DNA from: Candidatus Saccharimonadota bacterium
GTDB lineage: Bacteria; Patescibacteriota; Saccharimonadia; Saccharimonadales; UBA4665
Length of the DNA stretch: 32,000 nt
Direction of reading: 5' to 3'
NCBI GenBank assembly: GCA_016700375.1
Contig: CP065016.1
Coordinates: 330,001 to 362,000 of the forward strand
In this document: one piece after another, positions 1-32,000 of the stretch
Layout of the letters: the number at the start of each line of letters is the position of its first letter
Numbering within the stretch: the first letter of the stretch is position 1
Notes under the pieces: generated by a model
What the model was told of the DNA's origin: nothing
The model's input: the letters and a program-made list of their open reading frames with translations, nothing else
Databases searched by the model: none
Made by a program: the position numbers and the translations under genes

Positions 1-2
1 CT

Positions 3-137
3 ATCAGTCTAGCGGAAAACCTTTCTCTTGACCAGACAGCGAGATATTTATATAACCCAGATAGCGTCAGACATATGCTATGCTTGAGATGGTATAAATC
101 TAACCAGGGTGGCGTGAAATTCGCCAATCGGACGTGA
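3..137 (+). CDS. possible 3' end of a gene entering from upstream; the tail resembles an excisionase/MerR-type HTH
   Basis: Frame 3 is open from the window edge to TGA at 135-137 (ISLAENLSLDQTARYLYNPDSVRHMLCLRWYKSNQGGVKFANRT*). 'LSLDQTARYL..SVRHM' looks like a helix-turn-helix. Only 44 codons are visible. Confidence 0.2.
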   Translation: MSLAENLSLDQTARYLYNPDSVRHMLCLRWYKSNQGGVKFANRT

Positions 138-160
138 TTGACCGTTTGGGGTCATAAGTC

Positions 161-238
161 GTCGATCCGTCAGCTGACGGAATGAGAACGTGCAATTCGT
201 TCACCGGCCGTACAGTCGGAATCCGTCAAACGACGGAT
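161..238 (+). promoter_or_regulatory. pair of related palindromes in the leader of the EamA gene (candidate operator or attenuator hairpins)
   Basis: There is a perfect 14-bp palindrome CCGTCAGCTGACGG at 167-180. A 7-bp-stem hairpin ATCCGTC-aaac-GACGGAT lies at 221-238. Both are preceded by GTCG(G)A(A)TCCGTCA, and the second ends 8 nt before the SD. Confidence 0.3.
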
Positions 239-268
239 GCTTCCCAAGGAGGCAGAAAGGGAACTAGT

Positions 269-1177
269 ATGAAGAAGATTGCCCAGGCGGGAGCTTTGGC
301 TGTTATTATCGCCGCATTGCTATGGAGTATAGATGGCCTCCTGCGTCGCCACCTATACTCGCTGCCACCAAGCGTCATCGTGTTCTGGGAGCACTTGCTT
401 GGGCTGGTTTTTCTGGTACCGTTTCTTCTAAAAACACGCGAAAAGTTTGGCGAACTCACCCGTAAACAGTGGTGGGCGATGGGTCTTGTGGCGCTACTAT
501 CCGGCGCCCTCGGAACCATACTCTACACAGCAGCACTTGGGCAAATTAACTTCATCAACTTTTCGGTTGTAGTACTTCTGCAGCAACTCAACCCCATCTT
601 TGCCATAGCCACCGCCGCCGTGCTGCTGCGTGAAAAACTGAGTAAACAGTTTATTTTGCTTTCGGTCATTGCCCTCGCAGGCGCCTACCTGGTGAGCTTC
701 CCAGACATGCGCGTAAACCTCGATACGGGCAAGGGGACACTTATTGCTGCGCTGTACGCCGCTGGTGCTGCCGCAAGTTGGGGTATCGGTACGGCGTTTT
801 CAAAGTACGCGCTGAAGGGCACATCCTATCCGCATGTCACGGCAGCACGGTTTGGACTTACGGCCGTACTATCACTGTTTTTCGTCATTGGCAGCGGCTC
901 GGCTAGCGCGATTTCTGCGCTCACACAAACACAGTTTTTCTACCTACTTGCTATTACGTTTAGCACTGGCCAGGTTGCACTACTCATCTATTATTATGGG
1001 CTACAACGAGTAGCTGCGAGCCGCGCCGCAATCCTAGAACTCGCCTGGCCCCTCAGTGCCGTCATCATCGGCTGGCTCTTCCTGAGCCAAGGCCTGACCC
1101 TCACCCAAGCCCTAGGAGCCATAACCCTGCTCGCCACAACTTACCTGCTTGTTTCTTCAAACAACGAAATTACATAG
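269..1177 (+). CDS. EamA/DMT-family permease (10-TM drug/metabolite transporter)
   Basis: ATG at 269 follows AAGGAGG (246-252). The 302-aa product is almost entirely hydrophobic helices in two halves (LLWSIDGLLRR.. and ..AAASWGIGTAFSKYAL..), as in duplicated EamA domains. The longer track ORF from 182 adds a non-hydrophobic, unsupported extension. Confidence 0.75.
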   Translation: MKKIAQAGALAVIIAALLWSIDGLLRRHLYSLPPSVIVFWEHLLGLVFLVPFLLKTREKFGELTRKQWWAMGLVALLSGALGTILYTAALGQINFINFSVVVLLQQLNPIFAIATAAVLLREKLSKQFILLSVIALAGAYLVSFPDMRVNLDTGKGTLIAALYAAGAAASWGIGTAFSKYALKGTSYPHVTAARFGLTAVLSLFFVIGSGSASAISALTQTQFFYLLAITFSTGQVALLIYYYGLQRVAASRAAILELAWPLSAVIIGWLFLSQGLTLTQALGAITLLATTYLLVSSNNEIT

Positions 1178-1196
1178 CCGCCACAACAGGACCTGT

Positions 1197-2207
1197 TTAC
1201 TTTTTTTTAGAAAAATGCTGCCAGTCTTTGTTCAAGCCGTTAAAATCGCCACCCCAAGTCCAGCCCCGTTCAGTGAACAGTTGAATTACCTGAGCACCCA
1301 GCGCGGTATCTCTGCCGAGCATTCCAGGACTTAATTGATCCCTATTGAGATAATCTGTTCCTGCTAATGGCGATACTTTTGTTCCGTTCAAGCTTAGAAA
1401 TGGATTCTGCAAGGGGTTAATATCTACCGCGAGTCCATATCCGTGGCTAGATACGGTCGGCGGTGTTTTATCGGGAACATTCCGGCAATTGAACCCAGAC
1501 GTGTTATTCGCTTTCATAGAATATGCGTCGATTTTTTGTGCCTCAAATAGATTGGGTGTTGCCAAAGTTTTTGGTGCAAGCTTTTCAAGCGGCTTAACGG
1601 TGTCGAGCGGAAACCCTAACGAATACATTTTCTCAAAGATTTCGGCAATATCATTAGCGACCGATTTATGCACATCAATCTCACCCGTGCGACTACTGCC
1701 ATCAAAGGCAACATACGGAACATACACTCGCCTGAGTTCAGCTGGCGTAGCCAAGCAACCAGCCCGCCACGACACATTATTCATTCTAGCTATTTGCAAA
1801 TCTGTAAGGGTATTTATACGACTTTTTGGCAACCCTATGCAACCACCGCCTGTCTGCAGAACGGCGCCCAAAACTGCTTCACCTAGAACAGATTGATTAA
1901 ACCGGCGAATATCTTCCTCGGGCAATCCCTCTCGAGTTGCTATTTGCCCGAGGTCCATCGGTTTTTCGACAGGGGTACGCGTGTGTCCTGTGGCCACAAG
2001 AGTTCGGCATGTATCAGATAGGTCATTGGGCGACGGCGTAGCACCTATAGCATTCGGTGACGGACCAACCGTGGCGAAGGCGTCTGCCTCTGCTGTTAAC
2101 ACAGAGGCAGGTCTTGCTGGTCTTGCCGATTCATCCGACGAACATCCACCCAATAAGACTGCAGTGACCAACCCTGCTCCAATAATCACATTATGGTTTG
2201 TTTTCAT
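1197..2207 (-). CDS. lipoprotein with C-terminal M15-family zinc peptidase domain (VanY / D-Ala-D-Ala carboxypeptidase-like)
   Basis: There is a signal peptide with lipobox LLGG|C. The zinc ligand pattern is H-x6-D in 'SSHGYGLAVDIN' plus 'WTWGGDF..DWQHF'. It is the last gene of the minus-strand operon. Confidence 0.8.
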   Translation of the reverse strand: MKTNHNVIIGAGLVTAVLLGGCSSDESARPARPASVLTAEADAFATVGPSPNAIGATPSPNDLSDTCRTLVATGHTRTPVEKPMDLGQIATREGLPEEDIRRFNQSVLGEAVLGAVLQTGGGCIGLPKSRINTLTDLQIARMNNVSWRAGCLATPAELRRVYVPYVAFDGSSRTGEIDVHKSVANDIAEIFEKMYSLGFPLDTVKPLEKLAPKTLATPNLFEAQKIDAYSMKANNTSGFNCRNVPDKTPPTVSSHGYGLAVDINPLQNPFLSLNGTKVSPLAGTDYLNRDQLSPGMLGRDTALGAQVIQLFTERGWTWGGDFNGLNKDWQHFSKKK

Positions 2208-2235
2208 GCTACAAACACTTTTATTACTTTATATC

Positions 2236-5200
2236 CTACTTAAATATTGCGACAGCAACGCTGTTTGCATCAAAAATATCGCTCTGTGGATCATAGGCTA
2301 CCATGGTTTTTGCAAAACTATTAGGATCTAAGACAAGTATCTTTCCTTCGGCGGTAACTCCTCGAATGACAAAGATGTGGCCACCTTTTGTACCAGGTGT
2401 CGCGGGATCTGTATCGGTTCCATTGGTAATGACATAGCCCCCAGCGTCAGTAACCTTTTTAATCTCTTCAAGAGAATCGGGATTAATGTTTTTTGCTTTT
2501 AGACCAAAGTGTTCCGCGATAGCTGCAAATGCGCCGTGTGACGTTCCTTCGTCGGCTCGAAAACCTTTCTTTACGTTTAATTCGCCAACCTCAACAGGGC
2601 TAATAAACCGCCCCAAAAGGTTAGAATAGACCATAGCTTGGCTGGTAGGGCCGCAGCCGCTCGATGTTATTGTTCTGCCACTTTGGTCAGGGCGTTGATA
2701 TGCACTTTCGGCCCACCGTTCATCATGCTGGTTTAAGTAGGTATGACCCTTCCACTTGTCTGGTACGGTTTCGCTGCCTTTTTTCATGCCTACTACTTTG
2801 CCGTTCTCATATACTGGCACGATTGTTCCGTGCCATTCGCCTTCAGCTCCTTCCGGCGCCGCTGGCTTTTCAGCCTTTGGCTGTACTACTGCCTGACCCG
2901 CAACCATAGCCTCAATTTTTGCTTTGTTTGCCATGATTTTCCTGACATACTTCTGGGTTTCTTCAAATGGCGGTATGCCTTTGTACTTCAATACATTTCC
3001 GAACCCGGCATTATAGCCTGCAAGCATGAGTTCATATGGATCCCCCTGTACCTTACCGGCAGCCAACGCACTCTGCGCGTTCTTGAACTGCTGGGAAAGA
3101 TAATATGCCTGAGCAGGAATTGCATACTTGACATCAAATGGGCTTGCGTCTGACGGGAAGTTTAGGTCTTTAACTATTTGCCCCCAGGTTGCATCTATAA
3201 ACTGAGCAATCCCTTTAGCTTCGCCGGATTTTGTCATCGGACCGACAGCGTCCTTTTTAAAGTTCGATTCTGCTTGAGCATCCGAAACAGTAATAGACAC
3301 AGGGATGCCATATTTATTAGCTGATGCAATGAATAAGTCAATATATTCTTGTGGTACTTTAAATTCAGCCAAGGCATTTTTTAACGCTGCCAATTGCGCT
3401 TCTGGGTCTATAGGTTTTTCTGCACCAGGACTTACAGGCTTTTGTTCCCCTGGAGCGGGCTGTTCCGGAGCATTTGGAGTTTCTGTTTGTACAGGCACTG
3501 GGGCGACTGGTTGCTGGGCGGCCTCGGCTGCTTTTGCTTGTGCAATAATATCGGCGAGTTCTTGCGCGTTTAAGTTATGTACATCAGAAAGCGCAACTAG
3601 TTTCGCTAGTTTCTGTAACTGTTCTTCGCTATAGAGATTTTTTCCAGCGCTAAATTGTTCTGTTTTGAGGAATTTTTCCATGCCATCCTCTACAAACTGC
3701 AAAATATACTTCTTGTCTGCCGGGGCAATACCTTCGGGGAGGCTTGAGAGCAAAATATTATAGACTTCTTTGGTTTGCGAGTTATCAAAAACATCTGGAA
3801 GCTGCGAGGCAACAACTGCGTGTGCAATGTAATTTTTGGCTGTCGTCGTAAAATCACCGTCTTTCTTGCTCACGGTATCGGCAACCCCTAAGAACATATT
3901 CGTAACGCGGTTAGGATCTTTCAGGGTAGCACCGGTCACTCCCTGGAACCCACGGAGCAGACTATCCGCGAGTTCCAGGGTACTCTTCGTAAGAACTTCA
4001 GCATGCTTAACTGCATCTTTTAAGATAGTCTCTTGGGCGGGAGGAAGCGTAACTTTTTTTGGGGTCACAATCGATTGGCCAGAACCGACTTCCGGTTGTG
4101 AGGGCGCTTGCCCATCAAGTGTCGGGCCAACGGCCACCGCACCAAGCGCCTCGCCACTGCTAAAAACTCTAGGCGCAGCAGTTGAAAACCTAACCTCGGA
4201 GGCAGCGGGTGGGGCAGCAGGGGCAGCTTGTGCGCCACTGACCGATCCGCCGAGTCCGGTTGAAACGACGATTATGCCGCCGAAACCAGCCTGAACGTCA
4301 GCTGGCTGCGCGGTCGTGCGACTAGACTCTGCGACAGGCCGTGGTGAGCTGGGCATGGCAGCAGCGCCAGATGCATTCGTAACGATTATTGCGCCCGCCA
4401 CAGCGGCGGTTGCAGCGGTCCGGACGGGACCTTTATGTGTTCGAAGCCATTCCCCAACATCTACCGTTGTGACCCTGCCGCCCGACTCTTGACCGGGGAT
4501 ATACGTTGGGTCGGTAATCTTGGGCTGTTTTTTCTCGGCACCAGGCATACGGACATCAACAATCGGTGATTTTTTGGGCGCAGACTCGGGTGTTTGCGCA
4601 GGAGAATCCGACCGCCGTGAACCATCCTTTTGTGGCTCAACATAGGTGCGCCCACAGGCCTGGAGCACCTGGGCTGCAGAGTGCCGATAGTTCGCAGGGA
4701 AGCTAGGAGCATTCAGCATTCTTTCGGCTGCCGCTACCAAATGATTTACCGTAGCACTCACACTTTCGAACCCTTTTTGGTTGTGTGGATTCTGACGGTT
4801 GTGAGCTACGATTTCTTGACTGATAGCAAGGGTTGTCTGCATGAGATGTGTCACATCTATGGGGTCGGGGCTTACTGGCTTCTTTGGATTACTCGCTAGC
4901 TGTGCCAGGCATCGGCTAAGTAGTGTCACCATACGTGCATCAAGCGCCTGCGGCAGCCCAACGAACCGGCTGACCTCATCATAGCCGCGCATTTTTGCCC
5001 GCTCGCCAACTATAACACTATTCGCAAAATTTCCTGCGAGTGCTTCGGCCTTCTTTGCGGCCTCGCTCGGCGGCAATTTTTTGTGCTCCGGGAGGTGCCG
5101 AACGGCTTCAATAAATATTTTTTCATTAAAATCCTTTTCCGGTTTACGTAGTTCATGTTTCAGACGCTCAAGTAAAGCTTCTCGATGTGCTACTCTGTCA

Positions 5201-5568
5201 ATGTCGTTTAAAGCCAAAACCCGTGCTTCCGACACAGGCAACCCTGCTTGTAGCGAACCGGTAAACGCGCCCCGTTTGTATAGTTCATCAAAATCGCGTC
5301 GAAGCCCTGAAACGTAAGGATTCTTGGCCATTTCTGGGTCATTATCATCGGCAATCCGCACTAATACTGAACCTTTTGCTCGGCTCGCAAACACCGGAAG
5401 CGCCTCAAGCGGTACTACTGTCTGATACATATCATGTAACAGCCCGGCAGCATTCTGCCTGAGTGTCCGAACAGCGTCAGGTGCAAAATCCTGCTGCGCG
5501 CCGGCTGGTGTTTCGGTTTCGACTGGTGGCATAGCTTCCGGTGCTGCGTTTCTACTTCTTCTAAACAT
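2236..5568 (-). CDS. 1110-aa membrane-anchored bifunctional peptidoglycan hydrolase: SLT lytic transglycosylase plus C39-like (papain-fold) cysteine peptidase
   Basis: SD AGGAG lies 6 nt upstream. The SLT motifs are 'AESNF', 'GIAQF' and 'AGYNAG'. The C-terminal 'YLNQHDERW..SGCGPTSQAMV..GGHIFVIRG..LDPNS' gives a Cys/His/Asp triad as in Peptidase_C39_2. A single TM (AATAAVAGAIIV) follows a ~390-aa N-terminal domain, then a Pro/Ala/Gly-rich spacer. Confidence 0.85.
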   Translation of the reverse strand: MFRRSRNAAPEAMPPVETETPAGAQQDFAPDAVRTLRQNAAGLLHDMYQTVVPLEALPVFASRAKGSVLVRIADDNDPEMAKNPYVSGLRRDFDELYKRGAFTGSLQAGLPVSEARVLALNDIDRVAHREALLERLKHELRKPEKDFNEKIFIEAVRHLPEHKKLPPSEAAKKAEALAGNFANSVIVGERAKMRGYDEVSRFVGLPQALDARMVTLLSRCLAQLASNPKKPVSPDPIDVTHLMQTTLAISQEIVAHNRQNPHNQKGFESVSATVNHLVAAAERMLNAPSFPANYRHSAAQVLQACGRTYVEPQKDGSRRSDSPAQTPESAPKKSPIVDVRMPGAEKKQPKITDPTYIPGQESGGRVTTVDVGEWLRTHKGPVRTAATAAVAGAIIVTNASGAAAMPSSPRPVAESSRTTAQPADVQAGFGGIIVVSTGLGGSVSGAQAAPAAPPAASEVRFSTAAPRVFSSGEALGAVAVGPTLDGQAPSQPEVGSGQSIVTPKKVTLPPAQETILKDAVKHAEVLTKSTLELADSLLRGFQGVTGATLKDPNRVTNMFLGVADTVSKKDGDFTTTAKNYIAHAVVASQLPDVFDNSQTKEVYNILLSSLPEGIAPADKKYILQFVEDGMEKFLKTEQFSAGKNLYSEEQLQKLAKLVALSDVHNLNAQELADIIAQAKAAEAAQQPVAPVPVQTETPNAPEQPAPGEQKPVSPGAEKPIDPEAQLAALKNALAEFKVPQEYIDLFIASANKYGIPVSITVSDAQAESNFKKDAVGPMTKSGEAKGIAQFIDATWGQIVKDLNFPSDASPFDVKYAIPAQAYYLSQQFKNAQSALAAGKVQGDPYELMLAGYNAGFGNVLKYKGIPPFEETQKYVRKIMANKAKIEAMVAGQAVVQPKAEKPAAPEGAEGEWHGTIVPVYENGKVVGMKKGSETVPDKWKGHTYLNQHDERWAESAYQRPDQSGRTITSSGCGPTSQAMVYSNLLGRFISPVEVGELNVKKGFRADEGTSHGAFAAIAEHFGLKAKNINPDSLEEIKKVTDAGGYVITNGTDTDPATPGTKGGHIFVIRGVTAEGKILVLDPNSFAKTMVAYDPQSDIFDANSVAVAIFK

Positions 5569-5594
5569 GACTGGCTCCTATTACCGTATATTAT

Positions 5595-6587
5595 TTACCC
5601 TTGGTCTTTAACGATATTTAAGATAGACGGAACCTCTCTGGGTTTCCCAACAACTGCACCCGATATTGTGCTCGGCTGAGGATCAGGGGAATGCGGAAAT
5701 AGTCCGCTGGGAGCATCTAGTACCACCTGCGCCCTATCGCGCAAACCTCCCGCGACAAGCCGTGTTGTTGCGACAATAGATGTATACTGTCTTACAAAAT
5801 CCATGACTCTCATAAGGACTACCGTCGCAAGTTCATCGGACAACCCTTCAGTAGCAGCAATAATTTTTCGCATTGCTTCCCGCTGCTTCGCCGCATCATT
5901 CTGGGCGTTCGGGATAGCCACATGTAAACGATTTAGTAAACTTTCAACTGTTTGGTCAACATCATATTCTTTCATCTCTTTTTCAAAATCACCCAGGATA
6001 CGTCCTTTGGGTGGATTTTGCACAAGATGAGTTCGCTGGCGAACAATTGACTGCATGTCCTGAAGTGCTAACTTTGAGTGAGAGTCCTCTGTCTTGACGG
6101 CAGCTTCATAACCCTTGTGAAAACCACGAAATAGTTCTTCTTGACTCCTGTTATGCGAACCGTAACGTCCCAGGGCTATTAACAGCTCATCCCCCCTCGT
6201 CACGATGCCATCTTCGGGTAATCGTGCGTCTTCTGCAGTTGGCTGGCCAGGGAGCTTTCTATCGCGGGCAAATAACTCCGTGCGAAAATATTGACTACGA
6301 ATATCTGCTGCGTTTCGCACAGCCCCGACCACAAATGAAAGTGCCCCCACTTGAAGCTCAACCCGCTCAAAAGGATTTTTCACCGGGTACTGTTCTTGTT
6401 CATAAAAACTGGTCGATAGACCCCTCACAATTTGGGGCAGATTTACTGGTGCTACGTCCACCAATTCTTCGCCAACCGCCAGACTGCCCACTGGTGCTAC
6501 CGCAAACTGAGCATCTGCATGTACAAGCGCCAAGCTTTTATCACTCTCAGGTTGAATCCTTTGTCTCAGTGTATCCATTATTCCCAT
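5595..6587 (-). CDS. hypothetical soluble protein (330 aa), operon member
   Basis: SD AAGGAG is upstream, 16 nt after the preceding stop. There is no TM segment and I recognise no motif. The antisense ORFs 5803-6030 and 6224-6802 lack SDs. Confidence 0.7.
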   Translation of the reverse strand: MGIMDTLRQRIQPESDKSLALVHADAQFAVAPVGSLAVGEELVDVAPVNLPQIVRGLSTSFYEQEQYPVKNPFERVELQVGALSFVVGAVRNAADIRSQYFRTELFARDRKLPGQPTAEDARLPEDGIVTRGDELLIALGRYGSHNRSQEELFRGFHKGYEAAVKTEDSHSKLALQDMQSIVRQRTHLVQNPPKGRILGDFEKEMKEYDVDQTVESLLNRLHVAIPNAQNDAAKQREAMRKIIAATEGLSDELATVVLMRVMDFVRQYTSIVATTRLVAGGLRDRAQVVLDAPSGLFPHSPDPQPSTISGAVVGKPREVPSILNIVKDQG

Positions 6588-6603
6588 GTCGGCTGGTACT
6601 CCT

Positions 6604-8058
6604 TTATGATTTATCCGGTATTAGGGTTGTTACTGGGTCGGGTTGGTCGGGCTTGGTGGCTTTCGTGACGAGCTGCACGGTGCTCGTACTGACTTTCGCG
6701 GCCGCAAGATACGCCTTAACAACAGCCTCTCCTTGGGCGGAGATGGTGTCATCACCCTTAAATATGACCTGGAGGATGGTATTTGGGTCATTCAGACCAT
6801 AGGCCTTTTTCATACCTTCCTTAACCATGTCGATAAGTGTTACTTTATGCTGACCACTGTAGATACTTTGCATACCTGCCGCAATAACCTCTTGTATCAT
6901 ATTGACCTGGTTTTCTTCGTATTTCTTTTTGATGTGAGTAATTACTGCCTGAACGGCCATCTCTTGGGTTGAAGTGGCTGGATAGAGATTGGGCGGTATG
7001 ACTTCTTTAAGTGGGGCAGTTGGCTCGGTAAACAGCTTCGCAACATTAGCGATACACGTCTCATACGGGTTACTTGGCTGGTCTTTTTTGCAGTCAATAC
7101 GGTCAAAAAACGGCGGCACATCAGTTTTGGTTGCAGCTTCGGACGGGTTTGGTTTGATAGTCACAGAGACTTTACTGAGGTCAACAGTTGCGATTTTCTT
7201 TGCTTTGTCTATAGCCACCGCCGATTTGGCCGGGTCGACGTCGTACGGCGCATTCAAAACAATCAGGCCCGTCCAGGGTGCGGTAGTACGGAACATATTT
7301 TCCGCCGGCAAATCGGTGAAACCATTAAATTTGGTCGGGTCAGCAGGAGAGGTAAAATTCCAAGATGTTTTAGCGGTTGTTTCTGCTTTAAAGGTAGCGA
7401 TTGTGGCATCCTTGAGCGGCCCTGTCTTACCATTCACAATTGCAGCACCGTCGGCAATAACAAGACTCTCTGCCGATATACCTGAGCGGCCGGGCAGGAA
7501 GCTCATTAGCTTGTCGCGAAATACCACCCCAGCGCCAGATAGACCAACCGCAAGTGCAGCCACAACGGCAACACGTTTTTTGTGCGAGGTTCTTGGCCGC
7601 TCCAGTGGTACCAAATGGGAGGGTAATTCACCTATATGACGAACGGTGGTCGGGCCAGATGGCGCTACGGGCGCAGAATTATTACCGTACCTTAAGGGCG
7701 TGCCGCGGCGGCGACTCTCTAACGCAGCACCAAACATACCTTGCGCAAGCACAAGTGCTGCCCCCTCTACGTCTATACCCATTAGCGGCGAGGACCCCGT
7801 ACCCTCATAGTATTCGGATGGGTGAGTATCATCTGTGCCTGGTATGGTTTGTCGTCGCGCCACCGTGCCGGCATGAGGGGAACCAAGGGCTTCGTGACGA
7901 GTGCGTGCGGCCTGACGGTCGGTTGATAAACCAATCGGGGCACTGTGCGGTAGCACAACGTATGGTTCCGGCGCGGGCCGGACTGGCGGTTGGTCCGCCG
8001 CTGGCGGTATTTCAGCAGCCGGCCCAGAAGCAGACCGTCGCCATGGCAGTGGGGGCAT
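6604..8058 (-). CDS. hypothetical bitopic membrane protein (484 aa): Pro-rich cytoplasmic tail, one TM, ~300-aa exported domain
   Basis: ATG at 8058 overlaps the upstream TAA (TAATG), with GAGGTG 6 nt upstream; the track's GTG at 8064 is an alternative start. The TM is 'VAVVAALAVGLSGAGVVF'. The exported part is Lys/Thr/Pro-rich. Confidence 0.7.
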   Translation of the reverse strand: MPPLPWRRSASGPAAEIPPAADQPPVRPAPEPYVVLPHSAPIGLSTDRQAARTRHEALGSPHAGTVARRQTIPGTDDTHPSEYYEGTGSSPLMGIDVEGAALVLAQGMFGAALESRRRGTPLRYGNNSAPVAPSGPTTVRHIGELPSHLVPLERPRTSHKKRVAVVAALAVGLSGAGVVFRDKLMSFLPGRSGISAESLVIADGAAIVNGKTGPLKDATIATFKAETTAKTSWNFTSPADPTKFNGFTDLPAENMFRTTAPWTGLIVLNAPYDVDPAKSAVAIDKAKKIATVDLSKVSVTIKPNPSEAATKTDVPPFFDRIDCKKDQPSNPYETCIANVAKLFTEPTAPLKEVIPPNLYPATSTQEMAVQAVITHIKKKYEENQVNMIQEVIAAGMQSIYSGQHKVTLIDMVKEGMKKAYGLNDPNTILQVIFKGDDTISAQGEAVVKAYLAAAKVSTSTVQLVTKATKPDQPDPVTTLIPDKS

Positions 8059-8594
8059 TACCACACCTCACTTTCGTTCACTTGGAGCGGTATAGCGACT
8101 TCACGAGACTCGACCGCAACCACGCTAGGGACAACAATAGACGAGATGGACGAGATTCCCCGGGTGGGTTCTGCTGGCGGCGTGCATAGCACATCACTCT
8201 TGGGCATAAGGGTATTGATTGCGACATTGGCAACGGGATTCTGTTTTGCCCAGCATATACCTGCCGCACCAGACTTGTACGCGCCCACTTCAGCACCGTA
8301 GTGTACTGCTGGAACGGCCGCTGCAAATAGCACGAGGCTAACAACCCTCCCCGCTAATCCGCTTTTCCTCCCCTGGGGGCTAGGACCCCGTCGTTCAGCG
8401 CCCATTTGCGAATACTGCGGGTAAGGAATGCGGTCATGTGGGGCAAAATCTTGCCGGTACGGAGCGACTGCGCGAGTTTGCGGCAAATTTGCAGGAGCAT
8501 TTGGGTCTACGATAACCAGTTCTTGAAGACCCGTTCGAGTATTCACAACCCGAATCACGCGCTGACCGGCCCCAACATCATGTCGCTTACTCAT
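8058..8594 (-). CDS. hypothetical bitopic membrane protein (178 aa)
   Basis: The start overlaps the upstream stop (ATGA at 8591-8594). The TM is 'VVSLVLFAAAVPAVHYGA'. The ~75-aa C-terminal domain contains two Cys. Confidence 0.65.
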   Translation of the reverse strand: MSKRHDVGAGQRVIRVVNTRTGLQELVIVDPNAPANLPQTRAVAPYRQDFAPHDRIPYPQYSQMGAERRGPSPQGRKSGLAGRVVSLVLFAAAVPAVHYGAEVGAYKSGAAGICWAKQNPVANVAINTLMPKSDVLCTPPAEPTRGISSISSIVVPSVVAVESREVAIPLQVNESEVW

Positions 8595-9658
8595 AGTTTC
8601 GTCGCCCCCTCCAAGCCTTTATTTACCTGCTCAGGCGACAAAGGCTTACAAACCGGAGCAGGACCCTGGAGCTCGAAAGTGAGCTTTAATGACTGGTCTG
8701 AAGTATTTTTTTCTAAAACCTCTTTCTTGGCGTCTGCATACTGATTGTCGAGCGTAATGCTGTCGGGGAGCGTTACGGCAACATCGGCTGGCGTTATTGG
8801 ATTACCTGGATTGTATTGGTTGTATTCTTTCACAACTTTGTCTTTAAGACTTGTCGCAACCTGTTCCTTCAGCGTTATCCAGGCTGGGTTCGCGCAGGCC
8901 TTTGTAACATAGTCTGCCGCAGCCCAGCGAGCCACATCGCGCCCGTAGGTGCGCAAAATGTCAGCACCAGAGGCGCTGGGGTCATTATTGAGCCCAAGGG
9001 TAAATAGCACCGTCTTGAGTTGCTCGTCAATCTGCGATGCCGCCGTGCCGCCAATATTCATCACTTGGCCATAGGCCTTTGGGTCGATAGGGTTTGTCGG
9101 ATATACGAATGTTTCCCAGGTAGAGCCATCGGCCGTTAGCGTAACCCGCGGTGTACCTTTTTTTGCGTCATTATCTATGATACGTTCGAGCGTTTTTGAC
9201 TGCGGGCAAATAATATTCGTCATATTCCCAGTGTATGTCGTGACAATAGTCGGGTCTAACGGCCCCATCACAACTGGTAAATCGACATCAACCTGGCTTT
9301 TCGTTGCCACGTCTGAGCGATACCCCCCTATACAGGTTCGGTCAAGAGCAAAGGTATCGGTGACCTTGCCGTGTTTCACCTCTACCGATGTATGTACGCC
9401 GACCTGGGCCATTGTATCTTCTATCAGGTTCGAGAATCCCTGGAAGGCACCGTGCAGTGCGGCACCTGCCAAGACCAAGAAAGCACCGGCGCGTAGCGGG
9501 TGCCTCGCTACGTTGCCAAATAGCATACCGGGCATAAACACACCAGCGTCAGACCGGAGTCGGTTCATACCTGTTATTTGTGCACTGTCTTGCGTGCAGT
9601 CTGGCATACCGTCATTCGGTTGCGATTGCGTTTCAGGTGTTGGAGCCGAGAGACTCAT
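8591..9658 (-). CDS. hypothetical bitopic membrane protein (355 aa), first large gene of the operon
   Basis: SD AAAGAGGT lies 8 nt upstream of ATG 9658. The TM is 'AGAFLVLAGAALHGAF', followed by a ~280-aa exported domain with no motif I recognise. Confidence 0.7.
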   Translation of the reverse strand: MSLSAPTPETQSQPNDGMPDCTQDSAQITGMNRLRSDAGVFMPGMLFGNVARHPLRAGAFLVLAGAALHGAFQGFSNLIEDTMAQVGVHTSVEVKHGKVTDTFALDRTCIGGYRSDVATKSQVDVDLPVVMGPLDPTIVTTYTGNMTNIICPQSKTLERIIDNDAKKGTPRVTLTADGSTWETFVYPTNPIDPKAYGQVMNIGGTAASQIDEQLKTVLFTLGLNNDPSASGADILRTYGRDVARWAAADYVTKACANPAWITLKEQVATSLKDKVVKEYNQYNPGNPITPADVAVTLPDSITLDNQYADAKKEVLEKNTSDQSLKLTFELQGPAPVCKPLSPEQVNKGLEGATKL

Positions 9659-9896
9659 GGTGCATTACCTCTTTGGTTATACTTGTTACGCCGGCGTCCA
9701 ATAGGGCACCGGATCCCTCTGTTGCGGCAACCAAGCACGTGGACAATGTCGACACGTCAGCTCGGATGTCGTCCATGCACCATTTCATGAGCACGTAGCC
9801 CAAGAAGTTGCATGGCCAGCGGACGGGAACCACCCCTTCGTGTCTGCTGGTCATACAGCTCTTGCGTTCCTTATACCTCACGCAAGTATGGTTTTG

Positions 9897-9924
9897 AGTA
9901 TACATTCTCAGTATCGTATGTCAA
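9897..9924 (-). promoter_or_regulatory. sigma70-type promoter for the envelope operon
   Basis: The minus strand reads TTGACA (9924-9919), a 16-nt spacer, then TATACT (9902-9897), preceded by an A-rich tract (aaaaagtaaaaaatg). This predicts a ~230-nt leader before ATG 9658. Confidence 0.45.
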
Positions 9925-9976
9925 CACATTTTTTACTTTTTGTATAAATGATGTAATGTACTCAATCTGCTTATGC

Positions 9977-11077
9977 TTATTCTATGCTGGCCTTAGGTAC
10001 CGGCACAGAACCAGCTGGCAATCCTGCCAGCCCGAGCAGCTCATTGTGTGGCATATAGCAAATATTCCAGTCTAATGATCGTAGCCGGGAGCCTGCTAAT
10101 GAACCATCGAATTGCTGATGTTTCGCGCCCGAATTCATAAACGTACCATCGCTTTTCTTGATTCTATAACTCACAAGTAGCTGTCGAAAGCCTGGGGCTG
10201 TATACGTTCCAAGTCGCTCACGCTGCCAAAGCCCTGACTGGTCTTCTGCCCGTACCGCATGGGCAATTTCCTCTGGGCTCATGAGGAGGTTTCCGCCTGC
10301 GACTTCGCTAGCCCGCCACTGCCTGCCCCACCACAGCACCGTTCCAGGCACATGCGGTGGGTTATTCATGACGCTTTCTTGAGCGCTCATGGCCTTATGT
10401 GTATTGGCCGCCTGCATTCTGTCACGCGAACCCCACATCCAAGGTGGAATGTAGGCAACCAGCTGGCGTTTAGGGTCTGCTAGATTCGTAAGAAGTCTCT
10501 CAGTAAAAGCCTGTAGCATATCACGCGTCAAATCATGATATTCACCGCGTATTTGATATTGCTCAAAGTTCACCGCCGGGACAATTCCAGTAGCGCCGTT
10601 TGTAGCTTCTGTAAAATAGTCTGCCTGTTTTACCGGGTCTGAGTCGGTCAGAGCGTGATAGGCAATGGTAACGAGCCCCGCGTCTGCCAACCGGCGCCGC
10701 ATAGTGTCATAATTGGGCTCACGTACTGTAGCTCCTTGCGTGCTAGATTTTGGCATACCCACCGTTGCGCGGACGGCACAAAAGGCCAGGCCAGCTTTAG
10801 CCATTTTTTTCGCATCTAGCAGCCCACTTGCAAGATTGTTGGCTGCGTCTGGCCTTGCTTCTAGCGCATCATAGCGAGAAAAGTCCGGCCCCATAAGTAG
10901 GGGCTGCGTGGTGGTAAAAATGGGTGATTCTGTCGTCGTACCGGTAGTAGACCGTTCTTCACTGTGAGCTGACCCACCCGGGGTGCAGGCCGCCAAAACG
11001 CCAGCAGCGACAAGGCCCGTACTAGCAAGCATAAAGCTTCGGCGAGATATAAGCGGTGATTCGAACTGTTCTGACAT
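9977..11077 (-). CDS. Tat-signal lipoprotein with GH25-like (muramidase-fold) domain
   Basis: ATG 11077 has AGGAG 8 nt upstream. The signal is 'SRRSFMLASTGLVAAGVLAAC', a twin-arginine motif plus lipobox. The rest is colinear with GH25 lysozymes: 'GPDFSRY' (GIDVSHW), 'AKAGLAFCAVRATVG', 'AGLVTIAYHAL', 'QADYF', 'AVNFEQ' (the DxE position reads NFE) and 'LWWGRQW'. Confidence 0.6.
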   Translation of the reverse strand: MSEQFESPLISRRSFMLASTGLVAAGVLAACTPGGSAHSEERSTTGTTTESPIFTTTQPLLMGPDFSRYDALEARPDAANNLASGLLDAKKMAKAGLAFCAVRATVGMPKSSTQGATVREPNYDTMRRRLADAGLVTIAYHALTDSDPVKQADYFTEATNGATGIVPAVNFEQYQIRGEYHDLTRDMLQAFTERLLTNLADPKRQLVAYIPPWMWGSRDRMQAANTHKAMSAQESVMNNPPHVPGTVLWWGRQWRASEVAGGNLLMSPEEIAHAVRAEDQSGLWQRERLGTYTAPGFRQLLVSYRIKKSDGTFMNSGAKHQQFDGSLAGSRLRSLDWNICYMPHNELLGLAGLPAGSVPVPKASIE

Positions 11078-11420
11078 GATATAACTCCTGGTATTCTGCT
11101 GCATGCGAGCTTCGTACTGTACACGAGATTCAAACTTTGAGCTCATGTGCATTTTCTCCTCGAACATCGGAACGAGCCGTACTAAAGTACGGTGAAGTGA
11201 GTACTGGAGAGGAAAAATGTGCAGGAGCCGAAGAAGCCAGCGGTGCGGCCAGCTTCGCTGGACGGCAGGCTGGCTGGTGCGAAACTCGTGTTGTGAAGCG
11301 TCTGAAAGTTAGGTTTCAGCGATGTATTATCTTGGGTCGTGCTGGGGGAGAAGGAGTGAGTATGAGTACTCAGCTTTAGTGTTATCCTTCTTCCCCAGCG
11401 TGGTGGTGACCCGTCGACGC

Positions 11421-12242
11421 CTACGTGGCGTCAGCGTAGACGTGCTTGCGGTGCATCTCTGCGAGCAGCTCCTCGACGTCGTCGGCGGCGTCGTCGGCGT
11501 CGTCGACCACTTCGCCCGCGATGACGTCGCGGTCGGCGTGGTTGGGGACCTCGTAGAGGTCCTCCAGGCTGGCCGTCGAGGGCCCCTTGTTGGCCTTCTG
11601 TAGCTGGTGCGCCGCGCGCCCGAACCGACGGAGGAGGCCGAAGAGTATGCCGACGACGGCGAATGTGACCTGGACGAGCAGGAGAACCCACTTGACCGAC
11701 CAGTCCAACTCGGTCTTGTACTGCGGGTCTTGGCTGGTATATGCCAACGCCAGCATGCTGTGCATGAAGTCGTAGACCACCAACCAAAACACCATGCTCA
11801 GCACCAACCGGACATCACCCCAGGGGGCGACGTTGCCAACGACCGGCAGCGTTGCCAGCCGGGGCAGGAAGTGCCCGACGACCGGCGCCGCGGCCAGCAG
11901 CAGCACCGGGAGGCAGACCAGCACGAACCTGCCGGCACGCCATCCGAAGGCCCACCGGCCTTCGTACGCGGCCGTTCGGTTCCACCAGTCGATGGGGCCG
12001 GCCAAGACCAACACCATCAGCGGGGCGGCCAACAACACGTACCAGCCGACGGGCTGCAGGTAGCGCACGACCTCGATGGTCGAGCGCTGGTCGACGGGCA
12101 GGGCTGCCCTCGACACGAGCCACAGCCCTGCCAGAGCTGCGACGAGGCGCCACAGCGGCCGCGTCCCGTGGCGCTGGGAGTGGCCGAACTGTCGCTCACC
12201 CGCGGTGAGCATGAGCTGTCGTGCTTGAAGAGTCATCTTCAT
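11421..12242 (-). CDS. polytopic membrane protein with acidic C-terminal tail, encoded in high-GC island 1
   Basis: ATG 12242 is preceded by GGAAGGTGAGG. There are 5-6 hydrophobic helices, codon third positions are saturated with G/C, and the tail is 'VVDDADDAADDVEELLAEM'. The many overlapping ORFs in other frames are high-GC artefacts. Confidence 0.65.
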   Translation of the reverse strand: MKMTLQARQLMLTAGERQFGHSQRHGTRPLWRLVAALAGLWLVSRAALPVDQRSTIEVVRYLQPVGWYVLLAAPLMVLVLAGPIDWWNRTAAYEGRWAFGWRAGRFVLVCLPVLLLAAAPVVGHFLPRLATLPVVGNVAPWGDVRLVLSMVFWLVVYDFMHSMLALAYTSQDPQYKTELDWSVKWVLLLVQVTFAVVGILFGLLRRFGRAAHQLQKANKGPSTASLEDLYEVPNHADRDVIAGEVVDDADDAADDVEELLAEMHRKHVYADAT

Positions 12243-12339
12243 GACCCTCACCTTCCTTTCGACGAGGATTTTTGCGAAGAGCAGTGAAATGACCATAGGG
12301 GTCACCACCATGCATAGGTATACACTATTTCATCACACA

Positions 12340-12368
12340 TTTGCAATATACAAATAAATGTATTATGT
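12340..12368 (+). promoter_or_regulatory. candidate promoter of the deacetylase gene
   Basis: TTGCAA (12340-12345), a 17-nt spacer, then TATGTT (12363-12368), in an AT-rich spacer 40 nt upstream of ATG 12409. Confidence 0.4.
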
Positions 12369-12408
12369 TAAGCTGATTAAACTATAGGCAAGACTAAGGA
12401 GCAACTAT

Positions 12409-13482
12409 ATGGCACGCAATAATTATGATGAAGGTGGTTACGGCGACTTCGAATATGATGTATATGGACCAGATGCATACGGCAATACCCCTCCTCGGTT
12501 CTACACCCAACCCGGTGCAGGGGACTACCCAGCGAGCGGCTTTGAGCCAGTAGTGACACTCCCTCGCCGGCGGTGGCCTGCATTTGTGGCTGGAGTAGTT
12601 TTAACCCTTGGCATTCCTCCCGCTTGGGAAACATTTGTTTCACCTCATTTTGGCACCGTTGCAGCCGCTACACCAACGGAAACGACTGCACGCAAAGCAG
12701 CGGCCGCAAGCCCAAGCTCTAGCGCACAGTCGACCAAAACAAAGACCACTGCACCCAGCGTGACGAGTACTGTCACTCCGACTGCGCCAGCCGGTACGTC
12801 GCCAAATGCAGAAGCTTGTCCGGTACCAGCTGCCACGCCCATGAAGGCCGCACCAGGCAAGGGAAAGACCGTTGCGCTGACTATAGATGACGGTCCTAGC
12901 CCGCAAACACCGAAAGTTCTCGAGATTTTACAGCGCGAGGGTGTACCGGCAACGTTTTTCGTAACGGGTGAGCACGCTGCGCGCTACCCAGCCGAGCTTG
13001 GTAAGATAGCGCTCGCTGGCCACCTTGTGGCCGGGCACAGCTACGACCACCGCTATCCTACAGAGGTTAGCGGCGGCTGGACACCAGCTTTTCTTGCCGA
13101 CCAACTGAGCAGGACAAACAGCCTCATCACCAAAGCTACCAATAATCCGGTTTGCTTTTTCCGTCCACCAGGCGGTTTTATGACCAACGTTATCGAAGCC
13201 GCACAGCGTGTGGGGCAACGCACGGTTATGTGGTCCGTAGATAGCGAGGATTGGAAGCAACCAGCGGGCACGACTACTGAGGCAACTGCCGCTATCGTCA
13301 AAGCTGCAACCAATGTAAAAGACCAAACGAACCCTATCATACTCATACACGAAGATAAAGCCAGCCACGAGCCTGAGACTAAGGTTTCGTCGAACAGAAG
13401 CAATACCCTCGCTGCGCTGCCGGAAATTATCCGGTGGTACCGAGCGCATGGCTATACATTTGTCACGCTTGACGGAAAATAA
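12409..13482 (+). CDS. membrane-anchored polysaccharide (peptidoglycan/chitooligosaccharide) deacetylase, NodB homology domain
   Basis: SD TAAGGAG lies 8 nt upstream. The N-terminal TM is 'AFVAGVVLTLGI', followed by an Ala/Thr/Ser/Pro linker. NodB motifs present are 'TIDDGP', 'GHSYDH' and 'FFRPPGG'. Confidence 0.85.
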   Translation: MARNNYDEGGYGDFEYDVYGPDAYGNTPPRFYTQPGAGDYPASGFEPVVTLPRRRWPAFVAGVVLTLGIPPAWETFVSPHFGTVAAATPTETTARKAAAASPSSSAQSTKTKTTAPSVTSTVTPTAPAGTSPNAEACPVPAATPMKAAPGKGKTVALTIDDGPSPQTPKVLEILQREGVPATFFVTGEHAARYPAELGKIALAGHLVAGHSYDHRYPTEVSGGWTPAFLADQLSRTNSLITKATNNPVCFFRPPGGFMTNVIEAAQRVGQRTVMWSVDSEDWKQPAGTTTEATAAIVKAATNVKDQTNPIILIHEDKASHEPETKVSSNRSNTLAALPEIIRWYRAHGYTFVTLDGK

Positions 13483-13495
13483 TCTGCCGGGGTCG

Positions 13496-14107
13496 CTATT
13501 TCTTTACCGAACTATTTTTATGCAGTCGGTCTGCATTGCGCTGCTGCTCTATTTCGGTGAGCGTGGGATGTGGTTTACCGCGAAGCTTGTCCAAAAGCCA
13601 ACCGGCGGTTTCAAAGGGCTCGACATAGCCGGCCACTCCACCGTCAACAAATCGAGTAAGAGCTGGCACACTGGCCTCTCCCTCCACAACCGTCCGGGAA
13701 CCAGCCGCTACGCCTGGTGCCACCACTAGTACCGCTGATAAGACCAGACCTGTTGTGCGTCGCCTTGCGCGCCGCGCAGCTTGCTCAGCCATATGGCGCC
13801 GGTAGCCAGCCTGGTAGGCACGTTGCTGCATGGCACGGGTTGTTGCTGGCTTTGGCGTACCGTCAGTCCCGGGGGGCACTGAACCATCGACATCCTGCCT
13901 ACTAGCAACCGGTCTTCGGGCTGGCCAAGACGTGCCGTATTCTGATGGTTCAGCGGAATCGTGGTGTAAACTAGGGTTCCCATACCCGCGCAATGGCTCA
14001 TGCTCACTAGAACTAGGCTGGTATCCGGCAAGTGCTTCAAGCTTGCGCAGTAGCTGTTCGGCAGAGTCCGGAGCTCCGTGGCCTGTCCCGTAGTTTTCGT
14101 ATGCCAT
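13496..14107 (-). CDS. hypothetical bitopic protein (203 aa)
   Basis: ATG 14107 has GAGAGG upstream. The N-terminal half is disordered and Pro/Ser/Glu-rich, followed by 'RRARRRTTGLVLSAVLVVAPGVAAG' (positive-inside TM) and a ~70-aa C-terminal domain. Confidence 0.6.
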   Translation of the reverse strand: MAYENYGTGHGAPDSAEQLLRKLEALAGYQPSSSEHEPLRGYGNPSLHHDSAEPSEYGTSWPARRPVASRQDVDGSVPPGTDGTPKPATTRAMQQRAYQAGYRRHMAEQAARRARRRTTGLVLSAVLVVAPGVAAGSRTVVEGEASVPALTRFVDGGVAGYVEPFETAGWLLDKLRGKPHPTLTEIEQQRNADRLHKNSSVKK

Positions 14108-14148
14108 AGCAAAACCTCTCAAACGACTTTATAGTAAAAACATCACAA

Positions 14149-14176
14149 AGTATACTCTATTCAGCAATTTTGACAA
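14149..14176 (-). promoter_or_regulatory. candidate sigma70-type promoter
   Basis: The minus strand reads TTGTCA (14176-14171), a 16-nt spacer, then TATACT (14154-14149). This is the same architecture as the promoter at 9897-9924. Confidence 0.4.
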
Positions 14177-14236
14177 GAGCGCAACTAGTACTTTTGCAAT
14201 ATTAGGAGCCGCCGCTAGGTACCCGCTGGTTCTTGG

Positions 14237-14818
14237 TTAGCGCAGAGCAGTTGTGCCAGCCTGAATGAGTGTTGGTGTAACCGGTTCGCGGCCCACGCCG
14301 TCTGGGTAGGTGAAGGGTAGCACGTAGCTGCCGGGACCAACCTGAACTGTTTCTTTTGCTAAGTCAAAAACATAGCATAATGACACCCGGTCATCTGCAA
14401 CAGGACCACCGTTCCCGAGGCCAGGGTGTTGGGCCTGAAGCATTTCGTCTATTTGCTTTCCCAGCTCATCTACCGTCCGCGGCAACTGTGTGCCAGGGTC
14501 TACGCCTGCTGATACTTCTGTGGTAAGTTCAACCGGTACATCCTGACCATACTGAAGTTTATAGGCGACCGGAAGTAGCTGTAGGATTGCCTGAGCGGTA
14601 CGAGGCACGGGGTTACGAACATCTTCTCGGAGCTTATCGTAACTAAAGACAACACAGGCTTCAGCAGACTGGGCTGCGGCTGACGCACTGTTATCTCCGC
14701 TGGCCTCACTAGCGCTGCACGCAGTAAGTGCAATTCCTGCGGCAAGTGCAGCAGCGACGAGCGGTACAGGTCGGGATAGTTTTTTTTCTACAATAGTAGC
14801 GCGCCTAGGCAATTTCAT
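14237..14818 (-). CDS. hypothetical lipoprotein (193 aa)
   Basis: There is a signal peptide with lipobox 'ALTA|C'. The mature part has no motif I recognise. Confidence 0.7.
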   Translation of the reverse strand: MKLPRRATIVEKKLSRPVPLVAAALAAGIALTACSASEASGDNSASAAAQSAEACVVFSYDKLREDVRNPVPRTAQAILQLLPVAYKLQYGQDVPVELTTEVSAGVDPGTQLPRTVDELGKQIDEMLQAQHPGLGNGGPVADDRVSLCYVFDLAKETVQVGPGSYVLPFTYPDGVGREPVTPTLIQAGTTALR

Positions 14819-15039
14819 ACCACCGTTTTACCTCATCATGTCCAAAAAGTAAATTGCTTGTCTTTGTGTTTTTGTCAATACGCATGTATAACTAGGCCTG
14901 AATCTCGGACACACCCGTCCTGATGGTTCGCGTTGTAGTACGCGGCCGCCCACAAGGCAACCCGTACCCACACATTAGGCCCCGGACCAACCCGGTCTGC
15001 TGGGCTTATGTCCTTTTACACCCCCCGAAGGAGGAGACC

Positions 15040-16071
15040 ATGCGAAACGTTCAGAAATGGGCGCCAGTAGCGTTCATAGCAACCGCACTAGTCATTGTGC
15101 TGGGGCTTGCCCTAGTCACGATATCGGTCGGCGGCAACGCCGCGCCGGGCTGGTTGGCCGCCGCCCTGCTCATCGGCACTGCCGTATGGCTCGCACGCCG
15201 CCCACGCCGCCCGCTCCCGCCGTCGCTCCAGGAGCGACTGGGCGTCGAACTCGCCGAGCGCGGCGTCATGCACGCCGTCGCCGGCACGGTCGAGGAGGAA
15301 GCTCCCACCCAGGAGCTCCCACCCGCACCGGAACCGACGCCAACGCACGACGAGCCAGGTGACGACCCTGTGGTTCAGCGCGCGCTACGACACTGGATTT
15401 CCCAGTTACCATCGTTGCTCGTGGCAGCCGGTTCGCTCGTCGCGTTGGTCGTCGTCCGCGCGAACGAGGACAACGGCGTCTACGGCTGGGTCATCGCGAT
15501 CCTCGTGATGATTGGCTTCGGGATCATCGTCCTGCGGCCTTACTTCGCAGCCGTAGAAAAGGTTGGCGAAGCCTACCGACGACTCCGGGGCATCAAGCGT
15601 ACCACAATCGCGTGGACGAGCATCGGCATCGGCTGTCTCATCGCGGCGTTCGTCCTCTGGTGGTACCAAGCCCAGGTCTCACTGGACCTCAGCTGGCTGT
15701 GGTCGGCGCTGGTGTGGCTCGCTGAGCGACTGTGGGGACTCGCGCAAGCGGTGTTCCAGTCGCCCGCCACGGCGATGACGGTCGTCATCGCGTTCGCCTT
15801 CATCAAGATGGTGTTCTCGCTGCTCGTCTGGGCGAGCAACCCCATTGTGATCACGGAGGCGTCGATCACGGCCGTGTCGGGAATTCTCCGCAAGTCGGAA
15901 CCAAAGGTCGATTTTGACCAAATCACCGACTTGACTCCCGTCTACCCCTTCAAATTGCGCCGCATCCAGCTGCCATGGTGCACGCTCAAGGTCGAGACCG
16001 CGGGACAAAACCAGGGGTTCGATGAGATCCCATGGTTCCCGACGAAGTATTTGCGATACGTCAAGACCTGA
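15040..16071 (+). CDS. polytopic membrane protein with C-terminal bacterial-PH-like (YdbS/YdbT, bPH_2-like) domain, encoded in high-GC island 2
   Basis: ATG 15040 is preceded by GAAGGAGGAG. There are several TM helices. The C-terminal 'ITEASITAVSGILRKSEPKVDFDQITDLTPVYPFKLRRIQLPWCTLKVETAGQ' resembles bPH domains; that domain call is tentative. The region shows very high GC3. Confidence 0.65.
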   Translation: MRNVQKWAPVAFIATALVIVLGLALVTISVGGNAAPGWLAAALLIGTAVWLARRPRRPLPPSLQERLGVELAERGVMHAVAGTVEEEAPTQELPPAPEPTPTHDEPGDDPVVQRALRHWISQLPSLLVAAGSLVALVVVRANEDNGVYGWVIAILVMIGFGIIVLRPYFAAVEKVGEAYRRLRGIKRTTIAWTSIGIGCLIAAFVLWWYQAQVSLDLSWLWSALVWLAERLWGLAQAVFQSPATAMTVVIAFAFIKMVFSLLVWASNPIVITEASITAVSGILRKSEPKVDFDQITDLTPVYPFKLRRIQLPWCTLKVETAGQNQGFDEIPWFPTKYLRYVKT

Positions 16072-16178
16072 CGGGTCGCAAAGGGTGTTGAAGGACATGG
16101 AGCGCGGCGGGCGTACGAGGCAACCCCTCACACCCCGCCGCGCTCCAAGACACTCTATGTATAAAAAGAAGTTACATT

Positions 16179-16228
16179 ACCTGAATCACGAAGCTTTTGT
16201 CCGTGTCATTCCGAGCACTAAATCAAGA
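16179..16228 (+). repeat. left part of a short (about 89 bp) deletion derivative of the MITE, split by the IS3 element
   Basis: ACCTGAATCACGAAGCTTTTGTCCGTGTCATTCCGAGCACTAAATCAAGA is near-identical to the first ~47 nt of the copy at 17497. Confidence 0.7.
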
Positions 16229-16307
16229 TGTCACCCTCCCCATATACTGAACACACCGTCTAGCTAGCAGGCGGTACAATATATCTAATCTGAAGGGAGT
16301 TTTTCGT

Positions 16308-16565
16308 ATGCCTGTTGGCAAACATATTGAGCAACATATAAAAGATGAAATCATCCTCAAAATACGAGATGGTGGTCTCAAGGTCAGTGAAGCTGCTGAC
16401 CAGTACGGGGTTAGTAGCAAGACCATCTACGGTTGGCTAAGAGCTGGTGTTGTAGACGGCAACCGTAACCTCATCCTCGAAAACAATCGACTCAAGCGTG
16501 AGCTTGAGCAGGCCTACCGAGTGCTTGGTAGGCTGACCGCCGAAAGTCAGCGCCCAAAAGGTTAG
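16308..16565 (+). CDS. IS3 transposase OrfA (HTH DNA-binding plus leucine-zipper-like region)
   Basis: The HTH is 'LKVSEAADQYGVSSKTIYGWL', followed by the coiled 'LILENNRLKRELEQAYRVLGRL'. SD GAAGGGAG is upstream. Confidence 0.85.
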   Translation: MPVGKHIEQHIKDEIILKIRDGGLKVSEAADQYGVSSKTIYGWLRAGVVDGNRNLILENNRLKRELEQAYRVLGRLTAESQRPKG

Positions 16566-17446
16566 CTGCCCTGGACGAGGTCGACCCAGGGTGGCGCAAG
16601 CAATACAGCAAGCTCCTGGGCCTTGGCCGGACAAGCTACTATGTTCGTCCAGCGAAACAAGCAGAAACCGACCGACAGGCTATTGCGCGGCTACAGGCAG
16701 CCCACGAACTCCACCCATTCTACGGCGTCGACCGGTTAGCACTGCACCTTGGCTGGAACAAAAAGAAAACCAGACGTATCCGTACGCTTGCGGGTGTTAT
16801 CATACCGACACCAACTAAGAAGCGTCGGAGCGGTTGGTCTGCAGCAGCAGAGATTAGCGCACCGCCTAACGCTCTACAGTGCTACGCTCGTCTTAAAGAC
16901 GAGCTGCGGCCACAGGACGGTCAAAGCTATGCCGACATGGTCAATGCTCATGCGTGGGCGCAGGACTTTACATACCTGTGGTTCGAGAAGCGCTGGCACT
17001 ATCTGGCGGTGGTGCTCGACCTGAAAACCAGGCAAGTGGTTGGTTGGCGGCTCGGTACACGACATACCAGCGAGCTGACCCACGAGGCACTACTCGATGC
17101 ACTCAGCAAGCATCCAGCGCCAGCAATCCTCCACTCTGATCAAGGTTCTGAATACTTGAGCTACAGGCACCAAGACCTCTGCAACAAAATGGAAATCCAA
17201 CTTAGTGCGAGCACCAAAGCCAGCCCCTGGCAGAATGGTTTCATGGAGCGATGGTTTGGTGGCTTCAAGCGCGAAGTCTGCAACCTGACACAATACAAAA
17301 ACTTAGCGGCACTCCACGAAGCCATTGCCCTGCACATCTACTATTACAACCATAAGCGTATCCACAGCGCATTAAAGATGAGCCCGGCAGCTTACGCTGC
17401 CAGTCTCAACAAGAGAGACAGGGTGTTCGCTAAAAGGGGAGGTTGA
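16532..17446 (+). CDS. IS3 transposase OrfB (rve/DDE integrase core), expressed as an OrfAB fusion by -1 frameshifting
   Basis: The frame is open from 16532 with no start codon of its own until 16937. The DDE residues lie in 'WAQDFTYL', 'LHSDQGSEY' and 'NGFMERWF'. The C-terminal 'YYNHKRIHSAL' is typical of IS3. Confidence 0.8.
   Translation, partial: ADRRKSAPKRLAALDEVDPGWRKQYSKLLGLGRTSYYVRPAKQAETDRQAIARLQAAHELHPFYGVDRLALHLGWNKKKTRRIRTLAGVIIPTPTKKRRSGWSAAAEISAPPNALQCYARLKDELRPQDGQSYADMVNAHAWAQDFTYLWFEKRWHYLAVVLDLKTRQVVGWRLGTRHTSELTHEALLDALSKHPAPAILHSDQGSEYLSYRHQDLCNKMEIQLSASTKASPWQNGFMERWFGGFKREVCNLTQYKNLAALHEAIALHIYYYNHKRIHSALKMSPAAYAASLNKRDRVFAKRGG
16553..16559 (+). promoter_or_regulatory. 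programmed -1 ribosomal frameshift heptamer C CCA AAA
   Basis: An X XXY YYZ heptamer lies in the orfA frame 2 codons before its stop. The -1 frame is open from 16532 and continues into the DDE domain, giving the fusion ..ESQRPK/RLAALDEV.. Confidence 0.6.
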
Positions 17447-17451
17447 CAAGA

Positions 17452-17490
17452 TGACGTCTTCACGGTGTCAGTGAGATTCATGATTCAGAC
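17452..17490 (+). repeat. right part of the IS-disrupted short MITE derivative
   Basis: TGACGTCTTCACGGTGTCAGTGAGATTCATGATTCAGAC aligns to the right end (GATGACATTG..TTCGTGATTCAGGT) of the full copies, with a degenerate TIR. Confidence 0.6.
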
Positions 17491-17496
17491 TGAAGA

Positions 17497-17710
17497 ACCT
17501 GAGTCACGAAGCTTTTGTCCCTGTCATTCCGAGTACTGAATCAAGTTCAGCATAAACTCCGTCTGAGGAATCTCCTTATTTTACTTGTAGCTATATGGTG
17601 AAAAGAAGATCTTTCGACTTCTCCGCTGTGCAGCGGATTCGCTCAAAGCCTGCCCTCGACCCGATCGGGGGATGACATTGTATGGTGTTCTCTGGTTTCG
17701 TGATTCAGGT
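17497..17710 (+). mobile_element. MITE copy A (214 bp), non-coding
   Basis: The terminal inverted repeats are ACCTGAGTCACGAAGC and GTTTCGTGATTCAGGT. A perfect 6-bp target duplication TGAAGA flanks it (17491-17496 and 17711-17716). It matches the reverse complement of 23189-23423 apart from a few substitutions and one 21-bp indel. Confidence 0.8.
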
Positions 17711-17768
17711 TGAAGACTATTGCTTCCGTGTCAATTTTATGTAATAATTAAATGTACAGGAGAACCCT

Positions 17769-17999
17769 ATGGCAAAAGCATCATTTGAAACAGTACCAGA
17801 GCTACCGGGCGAGGAACCATTTCGCCCAGCGAGTGAAAAGAGTTCCGGCATTATCCTTTTTGGCACGCCGGCCACGACCGCGCACGGCGTACCAGGCCAC
17901 TGGACAGGAGGAAATGGAGACAAGGAATTCTACCCTACCCGGGAGTACATCGAGGGTATGCAACAGCCAGATACCCCAACCGAGCCAAATTCGTTCTAA
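17769..17999 (+). CDS. small hypothetical protein (76 aa)
   Basis: AGGAG lies 6 nt upstream of ATG 17769. The product is acidic and Pro/Gly/Thr-rich, with no motif I recognise. Confidence 0.5.
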   Translation: MAKASFETVPELPGEEPFRPASEKSSGIILFGTPATTAHGVPGHWTGGNGDKEFYPTREYIEGMQQPDTPTEPNSF

Positions 18000-18191
18000 G
18001 GTTCAAATAGCATTCCGATGTTGTAAAAATCGTATACTTTATTTGCGTTTGGGCAAAAAGTAGTACTCTATATGGGTAACGAAAGGCTCGTAGAGCCTTG
18101 AGGTGTAGTACCCGAACGGACACTCCCGTCCGATTCGGCTTGACATACCGCGGTCGCCCCTGTGGCACCGCAGAGAGGTAAGGTGGTCAGC

Positions 18192-18437
18192 ATGACGACC
18201 TCGCTCATCACGGCAGACCCCGTTCCCCAGCCAACCACCCTGACCCTCAGTTGGGGCGGCATCACGGCATGGAGCCTCTTCGTGGGGCTTTTTGTGGTCT
18301 TCCTCCTGTACTCATGGAAGGGAAGGGAGCCGGCTCGTTCACACGCAGCCTGGGCGTGGAAGGTTCAGATTCTGACCTTCCTGCTCGTCGGGTTCGTGGT
18401 CGGGGTGGTTCTCCCCTGGTGGAACAACCGACGATGA
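18192..18437 (+). CDS. small two-TM membrane protein (81 aa), encoded in high-GC island 3
   Basis: ATG 18192 is preceded by GAGAGGTAAGGTGG. There are two hydrophobic helices (ITAWSLFVGLFVVFLLY and ILTFLLVGFVVGVVLPW). The GC is elevated. Confidence 0.55.
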   Translation: MTTSLITADPVPQPTTLTLSWGGITAWSLFVGLFVVFLLYSWKGREPARSHAAWAWKVQILTFLLVGFVVGVVLPWWNNRR

Positions 18438-18628
18438 ACCCGCCGGTCGGCGCGGAAGTACGAGATTCGTTCTCGCAACCCGCGCCGCCCCCGGCACTTT
18501 GGCAGCCCTGCAGGCTCAAGCCTCGCAAACTCACGTCGTTCGTGCCTCCCTCTCAACCCAAAACCTCTCACACTCCCCACTCTCGCCTTTCGTTACATTT
18601 CTCTTATCAACTAAACAAACTACTCTAT

Positions 18629-18937
18629 ATGAAGCAAACTAGCCCAATATCCTACAAACACGGCTTTGAAATCCCAACACGGTGCGTTGGCTGTCCGTCC
18701 TTAAACCGTATTGTTAGTGCAGCCCTGGCAGACATGGCACCGCACCGCGAGGCGCAAGCGCGCGTTATGGAGGGCAGCGGACTTGTGGATCTAAGCACCG
18801 GCACCCTTTGGGCCTTTCCAGATGCACCTTCAAAATTGCCGCAGCAGCTTGCTCCCCTCGGTGTCGCCATAAAAAACATCTTCCTCGCTGCCCAAGAAGA
18901 CATACACAAGCTCAGTCGCAACTGCCCAGGTATGTAG
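18629..18937 (+). CDS. possible small protein (102 aa); weak call
   Basis: This is the ATG-initiated 3' part of track ORF 18251-18937. It starts where composition returns to ~50% GC. There is no clear SD and no motif. Confidence 0.3.
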   Translation: MKQTSPISYKHGFEIPTRCVGCPSLNRIVSAALADMAPHREAQARVMEGSGLVDLSTGTLWAFPDAPSKLPQQLAPLGVAIKNIFLAAQEDIHKLSRNCPGM

Positions 18938-19007
18938 CAAACATGAGATATATGCTGTTTTACATCAATTTTACGCACCTCGTTGCCGGGCAAAAGGCAA
19001 CTCTTGC

Positions 19008-19889
19008 ATGCCCCTAAGCCAACCAAGCAATTCCGCGCCCGAACCAGAGGTATATAGGACGTTCGAAAACCGTTCCGCTGCGCTCACATACATGTGTGAG
19101 CTGCTTGGCTCTGTTGCGGGACAAGCTCTGGTCGTTGTTTCGTCCAAACAAGCACAGCAGGAAGTACTGCGTTTGCAGGTTGGGAGCGGGCAGCGCATAC
19201 AGTCAGTCCAGAAAGTACCCTCACAGCAAGACCGCCCTAGCATAAGTGTTGCAAGCTACGGTGCAGTATTACAAGCGGCACAGACTCCCTACGGCGTGCG
19301 GCAGATTGACCGGGACACTCAAGAACTTGTTGTGTTCGATAATCCTCACCAGCTGGCGCCACGGCTTATTCGTTTGCTCCGCTGTGCCTTTCCGCTAGCG
19401 CAGCCATTTCGCGCCCTTACAACAAACGCCTCCCCAACCGCAGAACGGTACATGCGCGAAGTGTTTTCAGGCCCGCCAAAATTAGCTCCCGCAAGCCATT
19501 CTGTGGAACGGAGAGAATACATTCCATCATCTTGGGCGGGCACCCGAATCGGGCAGCATTGGCCAGAGCAAACGAACTGTTATGGCGATGGTTTTGACTC
19601 ACGGTTTGCCCTACGGGAAACTGCAGTCTGGAATAGCATACGGCAAGAAAATTGCCCAAACTGCCCCGTAGCAGATAGCTGCCTTGCCGCCGGCCTTTCA
19701 GTGGACCAACACAATGCTGGTAAGCGCCAAAGGTTTTGGGGAGCCTGGGGTGGGCTCAGCGAAGGTGCACGCCGTGAACTCCGTACCGCCCTGCAGCAAG
19801 GTGCGTCTCCCACCGAGTCTGCGTACCTTGTTGAGCGCGCTCGAACATCACACCCTACAGAGACAGAGCCAGTTGTCCGCACGTCCTAA
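19008..19889 (+). CDS. 293-aa protein with C-terminal WhiB-like (Wbl) 4Fe-4S domain and an unrecognised ~200-aa N-terminal domain
   Basis: The C-terminus 'NCYGDGFDSRF..(25 aa)..CPNCPVADSCLAAGL..GAWGGLSEGARREL' reproduces the Wbl pattern C-x(n)-C-x2-C-x5-C plus the G[VI]WGG turn (compare WhiB1 'CNRCPVTTECLSWAL..GVWGGMSEDERRAL'). Confidence 0.75.
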   Translation: MPLSQPSNSAPEPEVYRTFENRSAALTYMCELLGSVAGQALVVVSSKQAQQEVLRLQVGSGQRIQSVQKVPSQQDRPSISVASYGAVLQAAQTPYGVRQIDRDTQELVVFDNPHQLAPRLIRLLRCAFPLAQPFRALTTNASPTAERYMREVFSGPPKLAPASHSVERREYIPSSWAGTRIGQHWPEQTNCYGDGFDSRFALRETAVWNSIRQENCPNCPVADSCLAAGLSVDQHNAGKRQRFWGAWGGLSEGARRELRTALQQGASPTESAYLVERARTSHPTETEPVVRTS

Positions 19890-19943
19890 ACCTTTTTGTT
19901 GACTCACATTTTTTATACTAATGTTGCTTTATAAAAAACTTTA

Positions 19944-19972
19944 TTGACTTTTACAATTATTCCTACTACAGT
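19944..19972 (+). promoter_or_regulatory. candidate promoter of the lipoprotein gene
   Basis: TTGACT (19944-19949), a 17-nt spacer, then TACAGT (19967-19972), about 30 nt upstream of ATG 20004. Confidence 0.35.
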
Positions 19973-20003
19973 GTTTCTCACAGTAAGTTTTAGGAGAATA
20001 TTT

Positions 20004-20477
20004 ATGGCACGACGCGGAACACTTATAGGGGAGGGGCGAGGTACACGGAGTTTAGTGGTAGCAGGCGTAGCGGCGGCTGCATTTGCGCTTGGCGGTTGTG
20101 GTGATTACCGCCAAACGAACCCGTCACCAAGTCCAAAAACGGGTACAACTAAGGACATGGCTACTTCGCAAGCAGTAGAAATCTATACAAACCCGAACCT
20201 TGAGGGTGTATTTGGCGAACGCTCATCAATTGGTGGAATTTTCTTGCAGGTGAAAGATAAGTCAACAAATAAACCAGTCGGCGACTTTGAGTTAGCTTGC
20301 TCAGCCGGTGAAATACATGCTATTGATAACACCACGTTTATGGGTGGCAACGAGTTAATCATGAAGGGAAAGATTAATAAGTTCTGCGATGGTAATGAAA
20401 TAATTCCAGCTTTCTTCGCACAAGATCCCACTACCGTAGGCAAAATTGTCATGGTAGCTCAGGCCGAACAAAGTTAA
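20004..20477 (+). CDS. hypothetical lipoprotein (157 aa)
   Basis: AGGAGA lies 7 nt upstream. The signal peptide has lipobox 'ALGG|C'. The mature domain contains two further Cys. Confidence 0.7.
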   Translation: MARRGTLIGEGRGTRSLVVAGVAAAAFALGGCGDYRQTNPSPSPKTGTTKDMATSQAVEIYTNPNLEGVFGERSSIGGIFLQVKDKSTNKPVGDFELACSAGEIHAIDNTTFMGGNELIMKGKINKFCDGNEIIPAFFAQDPTTVGKIVMVAQAEQS

Positions 20478-20796
20478 ACTACGAACCAACTACTAGGTTC
20501 AGATATGGATTCTTAAGTCTCTCTGCCCGGGCAAACATCTGAAATCATAAGATCGTTGCCCTACGCGCCTGTCGGAGCTAGGAGATTCCGGGTTTTTTGG
20601 GCGGCCCGGCCGGTATTGTAACTAAACTCGGCTCAACACCCGCGTAACAATAACCTCGGCCTACTTACGTCCTAGTAACAAGCTTAGTTCTTTGATCTGT
20701 TTAGGACCTTCTTAATGATGCTCAGTGTCATCAGACTTATGCGTCAAATTTGACCTCTATTTCATACATGTACCGATTATATTTTTAAAAATCTAT

Positions 20797-20825
20797 TTGT
20801 TATATTCACATTTGAGTTGTATAAT
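20797..20825 (+). promoter_or_regulatory. sigma70-type promoter of the methyltransferase/MazG unit
   Basis: TTGTTA (20797-20802), a 17-nt spacer, then consensus TATAAT (20820-20825) preceded by TG, in a very AT-rich stretch. Confidence 0.5.
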
Positions 20826-20865
20826 AAGGTCTAATTTAGTCTTACATATCATGAGGTTTTTTAAA

Positions 20866-22449
20866 ATGAGTGAGCGAATGTCCTTTCACGTTGCCGATGG
20901 TCTTGATAGCTCTTGCAATGTAATGTCCCCTTCGTATCTAGGAAATAATCCCGTCCTATTGGTGTCTGCAAATATGCCTGGGTGTGGAGCCACCACGCTA
21001 GTAAAAAGAATTGGGGAGAGTATACAACGTTTAGGCTTCCCTGACCCAGCAGTAGTTCAAGTTGGACAGCAGATAAGAGAGCGCCTCGGGGTAGCTAATG
21101 AGGAGCAGCTTGCGGGTCGATTAGGTGAAGTTGGCAACCCTAACGTAATCGATCGCGCAATATATAGTGAGCTGCCAGACGACAGAATATGCATCGTTGA
21201 TGGCAAGCTAGCTACAACTACTGCGCCATTACACTTACCGAATAATCGGCCGATTGTTTCTATCAACCTGAGTTCAGATCTGCTAACGAGTACTAAGCGA
21301 GTTCTTGAGAGAGAGTCAGGAGTCACGACTGAAAGGCTACTTACCACTGAGGCCTCGGTGCTAGTCTCTCGACTAGCCTTACTTTCAGCCAGGGCTAATC
21401 ACGATAATAGCATGCGAGACCAAGTGGGGTCGAAAACTGAAGACCGAAAACCGGATTTTGCGATATCAATTAATACAAACTCCATGTCCATGGACGAGAT
21501 ACTAGAATATTTTAGCGGTAACCCCAAGAGTAAGCATTTTGAAGACTACGTCCCGGACTGGGAAATCGAGGCAGTACGTAATACCCTAGCTTCACTTGCA
21601 TACCTGAAGGTCGTGTTTGACAAAACTACCAGAGCTAACGATCGTGTACATTTTGACTTCCAATACCAAAGCGTACTGTACAATCTTGATCGACTTGAGA
21701 CCACTCTTCACCCTGCAGGCCTAAAGGATATCCGCAACGCCCTACGCAAAGCGTTAGTCGACTGCTGGATGGGTTTAATGATGAAGGAAGTCCCACGATT
21801 CTTTGAAGACAAAGATGGCAATATATCTCTAGATACAATCTCACATACATGGTCCCCTGAATATTATAAGATTGCTGAAGCTTGGCCAATATTAAGCACT
21901 ATACTGAAGAAAAAAAGTGTACTTGATCCTTTCGGAGGCGCGGGAACAATGATAAACCTATTAGCTGCACGCGGAATAATATCGAGTGCGATCGTTACTG
22001 ATTTATCGTACAGAGGCGGCGAGCCGATTGATGACGATGGACACACCTACGCCGCCGAACTTAACGCACAGATGTCTCACGTTTTATTCGACGGTTTGCC
22101 CTCGTGGTATAAACCAAATATGGATATCGTGGTAGATAGGTTTAGCGCAAACGCACAGTCCTTACCAGTCCCGAATGATTCTGTTGACTACATCGTTACA
22201 GACCCTCCCTATAGTAAGAATCATGATAGTGGTGGAATAGGGTTGCTAATTGGTTGTCTTCCTGAGTTTCAGCGAGTTACACGAAAAGGTTCAATCATAA
22301 TGGCACCACTAAAGTCTCCTGCTGCGGGAGTAGACTGGCCAGCTCAGATTAGTAATGCCGGTTTCCCAGTCGAAAAACTTAGCAAAGATATTTCTCGTGG
22401 CCAATCAGGGTTTCCGATGTGCTACATTAAGGTAGGCCATCGTAAATAA
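20866..22449 (+). CDS. fusion protein: N-terminal cytidylate/NMP-kinase-like domain with degenerate P-loop plus C-terminal SAM-dependent DPPY methyltransferase
   Basis: ATG 20866 lies 9 nt after GAGG; ATG 20851 is an alternative start. The N-terminal 'LLVSANMPGCGATTLVKRI..IVDGKLATT..' resembles CMP kinase but lacks the Walker-A Lys. The C-terminus has motif I 'VLDPFGGAGTM' and motif IV 'YIVTDPPYS'. Motif I lies before motif IV, as in gamma-type N6A/N4C DNA methyltransferases or m2G RNA methylases. Confidence 0.75.
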   Translation: MSERMSFHVADGLDSSCNVMSPSYLGNNPVLLVSANMPGCGATTLVKRIGESIQRLGFPDPAVVQVGQQIRERLGVANEEQLAGRLGEVGNPNVIDRAIYSELPDDRICIVDGKLATTTAPLHLPNNRPIVSINLSSDLLTSTKRVLERESGVTTERLLTTEASVLVSRLALLSARANHDNSMRDQVGSKTEDRKPDFAISINTNSMSMDEILEYFSGNPKSKHFEDYVPDWEIEAVRNTLASLAYLKVVFDKTTRANDRVHFDFQYQSVLYNLDRLETTLHPAGLKDIRNALRKALVDCWMGLMMKEVPRFFEDKDGNISLDTISHTWSPEYYKIAEAWPILSTILKKKSVLDPFGGAGTMINLLAARGIISSAIVTDLSYRGGEPIDDDGHTYAAELNAQMSHVLFDGLPSWYKPNMDIVVDRFSANAQSLPVPNDSVDYIVTDPPYSKNHDSGGIGLLIGCLPEFQRVTRKGSIIMAPLKSPAAGVDWPAQISNAGFPVEKLSKDISRGQSGFPMCYIKVGHRK

Positions 22450-22458
22450 GGATACCCC

Positions 22459-22758
22459 ATGAACCTTAAAGAGTTACAGGCTGACTTAAAAGATATCTGC
22501 AACAAAAATGGCTGGAGTAGACTTGATACTACAGCGGTTTTTTTGCTTTTTTCCGAAGAGATTGGAGAGCTGGCGAAGGAAATACGTCTTCATACCGGTA
22601 TAAAAGGCGAGAAGAAACCGAAAAATACGGCCAATCTAAACGCCGAGTTTGCTGATGTGCTCAACTATTTTATGGAGCTCGCAAATCGATTCGACATCGA
22701 CCTTACTGAGGCGTACCTGCAAAAAAAAGCTGTCAACCAACTGCGCAACTGGAAATAG
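22459..22758 (+). CDS. MazG-like all-alpha NTP pyrophosphohydrolase (99 aa)
   Basis: It starts 9 nt after the preceding stop. The metal-binding motifs are 'EEIGELAKE' (EExxExxxE) and 'EFADVLNY' (ExxD). Confidence 0.8.
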   Translation: MNLKELQADLKDICNKNGWSRLDTTAVFLLFSEEIGELAKEIRLHTGIKGEKKPKNTANLNAEFADVLNYFMELANRFDIDLTEAYLQKKAVNQLRNWK

Positions 22759-23188
22759 TTTTAAATAACATTGCATATAATGCCTATTACTCGTATGATA
22801 CTACCTGACCACCGGTCAAGGTAACACTCCGCAAAACGCGTCGAGCGCTACCCTAGAAGAGGGTAGTCTACTGGAGGAGGATGGGATTGGGTAGGTCAAT
22901 CAACACCCAGTTCAGGATGAACGTTCACTCGAAGGAACAGGAGGAGAAGAAGTCGGCAATGCCGGCAGAGCAAAAGAGGGCGCGTCGCCGCAAACGGCGT
23001 AGACGGCGCTAAGCAGGCCTAGACTGCCGGGGAAGGTGGCACATTAGGCGTTCAGCGCCACCTTCCCCGCCAAAAACCAGCCTAAACAAGACCTTCGCCT
23101 TTACCCATCAATCACAAACCATCAACCCACAATCAACCACCTCCTCGGTTTTCTACCTTCTTCTTCTCCCAGTATGTAATGCTTATAA

Positions 23189-23423
23189 ACCTGAATCACG
23201 AAACCAAATAACACCGTACAATGTCATCCCCCGATCGGGTCCAGGGCAGGCCCGATCGGGTCGAGGGCAGGCTTTGAGCGAATCCGCTGCACAGCGGAGA
23301 AGTCGAAAGATCTTCTTTTCACCATATAGCTACAAGTAAAATAAGGAGATTCCTCAGACGGAGTTTATGCTGAACTTGATTCAGTACTCGGAATGACACG
23401 GACAAAAGCTTCGTGATTCAGGT
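23189..23423 (-). mobile_element. MITE copy B (235 bp), inverted relative to copy A
   Basis: It has the same TIRs (ACCTGAATCACGAAAC and GCTTCGTGATTCAGGT) and a perfect 6-bp target duplication TTATAA (23183-23188 and 23424-23429). It contains an internal tandem 21-bp duplication (CCCGATCGGGTCCAGGGCAGG / CCCGATCGGGTCGAGGGCAGG) that is absent from copy A. Confidence 0.8.
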
Positions 23424-23459
23424 TTATAACTCTTCTGAAAGACCCCAAGGGTTATGTAA

Positions 23460-24845
23460 TCAAGCGACTATGAATCCTACCTTAGCACTCGCGAGGCCCG
23501 TGTAGTTAGTCTCGGGGGAGCGGATGAGTTCTTTTTCTGAGTCGGTGAATTGAGTCCAGTAGCTAGCGATGCCTTCCGTCTGGGATGCCACTTCGTACAG
23601 AGAGAGGTTTCGCTCCATTGCCTCGTGGGCGAGTGCTTTTGAAGCCTCGTGCGCGGTTGTGTGGCCGTATTTTTCGAGCAGCAAATACAGCGGTTCGGCA
23701 GCAATGGCACCTTTGGTGAGGTAGAGGTTGCGTTGCATGGCTTCTTCGTCAACCTCAATCTTGCTCATGACGCTTTGTAGCCGTGACGCCATGGCCGCGA
23801 CACTAGCGAGTGATATCGTGTAGAACCGCGCTGACGACGAATCGGTCAGGTCCCGTTGGTGTTCACTCGATATATTCAGGTTGGCGTTCATCACCTGCGC
23901 AGTTACTTGCTTCCACATGCCAATAATGTTTTCGAAATTCCACGGGTTACGCTTGTGCGCCATGGTACTGCTGCCTGTTTGACCTTCTTCAAACTTTTCT
24001 CGCACCTCGCCGATTTCGCTGCGCTGGAGGTTACGCATATCGTGCGAAAGGTTCGCCATAACCCCCGCAGTAATTGCCAGCTCGTCCAATAGCCGTATAT
24101 AGCCCTCGGCAGGTACAATTTGCGTTGCGGCCGGAGCCGGTTCCAGTCCCACATAGCCAAGCACTGTTTTTTCAAATGCCAGCGGGTCATCTACAAACAC
24201 CGAAATAGCATTGTAGGTACCCACTGCACCGGAAAACTTGCCCTTGAGCTCACCGGCCAGCGTTTCGAGATGTGCCATGCTATCGCCCAGCCGTTGCACA
24301 TAGGTTGCCAGGAAATACCCGAAAGTAATCGGCACGGCGTGTTGGCCATGCGTTCGGCCAATCTGCAAGGTTTCGGCGTAGCGTTCCGCCAGCTCTGCGA
24401 GCGTGCTGTGCAATGCCGTGAGGCGGGGGAGTAGTAGCTCGTGCACCGCAGTACGCAGCTGCAAGCTCATGGCCGTTGAGACAATGTCGTACGATGTCGC
24501 GCCAAAGTGCACATACGGCTGCGCCGTTTCGGGCAGCTCTTTCTTAATAGTGTTTACAATGGCTTTTACATCGTGACGTGTGGTTTTTTCTTCTTCGGCA
24601 ACGTCTTCTACCCGAATCTTCCGGCTCGCCGTATCAATCTGCTCGGCCACTTCGCGGCTACATATGCCAAACTCGGCGAGCCCGTAGGCCAGAGCTGCTT
24701 CCACATGAGCTTGTGTGAGAATCCGTGTGCGCTCCGAAAGGTAACGGGCAATTTCGGGGTCGTAGTAACGGCCATCGAGTGGGTCAACTGAGTTAAATCG
24801 ATTGTCTTCACTGGGCAGGTCGAGATTAAGGGGCTGTAGGCTCAT
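23460..24845 (-). CDS. purB: adenylosuccinate lyase
   Basis: The fumarate-lyase signature 'GSSTMAHKRNP' is present, along with the N-terminal 'DPLDGRYYDPEIARYLSE' typical of PurB. The start was chosen at ATG 24845 (MSLQPLNL..); the track's upstream extension reads through a repeat array. Confidence 0.9.
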   Translation of the reverse strand: MSLQPLNLDLPSEDNRFNSVDPLDGRYYDPEIARYLSERTRILTQAHVEAALAYGLAEFGICSREVAEQIDTASRKIRVEDVAEEEKTTRHDVKAIVNTIKKELPETAQPYVHFGATSYDIVSTAMSLQLRTAVHELLLPRLTALHSTLAELAERYAETLQIGRTHGQHAVPITFGYFLATYVQRLGDSMAHLETLAGELKGKFSGAVGTYNAISVFVDDPLAFEKTVLGYVGLEPAPAATQIVPAEGYIRLLDELAITAGVMANLSHDMRNLQRSEIGEVREKFEEGQTGSSTMAHKRNPWNFENIIGMWKQVTAQVMNANLNISSEHQRDLTDSSSARFYTISLASVAAMASRLQSVMSKIEVDEEAMQRNLYLTKGAIAAEPLYLLLEKYGHTTAHEASKALAHEAMERNLSLYEVASQTEGIASYWTQFTDSEKELIRSPETNYTGLASAKVGFIVA

Positions 24846-24872
24846 GAGCAAACCTCTTCTAGGGAGATTAGC

Positions 24873-24922
24873 GTGTAGCGTGTGACATGTGGCATTGGTG
24901 TAGCGTGTGACATGTAGCCATG
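24873..24922. repeat. tandem 25-bp direct repeat (2 units) within a GTGACA/TGTCAC hexamer cluster
   Basis: GTGTAGCGTGTGACATGTGGCATTG (24873-24897) is followed by GTGTAGCGTGTGACATGTAGCCATG (24898-24922). Four more GTGACA/TGTCAC hexamers follow up to 24960. Confidence 0.6.
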
Positions 24923-24978
24923 GTGACACGTGACAGGGCAATCCAATGTCACAGGTGACAGGATTATGGGTAATCTAC

Positions 24979-25932
24979 TCATTTTTCCTCCAATGCGTGG
25001 CGCATATTAGTTTCAATCCGTTTTTCTATATCAGTTGTATCTGGTCTTTCAAAAGTTTGGCCAGTCAGTTTTTCGTACACGTACACGTAGCGGCGTTCTA
25101 ACTCGGTAATAATGTCTGCTGGCACACTCGGCGCTTCATTTTCTGCATAGGGGTCAAAACGCTCCTTGAACCACAACCGCATATACTCTTTGTCGTAATT
25201 TTCGGGCTCTTCACCAGCTGCTATGCGCTGTTCATAGGACTCGCCCAGCCAGTAACGCGAAGAATCCTGCGTATGAATTTCATCTATGAGCACTATCTCA
25301 CCCTCTGGTGTCAGCCCAAACTCATACTTGGTGTCCACCAGCAGTAGCCCTGCCGCTTCGGCCTTTTCCTGTCCATATGCAAACAGCTTGAGTGCTATGT
25401 CGCTCACGCGTTCCCAGACTTCATCCTTCAAAAGCCCCTCGGTAATAGCCTCAGCTGGTGTGAGGTTTCGGTCGTGAACTTCAAACTTGGTTGTGGGAGT
25501 AAGAACAGGCTGGGGCAGTTTGTCATTCTTTTTTAGCCCATCTGGCAAGTGAAAGGTGCCGTAATCGCGCTGACCTTCCGAGTACGTGTGCCACAGAGAG
25601 GTGTTTGTGACCCCGGTAATGTAGCCGCGCACCACCATTTCGAGCGGGATGACTTCGTACTTTTTGCAGTACGCCACATTTGGGTCGGGGCACGAGATAA
25701 GATGGTTGGGCACAATGTGTTCGGTTTGGGCAAACCACCACGCGCTGGTTGCGGTAAGCAAAGCTCCCTTGTTCGGTACGAGCGCGAGTATACGGTCAAA
25801 CGCGCTGTAGCGGTCGCTCGCGACCAACATAAGCCGGTCACCAAAGTCATATACATCACGCACTTTACCGTGGTACACCGCTTGGCATCCCGGCAGCTGA
25901 AAATCAGTCCCCTCAAGAATATGTCCACTCAT
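24979..25932 (-). CDS. purC: phosphoribosylaminoimidazole-succinocarboxamide (SAICAR) synthase, long form
   Basis: Characteristic SAICAR synthetase blocks are present: 'YHGKVRDVY', 'LMLVASDRYSAFDR' and 'LLLVDTKYEFGL'. Confidence 0.9.
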   Translation of the reverse strand: MSGHILEGTDFQLPGCQAVYHGKVRDVYDFGDRLMLVASDRYSAFDRILALVPNKGALLTATSAWWFAQTEHIVPNHLISCPDPNVAYCKKYEVIPLEMVVRGYITGVTNTSLWHTYSEGQRDYGTFHLPDGLKKNDKLPQPVLTPTTKFEVHDRNLTPAEAITEGLLKDEVWERVSDIALKLFAYGQEKAEAAGLLLVDTKYEFGLTPEGEIVLIDEIHTQDSSRYWLGESYEQRIAAGEEPENYDKEYMRLWFKERFDPYAENEAPSVPADIITELERRYVYVYEKLTGQTFERPDTTDIEKRIETNMRHALEEK

Positions 25933-26114
25933 AATTATGTAGTATACAGAAAAATGAGCCGTGAGTCATGAGGTAGGGCAAAGGGCTGAGGGCAAAGGGC
26001 AAAGCTGCGGCCGCAGGCCGCTAGCAATTAAGTCGCCGCAGCGATATAACTAGAACAGATGCCGATATGCAGTGAGTGCTCGCTTCGACGCCGTAAGGGA
26101 TGATTCTTGGGGAA

Positions 26115-26264
26115 CCGGGGATGCATAACGACTGATTTGCCCATGACTGCTTGGTTGCTTGCGCGCGGAAGCTGTTTGAACGAAACGAAGTTGAGTGAGT
26201 TCTGCACAAGCCAAACAAGCAAGCAGTCATGGGCAAGTAAGCCGGTCGTTTGCATTATCCCCGG
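26115..26264. repeat. ~150-nt imperfect palindrome in the purC/purK divergent spacer
   Basis: The 17-bp perfect arms are TTGCCCATGACTGCTTG (26137-26153) and CAAGCAGTCATGGGCAA (26220-26236). Outer pairing joins CCGGGGAT (26115-26122) with ATCCCCGG (26257-26264). Confidence 0.5.
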
Positions 26265-26385
26265 CGGTTTACTCTCATTTTGTCCGTACAAAATGAGCCG
26301 CTTGGCAGGTACGGGAACCTGCGTGAAGTGAGGGGGTTGGTGATACTGTGAGATTAAGTAAAAGCACAAAGCCCTAGAAAGGCAT

Positions 26386-26411
26386 GGATCCTGAAACAAG
26401 TTCAGGATGAC
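26386..26411. repeat. solo REP-like hairpin unit
   Basis: GGATCCTGAAACAAGTTCAGGATGAC is the reverse complement of the left unit of the element at 30024 (TGTCATGCTGAACTTGTTTCAGTATCC). Confidence 0.55.
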
Positions 26412-26470
26412 GGTCTGTGGCAACGGTTAGACTATGGGAGTTTTGTGTTACATACGATACAATTATCAGT

Positions 26471-27616
26471 ATGGAACAGGGAGCGGCAAAAAAACCTACC
26501 ATTGGTATTGTCGGAGGCGGCCAGCTCGGACGGATGCTGACGGAAGCTGCCTTACCACTCGGATTTGATGTGGTGGTGGTTGACCCCGGCCAAAACTGCC
26601 CCGCACACCAGGTTGGCGCCGCCGAAATCACGGGCAATCTCTACGACCAAGCTGCCTTACACGAACTGGCGAAACGAAGCGACGTCATAACCGTGGAAAT
26701 TGAGCATCTCGACACGCTCGTACTAGAGGCACTCGAAAAAGAAGGTGCCGTTATACATCCAGCCCCCGCCACTGTCCGGCTCATACAGGATAAATACCTC
26801 CAAAAGGTCTTTTTGCGCGAACATTCCGTCCCGGTTGCCGATTTTACAGAGGTGAATTCCACCCAGGCTGCCGAAAAAGCCCTCGAAGCATTCGGCGGCA
26901 AAATGCTCCTCAAAACCCGTCACGGTGCGTACGACGGCCGTGGCAACATGGTCGTGAGCAGCCCGGCAGATATCAAAAAAGCCTTTGAACTATTTGATGG
27001 AAAGGCTCTTTACGCCGAACGCTTTGTGCCGTTTGAACGGGAACTGGCCGTCATGGTCGGCCGTAGCACCAGCGGGGATGTGCAGGCCTACCCGGTGGTA
27101 CAGACAATACACGAGCGAAACATCTGCGTCGAAGTTCTGTCGCCCGCACCAGTTTCAAAGACGGTCGCCCAAAAAACCCACACCCTCGCCGTCACTGTCG
27201 CAAACCTCCTCAAAGGTGCCGGCATGTACGGCATAGAGATGTTCCTCACCCCCAGCGGGGAAGTGCTGGTAAACGAAATCGCTCCGCGTGTCCACAATAG
27301 CGGCCACCACACCATAGAGGGCAACCGTACCTCACAGTTCGAGCAGCACATTCGCGCTATCACTGGCCTGCCACTCGGCGACGTCAATCTAGCCGCACCG
27401 GCAGCGTGCATGGTGAACATCCTCGGCGAACGAAACGGCGAAACTCAGGTGAAAGGCCTCAGTGATGCACTGGCCATCCCAGGTGTACATGTGCACCTGT
27501 ACGGCAAAAGCCCCACCAAAGTCGACCGCAAAATGGGCCACATCACCGCCACCGCCGACACCCTAGAAACCGCCCGCCAAAACGCCCACGCCGCGCGGAA
27601 GGCGCTAGACATATGA
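26471..27616 (+). CDS. purK: N5-carboxyaminoimidazole ribonucleotide synthase (ATP-grasp)
   Basis: 'IGIVGGGQLGRML' is at the N-terminus and 'NEIAPRVHNSGHHTIE' is present. The start was chosen at ATG 26471. There is no SD, and TACAAT ends 7 nt upstream, so the mRNA may be leaderless. Confidence 0.9.
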   Translation: MEQGAAKKPTIGIVGGGQLGRMLTEAALPLGFDVVVVDPGQNCPAHQVGAAEITGNLYDQAALHELAKRSDVITVEIEHLDTLVLEALEKEGAVIHPAPATVRLIQDKYLQKVFLREHSVPVADFTEVNSTQAAEKALEAFGGKMLLKTRHGAYDGRGNMVVSSPADIKKAFELFDGKALYAERFVPFERELAVMVGRSTSGDVQAYPVVQTIHERNICVEVLSPAPVSKTVAQKTHTLAVTVANLLKGAGMYGIEMFLTPSGEVLVNEIAPRVHNSGHHTIEGNRTSQFEQHIRAITGLPLGDVNLAAPAACMVNILGERNGETQVKGLSDALAIPGVHVHLYGKSPTKVDRKMGHITATADTLETARQNAHAARKALDI

Positions 27617-27624
27617 TTAGCCTC

Positions 27625-27694
27625 TGTCATTCCCGCGTAGGGGGGAATCCAGAAATAAATAATTACTGGATCCCCGTTCAAGCCGGGGATGACA
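27625..27694. repeat. REP-like double hairpin element (70 bp) in the purK-HAD spacer
   Basis: TGTCATTCCCGCGTAGGGGGGAATCC is followed by GGATCCCCGTTCAAGCCGGGGATGACA. The termini TGTCAT and ATGACA are inverted, and the right unit is homologous to 30084-30110. Confidence 0.6.
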
Positions 27695-27710
27695 ACAATG
27701 AGGGAGCGTT

Positions 27711-28376
27711 ATGATTAAACTCGTTGTCTTCGACTGGAACGGCACAATTCTTGCCGATACAGCAGTAGTAGTCGCAGCAATCAATTTTGGAGAGATGCCT
27801 ATACTCAAGCATCCTCCCATCACTGTGGCGGATTACCAGAAATTTTACGACGTGCCACTCCGTCATTATTACCAAGCCCTTGGGGTGAGCGACGAAGACC
27901 ACAAGAAGCACGCCGCAGCGTTAAGCGAAGGGTTCCATAATCATTATGAACAACTTGTTGGAAAGACCAGAACTCGACCCGGCACACGACATGCATTAGG
28001 TATATTACATGAAAAAAAAATACAACGCATCATTCTGAGCAACCACATCACAGACCGCATAACCGAGCAACTAGAGCGACTGAAACTGGCTCATCATTTT
28101 GAGTATATTTTGGCAAATGAACACAGCGGATTAGTCCATCGAACAGGCAAGCAACACCGGCTCGAAAAGTACTTAGAGGAGCACAACATCTCCGCTACAG
28201 ATGTTGTGATTGTAGGCGACTCACTTGAAGAAATCAGAATTGCTCATGCACTTGGGACTAAAGTAATTTCGATAACTGGAGGAACTTGTTCCAGAAAGCG
28301 TTTGCAAAAAGCCAAACCAGATAGAATCATAAGCTCACTATTTCAACTTAGTAAAGCAATGGAGGAGTTGGCATGA
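27711..28376 (+). CDS. HAD-superfamily hydrolase (PGP-like) with atypical motif I
   Basis: Motif I is 'VVFDWNGTI' (DxNGT rather than DxDGT), motif II is 'IILSN' and motif IV is 'VIVGDSLEE'. The stop overlaps the purE start (ATGA). Confidence 0.75.
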   Translation: MIKLVVFDWNGTILADTAVVVAAINFGEMPILKHPPITVADYQKFYDVPLRHYYQALGVSDEDHKKHAAALSEGFHNHYEQLVGKTRTRPGTRHALGILHEKKIQRIILSNHITDRITEQLERLKLAHHFEYILANEHSGLVHRTGKQHRLEKYLEEHNISATDVVIVGDSLEEIRIAHALGTKVISITGGTCSRKRLQKAKPDRIISSLFQLSKAMEELA

Positions 28377-28891
28377 ATAATCCTGTGGTCGGTATTATTA
28401 TGGGCTCAGATAGCGACCTCGACATCATGAGCGAAGCCGCAAAAGTACTCGATGAGTTCGGCGTGACATACGAAGTACGGGTAGTCTCAGCGCATCGCAC
28501 GCCAGACGTTATGGAAGAGTACGCGGCAACCGCAGCCAAACGAGGGCTCAAGGTTATCATTGCTGGTGCAGGCGGCTCGGCGCACCTGCCAGGTATGACC
28601 GCTTCGCACACGGTACTGCCCGTTATTGCCGTGCCAGTAAAGCGCGACCACCACGGCCATGAAGCATTTTGGTCTAGCATAAAAATGCCTCCCGGTGTGC
28701 CGCTCGCCACCATGCCCGAAAACGGCGCAAAAAACGGCGCTCTTATGACCATAGAAATCCTCTCTCTGCTAGATACCAACCTCAGCACTCGGTACGCTGC
28801 TTTCCGCCAAAAACAACACGACAACGTTATTGCCGCCGACACAGAGGTGCAACAAAAAGGCTGGCAAAGCTACCTGAAGGAGGAGGATTGA
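28373..28891 (+). CDS. purE: N5-CAIR mutase (class I PurE)
   Basis: 'VGIIMGSDSD', 'VVSAHRTP' and 'AGAGGSAHLPGM' are present. purK lies in the same operon. Confidence 0.9.
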   Translation: MNNPVVGIIMGSDSDLDIMSEAAKVLDEFGVTYEVRVVSAHRTPDVMEEYAATAAKRGLKVIIAGAGGSAHLPGMTASHTVLPVIAVPVKRDHHGHEAFWSSIKMPPGVPLATMPENGAKNGALMTIEILSLLDTNLSTRYAAFRQKQHDNVIAADTEVQQKGWQSYLKEED

Positions 28892-29997
28892 TGAGCAAGC
28901 AAGCACCGACCTATGCACAAACAGGAGTTGACTATAGCGCGATGGATCCAGTGAAGGTCTTGGCGCAAAAATCCGCCGTATCGACCGCTCCAAATCTTCA
29001 CGCATTTGGCGCGAGTGAAGTCAGTGCCAGCCGGGGCGAATCTGCCTATGTGTGGGAAGAAGGTGACTGCTACCGGGCGCTTGTCATCGAGGGACTCGGC
29101 ACCAAAAATCTTGTGGCCGATGCCATGCGTAGCGTCACCGGCAAAACATATTACGATGCACTTGCTCAAGACACAGTGGCCATGATTGTAAACGACCTCA
29201 TTGTTGTCGGTGCGCTGCCACAAGTGGTTAATGCCTATTTCGCCCTCGGCGACGGCGCGTGGATGAACGACCGGGAGCGAGCAAGCGACCTTGTGCGCGG
29301 CTGGGCTGCAGCCTGCAACGCCATTGGTGCAACATGGGGCGGCGGCGAAACCCCAGCCCTCAAAGGCATCATTAATCCTGAAACCATCGACCTGGGTGGC
29401 TCGGCCGTCGGTATCATCAATCCCAAAGAACGGCTGGTGCTCGGCGACAAACTGGCCGAGGGTGACGCCATTATTTTGGTCGAAAGCAGCGGCATCCACG
29501 CAAACGGCATTTCGTTTGTCCGCCACCTGTATGAAAAAAATCCTAAGCTATATGATACAGCACTGCCAAACGGCAAACTATTTGGTGAAGCAATTCTTAC
29601 GCCCACACACTTGTATGTGCCACTTGTGCGCAGCGTGCTCGAAGCGGGCATCGTGCCGCACTACATGGTCAACGTCACCGGACACGGTTGGCGCAAGCTC
29701 ATGCGCGCCAACGCAGACTTTACCTATGAGATTACTGAAATAGTACCGACTCAGCCGGAGTTTGCGCTTATGCAAAAAGAATCTGGTGTGGACGACGCCG
29801 AAATGTACGGCAACTTCAACATGGGCGTCGGCTTTGCGTTGTTCGTTGCACCCAAACAGGCCGACCAGGTCATTGCGCTCGCAGAAGGCAACGGGCTGAA
29901 AGCCATCAGGGGTGGAACAGTCATCCCAGGTGAAAAGCAGGTTGTCATTACACCCAAAAATCTCACTTTCAAATCCGAAACACTGGAGGTGCGGTAG
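28891..29997 (+). CDS. purM: AIR synthase family protein (phosphoribosylformylglycinamidine cyclo-ligase), divergent
   Basis: ATG 28891 overlaps the purE stop (TGATG), with GAAGGAGGAGG upstream. It is colinear with PurM blocks: 'GLGTKNLVA', 'NDLIVVGALP', 'GGETPAL', 'SSGIHANGISFVR', 'VNVTGHGW' and 'EMYGNFNMGVGFALFV'. Confidence 0.8.
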   Translation: MSKQAPTYAQTGVDYSAMDPVKVLAQKSAVSTAPNLHAFGASEVSASRGESAYVWEEGDCYRALVIEGLGTKNLVADAMRSVTGKTYYDALAQDTVAMIVNDLIVVGALPQVVNAYFALGDGAWMNDRERASDLVRGWAAACNAIGATWGGGETPALKGIINPETIDLGGSAVGIINPKERLVLGDKLAEGDAIILVESSGIHANGISFVRHLYEKNPKLYDTALPNGKLFGEAILTPTHLYVPLVRSVLEAGIVPHYMVNVTGHGWRKLMRANADFTYEITEIVPTQPEFALMQKESGVDDAEMYGNFNMGVGFALFVAPKQADQVIALAEGNGLKAIRGGTVIPGEKQVVITPKNLTFKSETLEVR

Positions 29998-30003
29998 TGA
30001 AAA
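29979..30003 (+). repeat. 25-bp direct repeat, copy 1 (contains the purM stop and the ancestral purL SD and GTG)
   Basis: AACACTGGAGGTGCGGTAGTGAAAA is identical to 30125-30149. Confidence 0.9.
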
Positions 30004-30023
30004 AAGCATGGCCCTCACTGCGC

Positions 30024-30110
30024 TGTCATGCTGAACTTGTTTCAGTATCCATACGTCGAAATGCATCCTCTGTGGGAACCTATGGATTCCGGGTCAAGCC
30101 CGGAATGACA
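30024..30110. repeat. REP-like double hairpin element (87 bp) inserted between purM and purL
   Basis: TGTCATGCTGAACTTGTTTCAGTATCC is followed by GGATTCCGGGTCAAGCCCGGAATGACA. The units are homologous to 26386-26411 and 27668-27694. Confidence 0.65.
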
Positions 30111-30124
30111 GGGAATAGTAGAGT

Positions 30125-30149
30125 AACACTGGAGGTGCGGTAGTGAAAA
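30125..30149 (+). repeat. 25-bp direct repeat, copy 2 (carries the functional purL SD and GTG)
   Basis: Identical to 29979-30003. Confidence 0.9.
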
Positions 30150-32000
30150 CCTACAGTGGTATAAACGCGTTATCCGTTTCTAAAGCACAAAGTTTGCTCA
30201 AACGACTGCAAGACGTCGACAAAAATGTGCGCAGCGTAAGCGCCGAGTTTGTACACTTTATTGATACAGACGCTACGCTATCGGCGGCAGACGACGCCAA
30301 GCTTCAGCAGCTCCTCACCTACGACACGCCGTTTAGCGGCAACCGCACGGGCAGTGTGTATTTGGTAGTGCCACGCCCAGGCACCATTTCGCCGTGGTCC
30401 AGTAAAGCAACCGATATTGCGCACAATGCCGGCCTCACTCACGTACATCGCATTGAGCGCGGCCTCGCGTACTACATAGACTCAGTCGAGTGCGAGAAAA
30501 TTGCGCCGCTGCTGCACGACCGCATGACCGAAACCGTGCTTAGTTCACTCGAAGCCGCCGAAGCACTGTTCGGTGAGCCACAGCCCAAGCCGCTCATTAT
30601 TATCGATGTATCGAAGGGCGGCAAAGCGGCACTAGAAAAAGCCAATAGTGAACAAGGCCTTGCCCTCAGCGCCGACGAAATCGATTACCTTGTAGACGCG
30701 TACGCTCGTCTTGGCCGCAACCCCAGCGACGCCGAGCTAATGATGTTTGGCCAGGTCAATAGCGAGCACTGCCGCCACAAAGTCTTCAACGCCGACTGGG
30801 TAGTAGACGGCCGCAAGCAGCCAAAAAGTTTATTCAAAATGATTCGTAATACCTTTGAGCTAGGCGGGGAAGACGTGCTGTCGGCATACTCAGACAATGC
30901 CGCCGTGCTGGCTGGCCCCACCGCTGGCCGATTTTTCCCTGACCCCGAGACACATGTGTACGCTTACACCACCGAACCAATCCACACCGTCATTAAGGTA
31001 GAAACACACAATCACCCCACCGCCATTGCGCCGTTCCCTGGTGCAGCCACCGGCACTGGCGGCGAAATCCGTGACGAAGGAGCCACCGGCCGCGGCGCAA
31101 AACCCAAGATGGGGCTAGCCGGATTTAGCGTCTCGAACCTTCACCTGCCCGACGCTGCGCAGCCGTGGGAAAAACCATACGGCAAACCCGACCGTATTAC
31201 CTCACCGCTGGGGATTATGCTAGATGCACCACTGGGCGGCGCTGCCTTTGCCAACGAATTTGGCCGCCCCAACCTCGCTGGTTACTTCCGCACCTACGAA
31301 CAACACGACGGCCACGAAGTCCGCGGCTATCATAAACCGATTATGATTGCTGGTGGCCTCGGCAACATCCGTGATCAGCACGTTCAAAAGGGCAAGCTCC
31401 GCCCAGGTGACAAAATTATCATTCTCGGCGGGCCAGCCATGCTCATCGGCCTCGGCGGCGGTGCAGCCAGCAGTATGCAAACTGGCGCCAGTAGTGCCGA
31501 CCTCGACTTTGCTAGTGTGCAGCGGGGCAACGGCGAAATGGAACGTCGGGCACAGGAAGTCATCGACGCTTGCTGGGCGAGCGGCGAACAAAACCCCATC
31601 GTCATGATTCACGACATTGGCGCTGGCGGCTACTGCAATGCCGTACCAGAACTAGTTCACGATGCTGGACTCGGCGCCCGCGTCGAACTGCGCGACATCG
31701 CCAATGCCGATCCTGGCATGTCACCCATGGAAATCTGGTGCAACGAAGCTCAGGAACGCTACGTCATCGGCCTCCGTTCCAAAGATGTTGCCCGTTTTGC
31801 AGCCATGTGCGAACGGGAACGCTGCCCGTATACGGTCATTGGCACAGCCGTGGACGAAGACCGCCTCGTTGTACACGACCGCTTGCTCGGTAACAACACC
31901 GTCGACCTCCCCATGAGCACCCTCTTTGGTAAACCGCCCAAAATGACCCGCGCGTTCTCCCGCATTACAAAAAAACCAACGTCATTTGATGTGTCATCTA
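30143..32000 (+). CDS. purL: phosphoribosylformylglycinamidine (FGAM) synthase, large single-chain type; 5' part, continues past the window end
   Basis: This ORF is not in the track because it has no stop in the window. From GTG 30143 (SD GGAGGTG) the frame is open wherever I translated it, namely the first ~110 codons and the block around 30670-30790; I did not check the rest codon by codon. '[24 protein letters not shown]' and '[20 protein letters not shown]' match the E. coli-type PurL N-terminus. Confidence 0.9.

Follow-up and report, generated by a model that had tools for sequence, protein, structure and literature searches.

On the minus strand of the window (the whole stretch analysed, 32,000 nt from a MAG of Candidatus Saccharibacteria (TM7), an epibiont lineage) lies a run of six co-directional, tightly coupled genes, here called A to F, which encode proteins of 355, 178, 484 or 486, 330, 1110, and 336 aa. 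All six ORFs claimed by the first-pass annotation were recovered with these sizes in an ORF check; the range 2236-9924 given there excludes gene F, although F is listed in its text. Inspection of the junctions confirmed an ATGA overlap between A and B, a TAATG overlap between B and C, and gaps of 16, 26, and 28 nt further down the operon. A GGAG-type SD had been claimed for every gene and is indeed found in front of A to E, but F is preceded by a weak SD. The near-consensus promoter said to head the operon is a sigma-70-type element, TTGACA-16-TATACT (9897..9924, minus strand), with a score of 11/12, the best of nine sites in a scan of 11.6 kb; the number of sites as such is not enriched (9.4 in shuffles). 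Its -35 element TTGACA is invariant in three lineages (the window, L001/2, and L005), and promoter and leader DNA are kept between L091 and L094 (77% over 318 nt). The arrangement would best be explained by a single transcript of the module that starts at this promoter and runs through a structured leader RNA.

This leader of about 205 nt (9655..9861, minus strand), supported by column identity, covariance models, and covariation, lies within the 238 nt that separate the promoter from the ATG of gene A. It consists of a long P1 hairpin, a two-part P2 hairpin, a variable P3 hairpin, and a 5-bp helix, in which CAUGG is predicted to pair with the start-codon region of gene A. Its mean column identity is 84% across lineages with A proteins 51-72% identical, and the junction and loop sequences are highly conserved. 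Covariance models located it directly upstream of A in eight lineages, always between promoter and start codon. Compensatory changes were observed in 17 of 49 pairs, 90% of the cells are paired (30-36% in slid controls), and the observed values were reached by none of 500 shuffles. The leader is not universal: upstream of A in L100, L093, L095, and L098 it could not be detected. No Rfam family matched at gathering thresholds in the whole window, nor did any of 4227 families at E<=10 in the region 9600-9990.

With a covarying structure placed in a 5' UTR, the leader is a putative cis-regulatory, riboswitch-like RNA and a previously undescribed structured RNA. It would control the synthesis of the module, probably by masking the A start codon until some signal is present. 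The position between promoter and start codon of a wall-hydrolase operon, several covariation-backed helices, conserved junctions and loops, and the predicted pairing over the AUG are shared with translational riboswitches and structured leaders of cell-wall genes (such as the ydaO/c-di-AMP class). In contrast to these, the leader described here matches no Rfam family and contains no terminator-like element.

Gene A (8591-9658, minus strand; 355 aa) encodes a predicted N-in bitopic protein (ectodomain of about 280 aa) and is the only module gene whose product is conserved in sequence across the whole family, for which an exhaustive profile search gave 39 representative clusters. Four of its cysteines (C109, C151, C255, and C337) are invariant or nearly so. 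The AF2 model has a pLDDT of 75.5 and exceeds 85 over most of the ectodomain; the fold search gave no viral neighbour and no PDB neighbour at E<0.01 (best PDB match E=0.015), and only faint TULIP/BPI-like matches. Gene B (8058-8594, minus strand; 178 aa) encodes a bitopic protein with a TM segment at 79-97 and a small ectodomain of ~80 aa. It evolves fast, with identities of 49% to L001 and 34% to L005, and is not recognisable in the L091 clade.

Gene C (6604-8064, minus strand) encodes 486 aa if read from a GTG and 484 aa from the ATG at 8058, the latter in agreement with the MPPLPWRR start of the orthologues. A disordered cytoplasmic tail of ~160 aa, in which the alignment reveals the short conserved motifs MPPLPWRR and ELPSHLVP, is followed by a TM segment (165-183) and an ectodomain of ~300 aa. 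Homologues of C fall into six clusters only, and its AF2 model (pLDDT 69.5, core 85-93), built from six sequences, is of moderate quality. The order of elements is that of A, i.e., long strands and then long helices, and no PDB neighbour was found (best E=0.3). The product of gene D (5595-6587, minus strand; 330 aa) lacks a TM segment, in line with the initial description of the fourth protein as soluble, and is presumably cytoplasmic. Its homologues form four clusters; D itself is listed at NCBI as “hypothetical protein IPP75_01785” of Ca. Saccharibacteria, and no PDB sequence match was obtained.

In line with the initial description of four unrecognisable proteins, A to D have no significant match in Pfam, NCBIfam, PHROG, and PADLOC; A, C, and D also match none of the solved structures (B was compared with the four profile libraries only). 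The conserved cysteines in the ectodomain of A and the positive-inside flanks of the TM segments, as read from the sequence, indicate an N-in, C-out topology for A, B, and C. For A and E the topology is less certain than for B and C due to their weakly hydrophobic TM segments (KD about 1.4).

The last two genes encode the hydrolases that had been predicted for them, i.e., a bitopic protein with SLT and C39-like domains and an M15 lipoprotein, with domains and motifs intact. Protein E (2236-5568, minus strand; 1110 aa) begins with a cytoplasmic domain reaching to ~385, followed by a weak Ala/Gly-rich TM segment (~387-405), a PAGSTQ-rich tether (405-515), a helical domain of no recognised family (515-680), and a Pro-rich tether (681-722); its PAGSTQ-rich tethers measure about 110, 42, and 25 aa. 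The SLT domain (PF01464; residues 745-874, window 2947-3336, minus strand; E=1.5e-13, 50.7 bits) exceeds the Pfam cut-off of 21.3 and retains AESNF with E767, GIAQF, and GYNAG. A match above the cut-off, a catalytic Glu in an E-S motif, and GLMQ-like and AYNAG-like motifs were used to recognise the family, and E is accordingly classed as a predicted family 1 lytic transglycosylase. The Peptidase_C39_2 domain (residues 944-1083, window 2320-2739, minus strand; E=1.9e-12, 48.4 bits, cut-off 24) contains the catalytic Cys in GCGPTS (C972) and the His in GGHIF (H1064), so that E would also be a papain-like cysteine peptidase. Protein F (1197-2207, minus strand; 336 aa) combines a lipobox (LLGGC, Cys22) with a C-terminal Peptidase_M15_4 domain (E=2.8e-16, 60.3 bits, cut-off 25), and the H-x6-D...H zinc ligands are present in SSHGYGLAVD (H255, D262) and WQHF (H331). 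It is therefore regarded as a putative M15 zinc peptidase (VanY/LD- or DD-peptidase) lipoprotein.

The hydrolase end is modular. F is present in L001-L007 and absent in L088, and in L091 and L094 a separate F is replaced by an M15 (VanY) domain that is part of E. Relatives of E carry a CwlT-type Phage_lysozyme2 domain together with C39_2 or VanY. In L005 and L088 the hydrolases are swapped on a conserved N-terminal part, which in case of L088 comprises 675 aa; between L091 and L094 the reverse is observed, the N-terminal part being swapped and the hydrolase part conserved.

Upstream of the operon, gene H (11421..12311, minus strand; 296 aa) encodes a polytopic protein with about 5-6 hydrophobic segments and an acidic C-terminal tail. 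It is a conserved partner in the clade of the window: in L001/2 and L005/6 it is 65% identical and immediately precedes leader and A, and a homologue of 297 aa (E=1e-8) is encoded upstream of A in L088. H matched no family in Pfam, NCBIfam, or PHROG. The earlier statement that a VirB6-like polytopic protein is missing in or next to the operon needs correction, since a polytopic protein is encoded two genes upstream of A and is the immediate upstream neighbour in relatives, even if nothing marks H as VirB6-like. In this clade H is probably part of the complex. Between H and the promoter, in this genome only, is a gene for a GH25-like protein of 396 aa (9977..11167, minus strand) with Glyco_hydro_25 (E=1.2e-4) and TAT_signal (E=0.014) matches, both below the Pfam cut-offs; it is absent from L001 and L005. 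A polysaccharide (peptidoglycan-type) deacetylase gene is oriented divergently (12409..13482, plus strand; Polysacc_deac_1 E=7e-29, PgdA-like NCBIfam matches) and occurs upstream of the module in L005 as well. The deacetylase may shield the wall of the cell from the hydrolases that the cell itself makes, or may lie outside the module. Elsewhere in the window a mad2-like methyltransferase is encoded, and a diversity-generating retroelement is situated just downstream in L006 and L007.

Every named member of the A family is from Saccharibacteria, and the module is specific to this group. The assignment of the window to this lineage is backed by its PurB protein, which shares 97% identity with a Ca. 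Saccharimonadales MAG. Only part of the Saccharibacteria carry the A family, with about 39 sequence clusters in all; it was not found by a pattern scan of 185,579 species-representative genomes, and A has no match among 72,556 plasmids and 50,697 phages. A, three proteins of no known family, and a large hydrolase recur wherever an A-carrying contig is long enough for the layout to be seen: the five-gene arrangement with a terminal hydrolase was observed in L001-7, L088-90, L091/92, and L094. An exception is given by L100, where the fifth of five co-directional genes encodes a hydrolase-less protein of 302 aa, shortly before the end of the contig. Relatives with A proteins 72%, 51%, and about 31% identical retain the gene order, which supports the proposed conserved, co-directional envelope operon ending in wall hydrolases. 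More distant members show the same architecture, in one of them for the first three genes. All contexts are chromosomal and flanked by housekeeping genes.

Within this conserved frame the core is hypervariable. Between genomes with flanks 65-93% identical, A drops to 28% identity, and B, C, and D can no longer be recognised, nor can the N-terminal part of E; for the leader and the hydrolase part, identity remains at about 77%. At the DNA level, L091 and L094 share flanks (71-78% nt) and promoter plus leader (77%), and nothing aligns from the start of A to mid-E, in agreement with the protein comparison. L100 represents a third allele at the syntenic site, beside an 81%-identical rhodanese gene. 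Due to the fact that the N-terminal part of E varies together with A to D in L091, L094, and L100, a likely interaction of A, B, C, D, and this part of E is argued for. The hypervariability may be driven by host or phage pressure; it could also reflect horizontal replacement without host-driven selection. Conserved ends, a non-alignable interior, one syntenic site, and at least three alleles recall cassette-type variable loci such as capsule/O-antigen clusters and phage receptor-binding modules. Unlike in these, the boundaries are a regulatory RNA and a point inside E between its anchor and enzyme parts, and the variable content consists of membrane proteins instead of glycosyltransferases or tail fibres.

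Our leading reading, which we hold tentatively, is that of an envelope complex that is controlled by an RNA, diversifies fast, and serves as the anchor of tethered wall hydrolases on the surface of the epibiont. The products of A to F would assemble into one membrane-anchored complex, with the ectodomains of A, B, and C outside the membrane and, on the cytoplasmic side, D together with the ~385-aa N-terminal domain of E. On its long flexible tethers E would hold a glycan-cleaving domain (SLT or CwlT-type lysozyme) and a peptide-cleaving domain (C39-like, or M15), the lipoprotein F would add a third activity, and the tethered enzymes would cut local openings into the peptidoglycan at the cell surface. 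Cutting would most likely take place at the contact with the host bacterium; alternatively, the epibiont's own wall may be cut, letting a surface structure through. Membrane-anchored bifunctional hydrolases of Gram-positive bacteria usually cut the wall of their producer, which counts against the host wall as the target. Saccharibacteria live as obligate epibionts, and their surface proteins and wall-degrading enzymes are believed to act on hosts (PMC11665869); hosts can discriminate closely related epibionts (PMC13622651). A core that diverges between otherwise similar genomes would fit host-contact machinery.

It is tempting to extend this envelope complex to a host-interface machine, a version that we consider possible but unlikely. 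A new riboswitch-like leader class would sense a contact or nutrient signal and switch the membrane complex on, host specificity would be determined by the rapidly exchanged surface and adaptor proteins (A to D, N-terminal part of E), and the tethered hydrolases would breach the host wall. The A ectodomain may carry or bridge host-derived molecules, and leader and hydrolase-coding end would serve as homology arms for cassette exchange between strains. If true, such a machine would be previously unrecognised in Saccharibacteria.

Somewhat less probable is a housekeeping autolysin complex acting on the epibiont's own wall during growth, budding, or daughter-cell separation, with membrane partners that regulate the enzymes from the cytoplasm in analogy to FtsEX. 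The chromosomal location kept in related genomes is consistent with it, as are the wall-related neighbours (deacetylase and GH25-like protein) and the membrane or lipid anchors, which imply that the hydrolases are held at the surface of the producer. However, the narrow distribution, i.e., a few dozen clusters and the empty pattern scan, argues against core machinery, a regulator is not expected to diverge beyond recognition with flanks so similar, and no ATPase or known divisome component is present.

The first-pass annotation had drawn on the logic of conjugation and T4SS channels. Gram-positive VirB1 architectures pair a glycosidase with a cysteine peptidase (PMC12102498), and E, with SLT and Peptidase_C39_2, has the glycosidase and peptidase of a VirB1-like wall hydrolase. 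As in PrgK (pCF10), TraG (pIP501), CwlT (ICEBs1), and SEML1_0006/0007, one anchored protein carries both a glycan-cleaving domain (SLT or Phage_lysozyme2) and a cysteine peptidase, and an M15 peptidase is also present, separate or fused. The T4SS cluster of Ca. Southlakia (SEML1_0006-0019) opens, next to VirB4, with a protein of two lysozyme-like domains plus a Cys-proteinase and with a protein of >1100 aa that has a C-terminal M15 fold. A detached piece of a Saccharibacteria T4SS or a degenerate conjugation channel, with E and F VirB1-like, A to C VirB8-like or other subunits, and VirB4/VirB6 encoded elsewhere, would account for these likenesses and for the CwlT-type domain in relatives of E.

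We nevertheless regard this origin as improbable. As had been noted for the window, VirB4 and VirD4 are absent within 10 kb of the module, where no P-loop, VirB4, or TraG Pfam family was found in the window, L001-7, L088-92, and L094; PrgI, TrsD, and pilin genes are likewise missing within 10 kb in all long contexts, and, unlike in the known systems, no recognisable VirB6 gene lies nearby. A and C share with VirB8, TcpC, PrgL, and TraM the N-in bitopic topology and an ectodomain of TcpC-like size (~280-300 aa), but in their predicted fold two long helices come after a large antiparallel sheet, and neither an NTF2-like PDB match nor a sequence match nor any PDB neighbour at E<0.01 was obtained. 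These models argue against a T4SS, and a distinct apparatus, the fallback of the initial proposal, is favoured over a channel remnant. Furthermore, in contrast to PrgK, TraG, and CwlT, E possesses a ~385-aa cytoplasmic and a ~165-aa extra domain, neither matching any family; the module is chromosomal, flanked by housekeeping genes and absent from plasmids and phages; and the T4SS of Southlakia is already equipped with hydrolases and with an NTF2-like protein that is separate.

More doubtful still is a variable surface or defence island, in which the membrane proteins act as phage-receptor decoys, exclusion factors, or an abortive-infection device and the hydrolases are the effector or mere neighbours. 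The sharp cassette boundary between conserved flanks, the three unrelated alleles at one site, the downstream retroelement of L006/L007, and the mad2-like methyltransferase would suit it, but A to F, H, and the GH25-like protein have no PADLOC match and no nuclease, NTPase, or toxin domain is present. We know of no described defence architecture that combines an RNA leader, an exported disulfide-bonded protein, and wall hydrolases.

The least probable reading is a lipid- or nutrient-acquisition bridge, in which the hydrolases clear a path through the wall to the host envelope for a TULIP-like hydrophobic-ligand carrier (the ectodomain of A, perhaps of C), as all fold matches of A lie at E>0.01 with TM-scores <=0.32, below any accepted threshold, and C shows no TULIP-like matches; in its favour are the fatty-acid synthesis described in PMC10633639 as generally missing in Saccharibacteria, the standing of A as the one protein under sequence constraint, and the fact that its fold matches only BPI, LBP, JHBP, SPLUNC1, and CETP (best match probability 0.82, TM 0.2-0.3).

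Six consecutive minus-strand genes of the sizes assigned by the first-pass annotation were recovered by ORF listing, namely A (8591-9658, 355 aa), B (8058-8594, 178 aa), C (6604-8064, 486 aa from a GTG or 484 aa from the ATG at 8058), D (5595-6587, 330 aa), E (2236-5568, 1110 aa), and F (1197-2207, 336 aa), the last of which falls outside the range 2236-9924 originally given for the six-gene operon. The ATG start of C agrees with the MPPLPWRR N-terminus of its orthologues. The junctions are as described before: A and B share an ATGA overlap, B and C a TAATG overlap, and the remaining gaps measure 16, 26, and 28 nt. GGAG-type SD sequences, claimed for each gene, were found in front of A to E. 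In case of the promoter TTGACA-16-TATACT (9924..9897, minus strand), 11/12 positions match and the -35 hexamer shows no change across three lineages, but promoter-like sites are no commoner in this region than in shuffled sequence. In its architecture, the operon has a single promoter, followed by a structured leader and by closely coupled genes.

According to Pfam, E contains an SLT (E=1.5e-13) and a Peptidase_C39_2 domain (E=1.9e-12), and F a Peptidase_M15_4 domain (E=2.8e-16). The catalytic motifs AESNF (E767), GIAQF, GYNAG, GCGPTS (C972), and GGHIF (H1064) of E are present, as are the lipobox Cys22 and H255/D262/H331 of F; the three predicted wall-cleaving catalytic domains of both proteins are intact. 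The PAGSTQ-rich tethers of E comprise ~110, 42, and 25 residues. From their hydrophobic segments, A, B, C, and E are predicted to be bitopic with the N-terminus inside, less clearly so for A and E, while D is soluble and F is a lipoprotein. Short conserved motifs occur in the disordered cytoplasmic tails of A to C. A to D had been called unrecognisable, and indeed no match was found in Pfam, NCBIfam, PHROGs, or PADLOC, nor did the sequence profiles of C and D match any PDB sequence. Profile-profile comparison of A with C was not significant (23%), and the comparison of the window clade with the distant clade of contig L091 recovered A and the glycosidase motif of E, but nothing else.

A word-indexed search of 5.8 billion proteins yielded three clusters for A, four for D, and six for C. 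When 1.84 billion representatives were searched exhaustively with a profile, the A family grew to 39 clusters (252-436 aa), whose named members all belong to Saccharibacteria or Saccharimonadales. A GTDB pattern scan with the A alignment returned no relative, and a narrow metagenome scan gave two short contigs and no more. Due to the absence of tblastn matches of A to 72,556 plasmids and 50,697 phages and to the housekeeping nature of the flanking genes (pur genes, uvrC, def, atpC, rhodanese), a prophage or plasmid origin was rejected. D matches 'hypothetical protein IPP75_01785 [Candidatus Saccharibacteria bacterium]' at 100% identity, and PurB of the window is 97%, 95%, and 90% identical to proteins of Ca. 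Saccharimonadales MAGs. These identities place the operon in a TM7 epibiont lineage and not in a classical Gram-positive bacterium. Among the PurB-related loci, 68 out of 80 are labelled Saccharibacteria, Saccharimonadales, or Saccharimonadia, the others being Patescibacteria-group, generic 'bacterium', or other.

Gene contexts were examined for ten A-family lineages, and the gene order was found to be kept at 72%, 51%, and 31% A identity. The six-gene order is retained at 72% and 51% (contigs L001-4 and L005-7), and a five-gene A-B-C-D-E version at 31% (L088). The layout recurs at ~25-31% A identity (L091/92, L094, L096, L100), where the A homologue is followed by three unassigned proteins of similar size and then a large hydrolase in L091/92 and L094. 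L100 contains five genes, the fifth encoding a 302-aa protein without hydrolase just before the contig end, and L096 has the first three genes in the same layout and then ends; the contigs L093, L095, and L099 are too short to reach the genes after A. Judged by its domain matches, the hydrolase gene is modular, with SLT and C39_2 plus a separate M15 gene in the window, Phage_lysozyme2 and C39_2 plus a separate M15 gene in L005, Phage_lysozyme2 alone in L088, and Phage_lysozyme2 joined to VanY (M15) in L091 and L094. In the lineage with 51% identity, a diversity-generating retroelement is situated 1-2 kb downstream of the operon (L006 10429-11835; L007 10021-11427), composed of genes for an RVT_1 reverse transcriptase and a bAvd accessory protein and accompanied by an HTH regulator.

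A comparison of L091 with L094 revealed a sharply delimited variable core. At the protein level, flanking genes are 65-93% identical and the last 434 aa of E 78%. For A, identity drops to 28%, and no resemblance is recognisable for B, C, D, or the N-terminal ~340 aa of E. At the DNA level, the flanks are 71-78% and promoter plus leader 77% identical (318 nt), but no alignment exists over ~5.9 kb from the A start codon to the middle of E. A third allele is given by L100, where it adjoins an 81%-identical rhodanese gene. Thus at one syntenic site (L091 9995-15920, L094 9217-14609, L100 2957-8276) three genomes carry mutually unrecognisable versions of A to D and the N-terminal part of E, between flanks, leader, and a hydrolase-coding end with 71-78% nucleotide identity. 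This pattern indicates a cassette bounded by the regulatory RNA on one side and by the anchor/enzyme junction inside E on the other. As A to D change, so does the N-terminal part of E, which is the best available argument that these parts work as one physical unit.

The 238-nt stretch from the promoter to the ATG of A is conserved above protein level: the leader (window 9655-9861, minus strand) has 84% mean column identity over ~207 nt, while the A proteins of the lineages concerned are 51-72% identical. Further copies are located at L001 9802-10004, L005 9513-9714, L088 9777-10004, L091 9788-10004, L094 9011-9226, L096 3030-3189, and L099 240-471. A covariance model built from three sequences finds the leader immediately 5' of A in L088, L091/92, and L094, and a second model adds L096 and L099, resulting in eight lineages; in L100, L093, L095, and L098 the leader was undetectable even with filters off. 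Pairs were counted in a structure-independent MAFFT alignment of six lineages. The 49 pairs of six helices are paired in 90% of cells, compared to 30-36% with partners slid by 1-3 columns, 17 pairs show compensatory changes, and the observed values were reached by 0/500 shuffles. The P1 hairpin has 16 bp; its outer part (CUGYAUGACCA/UGGYCAURCAG) is invariant, its inner part covaries, and its apical loop is largely conserved. P2 and P3 are hairpins as well, the former in two parts and the latter variable. In a further 5-bp helix, CAUGG pairs with the start-codon region of A, which suggests translational masking; since its bases hardly vary, covariation is uninformative for this helix. A 90-aa ORF overlapping the leader (9633-9905) was rejected as a gene, because indels between the aligned leaders are not multiples of three. 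Likewise, a known riboswitch (e.g., c-di-AMP) was rejected, as Rfam 15 gave no match at E<=10. The leader is a candidate for a new class of cis-regulatory RNA in Saccharibacteria, a phylum in which few regulatory RNAs have been described.

Further upstream, gene H (11421-12311) encodes a polytopic membrane protein of 296 aa with ~5-6 hydrophobic segments, a probable partner of the module. It is 65% identical in L001/2 and L005/6, where it is located directly upstream of the leader, and the gene preceding A in L088 encodes a homologue (E=1e-8). In this genome only, H and the promoter are separated by an inserted GH25-like gene (9977-11167, minus strand) with a weak Tat-type signal match, where the GH25 and the Tat match both stay below the Pfam cut-off; it is absent from L001 and L005. 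A peptidoglycan-type deacetylase gene, which could protect the producer's own wall, adjoins the module.

We propose that A to C, H, and the anchor of E form a membrane complex. D would lie on its cytoplasmic side, along with the N-terminal 385 aa of E and the disordered tails of A to C. Such a complex would position the tethered glycosidase and peptidases and open peptidoglycan locally, and the leader RNA would gate translation. Hosts can discriminate between closely related epibionts (PMC13622651). Due to this discrimination, the obligate epibiont lifestyle, the hypervariable core, and the adjoining deacetylase, action at the host interface is favoured over purely internal wall housekeeping. 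We regard the overall model, host-interface action included, as plausible but tentative. An autolysin complex for housekeeping would fit the anchoring of the enzymes, but neither the patchy distribution nor the hypervariability fits, and we consider it unlikely.

The enzymatic end of the module follows the familiar CwlT/PrgK/TraG-like design, and this hydrolase logic would fit a detached sub-assembly of a type IV secretion system (T4SS). Everything else speaks against this origin. In the AlphaFold2 model of A (40 sequences, pLDDT 75.5, most of the ectodomain >85), a long transmembrane helix (57-83) is followed by a large antiparallel sheet (87-200) and a pair of long helices (231-282). Four cysteines vary little or not at all, fitting an exported, disulfide-bonded domain. 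The model of C (residues 150-486, 6 sequences, pLDDT 69.5, core 85-93) has its elements in the same order, long strands followed by long helices. In Foldseek searches of the PDB, A had no match below E=0.01 and C no neighbour (best E=0.3); BFVD yielded nothing for A. Neither model is NTF2- or VirB8-like, contrary to the link to T4SS considered earlier, and the noted lack of VirB4 and VirD4 near the operon extends to all A-family contexts examined, from which pilins are absent as well. T4SS membership therefore fails on both the folds and the missing ATPase; out of ATPase, NTF2-like subunit, and wall hydrolase, the last alone was found in the module. The T4SS cluster of Ca. Southlakia (SEML1_0006-0019) has its own lysozyme-like plus Cys-protease protein and M15-bearing protein, and also encodes VirB4, an NTF2-like protein, VirB6, and pilins (PMC10633639 Table S2; PMC12102498). 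Since that machine carries its own parts, the hydrolase pairing reflects a shared design principle and is no evidence that the operon belongs to it. A detached sub-assembly is thus improbable. A defence or variable-surface island is slightly less probable still: the cassette pattern fits, but there is no defence signature, and a known defence system was rejected as PADLOC gave no match for A to F, H, or the GH25-like protein. Least probable is a TULIP-like carrier bridge, as its sole basis is the sub-threshold resemblance of A to BPI, LBP, JHBP, and SPLUNC1 (TULIP-like lipid binders; TM 0.2-0.3, none E<0.01).

So far, the ways in which ultrasmall epibionts recognise hosts, breach their walls, and feed have been linked only to type IV pili, a T4SS, and a few adhesins (PMC10633639, PMC11665869). 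To these the locus would add testable parts, i.e., a Saccharibacteria-restricted module whose long-tethered wall hydrolases look active, orphan membrane proteins whose models (A and C) have no structural neighbour, a structured leader RNA absent from Rfam, and a core whose exchange or divergence far outpaces that of the genome around it, as one would expect of a host-specificity determinant. No described system unites these parts, and the module, whose function we infer, is rated as new because A to D and the RNA could not be assigned to any family or fold searched. Both the RNA and the cassette architecture, delimited by a regulatory RNA and an in-gene break point, would be new even if the hydrolases cut the cell's own wall.

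Elsewhere in the window, a 382-aa polytopic membrane protein (14923-16071, plus strand) with a weak bacterial PH (bPH_2) match lies in a GC-rich segment, its similarity to L001 and L005 being limited to the C-terminal ~80 aa. The region 16000-19000, without long ORFs and with shifting GC (0.64 at 15-16 kb), looks like a decayed insertion-sequence region; a truncated rve-type transposase of 169 aa is located at 16937-17446 (plus strand). A 574-aa protein (20725-22449, plus strand) carries a methyltransferase domain at its C-terminus and matches mad2 (mads_2) of PADLOC (E=1.7e-7). Due to its position within a low-GC stretch (20000-23000, 44-46% GC) and its absence from L001 and L005, it is probably acquired defence-related DNA. 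The genes purB, purC, purK, purE, and purM (23460-29997) for de novo purine synthesis are unusual for Patescibacteria in general, but close homologues of PurB occur in dozens of environmental Saccharimonadales MAGs. A 293-aa protein (19008-19889, plus strand), conserved in L001 and L005, carries a C-terminal WhiB domain (E=2.8e-6). This domain is regarded as typical of Actinobacteria and their phages, and that a Saccharibacterium has it may point to genes acquired from actinobacterial hosts.

Follow-up and report, generated by a model that had tools for sequence, protein, structure and literature searches.

Closest described systems

The methyltransferases of the Trm11/Trm-G10 family and of the wider PF01170 (UPF0020) group, including RlmKL and Trm14/TrmN, are class I SAM-dependent enzymes in which motif I is followed by a strand bearing a DAxxLP signature and by a DPPYG motif; in Trm11 the RNA is gripped by a THUMP domain. 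RsmD (PF03602), which acts at m2G966 of 16S rRNA, has a small amino-group methyltransferase core with the motif DPPF, and [DN]PPY enzymes also include glutamine methyltransferases. The NMP-kinase fold is shared by the archaeal-type, cytidylate-kinase-like PF13189 proteins and by atypical adenylate kinases, such as Fap7/AK6 (PDB: 4cvn) and the proteins of structures 3fdi and 3hdt. All-alpha pyrophosphohydrolases of the MazG fold family comprise Bacillus subtilis YpjD (PDB: 2gta), DCTPP1/RS21-C6 (PDB: 7mu5, 2oie) and phage MazZ (PDB: 7ody); MazZ and DCTPP1 feed or clean modified-nucleotide pathways, and MazG-like and nucleotide-depleting enzymes occur in both defense and counter-defense. Phage base-modification pathways, such as the T4 set of dCTPase, dCMP hydroxymethylase and dNMP kinase or the PurZ/MazZ/DatZ set for 2-aminoadenine, bring together an NTP pyrophosphatase, an enzyme that modifies the base and a module resembling NMP kinases. 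Finally, MADS comprises eight genes, among them one for an N6-adenine DNA methyltransferase, and is found in a defense hotspot (bioRxiv 10.1101/2023.03.30.534895).

Here we describe a two-gene unit from a Saccharibacterial chromosome, located in a stretch of 32,000 nucleotides (hereafter the window), which joins elements of several of these systems. Its first gene (gene A) encodes a lysine-less NMP-kinase fold fused to an amino-group methyltransferase, and its second (gene B) a MazG-type enzyme. We found no description of the gene A architecture or of the A-B pairing in the literature, database annotation gives gene A no functional name beyond COG labels, and no Pfam family covers its N-terminal domain. 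This agrees with a preliminary description of the DNA, made without database searches, whose author knew of no system with this exact architecture.

Organization of the two-gene unit

The features of the unit are as follows:

20797..20825, + strand: sigma-70-like promoter, TTGTTA-17 nt-TATAAT, 10/12 matches, about 40 nt upstream of the gene A start codon
20853..20856, + strand: Shine-Dalgarno GAGG of gene A, 9 nt before the ATG at 20866
20866..22449, + strand: gene A, 527 aa, fusion of a pseudokinase, a helical bundle and an amino-group methyltransferase
20947..21510, + strand: NMP-kinase-fold domain, residues about 28-215, from Foldseek and profile relatives
20971..20997, + strand: degenerate P-loop NMPGCGATT, residues 36-44, first Gly replaced by Asn and the Walker A Lys by Ala
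21556..21780, + strand: three-helix bundle linker domain, residues 231-305, from AF2 secondary structure (helices 231-250, 257-279 and 283-305)
21862..22446, + strand: class I SAM methyltransferase domain, residues 333-527, from PF01170, PF03602, TIGR01177 and Foldseek matches to Trm11
21925..21948, + strand: motif I DPFGGAGT (SAM binding), residues 354-361, invariant
22087..22116, + strand: FDGLPSWYKP, family-specific and almost invariant, in an insertion of about 40 aa between strands beta2 and beta3
22201..22212, + strand: motif IV DPPY (amino-group methyl-acceptor pocket), residues 446-449, invariant
22459..22758, + strand: gene B, 99 aa, all-alpha NTP pyrophosphohydrolase of the MazG/YpjD/DCTPP1 type

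Counted from an upstream GTG the gene A reading frame spans 20725-22449 (+), but this longer form was rejected on the positions of the promoter and the Shine-Dalgarno sequence and on the N-termini of homologues, the closest of which (P0001) begins with MSEQMSF. Promoter-like sites of the same type are not enriched in the region (4 observed against 4.8 in shuffles); hence it is its placement rather than statistics that makes the promoter credible. A terminator-like hairpin of the upstream gene lies at 20572-20591. Gene B begins 9 nt after the gene A stop codon and is preceded by an AGGA that overlaps the gene A stop region. The near-consensus promoter ahead of a 527-aa gene and the low-GC pairing with a 99-aa frame 9 nt downstream, both reported in the preliminary description, were thereby reproduced: the unit has a GC content of 44.5% (45.8% for gene A and 42.3% for gene B), whereas the window outside it has 52.9%. 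We considered recent horizontal transfer as the cause of the low GC and rejected it, because in 12 of 14 loci the unit is poorer in GC than the DNA flanking it, and synteny with purB/purC is common to loci with 55-91% identity of the A proteins; the composition is thus a property of the A/B family and no evidence of recent import. Searches of the window for Rfam families and tRNAs returned no matches, so the unit has no associated riboswitch or RNA gene. Gene A is under purifying selection (dN/dS of 0.117 against its closest relative), and its AF2 model is compact and confident (pLDDT 88.7, pTM 0.87).

A degenerate NMP-kinase domain at the N-terminus of gene A

Foldseek searches with the modelled N-terminal domain recovered matches at E-values of 3e-07 to 1e-04 and TM-scores of about 0.5, led by Fap7 (4cvn, 3.3e-07) and including the uncharacterized proteins 3fdi and 3hdt, archaeal adenylate kinases and UMP/CMP kinase; PSTK was a further match, and among these neighbors Fap7 and PSTK are RNA- or RNP-handling P-loop proteins. 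In a profile search of 1.84 billion proteins the sole standalone relatives were proteins of the Pfam family PF13189 (Cytidylate_kin2), two of which likewise lack the P-loop lysine (GAGSST). Direct comparison of the domain with Pfam, PF02224 and PF13189 being tested, gave no above-threshold match and only AAA_17 and AAA_18 at E-values of 0.004-0.08. As sequence-profile searches of the PDB reached kinases only at E>0.1, the fold assignment rests on the structural model and on the profile search that reaches PF13189 by way of the standalone relatives. The first match in the PDB search, the ATP synthase gamma subunit (5e-04), covers a short beta-alpha-beta stretch and was judged spurious.

The canonical Walker A motif GxxxxGK[ST] is present in none of the 38 family members examined, the equivalent in the window protein being PGCGATT, and thus the cytidylate- or NMP-kinase-like module without the lysine that had been proposed from the sequence is corroborated. 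Despite the loss of this lysine the arginines of the NMP site and the LID are kept, the conserved positions of the domain being G67/R71, a DGK motif, R128, R145, R149 and R176. With the Walker A lysine absent, phosphotransfer by the domain is unlikely, and a step of the dNMP-kinase type would not be expected of gene A. The domain differs from PF13189 and the Fap7/AK6-like kinases, whose fold it shares (Foldseek 3e-07 to 1e-05 for 4cvn, 3fdi and 3hdt), in the degenerate Walker A motif of every member and in its invariable fusion to a helical bundle and a methyltransferase.

The methyltransferase domain and its affinities

The DPPY-type SAM methyltransferase of the preliminary description is likewise upheld, by motif I, motif IV and matches to PF01170 in all 23 family members compared (E<=0.01, best 1.1e-09); the window protein, at 26.9 bits, exceeds the cut-off of 22.3, with only residues 427-477 covered. 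A comparison with characterized families showed that: 1) the Trm11/PF01170 group provides the best matches by HMM, by PDB sequence profiles (Trm11 6zxw/6zxv and Trm14) and by Foldseek (Trm11 6zxw, 6.0e-08), and gene A has in common with it the class I SAM fold and the succession of motif I, DAxxLP strand and DPPYG; beyond the gene A family, the nearest outgroup belongs to the archaeal TRM11 family and carries THUMP and PF01170 domains. 2) Gene A nevertheless matches the RNA m2G methyltransferases weakly: identity is about 21%, only 51-79 residues are aligned by HMM, and TIGR01177 (archaeal Trm-G10) scores 34 bits (1.9e-08), below its curated cut-off of 316.55. 3) No THUMP domain (PF02926) was matched in gene A or other family members; in its place stand the lysine-less NMP-kinase fold and the three-helix bundle. 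Gene A further departs from Trm11 in the insertion with FDxLPSWYKP, in its acidic pI, in its linkage to a MazG gene and in its restriction to Saccharibacteria and other CPR bacteria. 4) PF03602 gives weak to sub-threshold matches in 17 of the 23 members, the window protein (16.6 against 24 bits) lying below the gathering score; gene A has the small RsmD-type core in common with this family, differing in its extra N-terminal domains and in DPPY. Homologues P0002 and P0124 carry the label RsmD in JGI. 5) Among DNA methyltransferases, the PADLOC profile of mad2 (N6-adenine) matches residues 326-494 at 1.4e-07, a longer stretch than the HMM alignments to RNA methyltransferases; PHROG DNA methyltransferase families match at 1e-04 to 2e-02, and PF01555 matches 3 of the 23 members, the window protein (13.1 against 26.7 bits) falling below threshold, as it does for PF02384 and similar DNA methyltransferase models. 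No recognized RNA-binding, DNA-binding or DNA target-recognition domain is present in gene A, and the proteins of the family are acidic throughout, with pI values of 5.0-6.4.

The MazG-type partner

Gene B passes the cut-off of PF08761 (6.9e-06, 26.9 against 22.9 bits) and falls just under that of PF03819 (6.3e-04, 20.4 against 22 bits), a domain which its homologues carry. In the PDB it matches YpjD (2gta, 1e-06), DCTPP1 (1.4e-04) and MazZ (1.4e-03), with which it agrees approximately in length, in the all-alpha fold and in the EExxE...ExxD signature, its metal-binding motifs being intact as EEIGELAKE (22555-22581, +) and EFADV (22645-22659, +). By these motifs and matches gene B qualifies as a bona fide MazG-like NTP pyrophosphohydrolase, as had been read from its 99 residues in the preliminary description. 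B-type genes also occur without gene A in nucleotide-pool contexts, beside guaB/guaA or together with two NUDIX genes and Ham1, and in a tree of B proteins the A-linked copies are scattered among the unlinked ones without forming an A-specific clade. Gene B is hence a general house-cleaning enzyme of Saccharibacteria rather than a specialized partner of gene A.

Phyletic distribution and gene neighborhoods

The gene A family is rare: a search of 1.84 billion representative proteins gave about 24 clusters at E<=1e-10, and 13-16 of 185,579 species representatives encode a member. It is sharply defined by the motifs PGCGxTT, PRFF, WxPEYYKxAxxWP, FDxLPSWYKP and DPPY, and is almost confined to Saccharibacteria (TM7), with a few members in other CPR bacteria; the unit is a chromosomal two-gene operon of these organisms. 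In 20 of the 24 loci of the family gene B adjoins gene A, so that the MazG adjacency seen in the window is conserved and the proposal of the preliminary description does not fail on this count. Across the six homologous loci for which genes were called (L001, L002, L004, L024, L027 and L005), the spacing from A to B ranges from -4 to +13 nt, and among loci with conserved adjacency the pairwise identity of the A proteins falls to 34%. Three divergent members (L012, L016 and L017) have no B within 6 kb. A 248-aa form consisting of the methyltransferase alone also adjoins B; its lineage is represented, among others, by a contig from a human oral metagenome, and the form fits a small RsmD-like enzyme, resembling RsmD in size. 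The divergences of A and B are uncorrelated (mirror-tree r=0.02, Mantel p=0.41; B is a short protein that has undergone at least one allele replacement), supporting neither strict co-inheritance nor co-transfer. The replacement occurred in situ: when the window is compared with L027, the DNA of B shows 58-67% identity within flanks of 92-99% identity. Within gene A, the N-terminal domain diverges faster than the rest.

In the window the unit lies near a lipoprotein-like ORF, a WhiB-like ORF, purB, purC and purK, and abuts an island of about 19.5 kb with an IS element. At other loci it is bordered by housekeeping genes (aspS, serS, SecA, S1, an EF-Tu-like GTPase, ClpB and pur/pyr genes); of those in nucleotide metabolism, L001 and L005 have pyr and pur genes nearby and L004 a class II RNR. 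Flanking genes vary between loci, A and B themselves being the only recurrent neighbors, and no recurrent nuclease was found near gene A across 18 loci. In L004 the unit has an HsdR gene at a distance of about 5.5 kb. In the window no restriction or specificity gene adjoins the unit, and together with the PF01555 score this bears out the earlier judgement that it is not a recognizable restriction-modification system.

That judgement had been accompanied by the suggestion of a link to phage nucleotide modification and exclusion or to nucleotide-depletion defense, which our results do not support. No relatives of gene A were found by pattern scan of IMG/VR contigs or by tblastn against 50,697 GenBank phage records (INPHARED); the full model gave no two-domain match in BFVD by Foldseek, where only methyltransferase-only matches with TMq <=0.28 appeared, and a scan of PHROGs gave only generic methyltransferase-domain matches. 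PADLOC detected no defense system, with only weak matches for gene A (mad2 and generic Type II methyltransferases) and none for gene B, and the flanks of the loci showed housekeeping neighbors rather than a defense island. Thus, although the logic resembles that of the phage pathways on paper, the unit is chromosomal, lies in housekeeping contexts, lacks the kinase lysine and viral homologues, and has an amino-group SAM methyltransferase as modifier instead of a thymidylate-synthase-like or PurA-like enzyme. Of MADS, only the mad2-like methyltransferase core is represented, the other seven genes being absent. Nothing establishes the unit as a defense or phage-type nucleotide-modification system.

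Functional implications

We tentatively favor the view that gene A is an accessory amino-group RNA methyltransferase, probably of the m2G type, whose dead kinase domain holds the substrate and which is co-transcribed with a nucleotide-pool sanitizer. Gene A would N-methylate a planar exocyclic amino group, with guanine-N2 in tRNA or rRNA as the likeliest target because the catalytic domain is nearest to Trm11, Trm14, RlmKL and RsmD. The dead NMP-kinase domain and the three-helix bundle might stand in for the RNA-gripping module, the kinase-like part clamping a substrate nucleotide or phosphate without phosphate transfer. Gene B, on the same transcript, would act as a generic NTP pyrophosphohydrolase that keeps non-canonical NTPs, perhaps including methylated NTPs set free by turnover or salvage, from the pool of polymerase substrates. 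In favor of this view are the affinities and invariant motifs of the methyltransferase, the RNA- or RNP-handling structural neighbors and conserved arginines of a domain without a canonical Walker A motif, the confident model, the purifying selection, the housekeeping flanks, the spacing and conserved adjacency of A and B, the nucleotide-pool contexts of solitary B genes and the methyltransferase-only form. Against the RNA substrate speak the weakness of the m2G match, the acidic pI together with the lack of an RNA-binding domain, the longer alignment of mad2 and a rarity far beyond what is typical of enzymes that modify rRNA or tRNA; further, we know of no characterized RNA methyltransferase linked to a MazG gene. 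If an RNA substrate is correct, the family would represent a new build of RNA amino-methyltransferase, with a dead NMP-kinase domain replacing THUMP as substrate clamp, in a lineage whose RNA modification is little known, and the pseudokinase would join the few P-loop folds that have been turned from catalysis to binding.

The conserved link to B and the retained nucleotide-site arginines fit a free nucleotide, the leading alternative, at least as naturally as RNA. It is possible, though we lean against it, that B makes NMP from NTP or dNTP, the lysine-less domain of A binds the NMP and the DPPY domain methylates its base, yielding products such as N2-methyl-GMP, N4-methyl-CMP or N6-methyl-AMP, or alternatively that B removes the methylated triphosphate. 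That gene A indeed N-methylates a mononucleotide held in the kinase cleft and handed to the DPPY pocket, as one half of a metabolic pair with the MazG enzyme, we regard as rather unlikely. Such a pathway would fit an A-B adjacency that persists down to 34% identity of A amid otherwise unrelated flanks and survived the replacement of the B allele; the kinase-type cleft residues, the uniformly acidic proteins, the kinship of B with MazZ and DCTPP1, and the nucleotide-metabolism genes near several A loci (purB/purC/purK; L001, L005, L004) and near solitary B genes point the same way. However, the scattered tree positions of A-linked copies and the A/B divergences (r=0.02) show B to be unspecialized, three divergent loci lack it within 6 kb, the methyltransferase-only form persists beside B without any kinase-like domain, and no enzyme for the use or export of methylated nucleotides recurs nearby. 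To our knowledge no [DNS]PP[YFW] methyltransferase of the UPF0020/RsmD type has free mononucleotides as its physiological substrate. As an aside, this scheme retains the metabolic core of the preliminary proposal without its defense claim. If true, it would be the first case of cellular SAM-dependent N-methylation of mononucleotides coupled to a MazG enzyme, a non-phage pathway that modifies or sanitizes nucleotides before polymerization in salvage-dependent CPR bacteria, and would bear on how salvage-dependent episymbionts handle modified nucleotides. With either substrate, the family is small (about 24 clusters), is sharply marked by its invariant motifs and is open to direct expression and assay.

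An orphan m6A or m4C DNA methyltransferase, with the pseudokinase and bundle as an unusual target-recognition module and B unrelated or loosely linked, appears improbable. DPPY is a classic motif of DNA amino-methyltransferases, the mad2, Type II, PHROG and PF01555 matches lie in this direction, and a patchy distribution with GC below the flanks is typical of accessory methyltransferases. Yet the acidic protein has no recognizable target-recognition or DNA-binding domain, it matches RNA methyltransferases best in comparisons of both family and structure, and across loci it shows no association with mobile elements or nucleases and has no phage- or plasmid-like relatives.

An anti-phage or exclusion role, in which A modifies nucleotides or nucleic acid while B depletes unmodified or aberrant NTPs upon infection, could draw on the known defensive use of MazG-like enzymes, the adjoining IS-bearing island, the HsdR gene in L004, the replaced B allele and the fast-diverging N-terminal domain, but is very hard to credit given the lack of a PADLOC system or viral homologue, the eight genes that MADS needs, core housekeeping neighborhoods in which only A and B recur, and B-type genes without A in ordinary nucleotide metabolism. 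Equally remote is a protein methyltransferase of the HemK/PrmC type, acting on a glutamine amide or similar group, for which the acidic pseudokinase would dock on a basic ribosomal or translation protein much as Fap7 does on uS11 (the top structural neighbor of the N-terminal domain is a Fap7-Rps14 complex) and the helical bundle preceding the methyltransferase domain might be cited, since HemK/PrmC and PrmB are absent from the top 50 Foldseek and the Pfam matches, and the Fap7 match, with a TM-score of about 0.5, is no better than those to ordinary adenylate kinases.

Gene structure of the unit

The two co-oriented genes recognized in the preliminary description were confirmed, with every motif quoted there present in the sequence, and the unit has the following layout in the window:
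20572-20591: terminator-like hairpin closing the gene upstream of A
20725-22449, + strand: long ORF of gene A, read from an upstream GTG
20797-20825, + strand: promoter-like site, TTGTTA-17-TATAAT
20866, + strand: ATG start of gene A, giving 527 aa, with GAGG at 20853-20856 and the promoter-like site upstream
22459-22758, + strand: gene B, 99 aa, beginning 9 nt past the stop of A, with AGGA overlapping the stop region

The GTG at 20725 as the start of A is outweighed by the GAGG, the promoter-like site and the start of the closest homologue, which shares its position with the ATG at 20866. Promoter-like sites are no more frequent in the region than in shuffled sequence (4 observed versus 4.8), and it is thus solely the position of the site that points to a promoter upstream of A. 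The GC content of the unit is 44.5% versus 52.9% in the rest of the window; as the unit falls below its flanks in 12 of 14 loci, its low GC is a trait of the family and not a sign of recent import. Gene A is under purifying selection (omega 0.117 versus a 91%-identical relative).

Domain architecture of the gene A protein

An AlphaFold2 model of A generated from 23 homologues was confident (pLDDT 88.7, pTM 0.87), and its domains and family-specific motifs are as follows (residues of A):
about 28-215: alpha/beta N-domain
231-305: three-helix bundle
310-313: motif PRFF
329-341: motif WxPEYYKxAxxWP
333-527: Rossmann-type methyltransferase
408-417: almost invariant motif FDxLPSWYKP, in an insertion of roughly 40 residues between beta2 and beta3

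Several lines of comparison bear on the methyltransferase domain: 1) PF01170 (UPF0020; RlmKL/Trm11/Trm14 type) was found in it in 23 of 23 A members, and PF03602 (RsmD) in 17 of 23. 2) The archaeal Trm-G10 profile TIGR01177 matches at 1.9e-08. 3) The best PDB sequence matches are Trm11 and Trm14, and Trm11 is also the top Foldseek match (6.0e-08). 4) Among 5.8 billion sequences, the nearest protein outside the family is a THUMP-bearing archaeal enzyme of the TRM11 family. The matches to m2G RNA enzymes are weak, at about 21% identity and with HMM alignments spanning 51-79 residues, and the PADLOC profile mad2, the DNA N6-adenine methyltransferase of the methylation-associated defence system (MADS), aligns with the whole methyltransferase core at 1.4e-07. 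We hence go no further in the assignment than is secure: A is an N-methyltransferase of the amino-group [D]PPY type, with the m2G RNA enzymes as its nearest neighbours.

The N-domain has no Pfam match above threshold, and its profile recovered only spurious or marginal matches among PDB sequences. Modelled separately (pLDDT 85.6), it retrieved NMP-kinase-fold proteins in Foldseek searches (E 3e-07 to 1e-04, TM about 0.5), including Fap7, the uncharacterised structures 3fdi and 3hdt, archaeal adenylate kinases, PSTK and UMP/CMP kinase, a placement that agrees with the domain first proposed. When 1.84 billion representative proteins were searched with its profile, only 35 hits emerged, and all 24 at E<=1e-10 are the same 485-560-aa fusion or fragments thereof. 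The handful of distant standalone matches all belong to PF13189 (Cytidylate_kin2), which justifies the original label "cytidylate-kinase-like".

The P-loop of A reads NMPGCGATT where aligned PF13189 kinases have GLPGSGKST, with both the first glycine and the catalytic lysine substituted, and a canonical Walker A occurs in 0 of 38 family members. At NMP-site/LID positions G67 and R71 (VGxxIR), a DGK motif, R128, R145, R149 and R176 are invariant or nearly so. We infer that the N-domain still binds a phosphate-bearing ligand but no longer transfers phosphate. Two standalone PF13189 proteins of about 181 aa (P0050 and P0052) also lack the Walker A lysine (GAGSST); lysine loss thus has precedent in that family, and their sequences indicate that lysine-less kinase-family members exist outside the fusion.

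A 248-aa form of A consists only of a PRFF-like segment and the methyltransferase, without the kinase-like and helical domains, and directly precedes B in a single lineage, represented among others by a contig from a human oral metagenome:
L014, 2629-3375
L015, 2830-3576
L039, 2570-3316
L040, 3917-4663

Its ORF is intact, with an omega of about 0.2-0.4 as estimated from few substitutions. Neither the kinase-like domain nor B is present in the short, more distant relatives P0124 (325 aa) and P0125 (273 aa). The existence of forms without the kinase-like domain implies that the pseudokinase is an accessory module and not the catalytic core.

Distribution and gene neighborhoods

The A family comprises 25 clusters at 90% identity among 5.8 billion proteins and is present in 13-16 of 185,579 species representatives, almost all of them Candidatus Saccharibacteria/Saccharimonadales, along with one bin labelled Nomurabacteria and two other bins. 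Synteny and an identity of 55-91% with its relatives mark the window as Saccharibacterial. Co-occurrence of the two genes was borne out: at 20 of the 24 loci of the family, some of which are not independent of each other, a B-like sequence adjoins A. In 18 loci B is directly downstream of A on the same strand, with a spacing of 9 nt in the window and of -4 to +13 nt in loci with called genes; it is convergent with A in L008 and about 840 nt downstream in L039. We left out of the 20 the locus of P0012 (L026), in which a truncated B lies 2 kb downstream of A. This MazG homologue (L026 5577-5792) sits behind four small ORFs of unknown function, ends in a stop after ...EEEF, and may be a pseudogene or an assembly error. 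In three loci (L012, L016 and L017) no B was found within 6 kb of A.

Besides A and B, the only neighbours that recur are purB/purC, and these do so solely in the clade to which the window belongs. Housekeeping genes make up the flanks: aspS, serS, SecA, peptidase M16, ribosomal protein S1, an EF-Tu-like GTPase, ClpB, a ROK kinase, RmuC, pyr and pur genes and class II RNR. These neighbours, in the window and across the loci, uphold the earlier statement that the unit is not a recognisable R-M system. The window also encodes de novo purine genes at 23460-29997 (purB, purC, purK and, by synteny with the relative L001, a purE-like AIRC), and the relatives L001 and L005 additionally carry pyrimidine genes. 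Saccharibacteria are mostly salvage-dependent, and de novo purine and pyrimidine genes are unusual for the phylum.

Gene B and its relationship to gene A

B scores above the threshold of PF08761 and just below that of PF03819, and matches phage pyrophosphatase PHROGs. Its nearest solved structures are B. subtilis YpjD, DCTPP1/RS21-C6 and MazZ, and it retains the EExxE...ExxD metal-binding motifs. It is predicted to be a single-domain MazG-type NTP pyrophosphohydrolase. B-type proteins outnumber A (59 clusters), and copies 58-66% identical to that of the window exist without A. Of the A-less copies, one adjoins guaB/guaA (L030) and another Ham1 together with two NUDIX genes (L031); a Chitinophagales contig (L032) carries a more divergent one. 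In a neighbour-joining tree of B the A-linked copies are dispersed among unlinked and unknown copies, and in pairwise comparisons over 11 loci the divergence of A shows no correlation with that of B (r=0.02, Mantel p=0.41), as illustrated by L010 versus L011 (82% in B, 42% in A). B is not a dedicated partner of A, and the adjacency of the two is no evidence for a co-evolved two-component machine.

A comparison of window 20700-23500 with L027 3337-5900, the closest relative, revealed a mosaic: DNA identity is 74-84% over the N-domain of A, 92-99% over the remainder of A, only 58-67% over B (window 22459-22758 versus L027 5094-5390) and back to 94% just downstream. Synonymous sites in B are saturated (pS 0.89), as against a dS of 0.2-0.55 in neighbouring genes. 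This low identity between conserved flanks looks like the replacement in place of one B allele by recombination, with the A-B adjacency kept. Given that the adjacency outlived this replacement and is conserved across varied flanks, there is moderate evidence for a functional link of A to generic MazG activity.

Functional implications

Taken singly, the Trm11/RsmD-like methyltransferase, the NMP-kinase fold and MazG all belong to known kinds. Their combination, restricted to a small CPR family, is undescribed: a DPPY methyltransferase carrying invariant motifs of its own is fused to a helical bundle and to a kinase domain that is lysine-less throughout the family, and forms a conserved operon with MazG. 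The earlier statement that no described system has this architecture stands after searches of annotation, Pfam, NCBIfam, PADLOC, PHROGs and full-text literature. A-B is a testable orphan family with an unusual pseudokinase.

Known [DNS]PP[YFW] enzymes act on nucleic acids or glutamine amides, and we know of no characterised one of A's type that uses free mononucleotides physiologically. As the closest families are moreover RNA m2G methyltransferases, we tentatively favor, as the best single explanation, that A acts as an accessory amino-methyltransferase of RNA and shares its transcript with a nucleotide-pool sanitiser (B). The role of THUMP in holding the substrate would fall to the dead NMP-kinase domain and helical bundle, which might grip a terminal or flipped nucleotide. 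Against this stand the acidic pI of the A family (5.0-6.4; weak evidence, many RNA methyltransferases being acidic), its rarity, and the lack of a known precedent for a link between an RNA methyltransferase and MazG. The same three points favor the metabolic core of the original idea, whereby the nucleotide-binding module, methyltransferase and NTP pyrophosphatase act on the free-nucleotide pool, as do the retained cleft arginines of the N-domain and the frequent nucleotide-metabolism genes in the neighborhood; lacking a known enzymatic precedent, it strikes us as possible but rather doubtful. Less likely than either are an orphan DNA methyltransferase, which we consider improbable, and a protein methyltransferase, which is very improbable. 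Equally hard to credit is a defence module. The unit had been likened to phage nucleotide modification and exclusion and to nucleotide-depletion defence, a likeness that lacks support: A has no viral relatives, no defence context was found at the unit or the other loci, and the kinase-like module is without its catalytic lysine. MADS resembles the unit in the mad2 match to the core of A but differs in requiring eight genes (bioRxiv 10.1101/2023.03.30.534895).

Other features near the unit

About 19.5 kb of the window (roughly 1197-20700) is missing from the equivalent place in L027, where a His_Phos_1 gene and an IS1595 transposase are all that separates A from EamA, about 1.7 kb away. Encoded in this part of the window are a single 1110-aa protein that combines SLT transglycosylase with peptidase C39-like character, a peptidase M15_4, a polysaccharide deacetylase and many ORFs without a Pfam match. 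The stretch could represent an integrated element or a prophage-like island whose end lies just upstream of the A promoter. Features in this stretch and downstream of B are:
16937-17446: rve-type IS fragment, in the 19.5-kb stretch
19008-19889: 293-aa protein with a C-terminal WhiB domain, in the 19.5-kb stretch
22881-23012, + strand: 43-aa ORF with an extremely basic tail KRARRRKRRRRR, preceded by GGAGGAGG
23029-23071: strong GC-rich hairpin after the 43-aa ORF
23176-23436: terminal inverted repeat of about 22 bp (cttataaacctgaatcacgaa / ttcgtgattcaggtttataa) flanking about 210 bp

The region of the 43-aa ORF and hairpin is 94% identical in L027, better conserved than the adjacent gene B, and may represent a real small protein or a structured RNA. 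The interior of 23176-23436 contains two copies of a tandem direct repeat, cccgatcgggtc[c/g]agggcaggc, and since the whole segment is absent from L027, a MITE-like element seems to have inserted between gene B and purB.
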